Shown: piece after piece, positions 1 to 64,000 of the stretch
Layout of the letters: the number at the start of each line of letters is the position of its first letter
Position numbering within the stretch: position 1 is the stretch's first letter
Source: an uncultured bacterium
GTDB taxonomy: Bacteria > Auribacterota > JAFGBW01
NCBI GenBank assembly: GCA_964443875.1
Contig: CAYUET010000002.1
Coordinates: 70,082 to 134,081 of the forward strand
DNA: 64,000 nucleotides
Direction: 5' to 3'
Notes under the pieces: generated by a model
The model's input: only the letters and a program-made list of their open reading frames with translations
Databases searched by the model: none
Told to the model about the DNA's origin: nothing
Program-made: the position numbers and the translations under genes

Positions 1-734
1 TCTGGACAAGTTTCTGCGATCGCTATATTGAATCCGTGAAACCCTATTTTTCTGAACAGGGAAAGAATAATGAACGTTCAGTTGCTGTATTATTCCATGT
101 TCTCAGTCAGTTTTTAAAATGTGCACACCCGGTCATCCCTTTTATTACTGAAGAATTGTGGCAGATTTTAAGACAGATCGATCCGGATCTTTCTCCTCTA
201 TTGGCCGCTGCCCGATACCCTGAAATAAAAATGCTCGCGCCGTCAGAGCCTCTTTTACAATACACAGAATCCAAATATGAGGTGATCAAGTCAGCAAGAA
301 ATCTGCGTAAGCAGTTTAACCTGGCTCCTTCTGCAGAGGTTCATTTCATCATTAAGGCGGATGATGAATCCAGACGGGAGTTTTTGATGGTTGAAGCAGT
401 AGCGATTTCAAGGCATATCAAGGCGGCATCCCTGAAGGTTGATTCTGCCTTTAAACCTCTTCATCCCATGCCTTCTGAAGTCACTCCTTTAGGGATCATT
501 TATATGGAACTGGATAAGTCTTATATTGACTTTGAGAAGGAAAAAGTGAGAATTCAGAAAAGAATAGATGAAGCGAACCGTGTTCTTGAAAATATTAGCA
601 AGAAAATAAACAATGAAAAATTTGTTGCCAATGCCGCTCCGGCGATTGTGGAGGCGGAAAAGGTCAAATATGAGGAAATGCAGGATGAACTTGCCAAGCT
701 GAAGGATATCCTGAATTTTTATTCTGAATCATGA
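1..734 (+). CDS. valS: Valyl-tRNA synthetase, C-terminal fragment (5' end lies outside the window)
   Basis: Frame 3 is open from the window edge and reads WTSFCDRYIESVKPYF. The FCDWY-like motif is typical of the class I ValRS/IleRS anticodon-binding region. The C-terminal coiled-coil tail (AIVEAEKVKYEEMQDELAKLKDIL) is typical of ValRS. The stop TGA overlaps the next ATG. Confidence 0.7.
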   Translation, partial: WTSFCDRYIESVKPYFSEQGKNNERSVAVLFHVLSQFLKCAHPVIPFITEELWQILRQIDPDLSPLLAAARYPEIKMLAPSEPLLQYTESKYEVIKSARNLRKQFNLAPSAEVHFIIKADDESRREFLMVEAVAISRHIKAASLKVDSAFKPLHPMPSEVTPLGIIYMELDKSYIDFEKEKVRIQKRIDEANRVLENISKKINNEKFVANAAPAIVEAEKVKYEEMQDELAKLKDILNFYSES

Positions 735-1585
735 AACCAACAAAAGAAAACATACAATGCCTTATTCAGCTCGCATTGACCGAGGATGCACCCAAGGGAG
801 ATGCAACAACACAGGCCATTGTGCCTTTGGACGCTTTTTCCGGGTTTAAAATTATAGCCAAGGAAGAAGTGGTGGTTTGCGGTTCTGATATTGCCGTGGA
901 ATTTTTCAGCCAATTAAGTCAGGGCTTTGTATTTGACAAAGTAACCAAAGACGGGGAGCTTCTTCAGACAGGAGAGGTTCTTCTTTCCGGCAAGGGGCCT
1001 TCCCGGACCATTTTAACCGCCGAGCGCTCGATACTTAATATCATGCAGCGCCTATGCGGAATTGCGACTCTCACGAGATCTTTTGTGCAGAAAACTGAAG
1101 GGTCCGGGATAACCATTCTTGATACGCGAAAAACAGCCCCGGGCCTGAGGCTTTTTGAAAAATATGCGGTCAGTACCGGAGGCGGAACAAATCACCGTTT
1201 TGGTCTTTCGGATATGATCATGCTTAAGGAAAATCATCTCATGATTGAAGGAAAACATGGTGAAGGCTATATCCGCAGAGCTGTCCAGAAATGCAGAGAC
1301 ATGCATCCTTCCTTGAGAGTTGAAGTGGAAATCAGAAGTTTTTTGGAAGCCGAGGAAGCGGCCTCTTCGGGTGCGGATGTGATTCTTCTGGATAATATGT
1401 CTCCTTCAGAAATAAAAAAATCAGTTAAGGTCATCCAGAACCGGACAAAAATTGAAGTTTCCGGGAATGTGGATCTGACAAATATTCACAAATATCTGAT
1501 CAGGGGAGTTGATTATATTTCCATTGGCGCTTTGACTCATTCCTATAAGTCCTCTGATTTATCTCTGCTGATTGACAATGCATAA
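731..1585 (+). CDS. nadC: Nicotinate-nucleotide pyrophosphorylase (quinolinate phosphoribosyltransferase)
   Basis: 284 aa. Motifs LTAERSILNIMQRLCGIAT, ILDTRKTAPGLR and YAVSTGGGTNHRFGLSDMIMLKENH match the QPRTase family. An ATGA overlap with valS suggests translational coupling. Confidence 0.9.
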   Translation: MKPTKENIQCLIQLALTEDAPKGDATTQAIVPLDAFSGFKIIAKEEVVVCGSDIAVEFFSQLSQGFVFDKVTKDGELLQTGEVLLSGKGPSRTILTAERSILNIMQRLCGIATLTRSFVQKTEGSGITILDTRKTAPGLRLFEKYAVSTGGGTNHRFGLSDMIMLKENHLMIEGKHGEGYIRRAVQKCRDMHPSLRVEVEIRSFLEAEEAASSGADVILLDNMSPSEIKKSVKVIQNRTKIEVSGNVDLTNIHKYLIRGVDYISIGALTHSYKSSDLSLLIDNA

Positions 1586-2375
1586 GGCATTTGCCTTGGC
1601 TGTTTTAATACGGGTTGTTTTTTTCTCAGGACTTTTTCTGTTTTATTGTGCAAGTCTGTCTTCGGGGTATTCTGAAAATTCACCGGAACCTCTTGCACAA
1701 TATTATGGGGAAAAATTATCCTATAATATTTCCTGGTTTGGAATTCCGGCAGGTGAGGCACTTCTTCAAACGGATATTGTTCCCTACCATGGAAAAAGAG
1801 CCTTGCGTTTTATAGGAAAAGTCCATTCTGCTCTATGGTTCTCAAGAATTTATTATGTGGAGGATACAGTTCAAACCTATGTTCATCCTGTTTCTCTGTC
1901 TCCCTATGAGATTGCGGTTGATTTCAGGGAGGGGAAAAAATATCATAGAAAAAAGAATTATCTTTTTGATTTAAAAGATAAGACGGTAAAAGAGAAAGAT
2001 TCCAGGAGGCCGGCTATACCCATTCCTTCGGATGTTATGGATATGTTTGGGGCTTTTTTTACGGCGAGAATATATCCTTACAGGAAGGAGGCTTGTTTGA
2101 AGAGGGCTGTTTCAGACGGAAGGAAATGTTATGAAGTCAAATCCGTCTTTAACGGATACGCGGAAATAGACAGTGTTCTGGGATCAAAACGGTGCATGCA
2201 AATCCGTCCAAGCCAGATCCAGCTTGATCTCATCGGAATAAGCCAGAATCCTTCCGCCCTCTTCATTTACCTGACGGATGATACGAGGCGTATTCCTCTT
2301 CTGGTGACAGGAGAGATAAGAATAGGATCTCTGGTTGCAAAACTTGTCAAAGCAGAATTTCCATTGAAAAAATAA
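1572..2375 (+). CDS. Hypothetical secreted or lipoprotein-like protein (possibly DUF3108-type)
   Basis: 267 aa with an N-terminal hydrophobic signal and Cys (FYCASLSSG). The [21 protein letters not shown] motif resembles DUF3108 proteins. It overlaps the nadC end by 14 nt. Confidence 0.55.
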
Positions 2376-2425
2376 AAAAATTGCTTAAAAGTATAGGCTT
2401 TAAAGAATTAAGAAAGGATAACCAT

Positions 2426-3367
2426 ATGGGGCGTTATGTTGTTACAGGCGGAGCAGGTTTTTTAGCATCGCATTTATGTGAACGGCTTTTAAAAGAAGGC
2501 CATGAGGTTGTTTGTATGGATAATCTTCTGACCGGGAGTTATAAGAATATTGAGTCTCTGGGCGGAAAACCTGGTTTTGAATTTTTAAAACAGAATGTCT
2601 CACAGAGTATTCTTGTTGCCGGTAAAGTCGATTACATTTTTCATTTTGCCTCCCCGGCCTCCCCTGTGGATTATCTGGAGTTTCCCATTCCAACGCTTAA
2701 GGTAGGGGCCATGGGAACACATAATTCCCTGGGTTTTGCCAAAGGGAAAAATGCAAAGTTTTTTCTGGCAAGCACTTCGGAAGTCTATGGAGATCCCCTT
2801 GTTCATCCACAGGAGGAAAGCTACTGGGGCAATGTGAATCCCATAGGGCCGAGAGGGGTTTATGACGAAGCCAAGCGTTATGCGGAATCCATTACCATGG
2901 CCTATCACCGTTACCACGGCATATCCACCCGTATTGTCAGAATTTTTAATACCTACGGTCCCCGCATGCGGCTCAGGGACGGGCGTGTGGTTCCGAATTT
3001 CATGTGTCAGGCACTTAAAGGCGAAGATTTGACTGTTTACGGAGACGGGTCACAAACTCGGAGTTTTTGTTATGTGGAAGATCTGGTAGACGGCATTTAC
3101 CGTCTATCCCAGAAAGAGTACTATGAGCCTGTCAATATCGGAAATCCATCCGAAATTACCGTTTTAGAGTTTGCAGAACGGATTATCAAAATTACCGGAT
3201 CAAAATCCAAAATCAAATTTGACCCTCTTCCTGAAAATGATCCCAAGGTGCGTCAGCCTGACATTACCCGGGCTAAAACGCTTTTAGGTTGGGAGCCTAA
3301 GATCGGTCTGGAAGAAGGTCTTGAAAAAACACTGGGATATTTCAAAAAAGAACTGGGAATAGCTTAA
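2426..3367 (+). CDS. UDP-glucuronate decarboxylase (UDP-xylose synthase, ArnA C-terminal-like SDR)
   Basis: It has the Rossmann motif [12 protein letters not shown], the YDEAKR catalytic region and [14 protein letters not shown]. The ATG at 2426 carries an AAGGA RBS 8 nt upstream. The longer ORF listed from 2381 starts with TTG and was not chosen. Confidence 0.85.
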
Positions 3368-3373
3368 TTTCAG

Positions 3374-4003
3374 ATGCTGTCCCTGAAGAACGCTGCTTTA
3401 TGTTCGTTGTATACGATGATCGCGGCCTGGTTGATTAACCTTTTCGGCCTGATAGCCAGTTATCAGGCCGTAACGCCCTATGCTACTCCAGGAATAGCTC
3501 TTCTGGCAACTCTGGGAATTTTCCCTCTTATTTCCTGTGTGTTACTGATTCCTTTGAGTCTGCCTTTTTATTTCTGGAAACGCTGGAGAAATCAGGTTGT
3601 TTTTTTGATTCTTGCCTCTCTTATTTATGTCTGTGTTTCCCTGACGGCGATGATCTTTTCCGGATGGATTGAGGAAAAAGGTATCCTGAATTTTACCAGA
3701 CGAATGAAGCCGTTGATTCAAAAGATTGAAGAATACCGCAATTCAAAAGGATACTTCCCGGATTCCCTCAAAGGATGCATTGAAGGCCGTATTGAAACCG
3801 GAATGTCACGTTTTTCGATTTTGGAATATAAGAAAAGGAAAGAGGGGGAGCCTTTTCTTTTTGATTCAGAATGGATGATAACGGTATCGGATAAGAAAAA
3901 TATACAGGACATCTTATTTTATCTTCCTTCCGGGAACTATCCTTCTTCAGCTTATGGAGGAAAGGTGGCGCGTTTCGAAGACTGGGGAAGAGTGAGAAGA
4001 TGA
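3374..4003 (+). CDS. Hypothetical integral membrane protein
   Basis: 209 aa with three or four hydrophobic helices at the N-terminus and no recognisable family. Confidence 0.5.
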   Translation: MLSLKNAALCSLYTMIAAWLINLFGLIASYQAVTPYATPGIALLATLGIFPLISCVLLIPLSLPFYFWKRWRNQVVFLILASLIYVCVSLTAMIFSGWIEEKGILNFTRRMKPLIQKIEEYRNSKGYFPDSLKGCIEGRIETGMSRFSILEYKKRKEGEPFLFDSEWMITVSDKKNIQDILFYLPSGNYPSSAYGGKVARFEDWGRVRR

Positions 4004-4120
4004 AAAGGTGCATTAATTATGATAAACCTGCAAAAATAAGATATCCCCTGAATTTTTCACTAACTCTTTTAAATTATTTTTTTTTATGATATTGATTTTG
4101 ATTGAATTCATCATTATGGA

Positions 4121-5044
4121 ATGGAAAATCCTGAATCAGAGTTTATGGAGAAAGCAGTGAACATTAAAGATCTATTTATACCATCATGGAAGAGAAGTGA
4201 TCCCCTGGTAAGACTTAAAGCGGTTCAGACTGGGGCATTGAATCCGGACATTCTGGAGGAAATAATTCTGAATAAGGAGGAAACTCTGGAAATAAAAAAA
4301 GCTGCCGTTCTCAGGTTAAAGGATGAAAACCGGAGTGAGAAATTGTTTCAGAATGTATATGGGGATGATTCGCAGGATTTAAGAAAACAATTGCTGAAAA
4401 ATATTATGGATGAACAGAGGATTCGTTCTCTTTATTTTAAAATGCGTAAGGAAGGAGGGAAAAGCTTTTTGGAAGTGCCTTTGGAATTGAGACTTTTTGA
4501 AATATGGGAAGATCAGGTTGCCCAGACAGATGACTCAGGTCTGCTTCTGGAGATTGCTCAAAAAGCGAGAACTTACACTATGGGATCTTATGTGAGCTGT
4601 CAGGTTTATACTGTTGTAGAGAAGGCGATTGCGAAGATAACGGATTTTCATAAGCTCACCGAGTGGTTTTTAAAAGAGTTTAAGACTACAAAGGAACTTC
4701 ATTATTCGATCCGGGATGGGTTGTATGAACTTTCGAAAAAGACTCAGCCTGATTTTATTTTTGCCCATATCAATGATCTTGATTATTTGGGATACAGTTT
4801 CATGCGCGGTGAAAAGGAATGGGCTCTTGCCGCTGAACGCAGAATTTTTAAGCTTGGAAAAAAGATAATGATTGAAGAAAAGAAGATCCGCAGGAAATGC
4901 TCAAGCTGCAATGGAAGCGGCGGAGGGGATGTGCGGGTGCCCTACACCGACCGGGACTGGGAATGGGAAAAGTGCGAATCCTGCAAGGGAACCGGGGTGG
5001 AAACAGTAACAAAAAAAGAATTCCGTTTTGAAAATGCAGAGTGA
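4121..5044 (+). CDS. Hypothetical protein with alpha-helical (HEAT-like) repeats and a C-terminal CxxC...CxxC zinc ribbon
   Basis: 307 aa. The C-terminus CSSCNGSGGG...CESCKGTG resembles a DnaJ-type CxxCxGxG zinc finger. The rest is helical and charged. Confidence 0.5.
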   Translation: MENPESEFMEKAVNIKDLFIPSWKRSDPLVRLKAVQTGALNPDILEEIILNKEETLEIKKAAVLRLKDENRSEKLFQNVYGDDSQDLRKQLLKNIMDEQRIRSLYFKMRKEGGKSFLEVPLELRLFEIWEDQVAQTDDSGLLLEIAQKARTYTMGSYVSCQVYTVVEKAIAKITDFHKLTEWFLKEFKTTKELHYSIRDGLYELSKKTQPDFIFAHINDLDYLGYSFMRGEKEWALAAERRIFKLGKKIMIEEKKIRRKCSSCNGSGGGDVRVPYTDRDWEWEKCESCKGTGVETVTKKEFRFENAE

Positions 5045-5242
5045 TTATTTTGATCAGTCCCTAATACAAGGCTGCTTTTGAATCTGTCTATAAATTTTTT
5101 AAAAATGAATTTTTTTGAGGAGAAGGATATGGGGGATATTTCAGGAAATCGATATCTGTCAGTTATCCACAAAAATGAAAGAAAAAATGATATATTTGTA
5201 TTATTTTTTCAGAACTCGACCTATCCAGGAGAATGAAAATTG

Positions 5243-5875
5243 TTAAATTTCCAGAAAATTGTAGATTTTTTCGGCAACATTTTTTTTGTTCAATAACCCC
5301 CAGGGTTGGGGTGTGGAGGCATTTCGAAGCCAAAGAGTATACTCGCCTGTATCACTGCCAAGCGAATCGGGCGTATTGTAGAGAATGGCATCCAGATTTT
5401 TTTTATTCATCTTATTCCGGATTTTTTCAGGCTGAAATTCTGTTTCCAGGGCGAAGCCCAGGGTTTTCTGATGCGGCTTTTTCAAAGCCCCTAAAGTGGC
5501 TGCAATATCCGGATTGTTTGTTAACTCCAGAGTCAGATTTTTCAGGCCGCTGGCTGTTTTGCTGGAATTGAAATTTTGGGGCGAATAGTCTGCAACTGCA
5601 GCGGCAAAAACGGCAGCATCGGCTTTTTGAAAGTATTTCAAACCTTCGTTCAGCATGTCCCGGGCGGTGAGGATGTGAATCGTGTGGATTCGGTTTCCAT
5701 GCGGCAGGTTGGATTCTTCCACCGGACCTGTGATGAAAATAACCTCAAAGCCCAAAGCATCTGCTTTTTCAGCCAGAGCTTTCCCCATTTTTCCGCTGGA
5801 AGCATTGCTGAGATAGCGTACCGGATCAATGGGTTCACGGGTAGGTCCTGAGAAAATCAGTATTTTTTTATTCAC
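5243..5875 (-). CDS. coaB: Phosphopantothenate--cysteine ligase (stand-alone CoaB domain)
   Basis: ILIFSGPTREPIDPVRYLSNASSGKMG matches the start of the CoaB half of Dfp. The start codon overlaps the coaC stop by 4 nt. Confidence 0.85.
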   Translation of the reverse strand: MNKKILIFSGPTREPIDPVRYLSNASSGKMGKALAEKADALGFEVIFITGPVEESNLPHGNRIHTIHILTARDMLNEGLKYFQKADAAVFAAAVADYSPQNFNSSKTASGLKNLTLELTNNPDIAATLGALKKPHQKTLGFALETEFQPEKIRNKMNKKNLDAILYNTPDSLGSDTGEYTLWLRNASTPQPWGLLNKKNVAEKIYNFLEI

Positions 5876-6447
5876 AGACTTTTTTTTTGAGCAAGACGGG
5901 AAAGAATTGTTTCAACGATCTGGGAGGGTTCACTCATTCGTCCCGTACCCAGAGCGCCGCAGGCCTGAACTCCGGTTTCCGGACCGATCTGAATCCATCC
6001 CTGATCCAGCATTGTTTTAACATTTTTCTGTACAGCTTCTTTACTCCACATGTTGGCATTCATAGCCGGGCAGAAAAAAAGGAGGCATTCAGGATTTGTT
6101 CCCAGGGCAGATCCGCAAACCGCATCATCTGCAAAGCCATGGGCGATTTTTGCAATCATATCCGCCGAGGCAGGCAGAACAATCATGGCTGCGGCTTCAC
6201 AGGCGGGATAAAGGTGCGGGAAGGTTTCATTTTTGATGCCGGAATGTGTTTTCGGAAAAATAGTGGTTATTACCGGATTGATGGTTACGGCTTCAAAGGA
6301 AAGGGGCTGAACAAATTCGCAGGCAGAGGGCGTCATGGCGGTACAGACTTTAAAATTTTCTTTTTTAAGCCGGCTGGCAACTTCTACCGCTTTATAGGCG
6401 GCGATGCCTCCACTGATTCCTAAAAGAATGACTGGATTTGTTTCCAT
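5872..6447 (-). CDS. coaC: Phosphopantothenoylcysteine decarboxylase (stand-alone CoaC flavoprotein)
   Basis: ILLGISGGIAAYKAVEVASRL and PAMNANMW are flavoprotein-decarboxylase motifs. The protein is 191 aa. Confidence 0.85.
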   Translation of the reverse strand: METNPVILLGISGGIAAYKAVEVASRLKKENFKVCTAMTPSACEFVQPLSFEAVTINPVITTIFPKTHSGIKNETFPHLYPACEAAAMIVLPASADMIAKIAHGFADDAVCGSALGTNPECLLFFCPAMNANMWSKEAVQKNVKTMLDQGWIQIGPETGVQACGALGTGRMSEPSQIVETILSRLAQKKSL

Positions 6448-6514
6448 AGATTACCTTTTTTTTAAGAGCATATTCTTTTAAAGAGTAAACAAAATCAGGT
6501 TATGCGTATGCTTA

Positions 6515-7486
6515 TTATGCCTTTATTTTGGGGTTCATAACATTGATCCCCCATTCTTTCAACAACTTTTTCGCCTGGCTCACATCTTTGGTGATTTGTT
6601 CAATAAGTTCATTTGTATTGGGAAATCGCATTTCATTACGTATTTTTTGAAGGGGTTCAATAGTGATTTTCCTGCCATAGAGAGAAACCGTGTCTTTGTA
6701 ATCAAAGAGGTGCACTTCATAGATGCAGTGTCCCTGATTTTCAAACGTGGGACGTTTTCCGATATAGAGAGCGCCTGTATATTTATTGTTATCTATCCAG
6801 GCCCGGATAACATAAATACCTTCAGTAAGTTCCTGAAGGGAAGGAGAGGAAAGATTGGCTGTCGGGAAGCCGAGCTTACGGCCTATCTGATGTCCCTGGA
6901 TAACCATGGCGGTATAGAAAATCTGACGGTTGAGGAGGCGGTTGACCAGTTCAAACTGATTTTTTTCCAAAGCTTGTCGGATGCGGGAGGAGCTTATGGT
7001 TTCATTTTGAAATGAAAGAAGGGGAATGATCTGAACTTTAAACCCGAATTGAGGTTCCATTATTTTCAGATCATGGGCAGAGGCTCCTGCATTCTTTCCA
7101 AAACGAAAATTTTCTCCGATAATAATGGATTTAACTTTGAAAAGGTCTACCAGAATTTTTTTGACAAAGGCTTCCGGAGGGGTGTTAAAGAAATGCCTGG
7201 ATACATCCGCAAGCATGCAGAAAGAAATCCCCATATCTGAAAAAAGGGAAAGCTTTTGAGGAATCGTCAGCAGAGTTTCCATTTGAGAGTTCTCATGAAG
7301 GATGTTAAAAGGATGTTTTCTGAAGGTGAATATGCCTGAGGGAATGGAAAGCTTTAAACCTTCAGCTACGGTTGCTTCAATGATTTTTTGATGCCCGGGG
7401 TGAATTCCGTCAAAGTTACCGATGGCGATGGAAGTTCCTTTTAATTCCTCCCATTTAAAATCTTCAATTTTTTCGAAAAGTTTCAT
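6515..7486 (-). CDS. ribF: Bifunctional riboflavin kinase / FMN adenylyltransferase
   Basis: 323 aa. IAIGNFDGIHPGHQKII is the nucleotidyltransferase motif. The C-terminal riboflavin kinase domain is recognisable (GRKLGFPTANL, YIGKRPTF). Confidence 0.9.
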   Translation of the reverse strand: MKLFEKIEDFKWEELKGTSIAIGNFDGIHPGHQKIIEATVAEGLKLSIPSGIFTFRKHPFNILHENSQMETLLTIPQKLSLFSDMGISFCMLADVSRHFFNTPPEAFVKKILVDLFKVKSIIIGENFRFGKNAGASAHDLKIMEPQFGFKVQIIPLLSFQNETISSSRIRQALEKNQFELVNRLLNRQIFYTAMVIQGHQIGRKLGFPTANLSSPSLQELTEGIYVIRAWIDNNKYTGALYIGKRPTFENQGHCIYEVHLFDYKDTVSLYGRKITIEPLQKIRNEMRFPNTNELIEQITKDVSQAKKLLKEWGINVMNPKIKA

Positions 7487-7493
7487 TCTGGCC

Positions 7494-8183
7494 TTATACC
7501 GGCAAAGTTCGTTTCAGTAGAGCTTCAATAGAATCTGGACGCTTATGAAGGGTAAAGGCCTCATTAACGTGATGCCCTGCCTGGCCTATGCGTCTTAAAG
7601 AAGTCAGAACGCCTCTTGTGGAGAGTTTTCTGGCGATATCTTCACAAAGAGTCCGGACATAGAATCCCTTTTTGCAGGTGATTTTAAAGCTGATATGAGG
7701 AAAATCATAACGGATCAGTTCGATTTTTTCAACAAAGGTCTCACGGCTTGGGATTTCAATATTCTGGCCGGTTCGGGCGTATTCATAGGCGGGTCTTCCC
7801 TGAATTTTTATGGCGCTGTAGGCAGGAGGCCTCTGGATGATGGTACCTACAAAACTATGGAGAGTCCCTTCCACATCCGCTTGTGCGGGAATGTGGGGCA
7901 AAGAACAGAAATCGGTAATTTTCCCTGTGATGTCTTCCGTGTCAAAAGCAACCCCCAGGAGAAGAGTGGCTTCATAAATTTTGGGCTGCTTCTGAAAAGC
8001 GTCAAATAATTTTGTGGCCTCTTCGGTCATGATGATGATTAGGCCGGAAGCAATGGGATCCAGTGAACCGGCATGGCCCATTTTACTGAAACGATATTTT
8101 TTTTTCAGGAAAGAGACACAGTCAAAGGAAGTCCATCCGCAGGGTTTGTCAAATAGCAGATAACCGCTGGTTTTATTTTTCAT
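7494..8183 (-). CDS. truB: tRNA pseudouridine(55) synthase
   Basis: GYLLFDKPCGWTSFDCV and MGHAGSLDPIASGLIII contain the catalytic Asp. Confidence 0.9.
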   Translation of the reverse strand: MKNKTSGYLLFDKPCGWTSFDCVSFLKKKYRFSKMGHAGSLDPIASGLIIIMTEEATKLFDAFQKQPKIYEATLLLGVAFDTEDITGKITDFCSLPHIPAQADVEGTLHSFVGTIIQRPPAYSAIKIQGRPAYEYARTGQNIEIPSRETFVEKIELIRYDFPHISFKITCKKGFYVRTLCEDIARKLSTRGVLTSLRRIGQAGHHVNEAFTLHKRPDSIEALLKRTLPV

Positions 8184-8526
8184 CCTTGTGAATTTCTCTG
8201 ATCAGGTGATCAATCTTAAAGGCATATTCCGAAGTGTGGTCCGGAAATAAGTGGAGTTTCGGGGTATACTTGAGGCGGATACGGCCTGAAAAAAGTTTTT
8301 GAATTCTATGGAGGGCATGGCAGAGATAAGTAAATCCCTCCTCTGCTTTTTCTTTGGAGCCTAAAACAGAAATATAAACACGTGCAACATCGAGATCAGG
8401 GGTGACGTCAACATCGGTTACCGTATAAAAATAATTTTTACCCTTGGGGACCTGAATGTCTTTCTGGATGATGTCGCTGACAATTTTGTGAATGAGGCTG
8501 CCGACCTTTTTTAAACGCTCTGACAT
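8173..8526 (-). CDS. rbfA: Ribosome-binding factor A
   Basis: 117 aa. RLKKVGSLIHKIVSDII...VTDVDVTPDLDVARVYISVLG is a KH-like RbfA sequence. It overlaps truB by 11 nt. Confidence 0.85.
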   Translation of the reverse strand: MSERLKKVGSLIHKIVSDIIQKDIQVPKGKNYFYTVTDVDVTPDLDVARVYISVLGSKEKAEEGFTYLCHALHRIQKLFSGRIRLKYTPKLHLFPDHTSEYAFKIDHLIREIHKDEK

Positions 8527-8538
8527 GGAAAAGCCTTT

Positions 8539-10890
8539 TTATAAACTTGAAGCGGTTTTTTCAAGAATGTGAAATTCAATAATATCACCTTCTTCAAATT
8601 CGTGAAATCCATCCAGCTGAACTCCGCACTCGATTCCCATTTTAACTTCGCCGACATCTTCTTTGTAATGCTTGAGTGTTGCAATTTTATAAGCCTGTTC
8701 GCTGAGTCTCTGTCCGCTGCGCTTAATTCTTCCGTAGGCGCTTTTCAGAATTTTGCCTTCAATTACAAGGCTTCCGGCAATTGCTCCCACTTTTGAAATT
8801 TTAAAGATTTTCTTCACTTCACAGGCACCTATGGGTTTTTCGACGGTTTCAAAGTCCAAAAGACCTTCCATGGCTTTCACAACATCTTCATAGAGTTTAT
8901 AGATTACCTGATACTCCGGAATTTTAACATTAAGCCTTTTGGCAAGGGTCTGCGCAGAAGGACTGACCCTGACGTTAAAGGCAAAAATAATAGCCCCGTA
9001 GGCCTGAGCCAGAGATACATCGGTATCAGTAACGGCGCCTGTGGCGGCATGAATAATTTTTAACTTCACTTTTTCCGAAGTAATGGAGAGAAGTAAAGAA
9101 TTTAAGGCGGCGATCGATCCCTGGAAGTCTGCCTTAAGGACGATTTTAAATTCCTTTTTGGTTTCATTCTGAAGGGAACTGTAAAGATTATCAAGCGTAA
9201 TGACGTCCCTTTTATTGAGCATGTTGCGACGTCTGGATTCCTCTTCCTTTTTTGCCACTTCCTTGGCTTCACGGTCAGAAGGGTAGACTTTGACTTTTGC
9301 CGCAACCTCCGGGACATCTGAGAATCCATATACTTTGACAGGCATGGAGGGAGTCGCTTTTTCTACCTGTTCTCCGCGATCATTTTCCATGCGTCGTATT
9401 TTACCGTAAATATGTCCGCAGACAACCGGATCGCCTGTGGAAATAACTCCATTTTTTACAAGTACCGTGGCCACAGGTCCGAGCTGGTTGGTCTGACAGC
9501 TTTCCAGGATGATTCCGAAAGGTTTTCCTTTTGGATTGGCTTTCAGTTCCAGGACTTCTGCCTGAAGATTAATGGCATCCAGAAGTTCATCGATCCCCTG
9601 ACCGGTTAAAGCCGATACAGCAATAAAAAGATTGTCTCCACCCCATTCTTCAGGGGTAATATTGTAAGGGGCAAGATCGGATTTGATTTTATCCGGATTG
9701 ACGTAAGGAAGATCAATTTTATTAATGGCGACAATGATTGGAACCTGTGCTTCACGGGCATGGCTTATAGATTCAATGGTCTGGGGCTGAATGCCGTCAT
9801 TGGCTGAGACCACCAGAACAACAATATCGGTTACATTCGCCCCCATGGCACGCATGGAGGTAAAAGCCGCATGACCGGGGGTATCAATGAAGCAGATTTT
9901 ACTTCCCTTATGCTGGACCATGTAGGCTCCAATGTGCTGGGTAATTCCTCCTGCTTCAGTATCTACAATTTTTGTTTTACGGATGGTGTCCAGAAGTGTG
10001 GTCTTTCCATGATCCACATGCCCCATGATCGTCACGACAGGGGCACGTACTTCCAGTGCCTCTTCTGTCTGTTCAACAGGGTCCTGTGTCTTTTCTGTGA
10101 TTTTTTTAAGAAGCTCCTGTTCAGGGGCTTTAACTTCCATATGAATTTTGAATTCATCGGCAACGATTAAAATCGTATCTTTGTCCAGGCTCTGGTTAAT
10201 AGAAGCGATCATTCCAAGCAAAAACAGTTTTTTGATGATTTCTGATGCAGGAATATTGGTGGCTTCTGCCAGTTCTTTAACCGTAACGCCGTCGGTAACA
10301 ATAATAGGTTCTTTTGTTTCGGGAACAAAACCAGCCGCATTTACATTTTGAGTGTCAGTAACTGCATCGGTTTCGCCGTCTTTGGTTTTTGGACTGAATT
10401 TTGTTTTTGTTGTTTTTCTTTTGATGTATTGTTCTTCTTCAAAGATTTCCTCAAAAACTTTTTCATATTTTTCAATGTCTACATTTTCTTCAGGAAGTTC
10501 TTCCAGAGTCGTTTCAGCAAAAGTTTTTGCATCCGGGGATTCCTCTGTGGCTACTTTATGCGTCGGAGGAGGAAGCGTGTCTTTTTTTGATTTTGCTTTG
10601 GGGGCCGTTTCTACAGATTTTTTTTCATGTTTTTTGGGTCTGGAGTCATCAGCGGGAGCCGCCTTTTTGGCAGGATTTTCTTTTTTAGCAGCGTGAACAA
10701 CGGGGGAAGGCGCAGACACAGCTGAGGTTCCCATGGCTAAAAGACGTGTGAGTTTTTCTTCCACCACAGTCAGAGATTCCTCAGGTATGGACGAAGAATG
10801 GGTTTTATAAGTTATTTTCAGTTCATCCAAAACAGTCTGAATTTCTTTGGAGGAACAGTTGTGTTTTTTTGCTAATTCATAAATTCGCAT
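8539..10890 (-). CDS. infB: Translation initiation factor IF-2
   Basis: 783 aa. The G domain carries GHVDHGKTTLLD, DTPGH and NKID. The N-terminal region is Lys/Pro-rich and the C-terminal beta-barrel domains are present. Confidence 0.95.
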   Translation of the reverse strand: MRIYELAKKHNCSSKEIQTVLDELKITYKTHSSSIPEESLTVVEEKLTRLLAMGTSAVSAPSPVVHAAKKENPAKKAAPADDSRPKKHEKKSVETAPKAKSKKDTLPPPTHKVATEESPDAKTFAETTLEELPEENVDIEKYEKVFEEIFEEEQYIKRKTTKTKFSPKTKDGETDAVTDTQNVNAAGFVPETKEPIIVTDGVTVKELAEATNIPASEIIKKLFLLGMIASINQSLDKDTILIVADEFKIHMEVKAPEQELLKKITEKTQDPVEQTEEALEVRAPVVTIMGHVDHGKTTLLDTIRKTKIVDTEAGGITQHIGAYMVQHKGSKICFIDTPGHAAFTSMRAMGANVTDIVVLVVSANDGIQPQTIESISHAREAQVPIIVAINKIDLPYVNPDKIKSDLAPYNITPEEWGGDNLFIAVSALTGQGIDELLDAINLQAEVLELKANPKGKPFGIILESCQTNQLGPVATVLVKNGVISTGDPVVCGHIYGKIRRMENDRGEQVEKATPSMPVKVYGFSDVPEVAAKVKVYPSDREAKEVAKKEEESRRRNMLNKRDVITLDNLYSSLQNETKKEFKIVLKADFQGSIAALNSLLLSITSEKVKLKIIHAATGAVTDTDVSLAQAYGAIIFAFNVRVSPSAQTLAKRLNVKIPEYQVIYKLYEDVVKAMEGLLDFETVEKPIGACEVKKIFKISKVGAIAGSLVIEGKILKSAYGRIKRSGQRLSEQAYKIATLKHYKEDVGEVKMGIECGVQLDGFHEFEEGDIIEFHILEKTASSL

Positions 10891-10896
10891 AATGTA

Positions 10897-12216
10897 TTAA
10901 GAAATCCTTTGTTTGATGGCATTTCGGATGATCTCCATGATTTCTTCAGTACCGCTTTTTCCGATACCGGGAATGGAATAGAGTTCATCTGCTTTTAAAT
11001 TTTGAAGATCGCTTAAAAACTGATACCCGTTTTCATTAAAATATTCACGGACTTTATTGCTGAAGCCTTCAATTTCAGAAAGGGGAATTTTTAATTTGTC
11101 ATCCGCTTCTGAAGCCGCCGCTTCAGATTCCTTACTTTCTTTTTTAGGGGCTACGGGTGTAATAGTAAGTTCTTTTTCAATCACTTCAATATCCACTTTC
11201 CAGCCCAGAAGCTTGGAGGTAAGACGTGCATTATGTCCATGTTTGCCGATCGCGAGCGAAAACTGTGTTTTATCCACATAAATCAGGATTCTTTTTTTCT
11301 GTTCATCCACGGTAACATGTTTTAATTTAGCCGGGTTCATGGCATTTCTGCAGAAGGTTTCAACATCGGCAGACCAGGGAACAATATCAATTTTTTCCCC
11401 GTTCAGTTCCTGGACGATATTTTTAACTCTGGAACCTCTCATTCCGACGCATGCGCCCACACAATCGACCTTGGATTCTTTTGAAAATACGGCAATCTTT
11501 GTCCGGTAGCCGGGTTCACGAGCGATTCCCTTGACTTCAACGGTTCCATCGGAAATTTCCGGAACTTCGATTTCAAAAAGTTTTTTTACAAAATTGGGAT
11601 GTGAACGGGAAACCAGAACCTCAGGGGTTTGTGAGGATTTTTTAACTTCAAGAATATAGACTTTTAAACGGTCCCCGATGTTGTAATCTTCGTTTTCAAT
11701 CTGTTCTCTCTGTTTTAAAAGGGCTTCACCGCGACCCAGATCAATAATGATGTTGGATCCCTCCTTCTGGCGTACAGTTCCTGTGACAACCTGAAAAACT
11801 TTATCTTTGTACTCATTAAAGACCAGATCTGCTTCCGCATCGCGAAGTTTTTGAATCAGAACCTGCTTGGCGGTCTGGGCCGCTATTCTGCCGAAATTAT
11901 CAGGAGTCACCTCCAGAACAACGAAATCACCTAAAGCAACGTCCGGGTTGGTTTCCTGGGCTTTGGAAATGTTGATTTCATGAGTGCCTGCAACTTTTTC
12001 ATCTTCAATGACAGTGAATTTTGCATGAACTTCCACTTCAAAGGTGTCAGGATTAATTTCAATGATTGGGTTTGCAATTCCGCTAACGCTTTTTCGAGCA
12101 GCAGATTGAAGAGAGGACTTGATGGTCTCTAAAAGGACATTCCGTTCAATTCCCTTTTCCCGCTCCATATAGTCGATTACGGTTTTTAATTCTTTATTCA
12201 TCATTTTCAATCCCAT
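10897..12216 (-). CDS. nusA: Transcription termination/antitermination factor NusA
   Basis: 439 aa with S1 and KH domains and a C-terminal acidic repeat. Alternative in-frame starts exist at 12204 and 12201 (MMNKEL), so the true start may be 4-5 codons shorter. Confidence 0.9.
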   Translation of the reverse strand: MGLKMMNKELKTVIDYMEREKGIERNVLLETIKSSLQSAARKSVSGIANPIIEINPDTFEVEVHAKFTVIEDEKVAGTHEINISKAQETNPDVALGDFVVLEVTPDNFGRIAAQTAKQVLIQKLRDAEADLVFNEYKDKVFQVVTGTVRQKEGSNIIIDLGRGEALLKQREQIENEDYNIGDRLKVYILEVKKSSQTPEVLVSRSHPNFVKKLFEIEVPEISDGTVEVKGIAREPGYRTKIAVFSKESKVDCVGACVGMRGSRVKNIVQELNGEKIDIVPWSADVETFCRNAMNPAKLKHVTVDEQKKRILIYVDKTQFSLAIGKHGHNARLTSKLLGWKVDIEVIEKELTITPVAPKKESKESEAAASEADDKLKIPLSEIEGFSNKVREYFNENGYQFLSDLQNLKADELYSIPGIGKSGTEEIMEIIRNAIKQRIS

Positions 12217-12335
12217 CTTTCTTTAGGTGGATCTTCTATAAAACAAAAAGGAGTGGACAAACCACTCCTTTTACCAAGGAAAAAATTTTTAGAACTTTTT
12301 ATCAAAGAGTCCGCAGATATGCAAGTTAAAAGTTT

Positions 12336-13514
12336 TTAAGAGTTTATCCTCAGGGAAAAGTCATCAGGAAGGGTTGGGTTAATAAAAGGGGGGATTTTGT
12401 AAAGTTTCTGATAAGCCTTAAGAATAGTCCCGTATTCATAAGGCTTAAGCCAATCCGGGGAAAGGGGAATATAGATGAAATGACCCTCCATAATCCGGCG
12501 GCAGTACTCAGTGGCGGTATTCAGATCCTGAAAAGGATAAAAAAAACCCTGTTCTCCCTGTTTCATAATACTTGTAATGCCTCCACGGAAGGGAATAACC
12601 ATAGGGATTTTGAGGTATAGGCATTCCAGTTCTGCCATGGAAAGTCCCTCAAAGCGTGAAGTTGAAACATAAAGAGTCAGACGGGAGTAGAATTCCCTCA
12701 TGTTTTTGTATATTCCCGGAAAGTGAACATTCGAAAGTTCCAGTTTTTCGGCATATTTCCGGCAGGCCTTCAAACCAATGGCTTCTCCCGCAATAAGAAA
12801 TTCTGCGGAAGGAAAGAGAAGAGAAAGTCTTTTAAAAAGAGTCAGAAGTGCAAAGGGCTGTTTTTGCTCTTTGAAATTTGAAACCGAACCGATGCAAAGG
12901 GATTTGGCAGGCGGCGGATTTTGAACGTTCAGTGTCAGCTCTTTTAAATCAAGACAGTCAGGGATTACATGGGCTTTGGAAGAGGAAGAACAAAGAGAGC
13001 AGCTTTGTGCACGTTTAAGGTTTTCCCGGGCAATAAAAACCAGAGAGTCGGACCTTTGGTTAAGCCAGGCTTCAAGTGCAACATAAATTTTTGTCAGAAG
13101 CGGATTAAGAAAATAATCATGTCCAAATCCGTGATAGGTATGAATAACCCCCTGTATTTTGGAACAAAACGCAGCAAAGCGGACTGCAAGAGAGGGTTTT
13201 GAGCAGTGTGTGTGAACAATATCAAATTTATTTTTACGGAAAAAACGGATCAGAGCAATTATAAGGAACAGATCTTTGAAAGGATTGAACGGCCTGCAAA
13301 GGAGAGGATTGCGGATTACCTGAATGCCCTGTTTTTTCAGGGCCTGATATTCCGGCTCAAGAGGGCCGGATTCCCCGTAAAAAAGTGAAAGATCAAAGCA
13401 TTGAGCCGAATTTAACAGGGATAGGAGGCGAAGCGTGGAAAGCTGTGCCCCGCCCATTTCAGCGGTGGTGATGACATGGAGGATTTTTATTTTTTGATTA
13501 TTCGCAGCATGCAT
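12336..13514 (-). CDS. Glycosyltransferase family 4 (GT-B fold)
   Basis: 392 aa. The N-terminus KILHVITTAEMGGAQ matches Glyco_trans_4-like_N. The C-terminal FEGLSMAELECLYLKIPMVIPFRGG carries the GT4 EX7E-type motif. Confidence 0.7.
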   Translation of the reverse strand: MHAANNQKIKILHVITTAEMGGAQLSTLRLLSLLNSAQCFDLSLFYGESGPLEPEYQALKKQGIQVIRNPLLCRPFNPFKDLFLIIALIRFFRKNKFDIVHTHCSKPSLAVRFAAFCSKIQGVIHTYHGFGHDYFLNPLLTKIYVALEAWLNQRSDSLVFIARENLKRAQSCSLCSSSSKAHVIPDCLDLKELTLNVQNPPPAKSLCIGSVSNFKEQKQPFALLTLFKRLSLLFPSAEFLIAGEAIGLKACRKYAEKLELSNVHFPGIYKNMREFYSRLTLYVSTSRFEGLSMAELECLYLKIPMVIPFRGGITSIMKQGEQGFFYPFQDLNTATEYCRRIMEGHFIYIPLSPDWLKPYEYGTILKAYQKLYKIPPFINPTLPDDFSLRINS

Positions 13515-13618
13515 GAGAATGTATTATCTTTTTTTAATGGAAAAAACATCCCTTTTTTCTATTGAAAAGTTGAAGTGAGTTTGGATAATACGAACATTTA
13601 ACCAAGAAAAGAGGTTTT

Positions 13619-13933
13619 ATGCAGGACTTTAAAAATGTAAAGGTGATAAAAAAAGCGAATATCTATTTTGATGGAAAAGTGACAAGCCGTACTGTTGTTT
13701 TCAGCGACGGCACCAAAAAGACGCTCGGAATCATGCTGCCGGGTGAATATGAGTTTGGTACTGGAGCCAAGGAAATAATGGAGATTCTGGAGGGCGATCT
13801 GGAGGTGCTTCTTCCCGGAGAAACGCTATGGGATCACTTTACTCAGGGTGATTCCTTTGAGGTGAAAGCTAATTCCAAATTCAGCCTCAAAGTTAAGACA
13901 GTTACAGATTACTGCTGTTCTTATCTGCAGTAA
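13619..13933 (+). CDS. ppnP: Pyrimidine/purine nucleoside phosphorylase PpnP (YaiE/DUF1255 cupin)
   Basis: 104 aa. The YFDGKV...[11 protein letters not shown]...[14 protein letters not shown]...FEV pattern is colinear with E. coli PpnP. An AAAGAGG RBS is present. Confidence 0.8.
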
Positions 13934-13960
13934 TGAGGATGTCCTTCATATGGAGGTGAT

Positions 13961-15226
13961 ATGACTTCTCTGGAAATCTGTTTCAGATGTCTGAAACACA
14001 GGGAGGTTGAAATATCACCCGATAAAAAATACTGTGTCTGCGGCGGGACTTTTCATTATTTTGATCATCCCTCAAGTCTTCGAATTCTTCATGCCGACAT
14101 GGATGCCTTTTTTGCCAATGTGGAAATTCATGACAACCCCGGGCTTAAAGGAAAACCTATCATTGTTGGGGGAAGTCCGAAAAGTCGAGGCGTCGTGTCG
14201 ACCTGTTCCTATGAGGCCCGAAAATTCGGTATTCATTCCTCCATGTCGCTTGCAAAGGCTTATACGCTTTGTCCCTCCGGAGTTTTCCTCCCGGTACGGA
14301 TGCAGCGTTATGCAGAAGTTTCCGCTCAGGTCTTTAAAATATTTGAATCCTTTACCCCTGAATATGAACCTTTAAGTGTTGATGAGGCCTTTCTCGATAT
14401 GAAAGGAACCGAAGGTCTGTTCGGACATCCTGTTGCGGCCGCTTTGAAATTGAAGCACAAGGTCAAAGAAAAAACCGGGATAACGGTTTCTGTCGGAGTT
14501 GCCCCCAATAAATTTTTAGCCAAGCTGGCTTCCGGAGAAAATAAGCCGGATGGCCTTTTTGTGGTCACCCCGGATTCCACAGACTCCTATCTCGACCGTT
14601 TGAGCATAGAAAATATGTGGGGCATAGGGAAAGCCACTTTGCCGGTGATGAAGGGAAACAGGATTAATACGATTGGAGACTTACGGCGCTGTTCTGAAGA
14701 AAAGCTCAAGAGCATTTTTGGAAATCAGTGGCAGCGTTTTTACAAGCTTTCACGGGGTGAGGATGACCGTAAGGTTGAAACAGAGTATGAGGCGGAGTCC
14801 ATAGGCAGGGAAACCACTCTGGAAAAGGATAGCTCAGATAAAGAGGAAATGAGGAAGATCCTCTGGGGGCTTTGTGAAAATGTTTCAAGACGGCTCTATA
14901 ATGATGGTGTAAGAGGAAAGAAAGTAACCTTGAAAATCAAAACAAGTCAGTTTATACTCATGACCCGTTCCCGGAAACTTTCCAACCCTGTTTATCTTGA
15001 TCTGGATATTTTTAACACAGTAAAGGACCTTCTGGAACAACTGGATTTAAGGGGGCTCAGGATAAGGCTTCTTGGTGTTTCGGTCTCTTGTTTCAAAAAA
15101 GAGGGGCCTGAGGAATTACTGCTCTTTGAAGACTCAAGGGAAATCCGCAAGGAAAAACTCAGCGAGGCCTTAAATAAGATCAAAGACAGGTTCGGGGATT
15201 CTGTGATTACCCGTGCTGTAAAGTAG
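13961..15226 (+). CDS. dinB: DNA polymerase IV with an N-terminal zinc-ribbon extension
   Basis: ILHADMDAFFANVEIHDNPGLKGKPIIVGG matches the DinB/UmuC palm. About 40 extra N-terminal residues carry CFRC...CVCGG. The RBS is GGAGGTGA. Confidence 0.9.
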   Translation: MTSLEICFRCLKHREVEISPDKKYCVCGGTFHYFDHPSSLRILHADMDAFFANVEIHDNPGLKGKPIIVGGSPKSRGVVSTCSYEARKFGIHSSMSLAKAYTLCPSGVFLPVRMQRYAEVSAQVFKIFESFTPEYEPLSVDEAFLDMKGTEGLFGHPVAAALKLKHKVKEKTGITVSVGVAPNKFLAKLASGENKPDGLFVVTPDSTDSYLDRLSIENMWGIGKATLPVMKGNRINTIGDLRRCSEEKLKSIFGNQWQRFYKLSRGEDDRKVETEYEAESIGRETTLEKDSSDKEEMRKILWGLCENVSRRLYNDGVRGKKVTLKIKTSQFILMTRSRKLSNPVYLDLDIFNTVKDLLEQLDLRGLRIRLLGVSVSCFKKEGPEELLLFEDSREIRKEKLSEALNKIKDRFGDSVITRAVK

Positions 15227-15533
15227 GGAGAGAAAGAAAGGGCATACTCGCCTGGGTCCTTTAAATGCCCTTATGTCTTAGTCTGAATTTTGCGCGCAGG
15301 CGTCAAATATTCAGGAGGCAACGTCAGTTTGATTCAGTCAAAACAGGCTTGCGCAGATAAAAGGTTGTTTTTTGTTTGGATGTAAGATTGAGTACAATTT
15401 GTACCATAAGATTGAAGTCGATATTAGGGCTGGAATGATTGATTTGTTAGCCTTTAAAAGGATTTGAGTTAATTTTTCATGCAATATTCGGGTTAGAGGT
15501 TAAGTTTTGCGGGGAAGTTAAAAACGTTAAGAT

Positions 15534-18500
15534 TTATTTGGAGTCCATGGAAGAAATCTGAAAATTTTTGAGAATCAAAGCACGGTTTTCCTGGGGCTGT
15601 TTTGTTTTTATTTTCCAGCGTTTGGGTCTGTCAGATTCACAAAGTCCAATCAGAGCAGTAATATTGGCTTCATCTTTCAGAGTCTTCGGGACAGGGATTA
15701 GATGTTCGAACTGGAGAATTCCATTCTTATCAAAATTTTTTGAATAGGGTGAGTGGATTTGAATGTCTTCCTGAAAAAGGAGCTCTCCTTTGGAATTTAA
15801 AAAATGGATGAATAGATTGAACGGCGGGAGTGTTTTCTGGAGACTTTTTCCGGAGCAGTAAAACATGAGATATTCACTGGGTTTGAGAAGATGAGAGGAA
15901 AAGGCGATTGTATTGATTTCTGCTTTTCCGTCAAACAGGGCGTTTACGGGGTGTTTTTGCCATCCTTTGGAATCAGGAAGGGAAGGGGGCTCTGGCAAAG
16001 GATTTGTCATTTCTGCTTCAATCTTTTTCAATGTGAGGGAATTCAGCATAAGCTCAGGAATACCGATCATTACCCGATCCGCTGATAATGTTTCTGAAAA
16101 AAGAAAATCTGTCTGAAAATCTGTTTTCCGGGCAATAAAGCCGTCTGCCCAGATCCACCGGTCGAGACACAGGGGGGTCTTTTTAAGAATATTTCCTTTG
16201 TTGAATAGGGTGATTTTCAGATCATTGAGTTTGATGAGATCAGGATTTCGAAGGCTGATCCGGATCTTTTTTAAAAGAGTGTCCGGCTTAAGGGGGTAGG
16301 AGAGCTGAATTTCGTGAAGGGAGGAGTCATAAAGAATCTGTGGATGGGTTAAACGGGTGAGAAACAGGGACGTTTTATCGGTAAGGGGGGCAAGAGCAGG
16401 CAGGGAAACATAGCTCCATCCTTGGGACTCGTGAACCGAATAAGGGAGATGATTGTCTGTAAAAAATTGTTTTAATCCATTGAGATGAATCGATTCGAGG
16501 AGGAATCCGTTTTCTCCGAAGGGATTGATCACTCTTTCGTTATAGTCCCAAAACAGATACCTGTCCCGGTAACAGGCTTTGTCCTGAATCAGCCGGGGAG
16601 TGGTTAATCCCGGAAGGTGTTTCTGGACGGAGGGAATGAGTGCGGGCGGAAGAAATACTTTTTCTTGAGGATTAAGGCTTTGGATCAGAGACAGGGCTTC
16701 TTTTTTATCGGGTTGAAGGGAGGCATGTTGTTTATAAACAAACAGTTCAGCGATTCCCCATGAATTTTTTCCGGAGAGAGTAAGACGTATTTGTCTGAGG
16801 GGGGTCTCTTTGAAGCGGATATCAATATGTCCGTTCGGAAGGAGACGTATATTACCGTTGAATTCCTGAAAAACAGGAATGTATCCCGGTATTTGTGCAA
16901 GGGTAAGCCATTGCCCGGCTTCCTGGGCTCCTTCCACGAGAATACCTTGAGGAATGGAGGTTACATCCGTTCCGGATACCAGCTCAATTCTGCAGAGGGC
17001 GACAGGAGTCTGACAGTTAAAAGTGAGAGAGGAGTTTTTTTCGGCGGGGGAGGTCCAGAGGGTTGAAAAATGGCGGTCCAGAAGATTTTGTCCAAAAGGC
17101 GCCTTTTTATTTTCCTGTATCGGAATAAGCAGGGCCGATATGTCTTCATAGGCATTGGGGGAAAAGGTGAAATCATGGAAAACCGTGTAGCTGCCCATGT
17201 CCCTCCGTATATAAGAGCAGACAAGAGATTTTAGCTGGGTTTCAAGAGCGTCTGGATTGGGGAGATTCATCCGGCTATCCGTGATCAGGGCAGTTTTTGA
17301 AGCGTCATCCACAAGTTTTAAAAATTCGATGTTTCTGAAACCGCCGAAGTCCGAACAGATAATTTTCTTTTTACTTTCAAAGGAAACCGACTGGGCGGTT
17401 GTGAAATGAGCGTAGGCCTTTGAAATGCCCTGTTGCTCCAGATAACGGATGACTTCTTCCGGGCCTTCCATGCGTTTTTTATCATGGGCGTAAAACTGCA
17501 TGAAGGCCAGATTATAGGGAAGGACAAGAACTATGAGTATGGAAAGGAAGGGAATGTGGAGGACAGGTTTCCAGGCGGCAAATCTTTCAAAAGCGGATAG
17601 AAAGGGAATGCCCAGAAAAACATAGAGAGGCAGCCCGTAGCGGCTTAGTTGTTCCCTGCCGTTCTGGCTGAAGATGAAGCATGCGGCGAAAAAAAGAAGT
17701 CCTGAAAAAAGCATCAAGGAAACAGCATTAGTCTCCTGTCTGTTTTTGAGGCGGTTGCGGAATGAGAAGAAAAAGGACATAAAGGCCGAAATCCACACCA
17801 GCGATGTAAGTCCTGTAATAAGAGGGCCCCAGGGGTGATGGGCGAATTCCCGGCAGCGGCCGAAGAGCATGGAGGATATGTTGATGAAATTGACAAGCTG
17901 GTCGAAGTATACGGAGAAATGGGCAAGTCCCCCTTTCATACGGAAGGTAAGCCACCCGTTTTCAATATTTCCCATCCACCAGGGAAGGCTTCCGATGAAG
18001 AAGAAAAGACTCAGAAGAACCAGGGCTTTTCCCCGGTATTCGGAACGAAGCCGGATGAAAAAGACAAGGGCTCCTGCCCCCAGAAAGGGAAGGATCATCA
18101 TAAAGGTCCAGAAGCCTATCCCGGCAATCAGTCCGGCAATGGAGATTGAAACGAGGGGAAAGGAAGCCTCGGAGTTTTTCAGGGCCTGAAGAAGAAGGAT
18201 GAGAAACCAGGTTCCCAGAGCAATAGTTTGCATATAGCCGCCCATAGGGGAGAGACTGTATTCATTAAAAACGAGAGGCGGAATTGTCAGAAAAAGGGCG
18301 GTATAGACGGGAAAACGGTTTCCGTTCATTTTACGTGAAAGAATGAGCATTCCGGCTATGAGAAAGAGGGAGGAGATGAAGGGGGACATGCGGAGCCAGA
18401 AGGTATCCGTGGAAAACAGGGAAAAGAAAAACGCGGCAAGGATCGATTCCAGGGACCCCAGATAGGGGGCCCCCCAGTAAAAGGGTGAAAAACGGCCTTC

Positions 18501-18635
18501 GAGCATATCCATGGCCATGAGCCCGGGAACCGCTTCGTCATAATAGACGTGTCCGAAGCAGGGAAGTTTCCAGAAGATGAAACGAAAGGCAAGGCCTGTT
18601 GCAATCAGAGCAAGTGAAGAGACCCATTTCAACAT
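15534..18635 (-). CDS. GT-C family glycosyltransferase, ArnT/PMT-like (GT39/GT83-type) with a large C-terminal periplasmic domain
   Basis: About 1,033 aa. TM1 is followed by YYDEAVPGLMAMDMLEGRFSPFYWGAPYLGSLE, carrying the DE motif and a PYxxKPPL-like loop of ArnT/PMT. It has at least 10 predicted TM helices. The roughly 550-aa C-terminus is a discoidin-like beta-rich domain. The ATG at 18635 lies 7 nt after the ubiA stop. The longer ORF from 18677 uses GTG and overlaps ubiA. Confidence 0.75.
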   Translation of the reverse strand: MLKWVSSLALIATGLAFRFIFWKLPCFGHVYYDEAVPGLMAMDMLEGRFSPFYWGAPYLGSLESILAAFFFSLFSTDTFWLRMSPFISSLFLIAGMLILSRKMNGNRFPVYTALFLTIPPLVFNEYSLSPMGGYMQTIALGTWFLILLLQALKNSEASFPLVSISIAGLIAGIGFWTFMMILPFLGAGALVFFIRLRSEYRGKALVLLSLFFFIGSLPWWMGNIENGWLTFRMKGGLAHFSVYFDQLVNFINISSMLFGRCREFAHHPWGPLITGLTSLVWISAFMSFFFSFRNRLKNRQETNAVSLMLFSGLLFFAACFIFSQNGREQLSRYGLPLYVFLGIPFLSAFERFAAWKPVLHIPFLSILIVLVLPYNLAFMQFYAHDKKRMEGPEEVIRYLEQQGISKAYAHFTTAQSVSFESKKKIICSDFGGFRNIEFLKLVDDASKTALITDSRMNLPNPDALETQLKSLVCSYIRRDMGSYTVFHDFTFSPNAYEDISALLIPIQENKKAPFGQNLLDRHFSTLWTSPAEKNSSLTFNCQTPVALCRIELVSGTDVTSIPQGILVEGAQEAGQWLTLAQIPGYIPVFQEFNGNIRLLPNGHIDIRFKETPLRQIRLTLSGKNSWGIAELFVYKQHASLQPDKKEALSLIQSLNPQEKVFLPPALIPSVQKHLPGLTTPRLIQDKACYRDRYLFWDYNERVINPFGENGFLLESIHLNGLKQFFTDNHLPYSVHESQGWSYVSLPALAPLTDKTSLFLTRLTHPQILYDSSLHEIQLSYPLKPDTLLKKIRISLRNPDLIKLNDLKITLFNKGNILKKTPLCLDRWIWADGFIARKTDFQTDFLFSETLSADRVMIGIPELMLNSLTLKKIEAEMTNPLPEPPSLPDSKGWQKHPVNALFDGKAEINTIAFSSHLLKPSEYLMFYCSGKSLQKTLPPFNLFIHFLNSKGELLFQEDIQIHSPYSKNFDKNGILQFEHLIPVPKTLKDEANITALIGLCESDRPKRWKIKTKQPQENRALILKNFQISSMDSK

Positions 18636-18642
18636 GATGGAT

Positions 18643-19644
18643 TTACCATTGCCAGAGAGGCATGATTTGATTCTCACTGATGTTGAAAAGGGAGTAAAGG
18701 CCTGGAATTTTACACAGCATCAGGACAATAAAGAGAATGAGACAGAACAGTGTGAAAAAAACAAAATTACGTTCCCTGTAGAGTTTCTCCGGTGCCTGAA
18801 CCGGGCTGTCCGTTTTAAAGCCCAGATAGAGGTAGTAGGTGAGAAATCCTGAGAGGAAAGGAAGCATGAGAATGAGTTCCAGGTGGTAGCGCACCATGAA
18901 AATGCCGGCAAAAAGGCTTCCGGTGACAGCATAGAAGAAGACACTGAAAAGAAGCCGTTCAGGGGTGTAGTGCCGAAAGGATTTTCGGTAGGCTCCGGCT
19001 TTTCCTTCCTGTTTGATTTCCCGAAGTTCCGCAAAGCGCTTGAGGGCCATAAAAAAGGCCCCGTACATCCAGTAGGCGATGAAAAGGGATACCGGAGGAA
19101 AACGGTCCGGAATCAGAATAAACCAGCCCATCACGAGACGGATGGGGTTGTTTATGGATTCGGAAAGGACATCCAGGTAAGGGATTTCCTTGGTGCGGAA
19201 AGGGGAAATATTGTAGAACATTCCCATGATCCACAGGGAGACTGCGGCCCAGCCAAAGGGAATATTGATAGAGAAGGAGAGGCTTATGCCCACACAGGCA
19301 AGAAAGATCCATTCGGCATAACCCAGGGGAATATTGATCAGACCGGAGGGTACGGGTCTGAATTTTTTTTTGGGATGATAAAGGTCAAAGGGGGCATCCA
19401 GGATTTCATTAATCACATAGTTGCTTGAAGCCACAAGGCAGATGGCTGAAACGGAGAGCAGAAGTTTTAAGGGCGAAATGACTGAAAAATCCGGAATCAG
19501 AAAAAAAGCCAGAATAATGCCCAGCCCCATGAAAACGTTTTTAAACCAGTGATCCGGTCTTGCGATATCCACATAGGGCCCGAATTTTCCGAGTGTTTTA
19601 TAGCGGGGAATGGAGGATTTTTCACTTCCATCAATGGTTTTCAT
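18643..19644 (-). CDS. UbiA-family polyprenyl-phosphate 5-phosphoribosyltransferase (DPPR-synthase type)
   Basis: 333 aa with 8-9 TM helices. NEILDAPFDLYHPKKKFRPVPSG matches the NDxxDxxxD...HPxKRFRPIAAG signature of mycobacterial Rv3806c-type decaprenyl-phosphate phosphoribosyltransferases. A second Asp-rich region is present. Confidence 0.75.
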   Translation of the reverse strand: MKTIDGSEKSSIPRYKTLGKFGPYVDIARPDHWFKNVFMGLGIILAFFLIPDFSVISPLKLLLSVSAICLVASSNYVINEILDAPFDLYHPKKKFRPVPSGLINIPLGYAEWIFLACVGISLSFSINIPFGWAAVSLWIMGMFYNISPFRTKEIPYLDVLSESINNPIRLVMGWFILIPDRFPPVSLFIAYWMYGAFFMALKRFAELREIKQEGKAGAYRKSFRHYTPERLLFSVFFYAVTGSLFAGIFMVRYHLELILMLPFLSGFLTYYLYLGFKTDSPVQAPEKLYRERNFVFFTLFCLILFIVLMLCKIPGLYSLFNISENQIMPLWQW

Positions 19645-19809
19645 GATAAGCCCCGGACCTTTCTAAAAAGGATGTTTCCTTGAAGTATAAAAATGTTGTT
19701 TATCAACACTTTTTTCAGATACGTCAATAAAATTATATGCTGGAATTCGCTTTACAAAAAGTTCTGTTTGAAGGAATCTTAAAAACTAATTTTTAAGGAA
19801 TTTAAATAA
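19645..19809. promoter_or_regulatory. AT-rich divergent promoter region between the ubiA-GT-C operon and the GT-C paralog
   Basis: The spacer is 165 bp with no ORF and contains TGTTG-N5-CAACA. The downstream ATG has an AAGGAA RBS. Confidence 0.4.
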
Positions 19810-22800
19810 ATGTTTTTGTTCAAACGGAGCCTTTTCTGGACCTCAGCAGCAATTCTTGTCTTTGTTTTTACACGGCTGTTTTTCATCTCTCTTCCCTCCT
19901 ATGCGGTCACTTATTTTGATGAGGCGATCACCGGGCTTATGGGGATGCATCTTTTAAGGGGTGAGTTTCCCGTATTTTACTGGGGTTGTCCCTATCTAGG
20001 GCCTCTGGAGGCCCTGTTTGCAGCTCTTTTTTTTCTTATCACCGGAGAAGCCTCCACTTTTGCCTTAAGGCTTTCCCCACTCCTGGCCTACCTGATCTAT
20101 GGAGGAGCCCTTTTAGCCCAGGCAAGACTCACCATGAAAAAGGAAGTCTTTTATTTCTGTTTTCTGTTTCTGATTTTTCCGCCTTATTATCTTCTTCATT
20201 TTTCTCTGACCGCCATCGGGGATTACATGAATACGGTCATGCTTGGAAGTTTAATGATACTTCTGACCTCTATCATGATTACGGATGAAAAACGGCTGAA
20301 TTTACGGAATGTTTTTCTTCTGGGGCTTCTTTCGGGTTTTTCCTTCTGGACTTTTATTCAGACTGCGCCTGTGATTCTGGCCTGCCATTTGATTCTGTTT
20401 CTCCGGATGCGTTTCAGCTATCCGGGAATCCCTCTGCTTCTTTCCTTTCTGGGATTTGTTCTGGGGAGTCTTCCCTTCTGGATGTGGAACTGGAATAACG
20501 ATTTTTTAACCTTTACCATGAAAGTCACGGGGGCTGACCCGGGAAGTTTTCCGGGTCATGCCCGTAATTATTATGAGGTGTTAAAACTACTTCTGGGTAA
20601 CTATTCCCTTCAGCCCCAGGGATACAGGACTTTTACCGCAGGCCTTGCCGCTTTTTTTCTGATCGCGGTTCCCTGTCTTCTTTTTTCCGGACAGGGTCTT
20701 TTTGCGAGACTTAAGAAACCTGATCCTCTTCTCCTTTTGATTGTTGCTTTTACCGGAAACTCTCTGGCTTATATTGTAAGCTCGCATGGAGATCTTAAAC
20801 TCCCGCGTTATCTTCTTCCTCTTTATTCCTCGCTTCCTGTTCTTCTGCCTTTTGCCTTATCTTTTCTGCTTAAAGGGCGTTATTTTTTTGTTTTTTCAAC
20901 AGGGCTTCTTCTTTTGATGAGCCTTCCTGAAAATATCCGCTTTACGAAAAGTAATCTCGATCCTGCCTATATCAATCGTTTCACGCCCAGAAGAGCGGAA
21001 TTAAATGAGTTTTTTGATTATCTGGGACAGAATAATATCCGGCATCTTTATGGGGCCTACTGTTTTACTCAGATATTGACTTTTGAGTCCAAAAAATCGG
21101 TGACTGCTGCGGATTATTCGGGTTTCAGAAATATGAGTTACCTGCGGGAGGCGGACAATGACCCTCGCACCGGGCTTGCCGCAGAGGATCTTCTGGGGGC
21201 TCCGGACAGTGATTCCCTGGAATCCACAATCAAGCTTTTGACGAGGAAATATCAGAAGAAAAAATGCGGCCGTTTTACTGTTTTTCATGATTTTAAAATT
21301 AATGACGCCTCTGATGCCCCTTTGCCCTCCGGCAGCATTCAGAGTATTTCGGTATGTGAACAGCAGGAACGGAAAAATTTACTGAATGACAGGATTTTTG
21401 AAACCTTCTGGGAAACGCAAAAGCCCATGACCGGCAAAGAGTGGATAACTTTGACTTTTGTGAAACCGGTGAGGGTGACGCGGCTTCTTCTGATTCCGGG
21501 GACGGATTATCTTGCCTTTCCAAGAGGGCTTCGCATGGAAGGAACGGATGTCCGCGGGCACAGGATCAAGCTTGCAGAGGCGAAATCCATTTGCGGATCT
21601 TTCAAGGTTTTTCATGGAAAGCCAAGGCTTTTTGGGAAAGGGGAAATTGAGATCCGTCTGGACAAAGAAACAGAGCTTTCTTCTGTCACACTTTTTCAGA
21701 CCGGGGAGGATCGCTTTTTTCATTGGAAAATAGGGGAGATTATCCCTTTTGAACAGAAACAGGAAAATTCTCTTTTAATCAGCTCTGTGCCTGAAATTCC
21801 GGAGGACAGATTTCTTGTTACAACCCCGGAGCTATATCTCAAACATTATTATAAAACTTTCCATGATCAGCAAACCATTCCTCTTTATCCGCCCATGCTG
21901 ACTTATCTGCACTGGTCAAGGGTATGGGACTATGACACTCCCAAAAGGTATTTGAATATGGATTCTGATCTTTTGTTTATTTTGCCGCCTGATCATTGGG
22001 AGTATTTTAAAAATTATCTTCAGTCCCATGAAATAGCCTATAGTCTGAAGGAAACGCACAACCTCGTTACTGTGCAAACACAGTCCTGCGGGATTCCGAA
22101 AGATCGAAAATACATCCCTTTGCTGCCCCGGACAAAATGGGCAGAGACTTTTAATCAAAATCCGGTATTTGAAGCTTTTTTTCCTGAGCCTGTCTTGCTT
22201 TATGGTTTTAAACTGGCAAAACCGCCATGTGGATTTCAGTGGAAAGATCTGATGATTGAGATTCTGGATTCGGGCGGAGAATGGAAGTCTGTTGCTTTTA
22301 AAACTCATGAGGCCTATTGGACGGATGAAGTGATTCTGGAATCCTGCCGTGAGGGCTCAGAGGTACATTTTGAAAAACCGGTTCCTGCTCAAAAAGTTCG
22401 GTTTATTCTTCATGGCCTTTACAAAACACCTCAGGATCTTGAGGATTTCTGCAAATCAGAGATTATTGGGGATTTTAAATCCGGGAAGGACGAGTATCTG
22501 GTAAAAAAGACTGAGGCTTCGGGTTCTGTGGCAATTTTTGAAGAAACCCTTTCTCTGGATGATTTTTCTCTTAATCCTTCAAACCCTCATCCGGGCGGGT
22601 ATCTTGAGGTTCATGCCCGTTTTTCATGGCTTAAAAAGAAGAGAAAGAATATGGCTTCTACTTTTTTCCTTCATGCCCTGGACTCCACAGGGTATAAAGT
22701 TTTTCAGCTGGACAGAGATCTGGATTTTGGTAGAAACCCTCAGGATTTAAAAAAACCTTTTGAGAGGAAATATTTTATAAAAATCCCTGAATCCATTAAG

Positions 22801-22950
22801 GAGAAGTCTTTAAGGGTGATTATCGGGCTTTATGATCAGCGAACGGGTAAGCGTTCCAAGCCCTCTTCTTCTCATCCTGTCGACATGAGGTCTGTTGAGC
22901 TGGGGGAGATTTTTATTGCCCCTGATGTTCACAGACCAGAAGATCAGTGA
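19810..22950 (+). CDS. GT-C family glycosyltransferase, ArnT/PMT-like, paralog of 15534..18635
   Basis: 1,046 aa. YFDEAITGLMGMHLLRGEFPVFYWGCPYLGPLE aligns residue by residue with the paralog. Homology continues through the C-terminal domain (FESKKSV...YSGFRNMSYLRE versus FESKKKI...FGGFRNIEFLK). Confidence 0.75.
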   Translation: MFLFKRSLFWTSAAILVFVFTRLFFISLPSYAVTYFDEAITGLMGMHLLRGEFPVFYWGCPYLGPLEALFAALFFLITGEASTFALRLSPLLAYLIYGGALLAQARLTMKKEVFYFCFLFLIFPPYYLLHFSLTAIGDYMNTVMLGSLMILLTSIMITDEKRLNLRNVFLLGLLSGFSFWTFIQTAPVILACHLILFLRMRFSYPGIPLLLSFLGFVLGSLPFWMWNWNNDFLTFTMKVTGADPGSFPGHARNYYEVLKLLLGNYSLQPQGYRTFTAGLAAFFLIAVPCLLFSGQGLFARLKKPDPLLLLIVAFTGNSLAYIVSSHGDLKLPRYLLPLYSSLPVLLPFALSFLLKGRYFFVFSTGLLLLMSLPENIRFTKSNLDPAYINRFTPRRAELNEFFDYLGQNNIRHLYGAYCFTQILTFESKKSVTAADYSGFRNMSYLREADNDPRTGLAAEDLLGAPDSDSLESTIKLLTRKYQKKKCGRFTVFHDFKINDASDAPLPSGSIQSISVCEQQERKNLLNDRIFETFWETQKPMTGKEWITLTFVKPVRVTRLLLIPGTDYLAFPRGLRMEGTDVRGHRIKLAEAKSICGSFKVFHGKPRLFGKGEIEIRLDKETELSSVTLFQTGEDRFFHWKIGEIIPFEQKQENSLLISSVPEIPEDRFLVTTPELYLKHYYKTFHDQQTIPLYPPMLTYLHWSRVWDYDTPKRYLNMDSDLLFILPPDHWEYFKNYLQSHEIAYSLKETHNLVTVQTQSCGIPKDRKYIPLLPRTKWAETFNQNPVFEAFFPEPVLLYGFKLAKPPCGFQWKDLMIEILDSGGEWKSVAFKTHEAYWTDEVILESCREGSEVHFEKPVPAQKVRFILHGLYKTPQDLEDFCKSEIIGDFKSGKDEYLVKKTEASGSVAIFEETLSLDDFSLNPSNPHPGGYLEVHARFSWLKKKRKNMASTFFLHALDSTGYKVFQLDRDLDFGRNPQDLKKPFERKYFIKIPESIKEKSLRVIIGLYDQRTGKRSKPSSSHPVDMRSVELGEIFIAPDVHRPEDQ

Positions 22951-24493
22951 AAGTTTTGACCGGGACAAAGGTGCTTTCCGGGATTTCTGCAAAAAGGGTA
23001 TTCCAGTAATACATGCCTCCGTTCCATAAGCCCGGAAGCTCAAGAGCTTTCAGGTTTCTGCCTTCATGCGATTTAATCGAGATGATCCCGCCTTCCGGTT
23101 CCGAAAAATGAGTCAGATCATAGGCCTCCCCTTTGTAGTTTTTGAGGCCCAGGACCATGAAAACCGGATTAAAATGTGTGGAGCTTCTGACCATGGACAT
23201 TACTTTATCGGAGTTCAGATCGATCTGTGAAGTTTCCACAATCTGAAGAGAACGTGATTTATCGTGGTTCTCCACCCAGAAGGGGAGTCCTCCGATTTCT
23301 CCCTTGTTGCGCACAAGTCCGCAAATCCTCACGGGTCGGTTGAGTGTATGGCGCAGATAGTTTATCTGGTTTTCAAGGCTTTCAGAATGAAGAGCGGGCG
23401 GCGGTGTAAGGGAGAGTGTTTCTTTGATGAATTTAACAATCTGCTGCACATGGCTTTTATCGGGTTTGGTGAGATCCAGTTCTTTTTGATAATTGAAAAT
23501 TTTTTCCTGGATTCCGAGTAAAAGTCCGGCAAGCATTCTCATGTTTTGAATGGAAGGTGTTTTCGCTGAAAGGGTCTGCACATTATCAATGTTTTTAATG
23601 AAGACAATATCGTACTCCCCGGAGACTTGGCTGAGATTCCGGAGAAGAGCGCCGTGTCCCGCAGGGCGTAAGACAAGGCGGCCTTTTGAATCACGGAAAG
23701 GCTTGTTTTCCAGATCCAGAGCGAGGGTATCGGAAGATTTGGATTGAACGGAGAAGCTGACGGAGCTGGGCCGCAGGACCTCTGTTTCGGCGTTTTTACG
23801 GCACTGAATATATTCTTTCAGGGGATCTAAAAAATCTTCGGAAATAGTGAAATGTACATGGGAATTTTTTGGAAAGGGACTGCAGGTTAAAGCAGCTTCG
23901 AAAAGATGTTCATCCACAGGGCTTAAAGATTGCTGGTCATTTTTATGAAATTTGATCAGGGCCTTGGGTATTTTTCCGTAGTTCAGTCCTTTGGGGGTCA
24001 GGAGGATATCGAGTATTTCTCTATAGTGTTCGCGGGAGATGAGTTCTTTTACTGTTTTTCCTGTTTGTTCCCTGAGACAAGCCTGGAGGTCTTCAAAAAA
24101 GGCGAATTTCTGAATGTTGTTCAGAAATTGTTCAAGGCTCAAAAAGTCCGGATCTTTGTTGATGACTCCGTGGTAGAAGACGGAACGGCTGATGGAGGGA
24201 TAGCTGTTGAGCAGGGAAAGCAGGGGTTTGAACATCCGGGAAGCCGCGCCGGAGGCGGGGATAAAGTGGAGCCAGAGTTTTGACTGGATTTCTCTTTTAA
24301 AATAGTTTTCAGCATCCTGAATTTCTGCAGGATTCAGCATTACAATGCCTTCCCCAGGCGTACAGGGCTTGATTAGTTTTAACGGTGAGAATCCGCGGGT
24401 AATTGTTTGAATCTGGGATTCAATCTGGGGCATATTTAATCCGTGTTCTTCAACTTGCCGGATATCAGCCTGAGAAAAGGAATAGTCTGTCAA
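22913..24493 (-). CDS. UDP-sugar pyrophosphorylase-like nucleotidyltransferase (UDPGP-like, resembles DUF4301 family)
   Basis: 526 aa. IPASGAASRMF parallels the LNGGLGTxMG motif of UGPase/UAP family enzymes. LRPAGHGALLRNL parallels their PDGNGGLYRAL motif. The 3' end overlaps the convergent GT-C gene by 38 nt. Confidence 0.5.
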   Translation of the reverse strand: MTDYSFSQADIRQVEEHGLNMPQIESQIQTITRGFSPLKLIKPCTPGEGIVMLNPAEIQDAENYFKREIQSKLWLHFIPASGAASRMFKPLLSLLNSYPSISRSVFYHGVINKDPDFLSLEQFLNNIQKFAFFEDLQACLREQTGKTVKELISREHYREILDILLTPKGLNYGKIPKALIKFHKNDQQSLSPVDEHLFEAALTCSPFPKNSHVHFTISEDFLDPLKEYIQCRKNAETEVLRPSSVSFSVQSKSSDTLALDLENKPFRDSKGRLVLRPAGHGALLRNLSQVSGEYDIVFIKNIDNVQTLSAKTPSIQNMRMLAGLLLGIQEKIFNYQKELDLTKPDKSHVQQIVKFIKETLSLTPPPALHSESLENQINYLRHTLNRPVRICGLVRNKGEIGGLPFWVENHDKSRSLQIVETSQIDLNSDKVMSMVRSSTHFNPVFMVLGLKNYKGEAYDLTHFSEPEGGIISIKSHEGRNLKALELPGLWNGGMYYWNTLFAEIPESTFVPVKTFTDLLVCEHQGQ

Positions 24494-24687
24494 AGCGGTT
24501 TCCTTTTGGATGTTGAAAAATAATATAAAGATCCCTCTGTCAAAGAGTCAAGAAAGAAAGAAGAAATCAGTGTTCAATGTAAAGATGCTTATGAATTGAA
24601 TTTCTATTGCTTTGTTGTTTTTTGGGTAATATAAAAATTAAAAAAATGAATGTATAAAAAATACAAAATATAATTATTTTTATTAAA

Positions 24688-24710
24688 AAATGTAATAAAA
24701 AATTACATTT
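24688..24710. promoter_or_regulatory. Perfect 9-bp inverted repeat (AAATGTAAT-N5-ATTACATTT), a candidate operator
   Basis: It lies in a 308-bp AT-rich region upstream of the pilin-like operon. A related TGTAATGTATTTT follows at about 24766. Confidence 0.45.
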
Positions 24711-24840
24711 TTAGACCATAAAAGCCTTAAATGTTAATATTATGTTGTTTTTTTGAAAAAAATATTGTAATGTATTTTTTGATGATGTTGATCAGAATTT
24801 AATGAATGGCAGGGATCTTAAGAAAGAGGAGCTGAAAAGG

Positions 24841-26229
24841 ATGAAAACAACAAAAAGATTATCTGTTAAAGGGAGTGCGCTGATTGTATCTATTATTTTT
24901 TCAACCCTTATCGGGATGGGGACTGTTGCGCTTCAGAATTTTCAATACCTGACACACAAGACGAACCATAAATCTTTTGAGGGTAATAAAGCCCGCTATA
25001 TGGCGGAAGCTGGTATTATGCTTGCCCTTGATGAGCTTAATAACCAGACTTCCTCCCCTTTTTCCGGAGCCGGGGATTTTTACTGGGCTTCTTCAGGCGG
25101 TAATATTTATACCCTCTCCCGTTCGGATATCGGGAGTGTGAATGTGACGGTTGATTATACAGACCCCAATTCCGTGGTGATTAAAAGTTATGGATTCTAT
25201 CAGAGTGTAAGAAAAGGTTTAGAAGTTAAGGCTATTAAGGCAGGCTCTTCAGCCATTAATCCCATTTTCCCGGGAGCCATTGCCGCCCAGTCCGACATTG
25301 TGACCATGAATTCTTTTACCGTGGATTCCTTTGCAAATGGGGTCTATGACGCTCTTCATCCGGGCTACAACGGGCATGTGTTTACCAAAGATGACAGTAT
25401 CAATTTAAAATCAGGAACCATTGTCAGAGGTCATGTTTACGCCCCTCCAAGTCCTGTTCCGGTTTTCAATACCGGAGAAAATTCCAACGGTAATGTGTAC
25501 TGGACCGCTGCAGATGAAACTGCAGCACATAATTGCGGCGGGAGTACAGGGGTTTTTACAGAGTTTAAACCGGTCGCTATTCCTCCTCATCTTTTAATGA
25601 CAGGCTCGCCTACTGCAGTTCTGTCAAGCGGGGGGAGTTATGGAAGCGGTCATTATACAGGGGCAACGGGTCTTGGAAACTTGACTTTTACCGGCGGTTT
25701 TTATAAAATAGATGGGGATATGGCTCTTGGCAACAGCAAGGTGCTGACCATTAAAGGAAACAGTGATATCTATATCACAGGAGACTTGTCTCTGGGGAAC
25801 GGAGCGATGATAATCAATTATACCCTGAAAGCGGATGGATCTGATCCTGACACCTTGCCTGACGTGGATAAGGTTTATACCCTGAGAATTTATGTGGACG
25901 GCGGACTCACCTTTTCTCAGGGCAATGAAGTGAATATGTACTGCAATTATGATGTCACCAAGCTTCAGCTTTACGGATGCGGGAACGGCTATTTTGCAAC
26001 CCCAGCTAAAAAAATCAATATTAAAAACGGAGGGTCATTTTTCGGATTTGTCTATGCCCCGTATTATGAGGTGGAATTTAATAATGCCAATGAGGTTTTC
26101 GGCGCCTTTGCCTCGTATCAGATTATTCCGAAAAACGGATCAAAGATTCATTTTGATGAACGTTTATGGGGCTTTGTGGACGGGGTGGCCCCGGATAAAT
26201 ACGGATTAAGCGGATGGGAGGAAATATGA
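24841..26229 (+). CDS. PilX-like minor pilin (type IV pilus or pseudopilus assembly protein, PilX_N domain)
   Basis: The N-terminus KGSALIVSIIFSTLIGMGTVALQN...KARYMAEAGIMLALDEL fits the PilX N-terminal domain. The ATG at 24841 has an AGAGGAG RBS. An alternative upstream ATG lies at 24802. Confidence 0.65.
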   Translation: MKTTKRLSVKGSALIVSIIFSTLIGMGTVALQNFQYLTHKTNHKSFEGNKARYMAEAGIMLALDELNNQTSSPFSGAGDFYWASSGGNIYTLSRSDIGSVNVTVDYTDPNSVVIKSYGFYQSVRKGLEVKAIKAGSSAINPIFPGAIAAQSDIVTMNSFTVDSFANGVYDALHPGYNGHVFTKDDSINLKSGTIVRGHVYAPPSPVPVFNTGENSNGNVYWTAADETAAHNCGGSTGVFTEFKPVAIPPHLLMTGSPTAVLSSGGSYGSGHYTGATGLGNLTFTGGFYKIDGDMALGNSKVLTIKGNSDIYITGDLSLGNGAMIINYTLKADGSDPDTLPDVDKVYTLRIYVDGGLTFSQGNEVNMYCNYDVTKLQLYGCGNGYFATPAKKINIKNGGSFFGFVYAPYYEVEFNNANEVFGAFASYQIIPKNGSKIHFDERLWGFVDGVAPDKYGLSGWEEI

Positions 26230-26421
26230 AGAAGACAAACCAGACGCATTATTTGTTTAAAAGCGGATTTCACCCGAATATGGACCGGCATTGCAAATAT
26301 TCGGGAGCCAGGGTCAGGCCTATGCCGCATAGGACTGGCATGCGTAAAAAATAATCGCTTTTAAAAAAATAATAAGAGTGATCTGTGCCGTTTTACCTTT
26401 TAAACCTGAAAGGTCGAAACC

Positions 26422-26880
26422 ATGGGGATATTATGTAATCATCACGATTCCAGGATCCGGATTAAGGGATTTTCCCTGATCGAACTCCTGATCGCCATTT
26501 TTATATTTTTTCTGATTTTTTCAGGAGTCATGAAAAGTCTTGCCTCTATTTTCACTGTTCAAAAGGATTCCCGTGAACTGGCGATCGCCTCTCAGATTCT
26601 AGGTGATATTGCCGAAAAAATCACCTATATGAGAAATACGGCCGGATGGGATGTGATTGATTCTTCCACCCTGGTTTTTAACTCAACGACGGTTGCTGAA
26701 TTGAATTCTCTCCCCGGGAGTTCGGTCAATGTTGCAGTTGTACCTTATAAGGATGCATCCGGCGCAGATACGAATACTTTGAAAAGGATTACGATTACGC
26801 TGAATTGGACTTCCAAAAATGGGAAAGCAAAATCAGAGGCCTTTGAAATGGTGTTGTCAAAACCGCCGTCAGGAATATGA
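26422..26880 (+). CDS. Prepilin-type N-terminal cleavage/methylation domain protein (PilV-like pseudopilin)
   Basis: KGFSLIELLIAIFIFFLIF is a class III signal (G|FxLIE) followed by a hydrophobic helix. The protein is 152 aa. Confidence 0.7.
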   Translation: MGILCNHHDSRIRIKGFSLIELLIAIFIFFLIFSGVMKSLASIFTVQKDSRELAIASQILGDIAEKITYMRNTAGWDVIDSSTLVFNSTTVAELNSLPGSSVNVAVVPYKDASGADTNTLKRITITLNWTSKNGKAKSEAFEMVLSKPPSGI

Positions 26881-26884
26881 GTTT

Positions 26885-27508
26885 ATGAAAAAAAGAGCTT
26901 TTTCAATAGTGGAGCTGCTTATTTCTCTGACTCTGCTTGCGGTGGTGAGTATAGGTTTTTTTTCTGCCTTCCGGTTTTACCAGGCAAGAGGGCTTGCCTC
27001 CACCCAGAAAGCGATAAATCTTAATGCCATGCGTTCCTCTCTGGATAAGCTCAAACAGGATCTCCTGATTTCCAAAGGGCTTTATAACAATGATTATTCA
27101 AAAGTTCACGCCGTGAATGACCCCTTTAATGTTTATCAGACAAAAGATAATCAGCTGATTGTCAAAATTCCTTCGGTTTATTCTACCAATGAGTTTATTG
27201 ATGTATCTGATCCGGAATATACCGATTATTATTTTTATTACTTATCCGGAGGCGAGCTCATCAGAAAAACATTCAGAAGCACAAAAACGGGTTCATCCCG
27301 GCCAACGGATGATTATATTCTTGCCAAAGGATTGAAATCCATTCGTTTCAGTGACGGATTACATACTTTAGGGACTCTTTCCAGCGAAAAGCTGTTGAGC
27401 ATCCGGCATATTCAGATTGTCATTACCGCAGAGGTGCAGAACACGCTGAACGGGACTCCCCAGACTGAAACATTGACCTTGAATGTTTCCTTTCGTAATT
27501 ATATGTAA
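26885..27508 (+). CDS. Prepilin-type N-terminal domain protein (PilW-like pseudopilin)
   Basis: MKKRAFSIVELLISLTLLAVVSIGFF has Ala rather than Gly at position -1. The ATG at 26885 was chosen over the longer ORF from 26819. Confidence 0.65.
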   Translation: MKKRAFSIVELLISLTLLAVVSIGFFSAFRFYQARGLASTQKAINLNAMRSSLDKLKQDLLISKGLYNNDYSKVHAVNDPFNVYQTKDNQLIVKIPSVYSTNEFIDVSDPEYTDYYFYYLSGGELIRKTFRSTKTGSSRPTDDYILAKGLKSIRFSDGLHTLGTLSSEKLLSIRHIQIVITAEVQNTLNGTPQTETLTLNVSFRNYM

Positions 27509-27684
27509 ATCGCCTTTTCTTTCTTTTTTTCCAGGATAAGTCTGCTTCCTTAACTCTTCGAAAACCTGATTGTTATGAAATGAAAATATTTTGCCTGTTG
27601 CCATTCCCATTGAACAGGGGATGTGGTAGCTTATTCTTTATATGCGGAAATTTATTTATAACGTAAAAACAGGTATCGGAATTC

Positions 27685-30600
27685 ATGGTGTTTTTTAAAA
27701 AACTGACAGTCCTCCTTTTTGCCTTTATTTTTCTTTTTGAGCAGGCTTTTTCAGTTTATGCAACCCCTTGTGTTTCAAATGATTCAGAGATGTCAAAACA
27801 GTGCCTTGCTCCAAATTCAGAGATGGGAGCCATCCATGTTAAGAAACTGTTTCTCAACACCCTGATAGAGGCCTGGCTTTATTATTCCCGGAATAAGGAC
27901 CCTGAAGGGGTAATGGACTGGAAAAAAATTCATTATCACCTTGTGAAAAACGGATTTAATATCAGGGAAATATCCGGAAGCAGTGAAAAGGACAGCTATG
28001 TCACCCTTTATTTTAAAACAATGAAGGGAACCACCCAGGAGGTCTCTTTTCATTTTGACAGAAAAGGAAAAAACCTGATCAAGCCTAAAATAACTTTTCC
28101 TCCGGACAAGGAGACCTATGCTTTTGGTTTCAATGAAGGGATTGAAAGCATGGATACCCGGATTCTTGATTTTCTTGAAACACCTGCTTTTGACGAGGAT
28201 CTCTGGGCTAATCAGCAGGAAAAGAAAAAAGAAACCCTTAGGGAAGTTAATAAAAACAGCACTCCTGAAAGTTCAACGCGCATTGCCGGAGCTGTCCTTG
28301 CCTATGCGGCGACTTTTTCAGCCCTTACTTTGCTTTTTTTATATGCGCCCTTTGGGCTTTATGCCCTGGGATCTGTACTTCTGATTGCTGTGATAACGGG
28401 GCTTATCACCATGGCTGAAACAGCCCTGATCAGCACGACAAGGGATGAAAAAGCGGTGGCGTATCTTCAGAAAGAGGCTAAGAAAGGGAACCGGTCCGCT
28501 AAGAAGGCGCTTGACCTTGTGAATAAAACCCATCAGAAACTTCCTACAATCACCCTGACTAAAAATCTGGTTGGTGTTCCGGGCGGAATCATGATTTCGG
28601 GTATTTCGAATTCTTTTATTTCACGCTATTTTACGGGCGGAATAGCGGCCCAGATTCTTGACAGGATTTTTTCAGTAGTCTTGACACTTGTTTTTACTGA
28701 ACAGATTCCCAAGGATATAGCTTCTGCGGATAAAAAGGTTTATATTGTCATGGCCATGGCCCCTGTTTTTCCTTTTTTTGAAAAGATTTTGTGGCCGGTG
28801 ATAGCCCTTTTGAACAGATTAAATCATTTTTCTCTTCAGTTTGTTTCAGCTCTGTTTTTTCTGGACCGTTCCTCGCAGAAAAAACAAAGGACTTATGCTA
28901 AAAAAATGGGGAGAATTTTTGAAAATGGCTGGCTTGAAGGAACGCTTTCTGACCTGGAATACCATTTTCTTGACGGAGTTCTTGCCCTTGATTCTACAAC
29001 AGTCGGAGAGCTTTTTGCCAAAAGAGACTGGAGCTATACCCTCTTTTCGTTATCCCCGGAGCTAAGTATTTCTAAAGCCGTAGAAAAACTGGATGGAACA
29101 TTTTTTTCCTATATTCCGCTGATTGATAAATATGGTTCCTGTCACCAGGTTGTATCCAGAGAGGATATTCTTCTTCATAATCAAAAGAGGGTGACGCTGC
29201 AGAAAAAACTGGATTTTTTCCGGGATAGGAAAGAAAAATTGATGCATCACCTTGAAGTTCAGGAAGCTTCATTGAAAGAACTCCCGGAGGATGGACAAAT
29301 TCAAAGGCTGGTCTCTATTTATAAAAAACATATTCAGATTGCAGAAAAGAACTCCATGGAACTTGGATATCAGATTTCATCCCTGGAGTATAAAAATCTC
29401 CTGACTCTGGATCCTCTTCCTCATGTGATGATCAGTAAAGATCAGCCGGCGGGTGATGTGCTGAAATTTTTTCTTTCCGAATATCCACCGAAAATGGCGC
29501 TTATGGTGGATGCCCGTAAAAGGCCTGTTGGGGTGGTGACCCTGGAAGATATCATGGAATTTCTTTTTCAGCAGGAGATTTTTGATGAGACGGACATTGC
29601 CAAGAATTCTGGAAGCAGGGAAAGCCTCTCCCGGAAACCCATGCAGCTTATTTCGAATCCTGTAATTCAGAAAAACAGACGTCTGGCGGCAAGACTTCTT
29701 GAATTTAAAAAAACAAAGCCGGAAACTTCTGCATTGGATCATCGCTATGAAATTTCCCATCTGAAAAAGGAACTTGAATTTCTTTCTTCTGTTCAGATTG
29801 GTTTCCTTTTTGACCTTTTATGGGCAGATGCGTTTGGCAACCGTAAAATACAGCCTTTTATCTATTCCTGCAATATGGAGGGTTATCATGTCCTTGCCGG
29901 ATGGTTTCAGCAAAAAAAAGAGTATGAAGATCTTTTCATTCTGCTGAGAAAGGCATTTAAAGAAATCAAGCGTATGAATTCAGGGGTTCCCGCCGCACAT
30001 AATTTTCATCAGATTTACAATGACTTCTACAAATTGATCCGCTATGCCCAGATTGGAAATCCCCAGAAGGATCCCCGGATTGATTTTCTCCTTAAGGAAC
30101 CAGTGCTTCAGAAAACGGCCGCTTTTTTAATGAACAGGAATGAAGATTATTTGAAAGATAATCTGATCCGTCTGAAAGAAATGTCCCAGATTGCCGAATC
30201 CACTCAAAGTTACCATCCCCGGAGTTTTTTTAGAAAAATACAGCCTTTCCTCACCTCCGGAATGATTGCTTTTCTGATCGGGGGAGTTGTGGCTTTGGGA
30301 TTCCTGATCAGTTCACAGATGGGCGGTTTTGTTCTTGTGACCCTGACGCTTACGTTTTTATCCGGATTGATCTCTGCAATGGAAGCGGCGGTCTTTTCCG
30401 TCAACAGGGAATCAGTTGAAAACTTGAGTTATTCAGGGGATCCTCTGGCTTTCCTTCTCAAGGATATCCTTGAAAACCGGCAGAAATATATTCCGACCAC
30501 TGTATTTTTTGATACTCTGATTAAAATTCCCGGAGGGATCCTTTTGAAATCCGCATCCCTTCCCATACTCGGGGAGCTGGGAAGCTGGTTTTTTTCCACC

Positions 30601-31494
30601 CTGTGGTTTACTGTTTTCGTCAAAGTCATTCCGAAATTTTTAGGTGTAAGTTTTTCTCTTTCCGTTTCAAAAGTAGCGGCTCCTATTCTTAAATTTTTAA
30701 GAGCAGTTTTCTACCCTGTTATTTTTTTAATGCAGAAACTTACTTTGTTTTTTAAATTGTATCTCAAGGCGCTTACCTTTGGGAAAATTGATTTTATTGC
30801 CCCTGCCCATCAGAAGGAGAGCGTTGAGATTTATAACCAGCAAAGGCAGCAGATCAACCGCGTTTTTGAGTCGGAAAAACAGGAGGCTCTTGCCAGCGAA
30901 CCTGACTCACCTGTTTATAAAGAAAAGAAGACTACGCTGGGTCTTCTTGAAAAGGGTCTTGCCTTTTTCGGTGAGGTTCCGGGAGTTGTTACTGTTGCAG
31001 ACCTATTGAACATCAAAGCTCAGCAGAAATCCCTTCCGAAAATTTTTGATCTGCCTTTTGATATTACGATCGAAAAGGCCAACTCTGCTATTCAGAATTG
31101 TCCTTTTTCCAGAATTCTTCTCTATGACCGTGTTATCAACGGTAAAATGAATTACATCGGATGTGTATTCAAGGAAGATATCCTTCAGGCCTATACGGAA
31201 AAGAACAGAAGGGGAGCTCCCCTTTCGAGTCTTTTATATACCCTGGTTCCTAAAATTTCTCTTTCCTCCCCGGCAAAGGATTTGCTGAAAAAGTTTCTGG
31301 CTGTGGGAACAGCCCATCTTTCCATTGTGGAGGATGGGGAGGGAAATCCTGTTGCCGTTCTTTCTCTGGAGGATGTTATGAAATATATGCTGACCCCGAA
31401 AAATGCGGAAACACGGGTAAGAGAAAATGTACCAATCCCCGCTGAAATTTCAGAAATGATTTCCCCTTATCACCCGGAAAAACACGCGGCTTAA
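27685..31494 (+). CDS. Large membrane protein with a tandem duplication of the DUF21 (CNNM/CorC-type) transmembrane domain plus CBS domains
   Basis: 1,269 aa. It has a signal peptide, a roughly 200-aa soluble N-domain, a first DUF21 (ITGLITMAETALISTTRDE...TEQIPKDIA) with a CBS pair (VGVVTLEDIMEFLFQQEIFDE), a second DUF21 (LISAMEAAVFSVNRESVENL...VKVIPKFLG) and a terminal CBS (VAVLSLEDVMKYML). Confidence 0.7.
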   Translation: MVFFKKLTVLLFAFIFLFEQAFSVYATPCVSNDSEMSKQCLAPNSEMGAIHVKKLFLNTLIEAWLYYSRNKDPEGVMDWKKIHYHLVKNGFNIREISGSSEKDSYVTLYFKTMKGTTQEVSFHFDRKGKNLIKPKITFPPDKETYAFGFNEGIESMDTRILDFLETPAFDEDLWANQQEKKKETLREVNKNSTPESSTRIAGAVLAYAATFSALTLLFLYAPFGLYALGSVLLIAVITGLITMAETALISTTRDEKAVAYLQKEAKKGNRSAKKALDLVNKTHQKLPTITLTKNLVGVPGGIMISGISNSFISRYFTGGIAAQILDRIFSVVLTLVFTEQIPKDIASADKKVYIVMAMAPVFPFFEKILWPVIALLNRLNHFSLQFVSALFFLDRSSQKKQRTYAKKMGRIFENGWLEGTLSDLEYHFLDGVLALDSTTVGELFAKRDWSYTLFSLSPELSISKAVEKLDGTFFSYIPLIDKYGSCHQVVSREDILLHNQKRVTLQKKLDFFRDRKEKLMHHLEVQEASLKELPEDGQIQRLVSIYKKHIQIAEKNSMELGYQISSLEYKNLLTLDPLPHVMISKDQPAGDVLKFFLSEYPPKMALMVDARKRPVGVVTLEDIMEFLFQQEIFDETDIAKNSGSRESLSRKPMQLISNPVIQKNRRLAARLLEFKKTKPETSALDHRYEISHLKKELEFLSSVQIGFLFDLLWADAFGNRKIQPFIYSCNMEGYHVLAGWFQQKKEYEDLFILLRKAFKEIKRMNSGVPAAHNFHQIYNDFYKLIRYAQIGNPQKDPRIDFLLKEPVLQKTAAFLMNRNEDYLKDNLIRLKEMSQIAESTQSYHPRSFFRKIQPFLTSGMIAFLIGGVVALGFLISSQMGGFVLVTLTLTFLSGLISAMEAAVFSVNRESVENLSYSGDPLAFLLKDILENRQKYIPTTVFFDTLIKIPGGILLKSASLPILGELGSWFFSTLWFTVFVKVIPKFLGVSFSLSVSKVAAPILKFLRAVFYPVIFLMQKLTLFFKLYLKALTFGKIDFIAPAHQKESVEIYNQQRQQINRVFESEKQEALASEPDSPVYKEKKTTLGLLEKGLAFFGEVPGVVTVADLLNIKAQQKSLPKIFDLPFDITIEKANSAIQNCPFSRILLYDRVINGKMNYIGCVFKEDILQAYTEKNRRGAPLSSLLYTLVPKISLSSPAKDLLKKFLAVGTAHLSIVEDGEGNPVAVLSLEDVMKYMLTPKNAETRVRENVPIPAEISEMISPYHPEKHAA

Positions 31495-31638
31495 AAGATA
31501 GCCCGAATTTTGAACCAAGTAACAAAGAATCTTTTTCTTTAAACCTCTCTCGAAGTATTTCTTTATTCTTTCCGTGTATTTGTTAAAATGATTACTTTTA
31601 TTAAATAATCGTTTCGTCATAATCCGGAGGATTTAAAA

Positions 31639-32655
31639 ATGAAGGTTTTTAAGTGCATTTTCTTTTTATTGCTTTGTTCTCTAATTTTGCCTTCAGCCCT
31701 TTTTGCTTCAGTAATTAAATTTGCCTCTCTGGCCCCTGAGGGGAGCACCTGGGTCAAGGTGCTTACTCAATGGAATCAGGAACTTACGGAAAAAAGCAAG
31801 GGAGCACTTAAGTTTCGTGTGTATTCCGGAGGGGTGGCCGGGGACGAAAAGGATGTGATCCGGAAAATCAGGCTGGGACAGCTCCATGCCGGAGGCTTTA
31901 CCGGAGTAGGTCTTGGTGAAATTGCGCCTGAGGTACGCATTCTGGATGCTCCCTTTCTATTCAGAAATACCGAAGAAGTTGATTATATTCTGGGTGCCTT
32001 TGAAAAAGAATTCTTCAAAGCCTTCAGACAGAAAGGCTATGTGCTTTTAGGCTGGGCGGAAGTGGGGTTTGTTTATTTTTTTACCGCAGAGAAAGCCTCT
32101 GATTTTGAGAATCTAAAAGGGATGAAGATGTGGGCCTGGGAAGGAGATCCCATTGCAGAAGCCCTTTTTAAAAGCTTGAATATAAGTCCGGTTCCCCTTT
32201 CTATTGCCGATGTTACAACCTCCCTTCAGACCGGACTCATCAACGGGGTATATTCCTCTCCCATGGGGGCCCTGGCTCTTCAGTGGACAAACCGTACAAA
32301 ATACATGCTGAACCTCAAATTGTGCAATGCTTCAGGGGCTGTCCTGGTTTCTGCCAGGCTTTTTGATTCCTTGCCCGGCGATCAAAAAGATCTTCTTCTG
32401 GACACGGGGAAGAAACATTTAAGGCATCTCACAGAACTTTCGCGTGCTGAAAATATTTCGGCAATTGATTTTTTGAAGCAGAATCATGTTGAAGTTACGG
32501 AGTCCCTGATTCCCGAGGGATCGGAAACGATAGAGAAGACCGGAACCAGGGCAAGGGAAATGCTGATTGGAAAGCTGTATGACAAAAAATTTCTGGAAAA
32601 GGTTGAAACCTCCCTTGCGGAATATCGTGCCGCACATCCATTAAAAGCGGATTAG
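31639..32655 (+). CDS. dctP: TRAP transporter substrate-binding protein (DctP family)
   Basis: 338 aa with a signal peptide and DctP-family motifs. It is the first gene of a three-gene operon. Confidence 0.85.
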   Translation: MKVFKCIFFLLLCSLILPSALFASVIKFASLAPEGSTWVKVLTQWNQELTEKSKGALKFRVYSGGVAGDEKDVIRKIRLGQLHAGGFTGVGLGEIAPEVRILDAPFLFRNTEEVDYILGAFEKEFFKAFRQKGYVLLGWAEVGFVYFFTAEKASDFENLKGMKMWAWEGDPIAEALFKSLNISPVPLSIADVTTSLQTGLINGVYSSPMGALALQWTNRTKYMLNLKLCNASGAVLVSARLFDSLPGDQKDLLLDTGKKHLRHLTELSRAENISAIDFLKQNHVEVTESLIPEGSETIEKTGTRAREMLIGKLYDKKFLEKVETSLAEYRAAHPLKAD

Positions 32656-32659
32656 ACTG

Positions 32660-33172
32660 ATGCCCTGGATTCAGAAAATTGAAGCTTTTCTTTTAAAAGT
32701 TGAACAGTTTTTTCTGGTTCTGCTTTTAACTCTCATGATATTTTTTGCCTTTACCCAGGTTATTTTGCGGCAGTTTTTTTCAACAGGGATTCTCTGGGCT
32801 GATTTGTTTGTAAGACATCTTGTGCTCTGGACAGGATTTTTTGGCGCGGCATGCGCCACAGTGAGGAAAAGACATTTTATTATCGATCTCTTAAATAAAA
32901 ATCTTTCCCCGGGTTTTAGGGAATTTGCGGATTTTTTGACGGATATCTTTGAGATCCTTGTCCTGGCCTTGCTTTTAAAGGGCGCCTTTGTTTTTTTTAT
33001 GGATGATTATCAATACGGATCAGAGCTTTTTTCCTTTTATTCTTTGCACGTTAAATCCTGGAGCATGACTCTGATTTTTCCGGCAGGTTTTATTCTGCTT
33101 CTGACTCATTCCCTGCTTTCCTTCATCAAAAATGCCTGTCTTCTGTTCAGAGGAAAAGGGGGGCGAAAATGA
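32660..33172 (+). CDS. dctQ: TRAP transporter small permease (DctQ family)
   Basis: 170 aa with 4 TM helices. It is positioned between dctP and dctM. Confidence 0.8.
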   Translation: MPWIQKIEAFLLKVEQFFLVLLLTLMIFFAFTQVILRQFFSTGILWADLFVRHLVLWTGFFGAACATVRKRHFIIDLLNKNLSPGFREFADFLTDIFEILVLALLLKGAFVFFMDDYQYGSELFSFYSLHVKSWSMTLIFPAGFILLLTHSLLSFIKNACLLFRGKGGRK

Positions 33173-34428
33173 TACTCCTCCTTCTTTCTGTCCTCCTGAT
33201 CCTGACCTTTTTGGGTGCTCCGATTTTTTTGATTCTCGGCGCTCTGGCCCTCGTGGCCTTTCACTCCGCAGGAATTGATTCTTCAGCCATTTTTGCGGAA
33301 ATGTACCGCCTTGCTTCTCTCCCTGCCCTGGTGGCGATACCACTTTTTACCTTTGCCGGATATGTTCTCGCGGAAAGCAGGGCTCCAAAACGTTTTTTAG
33401 GGATTGCGGAGTCTCTTTTCGGCTGGATTCCCGGAGGGCTTTCCGTGGTCAGTCTTTTTACCTGTGCCTTTTTTACGGCTTTTACCGGTGCTTCCGGAGT
33501 CACAATCATTGCCTTGGGAGGCTTGCTTTATCCTATGCTTACCAATAAAGGCTATTCGGAAAAATATACCTTGGGCCTTCTAACCACAACAGGAAGCCTG
33601 GGGCTTCTTTTCCCTCCCAGTCTTCCCATAATTCTTTACGGTCTCATTGCCAAAATCAGCATTGATCAGCTTTTTCTTGCAGGGCTCATTCCCGGATTAC
33701 TTCTGATCCTTGTTCTTATGGTTTACGGGTTTGTCTGTGAAAAGCATCCTCCCCTGGTTTCTTTTTCATGGATAAATGTCCGGACCTCAATTCGGGAGGC
33801 GATGTTTGAGATTCCTCTTCCCTTTATCATTCTCGGGGGAATCTACGGGGGGATTTTTACAGCCACGGAGGCCTCCGCCATCATGGCTTTTTATGTGTTT
33901 GTTGTTGAGTTTTTCATCTATCGTGATCTTGCCTTAAAAAAAGATCTGGTGAAAGTGATTGAACAGAGCATGATGCTGGTAGGCGCTATTCTCATCATGA
34001 TGGGAATGGCCATGGGGCTTACCAATTATCTGATTGATGCTCAGGTTCCCATGCATATGTTTGAATGGATTCATATGTATATTTCAAATAAATATTTTTT
34101 TCTTATTCTTCTGAATGTTTTTCTTCTGGTCATGAATATGATTCAGATGTTTTCCGCCATCATCATTGTCGTCCCTCTCATTTTGCCGGTTGCTTTGCAG
34201 TATGGCGTGGATCCCCTTCATCTGGGGATTATTTTTCTTCTGAATCTGGAAATCGGATACATGACGGCCCCCGTGGGCATGAATCTGTTTCTGTCGGCGC
34301 TCCGTTTTGAAAAACCGATTACTCAGGTTTACAGGGCGTCTTTACCCTTCTGGTTCATTATGATGGCTGTTCTTGTTCTGGTGACTTATGTTCCGGAGCT
34401 TAGTCTGGCATTAATTTTCAGGAATTGA
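33169..34428 (+). CDS. dctM: TRAP transporter large permease (DctM family)
   Basis: 419 aa and polytopic. It overlaps dctQ by 4 nt. Confidence 0.85.
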   Translation: MILLLLSVLLILTFLGAPIFLILGALALVAFHSAGIDSSAIFAEMYRLASLPALVAIPLFTFAGYVLAESRAPKRFLGIAESLFGWIPGGLSVVSLFTCAFFTAFTGASGVTIIALGGLLYPMLTNKGYSEKYTLGLLTTTGSLGLLFPPSLPIILYGLIAKISIDQLFLAGLIPGLLLILVLMVYGFVCEKHPPLVSFSWINVRTSIREAMFEIPLPFIILGGIYGGIFTATEASAIMAFYVFVVEFFIYRDLALKKDLVKVIEQSMMLVGAILIMMGMAMGLTNYLIDAQVPMHMFEWIHMYISNKYFFLILLNVFLLVMNMIQMFSAIIIVVPLILPVALQYGVDPLHLGIIFLLNLEIGYMTAPVGMNLFLSALRFEKPITQVYRASLPFWFIMMAVLVLVTYVPELSLALIFRN

Positions 34429-34517
34429 TTCCTTTCGAGTTTTGTACGCGCGATAAATATTCAGATTATTCCTGTTTGTATTAATTCATTAACGGGAGTT
34501 ATGTCAAAAGGTCAACA

Positions 34518-36581
34518 TCACTGGAAATTGGGGGAAGTTTTTAAACCAGGGGTGCCGAAATGAAGGAGTTTATGTGCAGCCTGTATTTGTTCAGCAGTGC
34601 CCAGCATGAATACCCTGTCCCCGGTTAAAAAGGTATGATCAGGATTGGGATTGGTCATGTGCTGCCCTTTCCGTTCAATGGCAATCAGCGTTGCACCCGT
34701 CTTCCTTCGTAAGTCGACTTCCCGAAGGGTGCGCCCCTCAAAAGCAGCCGTATACTGGGATTCAAGTTCAAAGGAGTCAACGTAAATGCCGGGGGATAAT
34801 TCCGTGTGTAATAAGGAAGTGTCAATGGAGGTTTTTTCCCTTTTAGGGGAGGGCTCCTTGACGGAGATCATGGATTCCAAAGCTGTCTGCGCGCGGCTGT
34901 ATACAAGCGACATGCGTTTGCGTGCCCACAGGGTGATAAACAAGGCCACTGCAGTCAACAATAAAAACACCGTCCGGGAAGGAAGAAGGGTTGAACTCAA
35001 GATGGAGGTTAAAAGAAACAGCAGAAAAATCGACGCCAATACGAGAGCGTTGGTAATGAATAAGCGGGTTGGACGCACCCATACGCCCTTCAGGGAGAGG
35101 GGCAGAGCTGTCTCCGCAAGCATCATGGCCAGGGCTTCAGTTTTTCTTATAATCGCGAGATAAAGCGGCAAACTGAAAATCACACAAGCAAGACATACAA
35201 AGGCTGCCAGCTGCCCCGACAGTGAAATCCCGTATCTTGCCAATGCCCCGTATCCGAAAGTCCCAAGTGCAAAAATAGCTGAAATTAAAACCAGATTCAT
35301 GACAATGGTGATAATGGAACGTTTGACAACAAGGCGTATAGCGCTGTTTGATTTTCCCCTGCTTAATTGTTCAATCCACTGCGCGTAGAAAGCAAACCTT
35401 GCGGCCCAGCGGCGTCCGGATTCATACTGAGGGAGCAATTTTGAGCCCCTTTCCCCGGCTCTGATCATATAGGGGCTGAGAATGGTAGTTAAGACAGCTA
35501 CTCCTACTCCTATCTGGTAAACAGACTCGCCCCCGATTCCCTGGGAGAAAGCCAGTGCGGAAATAATGAAGGCAAACTCCCCTACCTGTGCCATTCCTGC
35601 TCCAATCCGGATGGCGGAATCCAGAGAATGGCCTGTAAACAATGTGCCAAAAAAATTCATTGTAAATTTACCGGCGATCACAACAAAGGTGATCAGAAGG
35701 AGAAAAGGGAGATAATTCCAAAGAGCCGCCGGATTCAACTGAAGCCCGATGGTCACAAAAAATACAGCGCTGAAGATATGCCTTAAAGGATCTATAAGGG
35801 CCACGATTTGTTTTTTTGCATTGGATTCCGAGGCGATTGCTCCGATCAGAACAGCTCCAAGGGCAAGGCTCAGTTCGAGTTTTACGGCCAAAAAGGCCAC
35901 ACCAAAACACAGGCCGACAAGCATCACGATAAGCAACTCATCATTTTTAAAACGGCCAATGTAATTGAGCAGACGCGGGATGGTCAATAAACCGGCGACA
36001 ATAACCATCGCCAGAAAAAGAGTCAAATGCCAAAGCCGTTCAACAACCATCGCTGTCTGAAAAGTCCCGGTATAGGCTATGCCTGTGAGTATGGCAATCA
36101 TGATAACCGCCAGCATATCCTCCACCAGGGTAATCCCGATCATTGCCCCGGCGTATTTTTCCCTGGTAAGTCCCATTTCATTCAGAATTTTCGCGAGGAT
36201 TGTACTGGAGGAATCACAGATAATGGCCCCTAAAAAAAGGCTCTCCACAGGTGCCCAGCCCATGAACCGTCCAAGAATGAATCCTATCCATAACATAATG
36301 GCGACATCCAGCAAGGCCACGATAAAAGCAGTGCCCCCCACTGTTCTCAGTCTGCGAAGGTTGAAATCAACTCCCAGTGAAAACATCAGAAACACCAAAC
36401 CGATATCTCCAAGCGTCCTTATGATCTGTTCATCATGAATAAAATTGAAAGGAGGGGTATTAGGGCCGATGATTAACCCTGCCAGGACATATCCGATAAC
36501 TTTCGGCTGATCCAGTTTGTGAAAGATAAAGGCGGTAAAACCCGCTATTGTTAATATGAGAGCCAAATCTTGCAGGAGCAT
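34518..36581 (-). CDS. Monovalent cation:proton antiporter (CPA2/Kef-type) with a C-terminal RCK_C (TrkA-C) domain
   Basis: 687 aa. The Na_H exchanger core shows GYVLAGLIIGPNTPPF. The C-terminus GRTLREVDLRRKTGATLIAIERKG...GDRVFMLG is a TrkA-C domain. The RBS is AGAGGAAG. Confidence 0.8.
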   Translation of the reverse strand: MLLQDLALILTIAGFTAFIFHKLDQPKVIGYVLAGLIIGPNTPPFNFIHDEQIIRTLGDIGLVFLMFSLGVDFNLRRLRTVGGTAFIVALLDVAIMLWIGFILGRFMGWAPVESLFLGAIICDSSSTILAKILNEMGLTREKYAGAMIGITLVEDMLAVIMIAILTGIAYTGTFQTAMVVERLWHLTLFLAMVIVAGLLTIPRLLNYIGRFKNDELLIVMLVGLCFGVAFLAVKLELSLALGAVLIGAIASESNAKKQIVALIDPLRHIFSAVFFVTIGLQLNPAALWNYLPFLLLITFVVIAGKFTMNFFGTLFTGHSLDSAIRIGAGMAQVGEFAFIISALAFSQGIGGESVYQIGVGVAVLTTILSPYMIRAGERGSKLLPQYESGRRWAARFAFYAQWIEQLSRGKSNSAIRLVVKRSIITIVMNLVLISAIFALGTFGYGALARYGISLSGQLAAFVCLACVIFSLPLYLAIIRKTEALAMMLAETALPLSLKGVWVRPTRLFITNALVLASIFLLFLLTSILSSTLLPSRTVFLLLTAVALFITLWARKRMSLVYSRAQTALESMISVKEPSPKREKTSIDTSLLHTELSPGIYVDSFELESQYTAAFEGRTLREVDLRRKTGATLIAIERKGQHMTNPNPDHTFLTGDRVFMLGTAEQIQAAHKLLHFGTPGLKTSPNFQ

Positions 36582-36643
36582 ATTTTCTTCCTCTTTATTC
36601 CATAGTTGTTATAACTATCTGAAATTAATCAAGATCTCCTTAC

Positions 36644-37021
36644 TTAAATGATTCTTTTAAATTCCCTCAGATAGAGATCCTCGGTCATTATGCTTATAAA
36701 TTTATCATCATCGCATATGCTGATAATATCCTTCATTCTTAACAGCGGAAAAAAATGTTCTGTTAACCAGACTTTCAAATTTCCCCGGTCATCGCACATG
36801 AAGATTTTCCCACCGGAACTGGTGAAATTTTCAGTAAGTTTTACGACATCATATTTTTCATGGCAGATGTTTTTATATTTTAATCCCGAGTCCACAAAAT
36901 AGATATAAACATGTGCCTGTTCCATAAGGTGAAAGGATGCATAGCGCACAGCCACCCAGCAGGTTTCAATATCATTGGTCGAAATGATAATGCCCACTTT
37001 TTTATTTTCAGTCTTTTTCAT
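36644..37021 (-). CDS. Small DsrE/DsrF/YchN-like protein (tentative)
   Basis: 125 aa. KKVGIIISTNDIETCWVAVRYA and KIFMCDD loosely match the DsrE-like fold. The RBS is weak. Confidence 0.4.
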   Translation of the reverse strand: MKKTENKKVGIIISTNDIETCWVAVRYASFHLMEQAHVYIYFVDSGLKYKNICHEKYDVVKLTENFTSSGGKIFMCDDRGNLKVWLTEHFFPLLRMKDIISICDDDKFISIMTEDLYLREFKRII

Positions 37022-37353
37022 AATCTTTATTTAATCTTTTTTATATAAATAACCAACCAGTTTTTTATGGAGATCAATCCTTTGTGCAAACGGGCGGCAT
37101 CAGTCCCTGGGGAGCCCTTCAGCTATGGCTATCCCGTATACGGCATGAATATAAACATAAATCCTTTTTTTTGAAATTGGACTCCAATTGATTCCAGATT
37201 TCTATTTATAAAATGTGCGGGTAAAAGAATCCAAAAAAGTCTTTTCCGCGTGACGTAAGTTTAAAATAGTATTATAAGAAAAAACTTCATGATTGCGACA
37301 CAGTGTTTTAGTATAAAAAAGCAGGCTTTTCCCTTTCAACTTAAAAAGGACTT

Positions 37354-38895
37354 TTGCCCATGACATCTTTGGTTAACACATATTTTAATAACTCTGTTAT
37401 TCAGGGAAGTATCAATCTTTTTCTTCTTGTTCTGATCGTTACAGGTGTCTGTTTTCTGATTATCGGGCATGAGCGCAGAAGTGACAGGGAAAAACTTCAC
37501 CCCTGGTTCGGGCAATATACCGTAAACATCCCCAATTTCATGTCCTATCTCCGTTTTCCAATCGGGGCCTTTATGTGCTGTATTTACTTTTTTACGATTT
37601 TCCATACCCCTTTCTGGAATTTTATTTTCCATTTATGTTTTGCCCTGGTCTGTGTTTTTGACTATCTGGACGGAACCTTTGCCCGAAAATGGAATGCCAT
37701 CACCGAAGACGGGAAATCCCTGGATCCGGCATCAGATAAATGGGTCACTTTCTGCCTTGCTCTTCTGGGCTTTTTTTATGCGGGACTTCGCTGGTGGGTG
37801 CTTGCGATTGTGGTTGTCCGCGAGGTTTTAAGCATGTTTCAAAGGGCAAGAATGCGGCGCAAGGGAGAGGATGTTTCAGCCAAATGGCTTGGGAAGGTGA
37901 AAACGGGGGTGCAGTTTGCCGTACTCTATATTGTCATTTTGAGATCCCCTGTTCTGCCTGGTACGATTGGTCTGGACCAGTTTGCAAAAATGCTTCCTGA
38001 CGGTCTTGTTCTCTGGGGAATGCTTCTGATGTGCTTTTGCACCATTATTTCCCTGTTCCCCTTTTATAAAACATTTTCCTATGTGAACGATTATACCAAA
38101 TCTCAGAAGGAGGAATGCAATAAGGCCTGGTATATTCTTGGCATTCCGAACTTCTTTACCATGGGGAATTATCTTTGCGGGGTCACGGCTGTCTATTTTG
38201 CGATGCCGGAGGTGCATGTGGACTACCGGCCTTTTGTGGTGCTGTTCTGGATTATCGCGGCCGGGATTTGCGATGCCATCGACGGTCCCATGGCCAGAAA
38301 ATTGAAGTCCTATTCGGATTTCGGAGCCTGCCTGGATTCTTCGGTGGATCTTTCCACCTTCGGTCTTGCTACCGCCATCATTATTTCCTTCCGTTTCTGG
38401 CAGGAAAACTGGCCTTTGCTGGGCATTGTTCTTGGCTCGATCTATTTTGTTTTCGTTCATTTGCGGCTTGCGCGTTTTACCGTGCTTTTAAATGATAATG
38501 AGGATAAAACCAAAAAACAGGATTTTGTCGGCATGCCTTCCCCTTCCGGCTCCATGGGAGTGATGGTGGCGTTTACTTTTTTTCAGGAGGTCTGGGCGCT
38601 TACGATTGCGGTTCTTTTTCTTTCCTGGGTCATGTACAGCAAATTGGATTTCATCAGTCATTCGAATTCCGTTAAACATACGATTTATAGATATGTGCTG
38701 ATCCCTTTTGTTCTCATCGGTTTTTTTATGCTTTGTATCCTGGTGTTTCAGCAGCCTTTTGTGAGTGCGCATACGTCCCGTGAACTGATTATTTATTTTA
38801 AAATTTGTTCCTGGATTCTTTTTGTGCCCTGGATGATCTATATGCTGGATGCTATCTGGAGGACCTATATCCGGAAATGGATCAAAGAGGTTTAA
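37354..38895 (+). CDS. Membrane protein with two tandem CDP-alcohol phosphatidyltransferase domains
   Basis: 513 aa. Two complete DGx2ARx8Gx3Dx3D signatures are present: FDYLDGTFARKWNAITEDGKSLDPASD and DAIDGPMARKLKSYSDFGACLDSSVD. Each sits in its own TM bundle. Confidence 0.8.
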   Translation: MPMTSLVNTYFNNSVIQGSINLFLLVLIVTGVCFLIIGHERRSDREKLHPWFGQYTVNIPNFMSYLRFPIGAFMCCIYFFTIFHTPFWNFIFHLCFALVCVFDYLDGTFARKWNAITEDGKSLDPASDKWVTFCLALLGFFYAGLRWWVLAIVVVREVLSMFQRARMRRKGEDVSAKWLGKVKTGVQFAVLYIVILRSPVLPGTIGLDQFAKMLPDGLVLWGMLLMCFCTIISLFPFYKTFSYVNDYTKSQKEECNKAWYILGIPNFFTMGNYLCGVTAVYFAMPEVHVDYRPFVVLFWIIAAGICDAIDGPMARKLKSYSDFGACLDSSVDLSTFGLATAIIISFRFWQENWPLLGIVLGSIYFVFVHLRLARFTVLLNDNEDKTKKQDFVGMPSPSGSMGVMVAFTFFQEVWALTIAVLFLSWVMYSKLDFISHSNSVKHTIYRYVLIPFVLIGFFMLCILVFQQPFVSAHTSRELIIYFKICSWILFVPWMIYMLDAIWRTYIRKWIKEV

Positions 38896-39026
38896 CCCGG
38901 ATTTCAGATGCTGCTGCAATATCCCCGGAACAAGGCCCGTCTTCTGAAAAAAACAGGGCTTTGTAAAAAAATCAAAAGAGATCAGGCCTGAAGGAAGCAG
39001 ATTTTCAGAGAGACCTTACTATTTTT

Positions 39027-39752
39027 TTATGATCTGTTCCGGCTGAGATAATTTTTTTGAAGTTCAAGAATCTGCTGAATGCCTGATTTTCCAAGGGAAA
39101 CAAGACTTTCCAGCTGGGATTGAGTAAAAGGATTTTCCTCGGAGGACATCTGCACTTCCACGAATTTCCCTGATTCCGTCATTACGAGGTTCATGTCCAC
39201 ATCGGCTTTGGAATCCTCGGAATAATCCAGGTCTAAGAGCAGTTCCCCTTTGACAAGCCCCAGGCTTACGGCGCAGACATGTTCGATCTGCGGATTTTCC
39301 TGAAGGAGACCTTCCCTGAGCATCCGGGAAATCGCAAGGCTTAAGGCTACGGAAGAGCCGGTGATAGATGCCGTACGGGTTCCCCCGTCGGCTTGAAGCA
39401 CATCACAGTCAATCCAGATTGTTTTACCCGGAATTTTTTTAAGATCCACAACGGTTCGGAGGGCCCGGCCGATAAGTCTCTGAATTTCAATGGTGCGTCC
39501 GCCCTGTTTGCCTTTGGAGGCTTCCCGGGGAGCGCGGGTCGGTGTAGAGGCGGGAAGCATGGAATATTCGCAGGTGAGCCAGCCGTCGGTCAGGGGATTC
39601 AGAAAAGGAGGAACTTTGTCTTCAATGCTCACCGCACAGTTGACAAGGGTATTGCCGGATTGCATGAGAACTGATCCCTTGGCATACTTCTGCAGAGGTG
39701 CCAGAAGGGAGGTTTCCCGGAGCTGATTGAAAAGCCGTCCTTCAGAACGCAT
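39027..39752 (-). CDS. rph: Ribonuclease PH
   Basis: MRSEGRLFNQLRE...KGKQGGRTIEIQRLIGRALR...DCDVLQADGGTRTASITG is colinear with E. coli RNase PH. The start was set at the internal Met matching the family N-terminus. The ORF is open upstream to 39842. Confidence 0.85.
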   Translation of the reverse strand: MRSEGRLFNQLRETSLLAPLQKYAKGSVLMQSGNTLVNCAVSIEDKVPPFLNPLTDGWLTCEYSMLPASTPTRAPREASKGKQGGRTIEIQRLIGRALRTVVDLKKIPGKTIWIDCDVLQADGGTRTASITGSSVALSLAISRMLREGLLQENPQIEHVCAVSLGLVKGELLLDLDYSEDSKADVDMNLVMTESGKFVEVQMSSEENPFTQSQLESLVSLGKSGIQQILELQKNYLSRNRS

Positions 39753-39759
39753 AAAGACT

Positions 39760-40080
39760 TTAGTTGCTCTGGGCAAGAGTGCGCAGGTAAGCCCGCACAT
39801 TCTTGAACCCCTGAAGGTGTTTGAAGGTGGCCCCATTTTCAAAAATCACAGCGGTTTCTGAATAGGGCAGATTATAATGTTCAATGATTTTCCGGCTCAT
39901 TTCATAATTCAATTCAAATTTTCTGAGCCTGCCGTTGTATTCGGGCTGAATGACTTCTACAAAAGGCGGGGAATTTCTGTCGTCCATTTCATTTTTCCTT
40001 TGAAAGTTCACCAGGACCGGGGTTTTTATGTCCCTTATCATGGTTTTGAAAGCGTCAAGCATCTGTTCGTTATGAATCAT
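39760..40080 (-). CDS. Hypothetical protein (106 aa)
   Basis: It ends 8 nt upstream of rph and is probably co-transcribed. No family was recognised. Confidence 0.4.
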   Translation of the reverse strand: MIHNEQMLDAFKTMIRDIKTPVLVNFQRKNEMDDRNSPPFVEVIQPEYNGRLRKFELNYEMSRKIIEHYNLPYSETAVIFENGATFKHLQGFKNVRAYLRTLAQSN

Positions 40081-40186
40081 AAGGCCCCCCTCATTTAAGG
40101 CGTAATCTTAAGACGGGGATTGAAAAAAAACAAGAGAAAAAAACGATTTTTTCTCACATTGCTGAAAAATGGAACATTGGGGGATT

Positions 40187-40585
40187 TTATTGCTGGACGT
40201 TGAAGAAAATGTAGGCGAGAACTCCGGAGAGGATAATAAGAGCCAGGCGGTTTAAATGTTTGATGATATGGAATTTTTCTTCATTTTCAGGGGCGATCAC
40301 ATCATCGGCCAGTTCCTCGAAATTCTGAAAAAGCTCTATTCCGATGAAAATGCAGAGAAGGAGAATTAAAAAGGGGTGATACGATATAAACTGATAGAGG
40401 GATTGAAAACTTTTAGAAAACCCTGTAAAGATGATGGTCAGGGTCAGGCAGGCAATAAAGATCTTTAAAAATTTCTGATGAATTTTCAGCATAAAAAATT
40501 CCCTTCTGCTCAAGTATTTTGAAATACGGTTGAAAGGATTCTTCCTGTTTAACACATTATAGCTTTTCAGAAGGAATGTTTCCAT
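40187..40585 (-). CDS. Hypothetical small membrane protein
   Basis: 132 aa with three hydrophobic helices. Confidence 0.4.
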   Translation of the reverse strand: METFLLKSYNVLNRKNPFNRISKYLSRREFFMLKIHQKFLKIFIACLTLTIIFTGFSKSFQSLYQFISYHPFLILLLCIFIGIELFQNFEELADDVIAPENEEKFHIIKHLNRLALIILSGVLAYIFFNVQQ

Positions 40586-40820
40586 CTTTTACTTAAATAT
40601 TTATCGGCGTCTGCGGATGATGAAAAATTTTAAGGTATATTTTTTTTAAGTATGATAGGGTCAAAAAACATGGTTTAAGGTTGGTTATCGTGCCAGCGGT
40701 AATTCCCCTAAAAGGAGGGTGACAGGATCAAACTTTTTATATAATAAGGGATTCAAAGCATTTAAAATTATTTTCATTCAATATGCGGGTTATTCGAGTA
40801 AATATAAGGAGTGTTGAATA

Positions 40821-42020
40821 ATGTCGGAGAACATATTTTCAGATCGAATCGTGGATGTTCCCAGGTCTTTTATCCGGGAAATTCTTAAGGTCACCCTTGA
40901 TAAAAATGTTATTTCATTTGCCGGAGGCCTGCCCAATCGTGATCTTTTTCCGGTTGCAGAGCTTAAAGAAGCGACTCAGCAGGTGTTTGATATTTACGGC
41001 TGTGATATTTTTCAATACAGCAACTCCGAAGGTCATCAAAAGCTCCGGGAATACATTTCCGCACGCTACCGGCAAAAGAAAAATCTGAACATTCCGGTGG
41101 ATAATATTCTCATAACGAGCGGTTCCCAGCAGGGACTGGATCTTCTGGGAAAGGTGCTTTTAAACGACAGGGACGGCCTCGTGATTGAAGAACCCGGATA
41201 CCTCGGAGCTATTCAGTCTTTTTCACTTTATAAGCCCCGTTTTCTGCCGGTCAGGATCACTGAAACAGGCATGGATACAGAGAAATTAAGAGAAGTCATT
41301 GTTTCTGAAAAACCGAAACTGATGTATACCGTCCCCACCTTTCAGAATCCTTCAGGAATTTCCTATACGCCTGATAACCGCCGTGAAGTCGCTAAAATCA
41401 TTGAGCGGAGTCAGACCCTGCTGATTGAGGATGACGCCTACGGTGAATTGCGGTTCTCAGGGGAGAGCAAAGAGTCTTTTAAGGACCTGCTTCCTGAACA
41501 GTGCGTGCTTTTAGGATCTTTTTCAAAAATTGTAATTCCGGGATTCAGAATCGGGTGGGTTGTGGCTTCAGATTCCATCATGGATAAGCTGATCGTTGCC
41601 AAGCAGGCGGCGGATCTGCATACGAGCCATTTTACCCAGAGTATCCTGTATCAGTATCTGAACGATAATGATGTGGACAAGCACATCCGTCTTATCCGCG
41701 AGGCCTATGGGAAGCAATGTCAGGCGATGCTTGACGGGATGGAGGAGTATTTTCCAAAAGAGATGAAATTTACACGGCCCGAGGGAGGAATGTTTTCCTG
41801 GGCTGAACTGCCCGAGGGGCTTAATTCTCTCGATCTTTTTGAGCTGGCGGTGAAGGATAATGTTATTTTTGTTCCGGGAGATCCTTTTTATGTGGGAAAG
41901 AAAAAAACTCGCACCATGAGGCTTAATTTTTCCTGCGTTGATGAAGCCACAATTCTTGTGGGGATTCAAAGGCTGGGCAAGGCTATTCAGAAATTGATGG
42001 ATAAAAGAGTATCTGTCTAA
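40821..42020 (+). CDS. PLP-dependent aminotransferase, class I/II
   Basis: 399 aa. SFSKIVIPGFRIGWVVAS carries the PLP lysine motif. The RBS is AAGGAG. Confidence 0.8.
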   Translation: MSENIFSDRIVDVPRSFIREILKVTLDKNVISFAGGLPNRDLFPVAELKEATQQVFDIYGCDIFQYSNSEGHQKLREYISARYRQKKNLNIPVDNILITSGSQQGLDLLGKVLLNDRDGLVIEEPGYLGAIQSFSLYKPRFLPVRITETGMDTEKLREVIVSEKPKLMYTVPTFQNPSGISYTPDNRREVAKIIERSQTLLIEDDAYGELRFSGESKESFKDLLPEQCVLLGSFSKIVIPGFRIGWVVASDSIMDKLIVAKQAADLHTSHFTQSILYQYLNDNDVDKHIRLIREAYGKQCQAMLDGMEEYFPKEMKFTRPEGGMFSWAELPEGLNSLDLFELAVKDNVIFVPGDPFYVGKKKTRTMRLNFSCVDEATILVGIQRLGKAIQKLMDKRVSV

Positions 42021-42027
42021 TCCCTAT

Positions 42028-42149
42028 GGGTTTAATTCCCTGGAGTTTACTGCGGATTGTCATTTCGGGCGTTGGTGAGAAATCCAGATTCCTCACATTT
42101 GTTCGGAATGAGATTTGATACTCCGCAGCCTGCGAGAGGGTTGTTCATT
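42028..42149. repeat. Structured intergenic repeat element, copy A
   Basis: It has conserved termini (GGGTTTAATTCC...ACTGCGGaTTGTCATT and ...CGCAGCcTGCGaGaGGGTTGTTCATT). These flank a nested hairpin core (GTCATTTCGgG...TTCGGAATGA and GTGAG-N12-CTCAC). Confidence 0.7.
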
Positions 42150-42170
42150 CTTCTTTGAAGACAGAAAATT

Positions 42171-42638
42171 TCAGGCTTTGTTTTTTTTTATTTGCTTGAG
42201 AATGGCCTGGATCAGAGTGTCCAGGCTTTGAAGAAAGGCGGAGCGGTCTTTTTTTTCAAAGGGCGCGGGGCCTGAAGTCATATCCCCGATGCTTCGCAGG
42301 TAGGTGGAAAGATCCCGGGCGGCCAGGGCGCTTCCTATGGATTCCGGAGTGTAAATACGGCCCTTGGAGTTGAGAACTCTTGCCCCTTTTTTAATGGAGC
42401 GGGAGGCAAGCGGGATGTCGGTTGTGATGACGATGTCGGTATCTGTGACCTTTTCAACAATCCAGTCGTCGGCCGCATCCATGTTTCCGGGGACGACGAC
42501 CATTTCAAACAGGTCTTCCCGGGGTATCCGCATGGGAGCGTTGGCCACGAGATACACCCTGATCTTATAGCGCAGAGCCACACGATACACCTCTTCTTTG
42601 ACAGGACAGGCATCCGCATCCACATAGAGGGTAATCAT
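42171..42638 (-). CDS. YaiI/YqxD family protein (UPF0178, DUF188)
   Basis: 155 aa. MITLYVDADACPVKEEV is the N-terminus typical of the UPF0178 family. Confidence 0.75.
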   Translation of the reverse strand: MITLYVDADACPVKEEVYRVALRYKIRVYLVANAPMRIPREDLFEMVVVPGNMDAADDWIVEKVTDTDIVITTDIPLASRSIKKGARVLNSKGRIYTPESIGSALAARDLSTYLRSIGDMTSGPAPFEKKDRSAFLQSLDTLIQAILKQIKKNKA

Positions 42639-42691
42639 TTTAAAAACCTTTCCTATAAAGAAATTGTAAAATTTCTGATTTTAATTTCATT

Positions 42692-42813
42692 GGAATTAAT
42701 TCCCGGAAGCTTACTGCGGCTTGTCATTTCGAGCGTTAGCGAGAAATCCAGATTCCTCACGTTTGTTCGGAATGACTTTAGATACCTCACAGCTTGCTGC
42801 GGGGTGTTTCATT
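42692..42813. repeat. Structured intergenic repeat element, copy B
   Basis: It is about 85% identical to copy A through the core (GTCATTTCGAGCGTTAGCGAGAAATCCAGATTCCTCACGTTTGTTCGGAATGAC) and has the same termini (CAGCTTGCTGCGGGGTGTTTCATT). Confidence 0.7.
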
Positions 42814-42941
42814 TTTTATTTTCATGTTCCTTGAGCAGTTAACCATATTTTAAGTTTAAAAACAAATCAAAGCTTGATTTGAATTTGTTTTTGATTAACA
42901 TCAACTGTTAAATGACGGTCAATAACAACAGAGGAGGCGTT

Positions 42942-43544
42942 ATGAGAAATGGATTGAAAATACTTTTTTGGGGAATGATTGTGGCCATTTTTAGCGGCGT
43001 GGTTCTCAATGCAGAAGAGATTACGAATGACACCCTGAAAACAATCTTCAGCCGTAAAAGTGTCCGTTCTTATAAAAATGAAGTGGTCACCCGGGATCAG
43101 TTAAGTCTGCTCGTCAAGGCTGCTATGGCTGCTCCAACGGCTGTGGACAAGCGTCCCTGGGAATTCATTGTCATCACGGACAGGAAAGTGTTGGAGGAAT
43201 TGAGCGAAGTTCTGCCGTATGCCAAAATGGTGACAGAGGCAGGCTCGGCGGTGATTATTTTAGGGGATACGGAAAAACAGTTCGGCGGAACAAACAGCAA
43301 TTTCTGGGTGATGGATTGCAGCGCCGCTACGGAGAACTTTCTTTTGGCTGCTGAATCCATGGGGCTTGGCGCTGTATGGACAGCCATTTATCCGGATCAG
43401 TTGAGAGTCAGTAAGGTACGGGAGGCACTTAAGATTCCCGACCGTTACATCCCCTTGAATCTGATTCCCGTGGGCATTCCCACAGGGGAGGATAAACCTA
43501 AAGACAAATATAATGCCGCTCAGATCCACTGGGAGAAATGGTAG
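42942..43544 (+). CDS. Nitroreductase-family flavoprotein with an N-terminal signal or anchor
   Basis: FSRKSVRSYKNEVVTRDQLSLLVKAAMAAPTAVDKRPWEFIVI is the nitroreductase motif. The ATG at 42942 follows an AGGAGG RBS that lies inside the longer listed ORF. Confidence 0.8.
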   Translation: MRNGLKILFWGMIVAIFSGVVLNAEEITNDTLKTIFSRKSVRSYKNEVVTRDQLSLLVKAAMAAPTAVDKRPWEFIVITDRKVLEELSEVLPYAKMVTEAGSAVIILGDTEKQFGGTNSNFWVMDCSAATENFLLAAESMGLGAVWTAIYPDQLRVSKVREALKIPDRYIPLNLIPVGIPTGEDKPKDKYNAAQIHWEKW

Positions 43545-43612
43545 ATATTTACGATATAAAAAAAGCCGGATACGGGAGCTCCCTGTATCCGGCTTTTTTT
43601 AATTTGAAGTTT

Positions 43613-46351
43613 CTATTTTTTAATCAGGTCAATTTCAATATTCAGAGGTTCGGCAAATTGATCCAGTACCTCTTTTTCAATAAAGGGAATATCCTGTTCC
43701 AGCTTAAAGGCAAGGTCTTTATTCTGACAGCGGAGTTTTCCGATTTTATACTGTCCATAGGAAAGCTTTTCAGGATTTTTATAGGTTACGATGATTTTTT
43801 TGCCCTGGAAAAGTGTCTGGACGCTGATTTCGCAGCTTTCATCAAACTGTTTTGCAAGCAGTTTCGGATTGAAGCTTAAATGGCCCATGATGCCGCGGAT
43901 GCCGAAAACCTCCAGGAGCATGGTCATGACAGTCCAGGCGGCAGAGCCTGTGATGTAGCAGTAACGCGCGCGGCCTTCGCCGTTGAAATATTCCGGAACG
44001 CAGGGGAAGAAAAGGCTTTTTTCAGTATTCTTCCACATTTTATAGATGGAGTGGAGGACCTCAAAACCCTCTTTTACAAGGCCTCTGCGGTAAAGTCCGT
44101 TGGCGAACATGACGTTCATGTGGCTGAAGAAGCTTCCGTTTTCCTTGTCTCCGTAATTGAAGGAAAAGGCGCGTCCCATGTTGAGCATCATTTTTCCGAA
44201 GTTGGTATTGAGCCTGAAGCCCTGGTGCTCCTTGTCTCTCAAAAGATCGCCTGCGGCCTTGAAGGCCTTTTTACACTGGGATTCAGTAGCCACGCCGGAC
44301 ATGATGGGGAAGACCTGACCGGTGAGGGTCATCTGTTCTTCATTATTAATCATTCCTTCAAGGCGCATTCCGTCGTTGTTGTAATAGCCGTTGAAATATT
44401 CGTGTTTTCCGGTAGAGATGAACTCATTGTCACGGATCTGTTTTTTGAGGGCCTCTGAATAGGTGTTCAGAATTTCAGAAAGTTCATTCAGATTAAAAGA
44501 AACCTGTTCCCCATTAATTCTTCCTTCTTCTACCTTAATGAAATAAGCCTGAAGCACAGCCTGCAGTTTTACGGGGTCGTTTAAAAAGACAGCGGGGATT
44601 CCGGGCTTGACCAGGGAGAGCATTTCCGAGGGAAGGGAAAGGGCGGGGATGTCTTTTTCCGCAAGAATGCCGCAGTAACGGGCCAGGGTTGCGAGGTTGG
44701 CTGCAAAGGCTGCGGAAAAGGGAACGGATTCGCCTTTGGCATGAGCCATGTCCAGACCGTCATTCCAGTCCGCATCTTCAAGCCGGAGATTTCCGTGTTC
44801 TCCGCGGTTGAAGAACTGGGTGAGGTTCTGAAGAAGCAGGTGGATAAAAATTTCACTTTTAACGACTTCATTATTTTTATTTTTAAGCCAGGTTCCGTCT
44901 TCTTTTTTCCAGTCCGGGTTGATTTTTTTGCTCCGGTGTGAAAAACGGTCCTGGAAAAAGGGTCTTTTTTCCAGAAGAATGGAATAATCGCCTGTCTGCT
45001 GAACATAGAGATCAATGGTCACTGTCGGCCATACGCCGTGATCCATCCAGGTCCTGGGAATGTTATTGCGGTCGGCAATGAATTCTCCGGGTTTAAGCCC
45101 GATAATGGTTGCATTGGAGCCGTCGATCCTGACTCCCTGAATGTTGTTCAAAAGGATGTCTCGTGTATCGGAAGGGTTGGTTAAAAGGATGCCCAGACAG
45201 TCCTGCCACAGGTCTCTCCAGCCTCTTCCTCCGCGGCCATAGCCGAAATCCGGAAGAAAGGAACAGCCGAAGATGCGGCGCATGACGGGCTGCAGGGAAA
45301 CCCAGACAAGCCAGTTGTTGAAGGCGGGATCTCCGGTCATGAAGACGAGCCGCTCAACCTGGTTTTTCCACCAGACCCTGGTTTCCTCAAAAACAGACAT
45401 GACCTTCCGGTCGGAATTGTAGCGTTCCAGAAGAGGCATCCAGTTCTCTTCCCGGTTATGAATTCCAAGAAGGATTGCAAATTGCCGGGATTCTCCGGGA
45501 TTAAGCGTAAAGGATTTGAAGCGCAGGGCCGCGATGCACTGCATGCCGTCTGTGTCTTTGGGATCTTCAAAGGCTTTGTCCGTATAGATCATTTCCGGGG
45601 TTTCCAGACTTCCGCCCTCGCCGATAAAGGCTTCAAGGTCGGAAACAACACCTGCAAGGGTTTCCCCTTCTGAAGAAAAGGCAAAGGCTGAATAATCATT
45701 GGCGCAGGGTTTGTGGCCTCTTTCATCAAAGGACATGGTCGGGCAGAGGATCACGCCGTTGGGGTGTTTTTTATTCCGGTTGAGCATGGTGGTCACCTGA
45801 CGGTGGTCCCTCAAATTATCAGCAGAACGGCCGTATAAAGGAATTGCAGCCGTAGGCAGAAGCGTCAGCGGGGCATCAGAAGTGTTGGTGAGCGTAATCA
45901 GACTGACTTCAAAAGGGTCTCCATTGGAAGGAACAAACATATCGGTTCGGGCTTTTAAGCCTGTTTTTTTATGGGCTCTTTCAGTGGTAAAATACCCCGG
46001 TCCGGCAAAGACATCCGTATTGCAGGCTTTCTGGCTTTTGGCTCTCTGAAAAGCTTCATCGGCACTGACCCCCGGGACAGACCAGATTTCCTTATCGTTG
46101 ATTTTGACCCAGAAATTCCTGGAATTTTTGGTTTGTAGAATGCTTTCGGATACCTGGGGTTCTGTTAAAAAGGAATTCTGGCCGGTTTTGATATCGCCTT
46201 TGAGCTCGGGGGTGACGGCGGACATCATTCCCTGCATATTGAAAAGAGGAAAGTAAAGCCGGTTGATACGGTTTGCATTTTTAACCGTGAATTCGCCTGT
46301 GGGTTTTTTTTCTTTTGCGGTAAAGTCCAGCTGCATTCTTTTTGAGGCCAT
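43613..46351 (-). CDS. GH94-family-like glycoside phosphorylase (cellobiose/cellodextrin/chitobiose phosphorylase-like)
   Basis: 912 aa. GRGGRGWRDLWQD parallels the GxGxGFRDSNQD motif. LRLEDADWNDGLDMA carries the catalytic-Asp DWND motif. ITGSAAW parallels the WLTGSASW motif of the GH94/GH65 six-hairpin fold. Confidence 0.6.
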   Translation of the reverse strand: MASKRMQLDFTAKEKKPTGEFTVKNANRINRLYFPLFNMQGMMSAVTPELKGDIKTGQNSFLTEPQVSESILQTKNSRNFWVKINDKEIWSVPGVSADEAFQRAKSQKACNTDVFAGPGYFTTERAHKKTGLKARTDMFVPSNGDPFEVSLITLTNTSDAPLTLLPTAAIPLYGRSADNLRDHRQVTTMLNRNKKHPNGVILCPTMSFDERGHKPCANDYSAFAFSSEGETLAGVVSDLEAFIGEGGSLETPEMIYTDKAFEDPKDTDGMQCIAALRFKSFTLNPGESRQFAILLGIHNREENWMPLLERYNSDRKVMSVFEETRVWWKNQVERLVFMTGDPAFNNWLVWVSLQPVMRRIFGCSFLPDFGYGRGGRGWRDLWQDCLGILLTNPSDTRDILLNNIQGVRIDGSNATIIGLKPGEFIADRNNIPRTWMDHGVWPTVTIDLYVQQTGDYSILLEKRPFFQDRFSHRSKKINPDWKKEDGTWLKNKNNEVVKSEIFIHLLLQNLTQFFNRGEHGNLRLEDADWNDGLDMAHAKGESVPFSAAFAANLATLARYCGILAEKDIPALSLPSEMLSLVKPGIPAVFLNDPVKLQAVLQAYFIKVEEGRINGEQVSFNLNELSEILNTYSEALKKQIRDNEFISTGKHEYFNGYYNNDGMRLEGMINNEEQMTLTGQVFPIMSGVATESQCKKAFKAAGDLLRDKEHQGFRLNTNFGKMMLNMGRAFSFNYGDKENGSFFSHMNVMFANGLYRRGLVKEGFEVLHSIYKMWKNTEKSLFFPCVPEYFNGEGRARYCYITGSAAWTVMTMLLEVFGIRGIMGHLSFNPKLLAKQFDESCEISVQTLFQGKKIIVTYKNPEKLSYGQYKIGKLRCQNKDLAFKLEQDIPFIEKEVLDQFAEPLNIEIDLIKK

Positions 46352-46406
46352 TATATTCTCCTTTTTATATAAATAGTCCGGATATTTAGGGATTTTTTTG
46401 GCTCAA

Positions 46407-46434
46407 GGTCAAGGCTTTTCCTGACCCTTTTTTT
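46407..46434 (+). terminator. Terminator-like hairpin (GGTCAAGG-cuuuu-CCTGACC followed by CTTTTTTTAT) in the 5' leader of the 46528 gene
   Basis: A GC stem of 7 bp plus a bulge is followed by a run of 7 T on the + strand. It lies 90 nt upstream of the start codon, between divergent genes. Confidence 0.4.
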
Positions 46435-46527
46435 ATCGGTTTTTATCCGGAAGAAAAAGTAACGAGACTCTTCCCACACCTCTCCACTTATGGTATCTTA
46501 TGTTAATTTGAATAAAAGTGGACGATT

Positions 46528-49008
46528 ATGGCCAGACAAATAATTTATATCCTGGTTTTTGCCGTGTCCTGCGGCTTCTGCCTGACGGGAAACTCCGTAT
46601 GGGGACTCAGTCCTCATTCTGTCATGGTTCAGTCTGAAGGCAGTGATTTTCGGGTGAATTATGACGAAGTGATTATCAGCGAGATTTCAAAGCTTGAAGA
46701 GGAATTGAAAAATCTGCCGGATAAGATTCAAAAGACTCCTGAGGATTATAAGGTTAAAATTGTTGAGGGCTTCACCCCTCACGGCAAGGATCTTTTGAAG
46801 CAGATGCTTAAGAGAGGGAAAATCACCCTCCTGGCCGCACCAGAGGGTACTCCGCTTAAAAATCTGGTGGAGGAGGTCGCAGATCCCAGAATGACAACCG
46901 TTTTCCGAATTTCCGACTACTACCTGGATCAGACTGTGAAATACAAGGCAACCCCCAGAGATGTTCACTGGGAGCTTTTGAAAAAAGATATTGCCAAACA
47001 TCTGGTAAAAAAACCTAACAAGAGGATTGTGGTGGAAGGCCCTTTTGCCCTTCAGGATGAGCTTTGGAACTACCTGGCCGGAGAGACGGGAGTTTTTGTT
47101 TTAAAACTTTTTGTCAATTACCCTAAAAAAATCCGAAAGGGGAAACTGGGCATTGCGGATGATAGTAAATCCGTGGAAAAATGGAACCTGATCCGTAAGA
47201 ATGAGCTGAATGATATTTATCCGCAGCTTCCCCATGCTCATTTTGTGGTTAATCTTGCGCCTGCCCAGGAATTTTATCCCTATTCCAACTTAAGGCTTAT
47301 GAATCTGTCAGACAAATCCTTTCATTCCAAAGACCGCTTTGCCAATGCCTTTCTGTCCATTCCTGACAACGGAACAGTGGATATTGTCACGGCCGGGGGG
47401 GGAGGAGATGTTTACGGGGCCATTCTGCAGGCCATGTCCCTGAAGGAAGTGCTTCTTAAGGCCGGTAAAAAAAATATTCGCTTCAGGGTTTTTACCTCGA
47501 ATTTGAAAAGGGGAAGCGAGAATCCCAAGGGCGGTCCGGCAGACATGAAAAAAATTCTCTACCCTGTAAAGGGCAAACTGAAATCGATTCCCCCCTGTAA
47601 AAACAGTCGTCATTTTTATCGTATTTTTGAGGGCATTGAGGTTGTTTCCTCTGTGAGCGATGATGAGAGGCGCGATATAGTTATCGATGGTAAAGAGCTT
47701 ACCACCCGGGTGGCTTTAAGTGACGGGGAAATTGTTGAGAAGGCAAAATCTTTAGGGATAGAAGTGCTTATGGCGGATGCGGCGGTCAGCGGAAAGGATC
47801 TGGCAGAGGATTACGAAGGGATGACATCAAAGGAATCCGTTTTTACCATAATCGGAGATATGGGAGGGGATATTGCGGCCCGTTTTCCTGTTCCCCGGAA
47901 CGGTAAAAATTATCCTGAGAAAGATGTGCGTTCCCCCAATACGGATACCCTGTTTCTGGATATGGCCTATCATTTGAAAAAAATCCAGCTTTCACGCGGC
48001 ATTGAGGATAAAACCTGGGTATCCATTGCCGCCTACGGCGGTGACGGGGAGCTTGGATATACCGGGCTTCAGTATCTGAAGGAAATTATAGGCTCTGAAG
48101 AGCTGCAGGCTGTGTTTTATAATCTGAAATTTCTTACGGCTCACAAATCGATCCTGGACCGTCTGCTTCAGTGGAATATTCACAGCGAGGTTTCCGGAAA
48201 TCTGATCAACAATATCCGGAAATGGATAGAGGAATATAAACCCAATGAATATGAAGAAAAAAGATCCCCCTGGAGCTTTGATCAGGCTTCACAGATCAAA
48301 GGTCCTCAGCAGACCATCCGCAACGGCACAAGAACCGTTGTAATGCCTGTGGAATATGTGAATACGATTTATGTGGCTCCTGAAACCTTAAGAGAGCGCA
48401 TTGACGACCAGATCAGCACTGAAGGAAAAGGGTGGTTTGATATTGACCAGGAACTCCGGTCAAAGTGTGAGCATAATCCCGTGGGAGAGCCCACGGGATT
48501 ATGCACGGAAATGACGGATCCCAACAATATCCGTGACCGTAAAAATGTCAATGTAAGACTTCTGGTGGATCATGTGAGAAAAGTATCCGGCTGCATGACC
48601 TTTAAAGAGGCCGTGCAATGGCTTTTCAGAAAGGGTGTTCTCGGGGGCGGAATCAATGCTTATCAGTTTGAAAAAGGGCTTCTTTTTCTCAAGCTGAGCG
48701 AGGTCTATCCCTCTGAGATTTTAATTCAGAATGAACTGCAGAGCCTGTCTGAAATATTTGTTTTACTGGAAACGCTGAATAAAAAGGAAGTGAATCCTAA
48801 GGAAAGGGAAAGAGTTCAGGCGCTTTATCATTTATTGAGTCAGTACATTCTGTACAAGGTCGGCGGGTTTGAGGAAACAGTCAAAGAGGATTTGAAGCTT
48901 ATGCCTTTTATTGCAGAATACTACCCTGTGCTTTATTTTCTGCTCGCAAACCGTGGTCCTTTGGAGGAACTGAAAATTTCCGGCGAAGCGGTTTCAAAGG
49001 CGGCCTAA
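46528..49008 (+). CDS. Large hypothetical secreted protein (826 aa)
   Basis: It has a signal peptide (MARQIIYILVFAVSCGFCLTGNSVWG) and three Gly-rich acidic loops (TAGGGGDVYG, IGDMGGDIA, AAYGGDGELGY). No family was recognised. Confidence 0.5.
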   Translation: MARQIIYILVFAVSCGFCLTGNSVWGLSPHSVMVQSEGSDFRVNYDEVIISEISKLEEELKNLPDKIQKTPEDYKVKIVEGFTPHGKDLLKQMLKRGKITLLAAPEGTPLKNLVEEVADPRMTTVFRISDYYLDQTVKYKATPRDVHWELLKKDIAKHLVKKPNKRIVVEGPFALQDELWNYLAGETGVFVLKLFVNYPKKIRKGKLGIADDSKSVEKWNLIRKNELNDIYPQLPHAHFVVNLAPAQEFYPYSNLRLMNLSDKSFHSKDRFANAFLSIPDNGTVDIVTAGGGGDVYGAILQAMSLKEVLLKAGKKNIRFRVFTSNLKRGSENPKGGPADMKKILYPVKGKLKSIPPCKNSRHFYRIFEGIEVVSSVSDDERRDIVIDGKELTTRVALSDGEIVEKAKSLGIEVLMADAAVSGKDLAEDYEGMTSKESVFTIIGDMGGDIAARFPVPRNGKNYPEKDVRSPNTDTLFLDMAYHLKKIQLSRGIEDKTWVSIAAYGGDGELGYTGLQYLKEIIGSEELQAVFYNLKFLTAHKSILDRLLQWNIHSEVSGNLINNIRKWIEEYKPNEYEEKRSPWSFDQASQIKGPQQTIRNGTRTVVMPVEYVNTIYVAPETLRERIDDQISTEGKGWFDIDQELRSKCEHNPVGEPTGLCTEMTDPNNIRDRKNVNVRLLVDHVRKVSGCMTFKEAVQWLFRKGVLGGGINAYQFEKGLLFLKLSEVYPSEILIQNELQSLSEIFVLLETLNKKEVNPKERERVQALYHLLSQYILYKVGGFEETVKEDLKLMPFIAEYYPVLYFLLANRGPLEELKISGEAVSKAA

Positions 49009-49032
49009 CCCGCATAAGGTCTTTCTTCGTGA

Positions 49033-49581
49033 TTATTTGATATTTCCTTTGACGAAACTCATGAATTCCTGACGGGTGGCTCTGTCGCGGAAGCAGCCTA
49101 AAATGGAGCTGGTGATCATGGTGGCATTCTGTTTTTCAACCCCGCGCATGGCCGTGCAAAGGTGATAGGCTTCAATCACAACGCCAACTCCCTGCGGATT
49201 CAGGGCTTCTTCAATACACTGGGCGATCTGCTGGGTCAGCCTTTCCTGAACCTGCAGACGGCGCGCATAGGATTCCACAACCCGCATGATTTTGCTTAAA
49301 CCCACGATTTTTCCGTTGGGAATATAGGCCACATGGGCCTTTCCGTGGAAGGGCAAAAGGTGGTGCTCACACAGGGAATAAAGGCCTATGTCTTTTACAA
49401 CCACCATTTCATCATAGTTTTCATGAAAAACAGCGGATTTCAGGATTTGGATCGGGTCTTCCTTGTATCCTTTGGTGAGAAACTGATACGCTTTTTCAAC
49501 GCGTTCAGGAGTTTTTTCAAGCCCTTCACGTTTCGGGTCTTCTCCAATGGCTTTTAATATCTGAACAATGGCATCCTGCAT
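49033..49581 (-). CDS. folE: GTP cyclohydrolase I
   Basis: 182 aa. The motifs [18 protein letters not shown] and [12 protein letters not shown] match the FolE family. Confidence 0.9.
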
Positions 49582-49879
49582 GCTGTTACGCTCCTTCCTG
49601 TGAATTCAACAAAAGTGTATTTAACACAATCCCTGGTTTGCTGGCAATAGAGTAAGGTTTTTTTCTTCGGTTTGTGACAAAATGTCTCATTTTTTGACAG
49701 GGGTATCCGTGTAATAAAAAAAGGTCTGATGAAGGCTTTTTTGTGTAATTTATTTAAAAATATAAAGTTGCAATTATTGCGATGTTTGGCATGCGTTATG
49801 AATTTATAATAAGCATAAATACTAAACACAGCCCTTATAGGGATAATAAAAAACAAATAAACCAAGAAAGGAGTTAACC

Positions 49880-50308
49880 ATGAATGGAACTTATGCTTAC
49901 TACAATCCGTTAAGGGAGCTGCACTATTTCCAGAAACAGCTCAGTGATTTATTTGAGGATTTTAATGAGCGTCGTGGTGAATATCCCCTTGTGAATATCT
50001 GGGGGAATTCTGAAGGTCTTCTGGTCACAGCAGAGCTTCCTGGTCTGGATGTGAAAGACATTCAGCTGACCGCCAAAGGGGATACTCTGACTCTGGAAGT
50101 TGAAAAAAAATCAGAGGTCATTGATTCACAGGGGATCTGTATTCACAGGAATGAAAGGGAAGGTGATCCCTTTATTAAAACAGTGAGGCTTCCCTATGAA
50201 GTAAACGGGGAGAATATTTCCGCAAAATATTCCAATGGTGTTTTAAAGGTAACACTGCCTAGGGCAGAAGCGGGAAAACCGAGAAAAATAACCGTAACAC
50301 AAGAATAA
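49880..50308 (+). CDS. Small heat-shock protein (Hsp20/alpha-crystallin family), 1 of 3
   Basis: It has an alpha-crystallin domain (LVTAELPGLDVKDIQLTAKGDTLTLEV...GVLKVTLPR). The RBS is AAAGGAG. Confidence 0.85.
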   Translation: MNGTYAYYNPLRELHYFQKQLSDLFEDFNERRGEYPLVNIWGNSEGLLVTAELPGLDVKDIQLTAKGDTLTLEVEKKSEVIDSQGICIHRNEREGDPFIKTVRLPYEVNGENISAKYSNGVLKVTLPRAEAGKPRKITVTQE

Positions 50309-50335
50309 TAACCGACAACAAAAAGGAGGCTGCAC

Positions 50336-50731
50336 ATGAATAACGATGCCAACAATAATAAAAAAGAAAATACCCGGCCTGAACTCACACAAGACAAACC
50401 TGTATTCACCCCGCTCACAGATATTTATGAATCAACGGAGTCGATTTATGTGGTTTGTGATGTTCCCGGGGTGCAGGAAAAAAACATTGATATTTCCCTT
50501 GAAAACGATGTGCTGACCATTACCGCCTACCAGGATGAGGAGCAGTACGAAGGGTACCAGGCCCTGTACAAAAGTTATGACAGGGGAATTTTTCAGAGAT
50601 CCTTCACGCTTTCTCAGACCATAGACAAGGCAAAAATCAAGGCCACTGTCAAACAGGGAGTCTTAAAGATTGAGCTTCCCAAGTCCGAAGAGGTGAAGCC
50701 TAAGAAGATATCTGTAGAAATTGAAAAATAA
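50336..50731 (+). CDS. Small heat-shock protein (Hsp20 family), 2 of 3
   Basis: VVCDVPGVQEKNIDISLENDVLTITA...GVLKIELPK. The RBS is AAAGGAGG. Confidence 0.85.
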   Translation: MNNDANNNKKENTRPELTQDKPVFTPLTDIYESTESIYVVCDVPGVQEKNIDISLENDVLTITAYQDEEQYEGYQALYKSYDRGIFQRSFTLSQTIDKAKIKATVKQGVLKIELPKSEEVKPKKISVEIEK

Positions 50732-50760
50732 AAATTCTTAAGAACAAGGAGGTGATTTCC

Positions 50761-51276
50761 ATGTTTAAGAATCTTATCCCATGGAAAAAAGGAAAAATGG
50801 AGGCGGCTCGGAAGAAGGAAGATTCATTTATGAATTTTCATAAACAGATGGATCAAATGTTTAATCAATTTCTGAGAGATTTCGATATGCCTGGTTTTGC
50901 TTTTCCTCCACTCAACAGATTTGAAAAGGGATGGATGAAGGCGCCTGAGGTGGATGTGGATGAAAATGAAAAGGAAATCCGGGTTACTGCCGACCTTCCG
51001 GGGATTGATGAGAAAGATGTGGATGTGTCGCTTGAAGGAAACAGTCTGACCCTCAAAGGGGAGAAGAAGGAGGAGAAGAGTTCAGGCCAATCGAAGGGAC
51101 GCCTGACGGAAAGGCGCTACGGCTCCTTTGAAAGAAGGATAGCAGTACCTTCGGATCAGATAGATCCGGCTAAGATCAGGGCTTCCATGAAAAAGGGAGT
51201 ACTGACTGTTCTTCTTCCCAAAATCAGAGGCAGGCAGGAGAATCAAAAAAAGATAGCGATTCAGACGGAGGATTGA
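50761..51276 (+). CDS. Small heat-shock protein (Hsp20 family), 3 of 3
   Basis: VTADLPGIDEKDVDVSLEGNSLTLKGEKK...GVLTVLLPK. The ATG at 50761 follows an AAGGAGGTGA RBS. The listed ORF from 50752 starts at a GTG inside that RBS. Confidence 0.85.
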   Translation: MFKNLIPWKKGKMEAARKKEDSFMNFHKQMDQMFNQFLRDFDMPGFAFPPLNRFEKGWMKAPEVDVDENEKEIRVTADLPGIDEKDVDVSLEGNSLTLKGEKKEEKSSGQSKGRLTERRYGSFERRIAVPSDQIDPAKIRASMKKGVLTVLLPKIRGRQENQKKIAIQTED

Positions 51277-51350
51277 TAATCTATGCCCTTAATCCGGCCG
51301 GTTTTTTCCGGCCGGGTTTATTTTTTATAAACGTTTAAAAGGAAAGAAAA

Positions 51351-52301
51351 GTGAAATATAAGGACTATTATGAGATACTGGGCATAGGGAAGAATGCTTC
51401 GGCAGACGATATTAAAAAGGCCTACCGCAAGCTTGCAAGAAAATACCATCCGGATGTGAACAAGGCCGCCGGGGCGGAAAATAAATTCAAAGACATCAAT
51501 GAAGCGAATGAAGTGCTGAGTGATCCTGAAAAAAGAAACCGCTATGATCACATGGGCAGTGCCTGGCAGAACGGGCAGGATTTTAACCCGCCGCCGGATT
51601 GGGAGCAGTACGGGTTTGGTAAAAGAAGAAGCGGAAGACAAAGCAATGCGGATTTTGGAAACTTCGGCGGATTCAGTGATTTTTTTGAATCCTTTTTCGG
51701 CGGTGGCGGCTTCGGGCAGGGCATGAGCCAGGAGGATATTTTTTCCGGAAGACACAACCGTCATGCCGCAGGACAGGATCTGGAAGCGGAAGTAAGCATC
51801 ACCCTGGAAGAAGCCTACAAGGGGGTAAATAAGACGCTTTCCTTTGAATCCAGAACCCATGGAGCCCGAAATTTTGATGTTAAAATTCCGGCTGGAATCA
51901 GTGACGGAGCGGTTTTAAGACTTAAAGGACAGGGGGGGGAAGGCCGTGGATCAGGTAAAAAAGGCGACCTGCTTTTAAAAATTCATCTTCAGCCTCATTC
52001 GAAATTCCGCATTAAGGGGTCTGATCTTGAAACGGATCTGGAAGTAAGTCCCTGGGAGGCTCTGCTTGGAACCAAGGTCAGTTTTACACTTCTGGACAAT
52101 CCCATCACCCTTACTATTCCGTCAGGCGCACAGTCAGGAAATCGGCTGCGGCTGAAGGGAAAGGGTATGAAAATGAAGAATAACGAGAGCGGGGATTTGT
52201 ACATTGTCGTTAAAATCATGAATCCCAAATACCCCACGCATGAGGAAAAAAAGTTATTTCAGGAACTGGCGGATATTTCCAAATTCAACCCGAGAGGGTA
52301 G
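51351..52301 (+). CDS. cbpA: Curved-DNA-binding protein (DnaJ homolog without zinc finger)
   Basis: The J domain is [36 protein letters not shown]-rich linker and C-terminal substrate-binding domains follow, with no CxxCxGxG repeats. It uses a GTG start. Confidence 0.8.
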
Positions 52302-52318
52302 AGTTTTTTTATCTCATT

Positions 52319-52460
52319 GGGTTTAATTCCTCGCAGCTTGCTGCGGCTTTGTCATTGCGAGGCTTTGCGAAGCAATCTAGATGAGAGAGATTGCTTCGTC
52401 CCAAAGCGTCCTCGCAATGGCGTATTTGATACCTCGCAGCTTGCTGCGGGGTAGTTCATT
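52319..52460. repeat. Structured intergenic repeat element, copy C (variant core)
   Basis: Its termini match copies A and B (GGGTTTAATTCCTCGCAGCTTGCTGCGGCTTTGTCATT ... ACCTCGCAGCTTGCTGCGGGGTAGTTCATT). The core is a perfect nested double hairpin: CATTGCGAGG/CCTCGCAATG outside and CGAAGCAATCT/AGATTGCTTCG inside. Confidence 0.7.
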
Positions 52461-52743
52461 AGGGGATCTGGAAATAATCGGATTCTTTTATAATATCGTT
52501 TTATTTAAAATAAACGATGGAGGACTGTTTTGACATTATTTCAGTTTGATTAATTCTGTTTCAGCAGGGAGTTTTTTTAGTTTTTAAATAATTTTCCGGG
52601 TCAGCCCGCTTTAGTCCGAAATTTCTAAAATACAGTAAAAAGCCTGTTTTTGTGTGATTAATTCTGGACAAATTCTTATCTCAGGAATAAGGTTTTTGTC
52701 ATAAAGAATACACCCTTTAATCCATACAAAAAAAGGTTTATTT

Positions 52744-55700
52744 ATGAAAAGAGTTCTGTTCTTTTTTTTCATGCTTTATTCCGGTTTCTGTTTTTCAGCT
52801 ACGTACACAGTAAGCAGCGACAGCGAGGCAGAATTCGCAGTCGGTACGCTGAGAGGATCTTTGCACCAGGCGGAGGCAAATCCGGGTCCGGATACCATTG
52901 TGTTTGATAGAGATATGACTATTAGTTTAACAAATATTAGCCGTGTTTTTGTTTATAATAATGAGGGGGTTACCATTGATGCCCAGGGGTACAATGTGAT
53001 CATCGACGGAACGGGTATGAATCTGGATCCTGGATGGCCTGCAGTTGGAATATGGCTTGTGGACACCGGGCACCTTTGGGGGGGGGGGCAGTTAGGCGGT
53101 AATGCGACAATAAGGGGAATTACTTTCAGAAATTGTGCCTATGGGGGCGCTTTGGTTTCATCCGGATCAGCGAATAATTCCTTTATTGATTGTACATTTC
53201 ATAACAATGGAGCCAGCGGTATTGTTGTCGATGGTACTGATGCTTCTTTGGACGGAAGTCAGAATACCTCCAATATCACGATTCAGAATTGTGTTTTTTA
53301 TAACCAGGCGCATAGCGGTGTTTATATTAAGAGGACTGAGGATGTTTCCATTGAAAACTGCGTAAGTTACAACAATACCCAGAATGGTTTTCTGATTGCT
53401 GAAAGTTCAAATGTAGATATCAGCAATTGCAGAACCTATTCCAATACCCAGAGCGGAATCTGGTTTATTTCTGATTGCCACAACAATTCTGTAACCGGAT
53501 GCGAAATCGGGGGAAGCGCAGGAGGCAACGGCTGGCCGGGTGTTATCATTTCAGGAACCTGCACGGACAACACCTTAAGAAATAATTCCATTACCCACAA
53601 TGGGGCTGAGGGAATAAAGATTGATGACCATTGCGAAACCACGACCATAGAAAATAATGTGATTGCTGAAAATATTTATTCAGGAATTCTGGTTACGGGT
53701 AGTTCAGGTTCCAGTACCATTATCAACAACACCCTTCTTGGAAATCAGCAGAACGGGATCTGGCTGATGGGGGCTTCCAACAATCGAATCCATAACAACA
53801 CCATTGGAACAAATTCTTCCGGGGCTGTATACGGCAATCGCTGGTGCGGGGTTCTGGTTTCAAGCGGATCAACGGATAATTTTATAGGTGGTGATACAGC
53901 GAGTCTCGGGAACCTCATTGTGAACAACCTTGCAGAAGGGGTAAAGGTGGATGGCTGGGATACGATCCGGAACCTGGTCCGATTCAATACCTATTATTCC
54001 AATGCGCAGGGCGGATACAGGAATGTGAACGGTGCCAACCAGGCGCTTCCAGTTCCTTACATTTACCCCCCGGCAACCTATACTTCTCCCCAGCAGGTTA
54101 CTGTTCACGGGCTGGGTACTCCCGGGACAGTGGTTGACATCTATATCAGTGATTCTCAGACTGATAAAACCCAAGCTCGGTATTATAAGGGAACTGTCGA
54201 GCCCAATGCGGACGGCGAGTTTTCCTTCACCTTTGATTATGACCATCCGGGGCAGATCATTACAGCTGTCGCACGCGACGGAGTCCGGAATTCCAGCGGC
54301 TTTGACGTGCAGATAACAGAAGGCGGCCTGACGGGAACTGTTCTGGATTCCAAGACCAAGATGCCGGTTTATGATGCGGAAGTTTATCTTTATGATTCCC
54401 AAAACCGGATTTATACCGCCACACGCACAGGCACGGACGGAAAATTTACTTTTGCACTTCTTCAGGGGACTTTTTCCATTGTTGTGAAGAAACAGGGGTA
54501 TCGCTTTCCTTCCATACTTACGGAGTCGCTTTCCGGTGCGGCCAAAGGGGAGGTTTTCAGTTTTCAATCTTCTCTGAATCTGGAAATTCCTGTGGATCAG
54601 GGGTATCCGCTGGATGTTAATCTGACCCTGGAAAAGGATAAGGTTTCTGCCGGAGATCCCCTTGGTGTTCAACTGGCAATAAACAATACTTCGACGGATG
54701 ATTATTCAAAAGTGAATCTTCGCTATTATCTTCCTCCCACCCTGAAACTGGCATCGTCCGCTCCTGTCCAGGTGAATGGAGAAACGGTCAGCCTGCAGAC
54801 GGAAACAGACGGTTTTATTCTGCCTCTTTCCAATATCAGGGCAGGAGATAACTTTACCATTCCCCTCGTTTTCTGGGTGTCCGGAGGGGCCGAGGAAAAA
54901 GAGTTTATGATCGGGGCAAGGGCCTATCAGGTTCGCGGCGGAAGTGCTCTTTATTTAAGTGACCTCCGCCTTAAGGAGGTTGCGGTTGTGCCGGATGAGT
55001 TCATGGAAAATTCAACCCTGATCGGCAAGGTCTTTCTGGATTCCAATGCAAACGGTATCCAGGATTACGGAGAAAAGGGAATTCCCAACGCGGTGATTTA
55101 CTCCGAGCAGGGACTTATCATTACGACGGATAAAAACGGTTTATATTCTGTGCCTGACATCACAGAAGGTTCCCATGTGTTCATGGTTAAAAGAAACTCT
55201 TTACCCAAAGGCATGACTCTGGAAAAAAATTCCATGATGGTTCACGTGCGTAAAGGTTCCATGCACAAGGTGAATTTTGCAGTGAAGGCGGAGAGTGCGG
55301 ATATCTCTGTGGATACCCCGGCTTCCACGATCATTCTTCAGGAGGAGATGAATCCTCCCGTTGCCTTTACCGAGGTTAATCTGCGGAAATATGAGAATCA
55401 GGGATTCAGAAAAACCGGAGAGGACCAATACCAGATGGAATTTGATATTGTGTCGAATTCGAGGCTTTATATCAAAGATTGGGATTTTGTCTTAAGGACC
55501 GTTTCGGATCAGAGGGAGGTGTTTGTAAAATCCTCCCAGCAAATTTCAATGCTTCCCAAACAATTTATAGTGCCCCTGAACGGGCGTCAGCTTTATGAAC
55601 TCAACGGAAAAAATCTGGAATATTTTTTAACAATCACCTATTCCAATGGAGTAAAGACAGAGACCCCGGCTCAGAAAATTAGAATTGAGCATAAGGGAAG

Positions 55701-58700
55701 CGGAATAATCCCGGGTTTGCTGCAATTTGAGGCCAGAAACCCGCTGAAATTGAAAACAACCCCGAATTTACCCAAACAGGGAGCTATTTCTGTTTCCGGG
55801 TATACCAGGGCTGATTCATCGCTGATCGTGAGCTGTGTTTCCCATGAGGAAATTCTTTTTGAACAGCTGATTGATTCGGATTCCAAGGGGCATTTTGAGC
55901 ATTCCTTTCTGGTGCCTTTCGGAGAATACGAAATTCGTCTTACCAATGAAAACGAAAAGGCCCCGTTTTATCAGAAATCCATTACTTTAAGCTCCAGCCA
56001 GTTGATTTTGGTCGCCATGGCGGAAGAGGAAATCGGAAAGCTCAGCAGCACCGGAAATATTGAGGTTGCCGGCAACAGTGATAAGTTTGATGAGGAATTA
56101 TATAACGAAGGCAAAGCGGCTTTTTACCTGAAAGGAAAAGTGAAGGGAAAGTATCTGCTTACCCTTTCCTATGATTCGGAAAGAGGAAAAACTCAGGATG
56201 ATGAGCTGTTTAATTATCTTGATCCGGATAAGTATTATCCCATCTACGGGGATTCCTCACAGACCGATTATGATGCAACAGACAGCGACGGAAAGCTTTT
56301 TCTGATGGTGGAATGGGACAGATCCAAAGCGCAATGGGGAAATTTTCAGACCCGTCTTAACGACGAATCTCTTTTGTTTTACAACCGTTCTCTTTACGGC
56401 GGAAAAGTGGAATACACCTCCTTATCTTCAACAAAGTTTGGAGATCCGGACATGCAGGTCATCCTTTTCGGATCTTCTTCACTTTCCCGTCAGGGCTTCA
56501 ATACCATTGAATCCACCGGGGGCTCTCTTTATTATTTGAGCCGGAGTGATATTGTGAAAGGCAGCGAGCAGGTGTTTTTAGAAGTCAGGGATACTGTTAC
56601 CGGGGAAGTCGTTGAAAAGATCGATCAGATCCGCAGTGTGAATTATGAGATGGATTATGACTCGGGCCGCATTGTTTTTACCTCTCCGGTTCCCAGAACT
56701 ATGAGGACCAGCCGTGTTACGGATACCAGCCTGAATTTCAGAAATCAGGTGTATATTGTGGTGACCTATGAATACAAACCGGACTCCCCGATTGAAGATG
56801 CAAATGCCGGCTTAAGAGTGGAAAAGGCTATCGGCGATCATGTTTCCGTGGGCACGACTTTAATTACAGAGGATAATGGAAGCAATGATAATGCTGAACT
56901 TAAATCTGTGGATGTGACTTCGCATATTACAGAAAACACGAAAATCCGCATGGAGGCGGCGGCAACGGATCAATATAATCCGAGGACGCTTTCCTCTCAG
57001 AACGGGGGCTTATCCTTTTCCCAGAATTCTTTGGGACGTGCGGATGATTCAGGGCATGCCTATTCCGTAGTGGTTTCCAACCAGAAGGATCAGAAAAGGG
57101 ATTTGTCTGTGTATTATACCAAAAGAGAGTCCGGATTTATTAATGAACGGGACTACAACGAAGCCGGTACGGAAAAAACAGGAGCCAACGCCCAGGTCAG
57201 GGTCTCTGAAAAGGTGAAACTTTTTTCCGAACTTTTCCATGAAACCACCGATGATGAAACCCAGATAGCCAAGGGTTATAAGAAGAAACTGGAAGGCCGC
57301 GCCGGAGTTGCCTGGCAGGCCCTTGAGAAACTGAGACTGGAAACGGAATATCACGGCATCAAAAAAGAAGTGCCGGATGATACGATCAATCTCTGGGGGC
57401 TGGCCGGGTATTATGATTTTTCGCAGAAAATGAGCGCTTTTCTGAAGCAGCAGGTCAGCGGGGCAGAAGATGACATGACCGCCACTCAGGGGGGACTGGA
57501 ATATCAGGTGACTGAACGTTTGCGTCTGGGACTTTCCCATACGGTCGGTGAAGAAGGGGATTATTCACAGGTCAATGCCCTGTGGGCCGTGGATAAAACA
57601 AGAGAGTTTTACATGGAGGCCCAGAGCGACGGATTAAACCAGGGCAGCGGAAATGATACCGAGCTGGTCGTGGGAATGAATGATGTTTTAAACCGTTATT
57701 CCTCCATGTATACGGAATATAAAATCCGCAGCAGCGGGGATTATTCCTATACCACGATCGGTTCAGGTTACCGTCATAAAATCAGTGATCTGACTCAGAT
57801 GTATATCAACTATGAAAATGAAACCCGTGACGATGACAGGGACAGCAATGTACTGGGAGGCGGGATCAGCTACTGCAAACCGGACAAAGCCTATCTTTCA
57901 ACCGGGGTGGAAGTCAGAAGGGATGAAACAACAGATGAGATCGAGCAGTGGCTCACCCAGAACAAGGCCAAATGGACCTTTGACTGCGGTCTTTCCCTGT
58001 TTGGAAAAGTGAATTATTCGCAGACAGACAATGAAACCCTGGACATCCGGCAGGCGGACTATAAGGAATACGCAACAGGAATAGCCTACAGGCCCGTGCT
58101 TCTGGATGTGGTTAATTTTCTTTTCAAATATACCCGTCTGACCGACCAGAATCCTGCGGAAAGAGAAGAGCCGGAATGGCTCTCCGAGCACAAGACCGAT
58201 GTGTATTCCGGTGAATTTTTATGGGATATCTGCAAATGTGTTCAATACTTTTTCAAATACGCCTGGAAACAGTCGGATTATGAATACACGTTTTCAGAAG
58301 AGGAATTTGAATCCGAGATCTCCCTGTGGATCAATCGCATCAATGTCTATATCACGCAGAATATAGGAACAGCCCTGGAATACCGGGTAAAGGATTACCA
58401 GACCCTGGATGAGAAAAAAGAGGGTTATGCTGCGGAATTGTTTTATGACCCTGTGGAAAATTTCAGGGTCACGGTAGGTTATAATTTTACGGATTTTTCA
58501 GACAATATGCAGTCCTTCAATGATTATGAAAACTATGGCCCTTATATTCGTTTCACCGGTAAGGCTGCCTTTGATGAACTGGAGATGCTTTCTCCCTTTA
58601 AGAAGGAATATTACAACTGGAGACTTTTCAAGAGTATGCCTGAAGACTTTAAAATTTCCGGGAAATTGGACCTGGCCTTTGGCTTTGTGGACAGGGATTT

Positions 58701-60909
58701 TGAGTGGAATCTTTCAAACATGGACCTCTGGGAAAAGAATTGGCGCTACCTTTACGGAGAAGATAAGGAAAATACCTATAATCCGGGTATGTACAGCCAG
58801 TTAAGAGTGAATACGGAATATCCTCTTTCGGATGAATGGGCGCTCTATTTTGATTTTTCAATTGATCCCCATATGGTCGCTTCCAAGTCAGATACTGTCC
58901 ATGTGACGAGTGAATCCGGGGACTCTGCGGAGGTGACTTTTTATTACTGGGCGTCAAATGACAAAACGATCTCGCGAAGTGTACGAACAAAAAATGGAAA
59001 TGCCTTTAATACGGGCGAACAGAATGTTCATGATAACACCATCGATTCTTATCAGATAGAGACCAGCTGGGGGGATACTTTTACCATTCCTGAAACAAAG
59101 CTTGATGAACAGATTGTACCCTGGAAGACACTTGCTTTAGGTTATAAGTCAGATGAGAATTATTTTAAGTTGAATGTACTGGGCGATATGACCGCCACCT
59201 ATAGCAGTGATGATCCCCTGAGACTGGTTGGAAACCGGGATTTCTGGCAGCCTCATTCCTGGCTTTATTTCTGGCAGCCCGGCCAGTATTATTACGGGAC
59301 TCAGGCCTTCGGGAAGGGAAGGCTGGATGACTCTCTTATTTTTTACAACCGTAACAGTTTTGCCCAATGGCTCACCTATGTGCGGGGCGCACAGTTTGCA
59401 ACGAACGTAGAGGGTCTCGGCCGTTTTGAAGGAGCCGTGGCAACGCCCATTACCCAGTGGGATCTTTATGACGGATACACGGACGTCAATAATGTGAGCG
59501 GAGCCTTCCGCTATAAGTCAGCCCTTGATGCAGAGGCCCCTGTTCAGATCGGAAGTACTTATGCCTTCAGGGCCGGGTACAACGATGAAGAGCTGGATTT
59601 TATGAACCAGGTTTTTGCAGGAGATTGCTATTTTACACTGTGGAATGATTATAAGGTAACTATGGAATATGCGGTCAGCAGCACAGAGACGGATAAGACC
59701 TCGGATATCTACGCTGAGAAATATATTGGTCAGGCTTTTAAACTGAATGTGGAACGCAAGGTTGATTTTGCTTCTTTTGAGCACACCTTAAGCTTGGATG
59801 CCTCGGGGATGACCAAGGATTTTATGTCCGCAGGGTCGGATTACCGTTTTACTTCCCTTGATCAGTTCTGGTCAAATCACCTTGATTTTTATGACCATCC
59901 CCAGTGGTTCAAGGATGAGGTGCTTCCTTGCAGGCTGGGTAACGGGCTTCGTGAAAACCGGAATGTATACAAGGCTGCTTGTATCTCCCAGAACAGTGAT
60001 AAGGTGACCAACCTTCTGCAGTTCATGTATGTGGAAAGCAATGAGGAGCAGGAATTCCAGGAAAGAAGGCTCCGTGAAGAGCTGACAGTTCCTGTGGAGG
60101 ATCTTTTTACCCTGCAGTTCATGGTATTGAACAACCATTACCCTGAAACTGAAGCCGGGATTGAGCCTCTGGCGAATCAGACCGATGTCGCCAAATATCT
60201 TTCGCCCAACGCGGATGAAAGGGATATTCTGAATAATTCCATTCTTGCCGGAGAGGATCCCTCCATAGGAGCTTACTCCACGGGAATCAAGGTGCCGCTG
60301 TTTGGAAAGAAGATAGAGTTGGTGGGTGTTTATGAATATACCAATAATTACGGGGATCAGTTCCCCCAGTTTATCATGCAGGATACATCCTATGGAAACC
60401 TTGTCAGCAACGACGACGGGCGTTTTGATTCCCCCGTCACCTTTCTGGATAGTCAGCAGATTTTTGACCTTCCTTCCTATGATTATTACAATATCTACAG
60501 AATGAAACTGTTTTTCTACCCTTGGGAACCGGTAACCCTTCAGGTGGCCTATACCAAGAATGAGAATAAATTTGCTTCGGGTATTGACGACAATATCAAT
60601 CATTTATTTTTTGAAGCCAAGTACCAGGATCCGGATAAAAAGTACCAGACGAGGATGAATTATACCCGTTCCAAGATGATGAATGTTCCGGATTATATGG
60701 AAACAGGAGACCTGGAATATGAGTCCCACGATAATTTTTTCACGGAGTTTGCCTACTTTTTTTCAAAGGATTCCAAGATGTATGTGCATTATGGTATTTT
60801 TGCAGGCATGACCGATTATACTTCAACCCCTTACCTGGTTTCTCCCTGGTCTTTGCCTACGCTGGATACCCGGAATATTGTTCGTGTGACCTATTCTAAA
60901 AAGTTTTAG
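52744..60909 (+). CDS. Giant secreted or surface protein (2,721 aa): parallel beta-helix repeats, Cna-B/CarboxypepD_reg-like and DUF11-like domains, and a long C-terminal putative beta-barrel region
   Basis: It has a signal peptide (MKRVLFFFFMLYSGFCFS). Residues about 100-430 hold roughly 10 PbH1-type repeats (NxxxNGxxI/V...). Cna-B-like modules follow (GTVLDSKTKMPVYDAEVYLYD...TDGKFTF and GKVFLDSNANGIQDYGEKGIPNAVIY...TDKNGLYSV), then a DUF11-like repeat. About 1,700 aa rich in Tyr/Asp/Asn/Gly follow, ending VRVTYSKKF. Confidence 0.8.
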   Translation: MKRVLFFFFMLYSGFCFSATYTVSSDSEAEFAVGTLRGSLHQAEANPGPDTIVFDRDMTISLTNISRVFVYNNEGVTIDAQGYNVIIDGTGMNLDPGWPAVGIWLVDTGHLWGGGQLGGNATIRGITFRNCAYGGALVSSGSANNSFIDCTFHNNGASGIVVDGTDASLDGSQNTSNITIQNCVFYNQAHSGVYIKRTEDVSIENCVSYNNTQNGFLIAESSNVDISNCRTYSNTQSGIWFISDCHNNSVTGCEIGGSAGGNGWPGVIISGTCTDNTLRNNSITHNGAEGIKIDDHCETTTIENNVIAENIYSGILVTGSSGSSTIINNTLLGNQQNGIWLMGASNNRIHNNTIGTNSSGAVYGNRWCGVLVSSGSTDNFIGGDTASLGNLIVNNLAEGVKVDGWDTIRNLVRFNTYYSNAQGGYRNVNGANQALPVPYIYPPATYTSPQQVTVHGLGTPGTVVDIYISDSQTDKTQARYYKGTVEPNADGEFSFTFDYDHPGQIITAVARDGVRNSSGFDVQITEGGLTGTVLDSKTKMPVYDAEVYLYDSQNRIYTATRTGTDGKFTFALLQGTFSIVVKKQGYRFPSILTESLSGAAKGEVFSFQSSLNLEIPVDQGYPLDVNLTLEKDKVSAGDPLGVQLAINNTSTDDYSKVNLRYYLPPTLKLASSAPVQVNGETVSLQTETDGFILPLSNIRAGDNFTIPLVFWVSGGAEEKEFMIGARAYQVRGGSALYLSDLRLKEVAVVPDEFMENSTLIGKVFLDSNANGIQDYGEKGIPNAVIYSEQGLIITTDKNGLYSVPDITEGSHVFMVKRNSLPKGMTLEKNSMMVHVRKGSMHKVNFAVKAESADISVDTPASTIILQEEMNPPVAFTEVNLRKYENQGFRKTGEDQYQMEFDIVSNSRLYIKDWDFVLRTVSDQREVFVKSSQQISMLPKQFIVPLNGRQLYELNGKNLEYFLTITYSNGVKTETPAQKIRIEHKGSGIIPGLLQFEARNPLKLKTTPNLPKQGAISVSGYTRADSSLIVSCVSHEEILFEQLIDSDSKGHFEHSFLVPFGEYEIRLTNENEKAPFYQKSITLSSSQLILVAMAEEEIGKLSSTGNIEVAGNSDKFDEELYNEGKAAFYLKGKVKGKYLLTLSYDSERGKTQDDELFNYLDPDKYYPIYGDSSQTDYDATDSDGKLFLMVEWDRSKAQWGNFQTRLNDESLLFYNRSLYGGKVEYTSLSSTKFGDPDMQVILFGSSSLSRQGFNTIESTGGSLYYLSRSDIVKGSEQVFLEVRDTVTGEVVEKIDQIRSVNYEMDYDSGRIVFTSPVPRTMRTSRVTDTSLNFRNQVYIVVTYEYKPDSPIEDANAGLRVEKAIGDHVSVGTTLITEDNGSNDNAELKSVDVTSHITENTKIRMEAAATDQYNPRTLSSQNGGLSFSQNSLGRADDSGHAYSVVVSNQKDQKRDLSVYYTKRESGFINERDYNEAGTEKTGANAQVRVSEKVKLFSELFHETTDDETQIAKGYKKKLEGRAGVAWQALEKLRLETEYHGIKKEVPDDTINLWGLAGYYDFSQKMSAFLKQQVSGAEDDMTATQGGLEYQVTERLRLGLSHTVGEEGDYSQVNALWAVDKTREFYMEAQSDGLNQGSGNDTELVVGMNDVLNRYSSMYTEYKIRSSGDYSYTTIGSGYRHKISDLTQMYINYENETRDDDRDSNVLGGGISYCKPDKAYLSTGVEVRRDETTDEIEQWLTQNKAKWTFDCGLSLFGKVNYSQTDNETLDIRQADYKEYATGIAYRPVLLDVVNFLFKYTRLTDQNPAEREEPEWLSEHKTDVYSGEFLWDICKCVQYFFKYAWKQSDYEYTFSEEEFESEISLWINRINVYITQNIGTALEYRVKDYQTLDEKKEGYAAELFYDPVENFRVTVGYNFTDFSDNMQSFNDYENYGPYIRFTGKAAFDELEMLSPFKKEYYNWRLFKSMPEDFKISGKLDLAFGFVDRDFEWNLSNMDLWEKNWRYLYGEDKENTYNPGMYSQLRVNTEYPLSDEWALYFDFSIDPHMVASKSDTVHVTSESGDSAEVTFYYWASNDKTISRSVRTKNGNAFNTGEQNVHDNTIDSYQIETSWGDTFTIPETKLDEQIVPWKTLALGYKSDENYFKLNVLGDMTATYSSDDPLRLVGNRDFWQPHSWLYFWQPGQYYYGTQAFGKGRLDDSLIFYNRNSFAQWLTYVRGAQFATNVEGLGRFEGAVATPITQWDLYDGYTDVNNVSGAFRYKSALDAEAPVQIGSTYAFRAGYNDEELDFMNQVFAGDCYFTLWNDYKVTMEYAVSSTETDKTSDIYAEKYIGQAFKLNVERKVDFASFEHTLSLDASGMTKDFMSAGSDYRFTSLDQFWSNHLDFYDHPQWFKDEVLPCRLGNGLRENRNVYKAACISQNSDKVTNLLQFMYVESNEEQEFQERRLREELTVPVEDLFTLQFMVLNNHYPETEAGIEPLANQTDVAKYLSPNADERDILNNSILAGEDPSIGAYSTGIKVPLFGKKIELVGVYEYTNNYGDQFPQFIMQDTSYGNLVSNDDGRFDSPVTFLDSQQIFDLPSYDYYNIYRMKLFFYPWEPVTLQVAYTKNENKFASGIDDNINHLFFEAKYQDPDKKYQTRMNYTRSKMMNVPDYMETGDLEYESHDNFFTEFAYFFSKDSKMYVHYGIFAGMTDYTSTPYLVSPWSLPTLDTRNIVRVTYSKKF
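53078..53088 (+). repeat. Homopolymeric G11 tract inside the giant gene (codons about 112-115, WGGGQ)
   Basis: Eleven consecutive G were counted directly in the sequence. They sit in-frame within the 5' part of the 2,721-aa ORF. Confidence 0.9.
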
Positions 60910-60971
60910 TCCGGATCATGAAACAGAAAATTTCTTCAGTGATGAAGAACGCTATATAAAAGGAGTGGATT

Positions 60972-61250
60972 ATGCTGACAGCCATTATTTTAATTCAGGT
61001 TGAAAGAAAAAAAGTAAATGAAGTTGCGGATAAACTTCTGGAAATCAAGGGTATTACTGAAGTGTATTCGGTGAGCGGGCACTGGGATCTTGTGGCGGTC
61101 CTGAGGGTCTCCCAGAATGAACAGCTGGGAGAGGTTGTCACCTCTCATATTACCCAGATTGAGGGGATTCACAAAACAGAAACCATGGTTGCCTTTAAAG
61201 CCTTTTCAAAACACGACCTGGAATGCATGTTTGACATCGGGAACGCATAG
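60972..61250 (+). CDS. Stand-alone Lrp/AsnC-type ligand-binding (RAM) domain protein
   Basis: 92 aa. IILIQVERKKVNEVADKLLEIKGITEVYSVSGHWDLVAVLRV matches the AsnC_trans_reg C-terminal domain. There is no HTH. The RBS is AAGGAG. Confidence 0.6.
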   Translation: MLTAIILIQVERKKVNEVADKLLEIKGITEVYSVSGHWDLVAVLRVSQNEQLGEVVTSHITQIEGIHKTETMVAFKAFSKHDLECMFDIGNA

Positions 61251-61332
61251 GATTTTTAAAAATAAAAAAGGATAAAGCGGAGGGGATCTGCTTTATCCTT
61301 TTGAGGGGTATCATCCTTAATTAGGGATGATC

Positions 61333-61704
61333 TTAAATCAGGATCATGCGGGTGAGCGCAATATCGCCGTCCGCAAGATAATGCAGGACGCGGATAATCT
61401 TGTTGCGGAAACCGTTTCTGTGACTGATGACTTCGCAGATGGTTTCCCGTCCGCCTTTAATAATACGGGTACAGAGTTCAATATTATGTTCCATTAATAT
61501 TTTTGCAATTTCTGTAACTTTGACATGCAGGGGGGTATTTTCCTGAAAGAGGGCATGAAAGAGTTTTTCAAGCGTGAATAAAGAGGGTTCAAATAACTGG
61601 ACAATTTGCCGGTAATAGCGGATCAGATCATCCACACGCGCATCGTGTGATAAATTGAGTTCAACTCGTCGAATTGGATAGAAAAAATTTCGCAAAAAGC
61701 TCAT
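61333..61704 (-). CDS. Hypothetical protein (123 aa)
   Basis: Soluble and helical, with no family recognised. Confidence 0.4.
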   Translation of the reverse strand: MSFLRNFFYPIRRVELNLSHDARVDDLIRYYRQIVQLFEPSLFTLEKLFHALFQENTPLHVKVTEIAKILMEHNIELCTRIIKGGRETICEVISHRNGFRNKIIRVLHYLADGDIALTRMILI

Positions 61705-61964
61705 TGATTTCCCCTTTATTTTGAATTGGTGAAAAAGAATAAAGCAGGAATGGTGCCAATTTTTATTAAAAATAAATTTGTGATGTAATATGCTTGTTTG
61801 TAGTTAATTGTGATTTATTATTTTTTTAATTTCTCGCTTTCGTTTATGAACAGTTTTGTTCACTCCTGTACAAAAGGAAAATAAACTTGACGAAAAAGTG
61901 AGGGAGGACTAAAAAGTCACAAAATCCAATAGTTTTCGCACATTAACAGAGGAGATGAAATTTT

Positions 61965-62675
61965 ATGAAGAAACTGATGGCTATATTTGCATTGGTATCC
62001 GCTTTATGTTCCTTATCTTATGCTGATGATTATGATTTTGAATTCGGCCCACGGCTTGGATATATTTCTTATTCAGATGATCTGCTTGATGCAGGGATGA
62101 TGTGGGGGGTGCAGGGCTCCTTCTATCTGAATCCGGATAATCGCATCCGCTTAAGTTATGATTTCTATACCGGAGATAAAACCAGTGAAGTTCGTGAACT
62201 CGATTACTCCAGGACCTGGACGCAGAACGGTACTGTTTATACGAATTATTATTTTATTGACTGGATCTTTGAATATGAAATTGAAACCAATCCTCTTTTT
62301 CTTGAATATAATTATCTTTTTATCCTGGATGATTTTAATTTTTACATCGGTGCCGGCCTGGGTATTTCTTTTAATGATATCTCCACCAGTTCCAGCTTTC
62401 ATCGGCAGAATGCGATCAGTCAGAGTATTGCCGCAGAGCTGAACAGTGCCATAAATGTAAAATCGGATATGGATGATTCTTTTATGTATGGATTTACCGC
62501 CGGGGGGGCCTACAAAATTTATGATAACCTGACGGTTGAGGTCACTGCAGCCTATATTCTTAATGAGGCTGATGCAAGCGTATCCATTAGAGGTCCTGAC
62601 TATGCAGCTGATCAGGATATCACTGTGGATATGGATAGTTTCAGTCTTGTTTCTTCGCTGAATTATCTGTTTTAA
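61965..62675 (+). CDS. Small outer-membrane beta-barrel protein (OmpA-like/OmpW-like barrel)
   Basis: It has a signal peptide (MKKLMAIFALVSALCSLSYA). Amphipathic strands alternate, and it ends in a C-terminal ...LNYLF. The RBS is GAGGAG. Confidence 0.65.
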   Translation: MKKLMAIFALVSALCSLSYADDYDFEFGPRLGYISYSDDLLDAGMMWGVQGSFYLNPDNRIRLSYDFYTGDKTSEVRELDYSRTWTQNGTVYTNYYFIDWIFEYEIETNPLFLEYNYLFILDDFNFYIGAGLGISFNDISTSSSFHRQNAISQSIAAELNSAINVKSDMDDSFMYGFTAGGAYKIYDNLTVEVTAAYILNEADASVSIRGPDYAADQDITVDMDSFSLVSSLNYLF

Positions 62676-62692
62676 ATAGTTCTGATTTATCT

Positions 62693-62732
62693 AAAAGGGG
62701 GGGGGATCAATAAGATTTCCCCCTTTTTTTTT
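62693..62732. terminator. Bidirectional intrinsic terminator (AAAA-G9-loop-C5-T9)
   Basis: It lies 18 nt after the OMP gene stop. A G-run pairs with CCCCC and is flanked by A4 upstream and T9 downstream. Confidence 0.6.
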
Positions 62733-62940
62733 GTCTTGATTTTATGCATATCGCCAGATATCCGGGGTCGAAAGTCCGGGAAATGGTTTTCGAAAAAAAA
62801 AGGTATTGTGTTTTTATAAAATTAGGTTCAATTTTGAACATTGGAAATTAGGCTTTGATCCATGAAAAGCCTGAAAAATTTGGAATGCATGTTATTAACG
62901 GCAGCCATTCAGGCGGCAGGCCGGTTAACGAAATGAGTGT

Positions 62941-64000
62941 ATGAACGAGACGTTACTGAAAAAAGAAATTCATGAATGCCTTTTGAAATATTTTGGCTAT
63001 TCGGCTTTCCGCCCCGGTCAGTATGAAGTGATTGAGAGTCTGCTTATGGGGATTCCCACCATGGCGGTCATGCCGACAGGAGGGGGAAAGTCCATCTGCT
63101 ACCAGATTCCCGCCCTTCTTCTGCCGGGTGTGACGATTGTGGTATCCCCCTTGATTTCTCTGATGAAGGACCAGGTGGATAAGCTGGTTCAGAGAAAAAT
63201 CCCGGCAGCCCTTCTCAACAGCACCTTAAGCTTAAGACAGGGAGAGGATGTTCTGGAAGAGTGCCGGAAAAGGCGGATCAAGCTTCTTTATATTGCCCCT
63301 GAACGCTTTCATTCCTCCCTGTTCAGGGAGGCTTTTCAGAATATTCAGGTCTCTCTTTTTGCCGTGGATGAAGCGCATTGCATTTCCCAGTGGGGGCATG
63401 ATTTCAGGCCCTCCTATCTCCGGATGAACCATGCGGTGCATATGCTTGGAAACCCTGTGGTCGGTGCTTTCACAGCCACAGCCACCCCCGAGGTGCGGGA
63501 GGATATTGTCAGGCAGCTGGAATTGAAAAATCCGCGGGTGGTGATCCGGGGGTTTGACCGCCCCAATATCCGTTATCTGACCCTTGCTCTCAAGGAAAAG
63601 GAGAAGGAAATGGAAGTGGTGGATATTTTAAGAAAATTCAGGGTTTCAACCATTATTTACTGTTCTACAAAAAAAAGCACGGATCGTCTCTGCGAGCATC
63701 TGCAGCATCACGGGGTTCGCTGCGAAAGTTATCATGCGGGGCTTGATCCCCGCCAGCGGGATCAGGTGCAGGAATGGTTCATCACCGGCAGGCTTCCGGT
63801 CATAGTCGCCACCAATGCCTTTGGAATGGGAATAGACAAGCCGGATATTCGTCTCATCATCCATTACAATCTCCCCGGTTCACTGGAGGCCTTTTATCAG
63901 GAATCCGGAAGAGCCGGCCGGGACGGCCAGGTTTCATACAGCATGCTTATGGGGAATACAAGGGATGTTAAAATTCAGGAGTATCTGGTCAACTGCAGTT
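62941..64000 (+). CDS. recQ: ATP-dependent DNA helicase RecQ (3' end lies outside the window)
   Basis: FGYSAFRPGQYEVIESLLMG, AVMPTGGGKSICYQIPALLL, FAVDEAHCISQWGHDFRPSY and ESGRAGRDGQ are helicase motifs I-VI. The ORF is open to the window end and is not in the supplied ORF table because it has no stop. Confidence 0.9.
   Translation, partial: MNETLLKKEIHECLLKYFGYSAFRPGQYEVIESLLMGIPTMAVMPTGGGKSICYQIPALLLPGVTIVVSPLISLMKDQVDKLVQRKIPAALLNSTLSLRQGEDVLEECRKRRIKLLYIAPERFHSSLFREAFQNIQVSLFAVDEAHCISQWGHDFRPSYLRMNHAVHMLGNPVVGAFTATATPEVREDIVRQLELKNPRVVIRGFDRPNIRYLTLALKEKEKEMEVVDILRKFRVSTIIYCSTKKSTDRLCEHLQHHGVRCESYHAGLDPRQRDQVQEWFITGRLPVIVATNAFGMGIDKPDIRLIIHYNLPGSLEAFYQESGRAGRDGQVSYSMLMGNTRDVKIQEYLVNCS

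Follow-up and report, generated by a model that had tools for sequence, protein, structure and literature searches.

Three intergenic repeats in the window

The window, that is, the whole 64,000-nt stretch of DNA analyzed here, holds three copies of an intergenic repeat, all on the + strand and at the places where a first, sequence-only reading had located them: copy A (42022–42149, 128 nt, decayed), copy B (42686–42813, 128 nt), and copy C (52313–52460, 148 nt, intact). The end coordinates of that reading were exact and its starts fell 6 nt too far downstream. Its description of the spacers as "gene-distal" was inaccurate: copy A begins 1 nt past the stop codon of an aminotransferase gene, copy C begins 12 nt past the stop codon of a cbpA-like gene, and copy B lies in a divergent spacer, 48 nt upstream of the start codon of yaiI (DUF188). 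Between copies A and B, identity is 79% across 135 nt, and all three copies have a 5′ and a 3′ box in common, as had been noticed; these ends are all that copy C shares with A and B, its core being different. The window has six occurrences of the box palindrome (CGCAGCTTGCTGCGG, with at most three mismatches) where 0.64 would be expected, a count reached by none of 100 shuffles, and the 12-mer GGGTTTAATTCC taken alone is not above chance in the window. One contig of a short-read assembly breaks within copy A, as is expected for a repeat.

Anatomy of the ends and of the core

Within each copy, the two boxes repeat each other in direct orientation (family D2) and are not terminal inverted repeats; repeat searches and folds give each end a subterminal hairpin, the two lying on one strand, and show no terminal inverted repeats. 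Each end carries a CGCAG-CTTG-CTGCG hairpin, which follows CTCxxx-GGGTTTAATTCC in the general left end and stands between GATAC and GGTAGTTCATT in the general right end. The left end of copy C (52313–52346) reads CTCATT-GGGTTTAATTCC followed by a perfect hairpin, TCGCAG-CTTG-CTGCGG, and its right end (52425–52460) reads TTTGATAC, CTCGCAG-CTTG-CTGCGGGG, and TAGTTCATT. Copy A has CCCTAT-GGGTTTAATTCC and a degenerate hairpin on the left (42022–42055) and TTTGATAC, a degenerate hairpin, and TTGTTCATT on the right (42114–42149); copy B has its left end at 42686–42719 and, at 42778–42813, a right end with the hairpin CTCACAG-CTTG-CTGCGGGG and the tail TGTTTCATT. Copy C looks competent, and the other two are mutated relics.

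Between the ends lie cores (42058–42112 in copy A, 42722–42776 in copy B, and 52350–52422 in copy C, all on the + strand) that are head-to-head dimers of TGTC-tagged hairpins, in copy B TGTCATTTCGAGCGTTAGCGAGAAATCCAG plus its inverted partner. Their arms bear the TGTC tag, A-T pairs at the first two stem positions, and a CCAG or CTAG tail (fitting ATCYRG). As read from the sequence, the core stems of A and B reach 9 bp only when two tandem G-A mismatches are allowed, and in copy C the core arms combine a 5-bp stem with a long loop. Of the nested stems previously described for A and B, the 10-bp outer one holds in B, one G-T pair included, and has a mismatched first pair in A, when the inner GTGAG-N12-CTCAC is exact in A and inexact in B; the stems of copy C, said to be perfect, are long and nearly so.

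As single-stranded DNA, copy C folds far better than shuffles (z −8.2) and copy B does not (z −0.2); as RNA, the copies exceed shuffles in stability with z of −3 to −6.6. Folding strength, checked in both orientations, is about equal on the two strands. Across taxa, the left-end hairpin shows covariation at two stem pairs, with 15 cells altered on both sides and none of 500 shuffles matching this, and these compensatory changes show that the structure of the left-end hairpin is conserved.

Boundaries, target motif, and empty sites

A copy in Piscirickettsia salmonis interrupts an IS30 gene whose intact form reads ...GGTATCAAT/TTCAAAATG (the slash marking the junction), and the comparison of the filled and intact genes gives the exact ends, a target ending in TCAAT, and no target duplication. 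The element runs from CTC... to ...TTCATT and is inserted 3′ of TT(N)AAT. All 17 independent left ends are preceded by NAAT and, before it, by a T, with another T one position further in 14 of the 17; the family target rule is TT[T/G/C]AAT directly 5′ of the element. In the window, the motif of copy B (42680–42685, TTTAAT) aligns with TTGAAT in the empty site of a relative (L121), and those of copy A (42016–42021, TCTAAT) and copy C (52307–52312, TTTTAT) each differ from TTNAAT by a single letter. The copy A motif takes in the stop codon of the aminotransferase gene (TAA, 42018–42020), which stands at the position of a TAG in the same relative and is host DNA outside the element. The left junction of copy B is ambiguous by a few nucleotides in its AT-rich flank, another cut fitting the empty site slightly better. 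An element start at TAATC was considered and ruled out, since the P. salmonis/IS30 comparison places NAAT in target DNA; it follows that there are neither 11 unexplained nucleotides to the right of copy A nor duplications around copy B, where apparent ones are chance matches in AT-rich DNA. Indeed, no target-site duplication flanks A, B, or C. A search for guide/target base-pairing rules like those of IS608 yielded no convincing pairing scheme.

Related assemblies provide empty sites for all three copies. Two of them (L121 and L122) lack A and B at the orthologous sites, the stop codons of the aminotransferase gene and of yaiI standing 10 nt apart at the site of copy A, and two others (L123 and L124) lack copy C, with homology picking up exactly past TTCATT. 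This presence/absence between relatives fits insertion and precise excision alike.

The same ends flank a transposase gene in other genomes

The 18-mer of the box hairpin is found at no fewer than 119 loci in many phyla, against a chance estimate of about 17, and 57 of these loci lie in the full 33-nt right-end consensus (at most five mismatches). The right end of copy C (33–36 nt) matches those of dozens of other genomes at 94–100% identity, in alignments that end at 52460. Box matches come almost entirely from metagenome-assembled genomes (MAGs) of Desulfobacterota-like bacteria, Nitrospirota, Acidobacteriota, Bacteroidota, Chloroflexota, Patescibacteria, and other groups; isolates with copies annotated as IS200/IS605 and bearing the same ends include P. 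salmonis (plasmids) and Kovacikia minuta. A scan of viral contigs with the 18-mer returned a single chance match in coding sequence.

In about a dozen loci, the left end is followed by an ORF of ~148 aa and by a right end directly after its stop codon (pairs of ends flanking Y1_Tnp/NF033573 genes include L025, L033, L040, L089, L073, L150, and L151), full-length members measuring about 520–560 nt. The product is a Pfam Y1_Tnp protein (E 6e-36) that scores 132 bits on the NCBIfam IS200/IS605 transposase model (cutoff 55) and 23 bits, below the cutoff of 80, on the RAYT (REP-associated tyrosine transposase) model NF047646. It aligns with the solved transposases of ISDra2 and IS608 (E 1e-13 to 1e-17), its HUH motif aligning to the ISDra2 and 2EC2 chains. 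One Acidobacteriota MAG carries two full-length copies of ~520 nt, 100% identical and on two contigs, a sign of recent activity. In the 64-kb window itself, tblastn finds no tnpA, and each copy consists of the left end, a short core where full-length members have the ~148-aa Y1 (HUH) tnpA, and the right end.

Discussion

Since the same two ends flank tnpA in other genomes, we regard the three repeats as transposase-less derivatives: they are very probably non-autonomous, PATE-like miniature derivatives of IS200-group insertion sequences (IS200/IS605 family). Two of the suggestions initially made for them, a MITE-like mobile element and a site for a recombination protein, were therefore right in substance: the boxes form the two ends, left and right, of an IS200-group element, and the copies are missing in relatives. 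By analogy with IS608 and ISDra2, a TnpA dimer supplied in trans would bind the two top-strand hairpins on a single-stranded lagging-strand template, cut on the 3′ side of both the flanking TT(N)AAT and the terminal TTCATT, and release a single-stranded circle while the donor is resealed; the circle would then be pasted in 3′ of another TT(N)AAT. All three top strands are the G-rich + strand (GC skew is positive throughout the window), which is the orientation expected for targeting of the lagging-strand template, albeit with n = 3 and with a replication direction that is itself inferred. Against this reading, we count the degenerate hairpins of copies A and B, the one-letter departures of the copy A and copy C targets, the ambiguous left junction of copy B, a polymorphism that fits excision as well as insertion, and the absence of tnpA from the 64-kb window and of sibling copies from a metagenome scan with the A/B core, as well as the presence of TGTC-hairpin dimers between the ends in unrelated lineages, which the IS200 model does not explain.

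As in the IS200 group (tnpA only; models IS608 and ISDra2), the full-length relatives enclose a Y1 HUH transposase between their ends, the subterminal hairpins are direct, insertion occurs 3′ of a short specific motif without target duplication, and the terminal TTCATT of the element resembles its target; the window copies differ in having no transposase. A search of the accessible literature, ISfinder aside, turned up neither the ends of this subfamily (GGGTTTAATTCC, CTTG-loop hairpin, GATAC, hairpin, GGTAGTTCATT) nor its TT(N)AAT target, and the hairpin string retrieved only unrelated primer sequences. With PATEs, the gene-less derivatives of IS200/IS605 elements (PMC3119063, PMC10055086), the copies share a short, non-coding body (128–148 nt, no ORF), the retention of both ends of the parent IS, presence/absence among relatives, and a presumed mobilization in trans by TnpA. 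However, PATEs often encode omega-RNAs for TnpB (Meers et al., PMC10055086), whereas here the parent has no tnpB, no omega-RNA family is matched, and the center is a pair of TGTC-tagged hairpins.

From a similar perspective, REP/BIME or REPIN elements mobilized by a RAYT are also short, palindrome-rich, intergenic repeats whose associated Y1 HUH enzyme works on single-stranded hairpins, and the core of our copies, an inverted pair of small hairpins, is REPIN-like. Yet REPs carry a GTAG tag and form inverted pairs, and RAYT genes occur as single copies between inverted REPs, when the transposase found here scores as IS200-type and not as RAYT, is multi-copy with ends of its own, and is bounded by direct hairpins without GTAG tag; we thus hold mobilization by a RAYT to be highly improbable. 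The REP-like character initially proposed applies to the variable core alone, which recalls CGTC-tagged REP dimers, and not to the conserved ends with their direct hairpins and IS200-type transposase. Even less credible, to the point of being negligible, is a CRISPR-like mini-array with a repeat-spacer-repeat layout, or a different kind of site for site-specific recombination, for instance an integron attC: two direct repeats of ~36 nt with an internal palindrome, 50–70 nt apart, do evoke one, but across phyla they fall consistently into a left and a right type, the would-be spacer is itself palindromic and kept between A and B, and, to judge from the letters, the ends do not match the R″/R′ cores of attC. 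The full-length tnpA copies, in which the same repeats flank a transposase gene, refute these readings.

The repeats might also have been a functional RNA or DNA structure of the host in the first place (terminator, mRNA-stabilizing 3′ hairpin, or small RNA), their spread being secondary. In favor of this view, A and C lie just downstream of same-strand genes, the RNA folds beat shuffles, and the left-end hairpin of copy C followed by CTTTGTCATT fits a loose terminator pattern; the left-end hairpin of Salmonella IS200 has indeed been reported to stop read-through transcription. But terminator-like sites are no commoner than in shuffles, B occupies a divergent promoter spacer and not a 3′ end, the two strands fold about equally, relatives lack the elements at the same sites, and recognition by the transposase accounts for the sequence conservation, and a primary role as a host structure is very unlikely. 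Nor did Rfam return a match for the window at gathering thresholds, or for the copies even with E up to 10, and the terminator and RNA-stability roles first envisaged are not upheld. The Rfam-search matches at 43523–43640, outside the copies, correspond to a plain terminator. A resemblance of the 5′ box to a tRNA T-arm was dropped once the boxes were found to flank tnpA.

The core deserves separate consideration. The order left end, dimer, right end, with differing dimer sequences, recurs in seven or more unrelated lineages (the window, L005, L035/L119, L064, L095, L098, and Flavobacteriaceae loci), and such TGTC dimers also occur solo elsewhere; a metagenome scan with the 18-mer of the A/B core gave chance matches and two solo dimers only, and no sibling copies. 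The core is cargo or a later acquisition, which the IS200 model does not require, and one may speculate that it aids a folding that brings both ends together. CGTC-tagged REPs, a class reported without dedicated transposase, have a CGTC or TGTC tag, a stem of 8–9 bp with two initial A-T pairs, a loop of 4–5 nt, a CCA tail, and an arrangement in head-to-head dimers (Di Nocera et al. 2013, PMC3733652). The TGTC tag of our cores is listed there as a common variant of CGTC, and the cores agree with this class in their A-T pairs, tail, and dimer arrangement, but tandem G-A mismatches break up their stems, or the loops are long. Hairpins of the CGTC type, in their Neisseria form, are cut by Ssn GIY-YIG single-strand nucleases (PMC11893778), and dimers enclosed within IS200 ends are an arrangement described neither for the CGTC-tagged REPs nor for these NTS/SRM hairpins (PMC3733652, PMC11893778). 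The SRM pattern HGTCWYN(0-2)YYVSBRHN(0-5)WNVSBRGN(0-2)RNCYNB (PMC11893778) has no match on either strand of the window, and a regex, a weak test, found no small GIY-YIG ORF in the window; a small GIY-YIG gene flanked by core-type hairpin arms is present at another locus (L027).

The tie between TGTC dimers and IS200 ends is the sole part that the IS200 reading leaves unexplained. It is conceivable, though we consider it unlikely, that IS200-type ends serve as a vehicle for head-to-head CGTC/TGTC-tagged hairpin dimers. If so, a Y1 transposase could disperse the recognition sites of a second enzyme acting on single-stranded DNA or, alternatively, the dimer could be selected because it brings the ends together, and the recurrent association between IS200 ends and CGTC-like dimers could bear on the spread of this "orphan" REP class. 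As for the repeats themselves, they are ordinary selfish DNA of a common kind and not a new regulatory system. The recognition of their boxes as IS200-type ends explains a repeat that breaks the short-read assemblies of many uncultured lineages, and provides a signature, TT(N)AAT / CTC...GGGTTTAATTCC-hairpin ... GATAC-hairpin-GGTAGTTCATT / (slashes marking the element boundaries), with which insertions may be masked or dated.

Anatomy and Folding of the Window Copies

We read the three repeats of the window as tnpA-less, PATE- or MITE-like derivatives of an insertion sequence (IS) of the IS200 group, built as a left end (LE), a variable core, and a right end (RE). The three copies had been reported by a sequence-only reading, and reading and aligning the sites confirmed them at 42022-42149 (copy A), 42686-42813 (copy B), and 52313-52460 (copy C), all on the + strand, with coordinates revised once the tetranucleotide NAAT had been assigned to the target. 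Copies A and B share 79% identity across 135 nt, and what copy C has in common with them is limited to the two end boxes, its center being longer and different. The box palindrome, with up to three mismatches, occurs six times in the window (0.64 expected). The 5' box (LE) and the 3' box (RE) turned out to repeat each other in direct orientation (family D2 of the repeat finder), a relationship left unstated by that reading, and each contains a CGCAG-CTTG-CTGCG hairpin.

When folded as RNA, as had been proposed as a check, all copies outperformed their shuffles (z from -3.0 to -6.6). When folded as single-stranded DNA, copy C alone exceeded its shuffles (z -8.2), and copy B was no different from them (z -0.2); the hairpins of A and B are mutated. 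For the RE hairpin, folding is somewhat more favorable on the top strand (-8.7 kcal/mol, vs. -7.2 kcal/mol on the other strand), because a T-G pair of the former becomes A-C on the latter. No Rfam family matched the copies, either at gathering thresholds or at E-values up to 10. Weak Rfam microRNA matches were spurious and were produced by a perfect 20-bp hairpin (AAAAAAAGCCGGATACGGGAGCTCCCTGTATCCGGCTTTTTTT) at 43557-43600, located between the convergent genes 42912-43544 (+) and 43613-46351 (-), which is an ordinary bidirectional intrinsic terminator. Elsewhere in the window (15534-22950), two divergent paralogous genes for membrane proteins of ~1046 aa lie on either side of a gene for a 333-aa membrane protein, and a 60-nt inverted repeat (18423-18482 / 19975-20034) is explained by the similarity of the 5' coding parts of these paralogues.

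The Boxes Flank an IS200/IS605 Transposase Gene in Other Genomes

In about a dozen loci of other genomes, the 5' box lies upstream of an open reading frame of ~148 aa and the 3' box directly after its stop codon. This product matches Pfam Y1_Tnp (E 6e-36) and the NCBIfam model NF033573 of IS200/IS605 family transposases (132 bits, cutoff 55), with only 23 bits against the model of REP-associated tyrosine transposases (RAYT; cutoff 80). It also aligns with transposases of known structure, from ISDra2, IS608, and Sulfolobus elements (E 1e-13 to 1e-17); for the ISDra2 and 2EC2 chains, the alignment includes the HUH motif. Cultured carriers are Piscirickettsia salmonis plasmids and the Kovacikia minuta plasmid pA, where the gene is annotated "IS200/IS605 family transposase". 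In one Acidobacteriota MAG, two 100% identical copies of ~520 nt are found on different contigs, and the family has therefore been recently active. No tnpA was detectable in the window, whose copies are versions without this gene.

A scan of one genome per species recovered the 18-mer CCTCGCAGCTTGCTGCGG of the box hairpin at 119 loci at least, when we estimate that ~17 matches would be expected by chance in 596 Gb. Among the matches listed, almost all are in MAGs, from many phyla, and 57 fall within a conserved 33-nt unit, GATAC-CTCGCAGCTTGCTGCGG-GGTAGTTCATT, which is the 3' box; others have a 5'-box context, in which ..GGGTTTAATTCC precedes the hairpin. Many box-hairpin matches (L002-L120) are located ~100 nt or less from the end of a contig, suggesting that repeats of this family are a common cause of breaks in short-read assemblies.

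Shorter forms, in which two hairpins are separated by 74-86 nt, also occur elsewhere, as do single-hairpin forms of ~50 nt (loci L014, L085, L090, and L101) that consist of an LE leader, one hairpin, and an RE tail, with TTNAAT directly 5' of each. These "solo" forms resemble what recombination between the hairpins of the two ends would leave. Sister subfamilies, probably belonging to related IS200-group elements, combine the box hairpin with different leaders, TGAAT|CGGATAGCGAGCGCATTCC-hairpin-GGTTAGCGAGCGAAT and TTTAAT|CGAAAAGAATTCC-hairpin (loci L003, L048, L050, L067, L093, and L113, and L010, L022, L023, L055, and L082 in Bacteroidota).

Element Boundaries, Target, and Empty Sites

On a P. 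salmonis plasmid (NZ_CP039244.1; locus L150, 254-809), a 556-nt copy of the IS200-group element interrupts an IS30-family transposase gene; this nesting is present on three plasmids. The filled site reads ...ATATCAAT|CTCTGAGGG...GGAGTATCATT|TTCAAAATG and an intact, 98.7% identical IS30 copy reads ...GGTATCAAT|TTCAAAATG, which indicates that the element starts with CTC..., ends with ...TCATT, and was inserted 3' of ..TCAAT. The target-site duplication that the sequence-only reading had proposed to look for was not made at this site. The same comparison ruled out NAAT as a part of the LE, and the coordinates of A, B, and C were changed. NAAT is found directly 5' of the element in all 17 independent LEs, preceded by T in 17/17 and by a further T in 14/17, with no conservation upstream, which defines TT[T/G/C]AAT as the target motif. 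At the other end, RE alignments from dozens of loci stop at 52460.

Relatives provide empty sites for the three copies. In L121 and L122, whose DNA is 85-88% identical to the window, both A and B are absent, the stop codons of the aminotransferase and yaiI genes are 10 nt apart, and the position of copy B reads TTGAAT. In L123 and L124, which encode a CbpA-like protein 81% identical to that of the window, copy C is absent and homology restarts exactly after TTCATT. These differences may reflect either insertion or precise excision.

With regard to the ends themselves, an alignment of 22 LEs suggests that the structure of the LE hairpin is under selection. The CTTG loop hardly varies and the adjoining stem pairs do not vary at all; two stem positions covary (C-G/A-U/U-A at one, A-U/G-C/U-A/C-G at the other), with 15 cells changed on both sides, a count equalled by 0 of 500 shuffles; slid registers of the stem gave far lower covariation scores.

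Hairpin Dimers within the Cores

In the cores, two hairpins that read TGTC-AT..stem..AT-C(C/T)AG are paired head to head. This signature is that of CGTC-tagged REPs, a class reported as having no transposase of its own (PMC3733652), and there is also a resemblance to NTS/SRM hairpins, the substrates of Ssn GIY-YIG single-strand nucleases (PMC11893778). The agreement is not exact: the core stems have G-A mismatches in tandem, or long loops, and a search of the window with the published SRM pattern gave 0 matches. Dimers of the core type occur solo in several loci, at least seven unrelated lineages have them enclosed by IS200 ends, and full-length IS copies are without them. In a Deltaproteobacteria MAG (E14; L027, 2064-2468), a small single-domain GIY-YIG gene (Pfam PF01541) is flanked by TGTCATTCTGAGCGCAGCGAAGAATCTG-type hairpins, whose arms are of the type found in the window cores, an arrangement that recalls NTS-ssnA-NTS. 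Another small single-domain gene of this kind (PF01541) is found at L065 (873-1199).

Proposed Mobility and Significance

By analogy with IS608 and ISDra2 (summarized in PMC6006769 and PMC10055086), TnpA acting in trans would bind both top-strand hairpins where the replication fork exposes single-stranded DNA, and would cleave directly downstream of the flanking TT(N)AAT and of the terminal TTCATT, releasing a single-stranded circle that would then be inserted after another TT(N)AAT. The top strand is the + strand in all three window copies and the GC skew of this strand is positive across the window, an orientation matching the one that would be expected from such a mechanism, with n = 3 only.

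As far as sequence can tell, the window repeats appear to display all the defining features of IS200/IS605 derivatives, and no membership in RAYT/REP, SRM, CRISPR, or Rfam families was found for them. A search of the accessible literature gave no description of the ends and target of this IS200 subfamily. PATEs are a well-known kind of element (PMC3119063, PMC10055086), and the added interest of the present family is modest, lying in its nested hairpin dimers and in its breadth across uncultured phyla.

What the first reader, a model, noticed from the sequence alone, without database searches (positions are those of the whole stretch)
53078..53088. G11 homopolymer in the 5' coding region of the 2,721-aa surface protein gene, a candidate phase-variation switch
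Eleven consecutive G encode Gly-Gly-Gly at codons about 113-115 (WGGGQ). Tracts of 9 or more G/C in the 5' part of surface-protein genes are classic slipped-strand-mispairing contingency loci, as seen in Neisseria, Haemophilus and Campylobacter. A +1 or -1 change here terminates translation within about 30 codons and switches the giant protein OFF.

Other G8-G9 runs occur in the window, at 47395 in the 826-aa secreted protein gene, 51932 in cbpA and 62697 in a terminator. The genome therefore tolerates G runs, but this is the longest and the only one placed as a 5' switch.
Basis: partly seen in the sequence, partly recalled or inferred. Interest (0 to 1): 0.65.

Follow-up and report, generated by a model that had tools for sequence, protein, structure and literature searches.

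The report
G11 run in giant envelope gene
A run of eleven G really does sit in frame near the start of a very large outer-membrane protein gene of an uncultured bacterium and could switch the gene off by slippage, but such a run is close to what chance allows, is missing from related genes, and has not been shown to vary.

Summary
G11 lies at 53078-53088, in frame in ORF 52744-60909 (2,721 aa), read TGG GGG GGG GGG CAG (W112-G113-G114-G115-Q116). It is the longest G/C run in the window. One base less stops translation 1 codon later (116 aa). One base more stops it 4 codons later (119 aa), not about 30.

The protein has a signal peptide, an N-terminal beta-helix, Ig-like domains and a roughly 950-aa domain modelled as an outer-membrane-type barrel.

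The phase-variation reading is mechanistically plausible. C. jejuni capA, an autotransporter, switches on an in-frame G11. But it is unproven:
- Dinucleotide shuffles give a G11 in 10 of 100 windows.
- Synonymous-codon shuffles give a run of 11 or more in 5.7% of windows.
- GGG makes up 24% of Gly codons.
- In the 45-50% homologue the same WGGG peptide is TGG GGG GGC GGA (G7). A 59% homologue has no run.
- No strain-level sequence across the tract could be retrieved.
- Predicted OFF products are absent from the protein collection, which is weak negative evidence.

Most likely this is a lineage-specific, intrinsically slippage-prone tract created by codon drift at a Gly-rich loop. Whether it is a selected contingency locus is open. 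Read-level tract-length data would decide. Interest is low to moderate.

The parts
53078..53088 (+). G11 homopolymer, in frame (ON length). It consists of the last two bases of TGG (W112) plus three GGG codons (G113-G115).
52744..60909 (+). Intact 2,721-aa ORF for the giant envelope protein. It is identical to P0020, which lies on an NCBI contig of 222 kb.
52744..52803 (+). N-terminal signal-peptide-like segment MKRVLFFFFMLYSGFCFSAT. The cleavage site was not determined. It contains a T8 run at 52762-52769.
   Evidence: Read from the sequence. The assignment as a signal peptide is inference.
53093..53095 (+). TAG stop reached after a 1-nt deletion (G10). The product is 116 aa.
53100..53102 (+). 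TAA stop reached after a 1-nt insertion (G12). The product is 119 aa.
52801..54063 (+). Right-handed parallel beta-helix domain, about aa 20-440. The tract encodes part of a low-confidence loop (residues 109-115, pLDDT below 50) between strands 101-105 and 121-124.
   Evidence: Pfam Beta_helix and NosD. AF2 model with pLDDT 83. Foldseek hits to AlgE4/AlgG epimerases, phage tailspikes and the PfbA adhesin.
55744..58590 (+). Conserved all-beta domain, aa 1001-1949, made of long antiparallel strands. It ends ...YIRFTGKAAF and is outer-membrane-barrel-like.
   Evidence: AF2 pLDDT 73. Foldseek hits are only outer-membrane barrels (MtrB, SlpA, LptD, SprA, FimD, TonB-dependent receptors) at low TM-scores of 0.11-0.24. 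Alignments.
53068..53088 (+). Canonical G-quadruplex motif GGGCACCTTTG11. It is one of only two such motifs in the window.
   Evidence: Regular-expression scan and ViennaRNA fold with G4 allowed. This is a prediction only.

Best explanation
The G11 is a genuine, in-frame (ON) mononucleotide run. It is produced by three consecutive GGG codons after a TGG codon and encodes Trp-Gly-Gly-Gly. That peptide lies in a flexible loop at the first coil of the N-terminal beta-helix of a 2,721-aa envelope protein.

The run is intrinsically prone to slipped-strand mispairing during replication. A change of -1 or +1 nt puts a stop 1 or 4 codons downstream and leaves a 116- or 119-aa fragment. A second slip restores the frame. 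Mechanistically it therefore behaves like a poly-G ON/OFF switch.

Its origin is most simply lineage-specific synonymous drift at a Gly-rich peptide, not long-term selection for switching. The truncation and the frame are shown in silico. Actual slippage, its rate and any benefit are inferred.
For: - The tract, its frame and the stops.
- The length of 11 gives a gap-free alignment of ...WLVDTGxLWGGGxLGGNATI... with the 45-50% homologue P0021/L003, so the assembled length is correct.
- That homologue encodes the same WGGG as TGG GGG GGC GGA, a G7 run.
- The 59% homologue P0205/L009 has a similar upstream sequence and signal peptide but reads TGG CCC CCT TGG GGA AGA, with no run.
- GGG makes up 24% of Gly codons, so three in a row has a probability of about 1.4% per GGG tripeptide. 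There are 7 runs of 3 or more Gly in the window.
- Shuffle tests give 10 of 100 (dinucleotide) and 5.7% (synonymous).
- The control G8 in the AGGGGD motif at 47395 is replaced by GGG GGC or GGG GGA in relatives at 89-91% aa identity. G runs in Gly runs therefore come and go by synonymous change.
- The loop has pLDDT below 50.
- Measured instability of G11 tracts in C. jejuni is 1.6e-3 to 4.1e-3 per division, mostly deletions (PMC3401435).
Against: - The codon-shuffle probability of 0.057 per window is low enough that chance is not comfortable.
- The placement at 4% of a giant envelope-protein gene, with immediate stops in both alternative frames, is exactly the pattern of known contingency genes such as capA.
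- No read-level or strain-level data were available, so neither slippage nor its absence was observed.
- The mismatch-repair status of the organism is unknown.
Confidence: 0.5

Rival explanations
1. This is an evolved contingency locus. The tract is maintained by selection so that a fraction of cells lacks the giant surface protein. That would be bet-hedging against phages, predators or other agents that use the protein as a receptor, or against the cost of making a 300-kDa protein.
For: - It is a G11 run, in frame, at codons 113-115 of 2,721, with stops 1 and 4 codons after a shift.
- The product has a signal peptide, a beta-helix of adhesin or polysaccharide-enzyme type, and an outer-membrane-barrel-like domain.
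- There is a precise precedent. C. jejuni capA is a 120-kDa autotransporter that is ON at G11 and OFF at G10 or G12 (PMC3401435).
- SSRs near N-termini are enriched where phase variation is used (PMC3315296 and PMC2831843).
- The codon-shuffle probability is 0.057.
- The N-terminal domain diverges much faster than the C-terminus among relatives: 59% aa identity in L009 against 89% in L010-L012. It is not known whether those contigs come from the same relative.
Against: - The tract is absent or interrupted in both available homologues.
- There is no excess of long G/C runs in the window beyond shuffles.
- The other coding G8 runs sit in a chaperone gene and a DUF1152 gene at conserved Gly motifs, so G runs are simply tolerated here.
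- The predicted OFF products of 116-119 aa are not in the collection of 15 billion proteins. This is weak negative evidence.
- No tract-length polymorphism was observed.
Confidence: 0.3
2. The run is a harmless by-product that is stable in practice. Efficient mismatch repair keeps slippage so rare that the run has no phenotypic consequence.
For: - The same statistics apply as for the best explanation.
- The gene is intact in the only full-length assembly.
- In the MMR-proficient meningococcus, poly-G phase-variation frequencies are 10 to 100 times lower than in C. jejuni, at 1e-4 to 1e-5 (PMC3401435, introduction).
Against: In every bacterium where they have been measured, G/C runs of 9 or more are orders of magnitude more mutable than average sequence, and mutability rises with length (PMC3401435 and PMC3315296).
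Confidence: 0.1
3. The run is an assembly or sequencing artefact. The true sequence would have a different length or an interrupted run.
For: - Homopolymers are error-prone in sequencing.
- No independent assembly across the tract was retrieved. The Logan contigs of the same population stop at 52340 and restart at 60363.
Against: - The length of 11 keeps an 8.2-kb ORF open.
- It reproduces, without a gap, the WGGG peptide of the homologue.
- The flanking Logan contigs are 100% identical to the window.
- The contig break at 52340 coincides with an intergenic repeat, not with the tract.
Confidence: 0.05
4. The element acts at the nucleic-acid structure or RNA level. Options are a G-quadruplex on the non-template strand or in the mRNA (GGGCACCTTTG11, or a two-tetrad G4 within G11 itself), or transcriptional slippage or recoding.
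For: - It is one of only two canonical G4 motifs in 64 kb.
- ViennaRNA with G4 allowed places a quadruplex on the run and lowers the MFE by 14-16 kcal/mol.
Against: - The evidence is purely predictive.
- Two-tetrad G4s are weak.
- The motif is not conserved in the homologues.
- To my own knowledge, bacterial transcriptional slippage is best documented for A/T runs.
- Both alternative frames close at once, so no recoded product exists.
Confidence: 0.03

Closest known systems
Campylobacter jejuni capA poly-G phase variation (Bayliss et al. 2012, PMC3401435)
   Same: Both have an in-frame G11 inside the coding region of a large outer-membrane protein with an N-terminal passenger-like part. In capA, ON is G11 and OFF is G10 or G12. 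The mechanism is slipped-strand mispairing.
   Different: - capA switching was measured, at 1.6e-3 per division, in a species without functional mismatch repair and with 29 such loci. Here nothing has been measured.
- The genome here has 44% G+C, where such runs arise more easily.
- The protein here is 2,721 aa and has no autotransporter barrel domain.
Poly-G/C contingency loci of Neisseria and Haemophilus
   Same: They use a mononucleotide run in the 5' coding part of a surface-protein gene, and frameshifts truncate the product. This rests on my own knowledge plus the introduction of PMC3401435.
   Different: Those tracts are polymorphic among strains and over-represented genome-wide in host-adapted pathogens. 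Neither property could be shown here, and the organism is an uncultured environmental bacterium.
Listeria monocytogenes inlA 5' poly(A) tract, and 5' homopolymeric tracts in general (Orsi et al. 2010, PMC2831843)
   Same: A homopolymer near the 5' end of a surface-protein gene gives reversible inactivation by frameshift.
   Different: That case involves A/T tracts of about 7 nt at codon 8. [quoted passage not shown]
Classical (type Va) autotransporters
   Same: The domain order is similar: signal peptide, then an N-terminal right-handed beta-helix, then a C-terminal beta-barrel-like region ending in an aromatic residue.
   Different: - There is no Pfam autotransporter barrel.
- The barrel-like domain is about 950 aa, followed by a further 772-aa domain.
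- The nearest sequence relatives are DUF11/SdrD/OmpA-type giant proteins of Omnitrophota, Planctomycetota and Deltaproteobacteria MAGs.

Membership tests
Simple-sequence-repeat contingency (phase-variable) locus | Mononucleotide run of about 7-9 nt or more within the ORF or promoter | tested here: met
   G11 at 53078-53088 inside ORF 52744-60909
Simple-sequence-repeat contingency (phase-variable) locus | A length change of one unit shifts the frame and abolishes the product | tested here: met
   G10 gives 116 aa and G12 gives 119 aa. G8 and G14 stay in frame. The downstream in-frame restarts lack a signal peptide.
Simple-sequence-repeat contingency (phase-variable) locus | Tract-length polymorphism within a population or among strains | tested here: inconclusive
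   - The flank pattern with a variable gap gave 0 hits in JGI metagenomes.
- OFF products are not in the protein collection.
- Strain-level contigs (97.6% nt, L007) cover only the 3' end.
Simple-sequence-repeat contingency (phase-variable) locus | Tract present, often at varying length, in orthologues of related lineages | tested here: not met
   L003/L004 read TGG GGG GGC GGA (G7). L009 reads TGG CCC CCT TGG GGA. Only distant homologues (45-59% aa) were available.
Simple-sequence-repeat contingency (phase-variable) locus | Excess of long tracts over a composition or codon-shuffled null, and enrichment in 5' ends or surface genes | tested here: not met
   In the window only: 10 of 100 dinucleotide shuffles and 5.7% of codon shuffles reach a run of 11 or more. 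Runs of 8 or more number 3 observed against 1.54 expected (P = 0.19). They sit at 4%, 35% and 61% of their genes. The whole genome is not available.
Simple-sequence-repeat contingency (phase-variable) locus | Measured high-frequency, reversible ON/OFF switching | not testable with these tools
   This needs a culture or reporter, or deep read data.
Type Va autotransporter | C-terminal 12-strand translocator barrel (Pfam Autotransporter domain) | tested here: not met
   Pfam finds only Beta_helix, NosD, CarboxypepD_reg and SdrD_B. The barrel-like region is about 950 aa and resembles MtrB, SlpA, LptD and SprA only loosely.
Type Va autotransporter | Signal peptide plus N-terminal beta-helix passenger | tested here: met
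   The signal peptide was judged by eye.
G-quadruplex-forming element | G3+N1-7 repeated four times on one strand | tested here: met
   53068-53088. Formation in vivo is not testable here.

The most novel reading that the evidence does not exclude
An uncultured, apparently free-living environmental bacterium uses a poly-G slippage switch to turn a 2,721-aa outer-membrane protein on and off. The protein belongs to an uncharacterised family with a beta-helix head, Ig-like spacers and a giant barrel-like anchor. If so, contingency-locus bet-hedging would extend beyond host-adapted pathogens, for example as defence against phages or predators that use the protein as a receptor.
Probability: 0.3. 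Interest if true: 0.5.

Novelty: new member of a known kind. Interest (0 to 1): 0.27.

Why it matters
If the tract really varies, it would be a documented poly-G phase-variable gene in an uncultured environmental lineage. It would also point to the giant envelope protein as something the cell sometimes benefits from hiding, such as a phage or predator receptor, an adhesin, or simply a costly product.

It would give a cheap read-level marker (G10, G11 or G12) for following population heterogeneity in metagenomes.

If the tract does not vary, the finding is a reminder about genomes of mid G+C content. Long G runs arise by chance at Gly-rich motifs, so they should not be called contingency loci on sequence alone.

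Tried and rejected
Searches that did not deliver tract sequences:
- The exact flank pattern with a 7-16-nt gap found 0 hits in JGI metagenomes.
- Protein-guided scans of the GTDB genomes, first with the whole protein and then with the N-terminal alignment, found no relatives. Neither this genome nor that of the ACD homologue is among the species representatives.
- The N-terminal alignment against the JGI metagenomes returned only the known ACD contig AMFJ01035223.
- Homologue searches with aa 1-399 and 1-140 missed even the self protein. The word index seems to under-sample long proteins, so 'no N-terminal fragments' is weak evidence.
- An exact look-up of the giant protein in the contig index found nothing. 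The NCBI contig is not indexed there.
A cluster look-up then found none of them.
- Small intergenic ORFs, tried as handles to fish out the 5' contig, were not on record.

Other dead ends:
- Sample accessions were not found in the literature. The taxon therefore remains unknown.
- Rfam gave no hit in the window.
- No promoter or terminator of note lies near the tract.
- No tandem repeats of note lie in the gene.

Readings considered and rejected:
- A poly-G artefact of two-colour sequencing. The run is in the middle of an ORF and reproduces a conserved peptide.
- Programmed frameshifting. Both alternative frames close immediately.

Full report
**Observation**

The sequence reads ...CACCTTT GGGGGGGGGGG CAGTTAGGCGGTAAT..., with exactly eleven G at 53078-53088. 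It is the longest G/C homopolymer in the window. The next longest are G9 at 62697 and G8 at 47395 and 51932. There is no C run of 7 or more.

The run lies in ORF 52744-60909 (+), which is open for 2,721 codons. It is read TGG GGG GGG GGG CAG, that is W112-G113-G114-G115-Q116.

In silico, G10 gives ...WGGGS* (116 aa, TAG at 53093-95). G12 gives ...WGGGAVRR* (119 aa, TAA at 53100-02). G8 and G14 stay in frame.

In OFF variants the downstream frame has only internal ATG or TTG starts. These have no signal peptide and no obvious Shine-Dalgarno sequence. OFF would thus be a true loss of envelope function. This last point is inference.

**What the gene is**

- Pfam finds Beta_helix/NosD (aa about 170-370), CarboxypepD_reg (529-587) and SdrD_B (762-828). 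It finds nothing for aa about 1000-2721.
- The N-terminus, MKRVLFFFFMLYSGFCFSA..., looks like a signal peptide. This was judged by eye.
- An AlphaFold2 model of aa 1-479 (pLDDT 83) is a right-handed beta-helix. Its closest solved folds are alginate C-5 epimerases, phage tailspikes or depolymerases, and the pneumococcal adhesin PfbA.
- Residues 109-115 (GHLWGGG) have pLDDT below 50. They form a loop between strands 101-105 and 121-124.
- A model of aa 1001-1949 (pLDDT 73) is all-beta with long antiparallel strands. Nearly all of its Foldseek matches are outer-membrane barrels: MtrB, Deinococcus SlpA, LptD, SprA, FimD and TonB-dependent receptors. The TM-scores are low, 0.11-0.24.
- This domain ends ...YIRFTGKAAF, exactly where shorter homologues stop. 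Those homologues come from Omnitrophota, Planctomycetota and Deltaproteobacteria MAGs and are annotated DUF11, OmpA or TIGR01451.
- A further 772 aa have no Pfam or PDB match. They end ...VTYSKKF.

'Surface or outer-membrane protein' is therefore reasonable. The side of the membrane on which the beta-helix sits is not known. The protein is not a classical autotransporter.

**Chance**

- G+C is 43.8%.
- In dinucleotide-preserving shuffles of the window, 10 of 100 contain a G11 or C11, with a mean of 0.19.
- For G8 words, 8 were observed against 4.9 expected, and 17 of 100 shuffles reach that number.
- GGG is 24% of Gly codons, so three in a row has P of about 0.014. The window has 7 runs of 3 or more Gly.
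- Shuffling synonymous codons over all 46 window CDS gives a run of 11 or more in 5.7% of 600 trials and a run of 9 or more in 43.5%. The mean number of runs of 8 or more is 1.54, against 3 observed (P = 0.19).
- The run is thus mildly unusual for one window. On a genome of several Mb, a few such runs are expected without selection. This is an extrapolation.
- The three coding runs of 8 or more lie at 4%, 35% and 61% of their genes. Two of them sit at conserved Gly motifs of housekeeping-type proteins.

**Relatives**

The protein is in NCBI (P0020, a 222-kb contig, unnamed). Its nearest full-length homologue is P0021 (45% identity, 2,778 aa), from the Rifle ACD_79 bin.

The peptide block WP.VG.WLVDTG.LWGGG.LGGNATI aligns without a gap. 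This also shows that the assembled tract length is right. There the DNA is TGG GGG GGC GGA, a G7 run, and it is identical in two assemblies.

An exhaustive profile search found one more N-terminal relative, P0205. It has 59% aa and 67% nt identity, with a similar upstream sequence and signal peptide. Its 528-bp contig reads AAT TGG CCC CCT TGG GGA AGA, with no run and a loop one residue longer. The tract is therefore specific to this lineage.

Closer relatives do exist. Neighbouring genes occur at 100% identity (Logan SRR8925805 and SRR8925774), at 97.6% (ENA ERZ28615146) and at about 80-91%. Only the 3' end of the giant gene is on those contigs. The C-terminus is 89% identical where the only N-terminal relative is 59%.

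The Logan contig upstream ends at 52340, inside an intergenic repeat.

As a control, the G8 at 47395 (conserved AGGGGD) is GGG GGC GGA GGA or GGG GGA GGA GGA in relatives at 89-91% aa identity. G runs at Gly runs appear and disappear by synonymous change.

**Search for OFF alleles**

- The four predicted truncated products (116-119 aa) are not in the collection of 15 billion proteins.
- A search with aa 1-140 returned only P0205.
- The flank pattern with a variable gap gave no metagenome hit.

These negatives are weak. Cut gene products of short contigs are evidently not in the searchable set, and the word index missed even the self protein.

**Mechanism**

From the literature, poly-G/C tracts mutate by slipped-strand mispairing at rates that rise with length.

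- In C. jejuni, rates for G8, G9 and G11 are 4e-4, 1.2e-3 and 4.1e-3 per division.
- The native G11 of capA, a 120-kDa autotransporter, switches ON to OFF at 1.6e-3. OFF alleles are G10 or G12.
- G11 tracts mostly lose a base.
- In the MMR-proficient meningococcus, frequencies are 1e-4 to 1e-5 (PMC3401435).
- Homopolymers near 5' ends are proposed as a general means of inactivation (PMC2831843).
- Codon-shuffle tests separate selected enrichment from structural constraint (PMC3315296).

By analogy, the tract here should generate OFF cells at an elevated and reversible rate. That is inferred, not shown.

**Verdict**

The best-supported reading (confidence 0.5) is a real, ON-phase, intrinsically slippage-prone tract. 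It arose by codon drift at a Trp-Gly-Gly-Gly loop. It works like a poly-G switch but shows no sign of being selected as one.

The rivals are:
- a selected contingency locus (0.3);
- a run that is effectively stable and inert (0.1);
- an assembly artefact (0.05);
- a G-quadruplex or RNA-level role (0.03).

If real, the kind is already known: a new member of poly-G phase variation. Read-level tract-length counts against control runs would settle it.

Noticed in passing
window 52762-52769: A T8 run lies inside the signal-peptide codons (FFFF, codons 6-9) of the same giant gene. It is a second homopolymer in the 5' end, and it is broken up in the homologue L009.
   Followed up: partly
window 55744-60909 (aa 1001-2721 of the giant protein): About 1,700 aa have no Pfam or PDB sequence match.
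- aa 1001-1949 model as a very large outer-membrane-barrel-like all-beta domain. It is shared at 25-32% identity with 1,500-3,400-aa DUF11/SdrD/OmpA-type proteins of Omnitrophota, Planctomycetota and Deltaproteobacteria MAGs.
- The last 772 aa are shared only with the ACD_79 homologue.
This looks like an uncharacterised family of giant envelope proteins.
   Followed up: partly
window 52322-52346 and 52425-52449: Two copies of a 25-nt repeat, TTTAATTCCTCGCAGCTTGCTGCGG, lie in the 442-bp spacer upstream of the giant gene. The repeat contains the hairpin CGCAGC-TT-GCTGCG. The Logan contig L001 ends inside the first copy, which suggests a dispersed repeat that breaks assemblies.
   Followed up: partly
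window 53068-53088 and 44630-44648: These are the only two canonical G-quadruplex motifs in the window. The first is the upstream GGG plus the G11. G11 is also exactly the minimum length for a two-tetrad G4 with 1-nt loops.
   Followed up: partly
window 47395-47402; L013 and L014: The G8 in the DUF1152 protein gene encodes the conserved AGGGGD motif. It is not kept in relatives at 89-91% aa identity, which use GGC or GGA as the second codon.
   Followed up: yes
window 62693-62729: The G9 run is the 5' arm of an intrinsic-terminator-like hairpin (G9...C5 followed by T9) after the 236-aa gene. Slippage there would alter the length of the stem.
   Followed up: partly
window 60909-60972: No terminator-like site lies between the giant gene and the 92-aa Lrp/AsnC-ligand-domain gene 63 bp downstream. 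The two may be co-transcribed, so premature termination in OFF variants could be polar on the downstream gene.
   Followed up: no
window 13961-15226: This gene encodes a DinB/Pol IV-type Y-family polymerase (IMS and IMS_C domains). In E. coli such polymerases promote -1 frameshifts in homopolymer runs. That statement rests on my own knowledge and was not tested here.
   Followed up: no
window 49880-51276: Three tandem Hsp20 genes are followed by a cbpA-like DnaJ gene. Together they form a heat-shock cluster immediately upstream of the giant gene.
   Followed up: no
L009 481-528: The only N-terminal relative ends in a premature TGA after 158 aa, and the last 30 or so bases are unrelated to the window. 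This is either a chimeric end of a low-coverage scaffold or a truncated allele.
   Followed up: no

What the first reader, a model, noticed from the sequence alone, without database searches (positions are those of the whole stretch)
52744..60909. Giant protein combining a beta-helix and Cna-B passenger with a roughly 1,700-aa C-terminal region that ends like an outer-membrane beta-barrel
The N-terminal third is a recognisable adhesin or enzyme passenger, with about 10 parallel beta-helix repeats, two Cna-B/CarboxypepD_reg-like Ig modules and a DUF11-type repeat. The remaining roughly 1,700 residues are rich in Y/D/N/G/T, with alternating hydrophilic and aromatic patterning. They contain an internal repeated motif ([DE]SL[LI]FYNR[SN], seen twice about 1,000 residues apart) and finish ...IVRVTYSKKF with a terminal Phe. 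That is the signature recognised by BAM for OMP insertion.

Classical autotransporter barrels are about 300 aa and LptD or usher barrels about 600-800 aa. A 1,700-aa C-terminal barrel-like region does not match any family I recognise. It may be a very large or multi-barrel translocator, or an S-layer-like sheet.
Basis: partly seen in the sequence, partly recalled or inferred. Interest (0 to 1): 0.6.

Follow-up and report, generated by a model that had tools for sequence, protein, structure and literature searches.

The report
Giant protein with two tandem membrane barrels
This 2,721-residue secreted protein most likely ends in two separate, very large outer-membrane beta-barrels joined in one chain, a rare fusion of two uncharacterised barrel families rather than one 1,700-residue barrel.

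Summary
The ORF (52744-60909, +, 2,721 aa) is real. Its N-terminal third holds a signal peptide, a parallel beta-helix and Ig-like modules.

The C-terminal ~1,700 aa is two modules, not one unit.

**Module 2 (aa 1944-2721).** It belongs to a small family of 185 cluster representatives among 1.84 billion. Nearly all 40 genome hits are Candidatus Omnitrophota MAGs. There it is a stand-alone 770-970 aa protein: usually a signal peptide and one TPR, then this module, ending ...R/K-K-F. Its model is weak (pLDDT 54.7) but matches only membrane barrels.

The two modules are remotely homologous (hhalign E about 1e-9; reversed controls E 0.15) and are not a recent duplication. The repeated FYNR motif is at chance level.

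The fusion occurs only here and in one 45%-identical protein from an independent assembly.

Predicted multi-barrel chains and 38-40-strand barrels are already published, so this is a new variant of a known kind. Function is unknown. Barrel closure and which side of the membrane the N-terminal domains occupy remain untested.

The parts
52744..60909 (+). Whole gene, 2,721 codons plus stop
   Evidence: ORF list and translation. A 45%-identical full-length homolog, P0002, comes from an independent assembly.
52744..52800 (+). Probable Sec signal peptide (MKRVLFFFFMLYSGFCFSA, aa 1 to about 19)
   Evidence: Read from the sequence: a positive N-terminus followed by a hydrophobic core. No predictor was run, so this is an inference.
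53041..54018 (+). Right-handed parallel beta-helix region (about aa 100-425)
   Evidence: Pfam Beta_helix E 5e-35 and NosD E 4e-19. TIGR03804 repeat, 5 stretches. Weak PDB sequence matches to mannuronan C5-epimerases, E 4e-6.
54328..54504 (+). CarboxypepD_reg-like Ig module (aa 529-587)
   Evidence: Pfam PF13620, E 1.1e-12.
54610..54864 (+). DUF11-like segment (aa 623-707), sub-threshold
   Evidence: Pfam PF01345, E 0.26, below its cut-off. Many homologs carry clear DUF11 domains.
55027..55227 (+). SdrD_B (Cna-B-like) Ig module (aa 762-828)
   Evidence: Pfam PF17210, E 5.9e-10.
55228..55860 (+). Unassigned segment (aa 829-1039) between the last recognised domain and module 1
   Evidence: No family hit. 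Conserved in P0002.
55861..58572 (+). Module 1 (aa 1040-1943): giant predicted outer-membrane beta-barrel with a small inserted beta domain (about aa 1260-1320)
58543..58572 (+). Internal barrel-end motif YIRFTGKAAF (aa 1934-1943), the retained C-terminal signature of module 1
   Evidence: Translation. Family members end F-x-R-x-x-G-K-[FY].
58573..58650 (+). Linker of about 26 aa between the two modules (DELEMLSPFKKEYYNWRLFKSMPEDF)
   Evidence: Translation. pLDDT is below 50 for module 2 residues 1-24, and the first predicted strand is at residues 27-39.
58573..60906 (+). Module 2 (aa 1944-2721): second predicted outer-membrane beta-barrel, about 26-30 long strands
60877..60906 (+). C-terminal motif IVRVTYSKKF ending in Phe
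   Evidence: Translation. 49 of 55 long family representatives end in F.
56365..56391 (+). Motif copy 1, ESLLFYNRS (aa 1208-1216)
   Evidence: The N-R-x-L-Y-G part is conserved in the module 1 family.
59329..59355 (+). Motif copy 2, DSLIFYNRN (aa 2196-2204)
   Evidence: FYNR is not conserved in the module 2 family. The recurrence is at chance level.

Best explanation
The gene encodes a Sec-exported outer-membrane protein whose C-terminal 1,682 residues form two independent beta-barrels in tandem.

Barrel 1 (aa 1040-1943) has roughly 34-42 strands and belongs to a widespread unannotated family. Barrel 2 (aa 1944-2721) has roughly 26-30 strands and belongs to a family found almost only in Candidatus Omnitrophota. 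A linker of about 26 residues, probably periplasmic, joins them.

The gene arose by fusing two families that are otherwise encoded separately.

Inferred mechanism: the chain is exported by Sec. The barrel-assembly machinery (BAM) then inserts each barrel, using the retained internal end of barrel 1 (...YIRFTGKAAF) and the true C-terminus (...VTYSKKF). The pair of barrels anchors the N-terminal beta-helix and Ig-like stalk at the envelope. The stalk is most likely on the cell surface, as a carbohydrate-binding or carbohydrate-modifying adhesin-like module.

Shown: the modular structure, the homologies and the predicted barrel fold. Inferred: membrane insertion, which side the N-terminal part faces, and function.
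For: **Two modules, each able to stand alone**
- More than 1,126 homologs of the C-terminal region cover only about 53% of it, namely aa 1040-1943.
- In about 70 of the 120 listed homologs the module reaches the last 1-4 residues, ending F-x-R-x-x-G-K-[FY].
- Module 2 occurs as a stand-alone protein, in most cases with a signal peptide and one TPR. It was found in 3 database proteins and 40 genome loci, 31 of which were read as 768-966 aa ORFs ending ...KF.
- In an exhaustive profile search, 49 of 55 long representatives end in F.

**Fold**
- The two module profiles align over about 380-407 columns at E 3.5e-9 to 5e-10. Reversed controls give E 0.15.
- Dyad hydrophobicity in predicted strands is 5-6 sd above shuffles.

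**The fusion is real**
- P0002 has the same architecture at 45% identity and comes from a different assembly with different flanking genes.

**Precedent**
- Predicted multi-barrel chains with linkers of 22 +/- 13 residues, and predicted single barrels of 38 and 40 strands, are described in PMC8346858.
Against: - Model coordinates could not be inspected, so barrel closure, exact strand numbers and the position of the inserted domain are unverified.
- The module 2 model is low-confidence (pLDDT 54.7, from 5 sequences). A poor model can give misleading structural matches.
- Neither barrel end matches the textbook hydrophobic pattern at position -3 (K and A here).
- Nothing shows which side of the membrane holds the N-terminal domains. 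Some module 1 relatives carry a peptidoglycan-binding OmpA domain N-terminal to the barrel, which argues for a periplasmic N-terminal part in those proteins.
- There is no expression or localisation data.
Confidence: 0.75

Rival explanations
1. Functional rival, compatible with two barrels: the protein is a polysaccharide-handling export device. The N-terminal beta-helix stays in the periplasm as an epimerase- or lyase-like module, as AlgG does. One or both barrels serve as the polymer's outer-membrane pore, as AlgE, PgaA, BcsC and PelB do.
For: - The beta-helix matches NosD and AlgG-type repeats and mannuronan C5-epimerases. By general knowledge, AlgG and NosD are periplasmic.
- Stand-alone module 2 has the TPR-plus-barrel layout of PgaA, BcsC and PelB.
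- In some loci it lies next to TIM-barrel glycoside-hydrolase-like genes and a PilZ-domain protein.
- One family representative is fused to a GH116 domain.
- OmpA domains lie N-terminal to the barrel in module 1 relatives.
Against: - The epimerase matches are weak and are generic beta-helix repeats (AlgG model 8 bits against a 700-bit cut-off).
- No synthase or glycosyltransferase gene lies next to this gene.
- Most stand-alone module 2 genes sit among lipid and protein-export housekeeping genes, not polysaccharide operons.
- Known polysaccharide porins have 16-18 strands (general knowledge).
- The other N-terminal domain types in the module 1 family are typical of surface proteins.
Confidence: 0.2
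2. Module 2 is not a transmembrane barrel. It would be a soluble or peripheral beta-rich domain attached after a single giant barrel.
For: - The module 2 model is poor: 344 of 778 residues have pLDDT below 50.
- No Pfam barrel family hits this protein's module 2.
- Many module 1 relatives carry non-barrel periplasmic tails after the barrel.
Against: - Its profile aligns to the module 1 barrel strands at E about 1e-9, and reversed controls fail.
- The first five predicted strands show very strong dyad hydrophobicity, 3.3-5.4.
- The family-wide terminal Phe and a signal peptide in stand-alone members.
- Weak OMP_b-brl hits in 6 of 31 members.
Confidence: 0.1
3. The two modules merge into one super-barrel of about 65-70 strands instead of two separate barrels.
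For: - An engineered tandem of two 8-strand barrels joined by a very short linker can form one larger barrel (Arnold et al., as cited in PMC8346858).
- Closure of each barrel was not verified here.
Against: - Each module exists alone in many organisms, with its own terminal aromatic end.
- The internal end motif is retained.
- The linker is about 26 residues, like published multi-barrel linkers and unlike the 2-residue linker of the engineered fusion.
Confidence: 0.05
4. The long ORF is an artefact: a misassembly, or a lost stop codon joining two neighbouring genes.
For: The module 1 and module 2 families are otherwise always encoded separately.
Against: - The frame is uninterrupted.
- P0002, at 45% identity from another sample and assembly, has the same continuous architecture including the junction.
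- No module 1 gene lies within 10 kb of any stand-alone module 2 gene, so read-through between neighbours is not the source.
Confidence: 0.02

Closest known systems
Predicted multi-barrel outer-membrane proteins (Solan, Pereira, Lupas, Kolodny and Ben-Tal 2021, PNAS; PMC8346858)
   Same: - One chain holds two non-overlapping segments, each full-length homologous to single-barrel proteins.
- A linker of about 26 residues falls within their 22 +/- 13.
- The fusion is lineage-specific rather than universally conserved.
   Different: - 27 of their 34 architectures include an 8-strand barrel. They found none with a 24- or 36-strand barrel, and the largest partner reported was LptD in an 8-26 architecture.
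- Here both barrels are large (about 34-42 and about 26-30 strands).
- Neither barrel is homologous to a family with a solved structure.
- A 1,039-aa non-barrel N-terminal region is attached.
Predicted 38- and 40-strand barrel families (families 003 and 002 of PMC8346858)
   Same: Module 1 has a comparable predicted size, larger than any solved single-chain barrel.
   Different: Whether module 1 belongs to either family could not be tested, because their sequences and supplements were not available.
SprA, the 36-strand translocon of the type 9 secretion system (PDB 6H3I, 8GL8)
   Same: A very large single-chain outer-membrane barrel.
   Different: - Only a distant Foldseek match: TM 0.13-0.16, about 6-8% identity.
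- No type 9 components were seen near the gene.
SlpA of Deinococcus radiodurans (30-strand barrel with periplasmic coiled coil and SLH domain; PDB 8AE1, 7ZGX)
   Same: - It is a large barrel with a long N-terminal non-barrel part.
- Some module 1 relatives carry a peptidoglycan-binding OmpA domain in the equivalent position.
   Different: - TM is only 0.27, and there is no detectable sequence similarity.
- This protein has no SLH or OmpA domain.
Classical autotransporters (type Va secretion)
   Same: Signal peptide, then an N-terminal beta-helix 'passenger', then a C-terminal barrel ending in Phe.
   Different: - No Autotransporter (PF03797) match.
- The barrel is not 12-stranded, and there are two barrels.
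TPR-plus-barrel polysaccharide exporters (PgaA, BcsC, PelB)
   Same: Stand-alone module 2 proteins have an N-terminal TPR followed by a barrel. PgaA and PelB appear among the structural matches.
   Different: - There is only about one TPR motif.
- The barrel is much larger than 16 strands.
- The window protein has lost the TPR.
- Most gene neighbourhoods are lipid or protein-export housekeeping genes.

Membership tests
Multi-barrel outer-membrane protein chains (PMC8346858) | Two or more non-overlapping segments, each full-length similar to a single-barrel protein | tested here: met
   Module 1 aligns end to end with proteins that finish with it. Module 2 aligns over 97% of its length with stand-alone proteins. 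The partner families are uncharacterised rather than barrels of known structure.
Multi-barrel outer-membrane protein chains (PMC8346858) | A distinct linker between barrels (median 22 +/- 13 residues) | tested here: met
   About 26 residues lie between ...GKAAF and the first predicted strand of module 2.
Multi-barrel outer-membrane protein chains (PMC8346858) | Barrel-closing contacts within each segment, and none between segments | not testable with these tools
   Model coordinates and contact maps were not available.
Outer-membrane beta-barrel fold (BAM substrate) | All-beta meander of long amphipathic strands whose structural neighbours are membrane barrels | tested here: met
   See for module 1, and for module 2 (low-confidence model).
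Outer-membrane beta-barrel fold (BAM substrate) | C-terminal beta-signal: terminal aromatic residue with alternating hydrophobic residues at -3, -5, -7 | tested here: inconclusive
   A terminal F is present and conserved across the family. Position -3 is K in module 2 and A in module 1, which departs from the textbook pattern. Positions -5, -7 and -9 are Y, V, V in module 2.
Classical autotransporter (type Va) | 12-strand C-terminal barrel matching Pfam Autotransporter (PF03797) | tested here: not met
   There is no such Pfam match at E up to 1. The barrels are far larger.
LptD | Match to the LptD/OstA families and a 26-strand barrel with an N-terminal jellyroll | tested here: not met
   [not shown]
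Type 9 secretion translocon SprA | Sequence or close structural similarity to SprA, with type 9 genes nearby | tested here: not met
   Foldseek TM is 0.13-0.16. No type 9 genes appear among the neighbours examined.
TPR-plus-barrel polysaccharide exporters (PgaA, BcsC, PelB) | A multi-TPR periplasmic domain, a 16-strand barrel, and an operon with a synthase | tested here: not met
   The window protein has no TPR. Stand-alone relatives have about one TPR. The barrel is much larger. No synthase lies next to the gene. GH and PilZ neighbours occur in only a minority of loci.
38/40-strand barrel families 003/002 of PMC8346858 | Sequence membership in those families | not testable with these tools
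   The family sequences are not in the text held, and no supplements are held.

The most novel reading that the evidence does not exclude
The fusion may be a 'Rosetta stone'. In Omnitrophota, the stand-alone TPR-barrel protein (module 2 family) would be a dedicated outer-membrane partner of the giant-barrel surface proteins (module 1 family). It would help assemble, gate or secrete them, making a previously unrecognised two-barrel display or secretion system. In this lineage that system would be hard-wired into one chain of about 65-70 membrane strands, the largest single-chain beta-barrel membrane assembly proposed so far.

Hints in favour:
- Stand-alone module 2 genes sit among envelope-biogenesis genes: secA-lnt-lipid A acyltransferase; lepA-lepB-pgsA-plsY; bamA nearby.
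- Many module 1 proteins carry post-barrel tails with TPR-like matches (all but one below the Pfam cut-offs), and module 2 proteins begin with a TPR.
Probability: 0.15. Interest if true: 0.8.

Novelty: new variant of a known kind. Interest (0 to 1): 0.55.

Why it matters
- **Assembly.** If confirmed, this would be a natural single chain carrying two very large barrels, roughly 65-70 membrane strands in total. That is far beyond the solved 36-strand record and beyond the mostly 8-strand-based multi-barrel architectures predicted so far. It poses a concrete question: how does the assembly machinery handle an internal barrel end followed by a second large barrel?
- **Unannotated families.** It exposes two barrel families with no curated model. 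One has more than 1,000 members across several phyla. The other is largely restricted to Omnitrophota, an uncultured phylum whose envelope is essentially unstudied, and lies among envelope-biogenesis genes.
- **A testable link.** The fusion gives a testable hint that the two families work together.
- **Limits.** Everything rests on predictions, and the general phenomena (multi-barrel chains, barrels of about 40 strands) have already been reported computationally.

Tried and rejected
- **Internal duplication.** BLASTP of module 1 against module 2 found only the short motif (E 0.19), and the motif recurrence is at chance level. Recent duplication is rejected. Only remote profile-level homology remains.
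- **Known families.** Pfam and NCBIfam gave nothing for the C-terminal region. The sequence and profile searches of the PDB gave only TPR hits, from the stand-alone relatives' N-termini.
- **Word-index searches for module 2.** As a single sequence and as a profile, it returned only 3 proteins. The exhaustive profile search and the genome scan were needed.
- **Deeper alignment for the module 2 model.** The model had to be built from 5 sequences.
- **AlphaFold-database fold search.** This library was unavailable.
- **Conserved operon.** The flanks of this gene (HSP20 x3, DnaJ-like, AsnC-like) differ from those of P0002. No module 1 gene lies near stand-alone module 2 genes.
- **More fused genes.** The metagenome scan with the junction found only the contig already known for P0002's cluster.
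- **Organism identity.** Exact look-ups returned no names. No tRNA or Rfam hits were found in the window. An affinity to Omnitrophota is inferred only from the homologs.
- **Promoter and terminator scan.** It gave nothing above shuffles.
- **Literature.** Searches found no description of either family. The supplement of PMC8346858 is not held.
Full report
**1. The observation**

The ORF is exactly as described: 52744..60909 on the + strand, ATG start, 2,721 aa.

Pfam confirms the N-terminal third:
- Beta_helix, E 5e-35, three stretches
- NosD, E 4e-19
- CarboxypepD_reg at aa 529-587, E 1e-12
- SdrD_B at aa 762-828, E 6e-10
- DUF11, only E 0.26, below its threshold

NCBIfam adds five parallel beta-helix repeat stretches. 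After about aa 830 no Pfam or NCBIfam model matches.

The protein ends IVRVTYSKKF. The two motif copies are at aa 1208 (ESLLFYNRS) and aa 2196 (DSLIFYNRN).

The composition claim holds only in part. Y and D are enriched in the C-terminal part; N, G and T are not.

The motif recurrence is not significant:
- BLASTP gives E 0.19.
- Nine-residue window pairs with at least 6 of 9 identities number 8, against 4.8 +/- 3.2 in shuffles.
- FYNR is not conserved in the family of the second half.

**2. The C-terminal region is two modules**

A homolog search with aa 1051-2721 returned more than 1,126 proteins. Apart from the protein itself and one other, they cover only about 25-54% of the query, most of them about 53%.

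That part is aa 1040-1943, here called module 1. In about 70 of the 120 listed homologs it runs to within 1-4 residues of the protein's C-terminus, ending F-x-R-x-x-G-K-[FY]. The window protein keeps this end internally as ...YIRFTGKAAF at aa 1934-1943.

The source names on the hits include Omnitrophica, Scalindua, Delta- and Gammaproteobacteria and Elusimicrobia. The N-terminal parts vary widely: DUF11, SdrD_B, Big_1/Invasin_D3, PKD, Calx-beta, beta-propellers and OmpA. Some members hit the generic OMP_b-brl model at their C-terminal end.

The remaining 778 aa (aa 1944-2721, module 2) were at first shared only with P0002. P0002 is a 2,778-aa protein, 45% identical over its full length, from a different sample and assembly with different flanking genes.

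Searching module 2 alone found stand-alone proteins of 777-928 aa, 27-28% identical over 97% of the module. A scan of one genome per species found 40 loci. Thirty-one are titled Candidatus Omnitrophota or Omnitrophica, one Candidatus Aceula lacicola, six 'uncultured Planctomycetia/Planctomycetales', and two simply 'bacterium'.

In the 31 loci read, the gene is a stand-alone ORF of 768-966 aa. Most have a clear signal peptide, and all end in F, typically R-x-Y-Y-R-[RK]-K-F. The N-termini carry one TPR motif.

An exhaustive profile search of 1.84 billion cluster representatives found only 185 matches. Of the 55 longer than 700 aa, 49 end in F. None but the window protein contains module 1.

A metagenome scan with the junction region recovered only the contig of P0002's cluster. 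No module 1 gene lies within 10 kb of any stand-alone module 2 gene.

The protein is therefore a rare, real fusion of two families that are otherwise encoded separately.

**3. Fold**

*Module 1.* It was modelled with 40 sequences, giving pLDDT 79.5 and pTM 0.70. The model is an almost uninterrupted up-and-down run of long strands. There are 34 from model residue 294 to the end, plus up to 8 more N-terminal ones, with a small domain of short strands at model residues 223-282.
- Foldseek ranks Deinococcus SlpA (30 strands) first at E 1.5e-8 but with TM only 0.27. SprA (36 strands) reaches TM 0.13-0.16.
- The fold class is therefore clear, and no solved structure has this size.

*Independent support that does not rely on the models:*
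- The module 2 family profile aligns to the module 1 family profile over about 380-407 columns at E 3.5e-9 to 5e-10. Reversed-sequence controls, which keep composition and periodicity, reach only E 0.15.
- Six of 31 module 2 family members weakly hit OMP_b-brl.

*Further support, which uses the strand boundaries of the models:* family-averaged hydrophobicity alternates within the predicted strands 5-6 sd above within-strand shuffles in both modules.

I could not inspect coordinates. Barrel closure and exact strand numbers remain unverified.

**4. How it most likely works**

*Shown:*
- a signal-peptide-like N-terminus (read from the sequence)
- a modular layout of beta-helix and Ig-like region, then barrel 1, then a linker of about 26 residues, then barrel 2
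- each barrel family ends in an aromatic residue

*Inferred:* Sec export, followed by insertion of both barrels into the outer membrane. Insertion would use the internal and the terminal barrel ends. The barrels would sit side by side, anchoring the N-terminal region.

The linker length matches the 22 +/- 13 residues reported for predicted multi-barrel proteins (PMC8346858).

The side of the membrane that holds the N-terminal region is open.
- The domain types seen across the module 1 family are typical of surface proteins. A barrel of about 40 strands could in principle pass or enclose folded domains.
- Against this, some relatives carry a peptidoglycan-binding OmpA domain between the Ig arrays and the barrel. 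The beta-helix also resembles periplasmic AlgG- and NosD-type proteins.

I put surface display at roughly even odds.

**5. Context of the stand-alone module 2 family**

Thirteen Omnitrophota loci place the gene on the same strand directly after lepA, lepB, pgsA, plsY and a small ORF. At least four place it after a ~313-aa gene identified in L002 as a lipid A acyltransferase; in L002 that gene is preceded by secA and lnt. A minority place it next to TIM-barrel glycoside-hydrolase-like genes and a PilZ protein, with bamA nearby in one locus.

This suggests an envelope-biogenesis or export role but does not define one.

Many module 1 proteins from Omnitrophota and Scalindua carry 80-290-aa tails after the barrel end. 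These tails have helical, TPR-like matches, all but one below the Pfam cut-offs, while stand-alone module 2 proteins begin with a TPR. Together with the fusion, this is a weak hint that the two families interact.

**6. Comparison with what is known**

Predicted multi-barrel chains, and predicted single barrels of 38 and 40 strands, were reported by Solan et al. 2021 (PMC8346858). In that survey 27 of 34 architectures contain an 8-strand barrel, and none contains a 24- or 36-strand barrel.

A 2026 survey of 580,890 AlphaFold barrel models treated strand counts above 26 as rare and excluded them (bioRxiv 10.64898/2026.03.07.710327).

The present protein meets the two testable criteria for a multi-barrel chain. 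It fails the membership tests for autotransporters, LptD, SprA and the TPR-barrel polysaccharide exporters (see the membership table). Whether module 1 belongs to the published 38- or 40-strand families could not be tested.

**7. Verdict**

It is a new variant of a known kind: a passenger-bearing double barrel built from two large, uncurated barrel families. It occurs in only two known lineages.

Confidence that the C-terminal region is two separate outer-membrane barrels is about 0.75. Function is unresolved.

Interest is moderate (0.55). The architecture is unusual and raises testable questions about assembly and partnership. All the evidence is predictive, and the general phenomena are already published.

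Noticed in passing
L010:5437-12340, L002:4277-12325, L021:3709-12331, L001:4801-16330: Stand-alone module 2 genes in Omnitrophota sit in a few recurring contexts:
- after lepA-lepB-pgsA-plsY and a 111-aa ORF (13 loci)
- after a ~313-aa gene identified in L002 as a lipid A acyltransferase, preceded there by secA and lnt
- next to TIM-barrel GH-like genes and a PilZ protein
- with bamA 1.4 kb downstream in L001

This suggests an envelope-biogenesis role for an uncharacterised TPR-barrel family restricted largely to one phylum.
   Followed up: partly
Proteins P0026, P0030, P0037, P0043, P0046, P0066, P0100 and others (C-terminal 80-290 aa): Many module 1 family proteins continue past the barrel end (...G-P-[FY]-[IV]-R-[IM]-T-G-K) with a conserved [FL]-Y-D-R-[ST]-P-E-E start and helical tails. 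The tails give TPR-like matches, all but one below the Pfam cut-offs. Some instead carry LytR_C-type repeats. Internal barrel ends are therefore common in this family.
   Followed up: partly
window 56212-56256 (about aa 1157-1171; module 1 residues about 118-133): The motif L-D-P-D-K-Y-Y-P-x-Y-G-D-x-S is invariant or nearly so across 40 family members. It lies in one of the lowest-confidence loops of the module 1 model (pLDDT below 50). It could be a ligand, metal or partner site.
   Followed up: no
Protein P0174 (1,490 aa, from the exhaustive search): This module 2 family representative has complete GH116 N-terminal and catalytic domains fused upstream and no obvious signal peptide. It may be a real enzyme-barrel fusion or a gene-calling artefact.
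   Followed up: partly
window 49880-52301: Three tandem HSP20 genes are followed by a DnaJ-type co-chaperone gene, directly upstream of the giant gene. A divergently oriented GTP cyclohydrolase I gene lies at 49033-49581.
   Followed up: partly
window 15534-18677 (-) and 19810-22950 (+): Two divergently oriented paralogous ORFs of about 1,046 aa (27% identical over their full length) have hydrophobic N-termini and no Pfam match.
   Followed up: partly
window 43613-46351 (-) and 46528-49008 (+): A 912-aa GH94-like protein (supersandwich and catalytic domains) lies next to an 826-aa ORF with only a weak DUF1152 match.
   Followed up: no
L010:12430-15633 (-) and equivalents in L007-L009, L027, L029, L040: A conserved ORF of about 1,066-1,083 aa with no Pfam match lies convergently, immediately downstream of the stand-alone module 2 gene, in at least 7 loci (an eighth, L039, is cut off by the contig end).
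   Followed up: no
window 22913-24493 (-) and 24802-26229 (+): A full-length DUF4301 protein (E 1e-173) and a DUF7305-containing protein are both uncharacterised.
   Followed up: no
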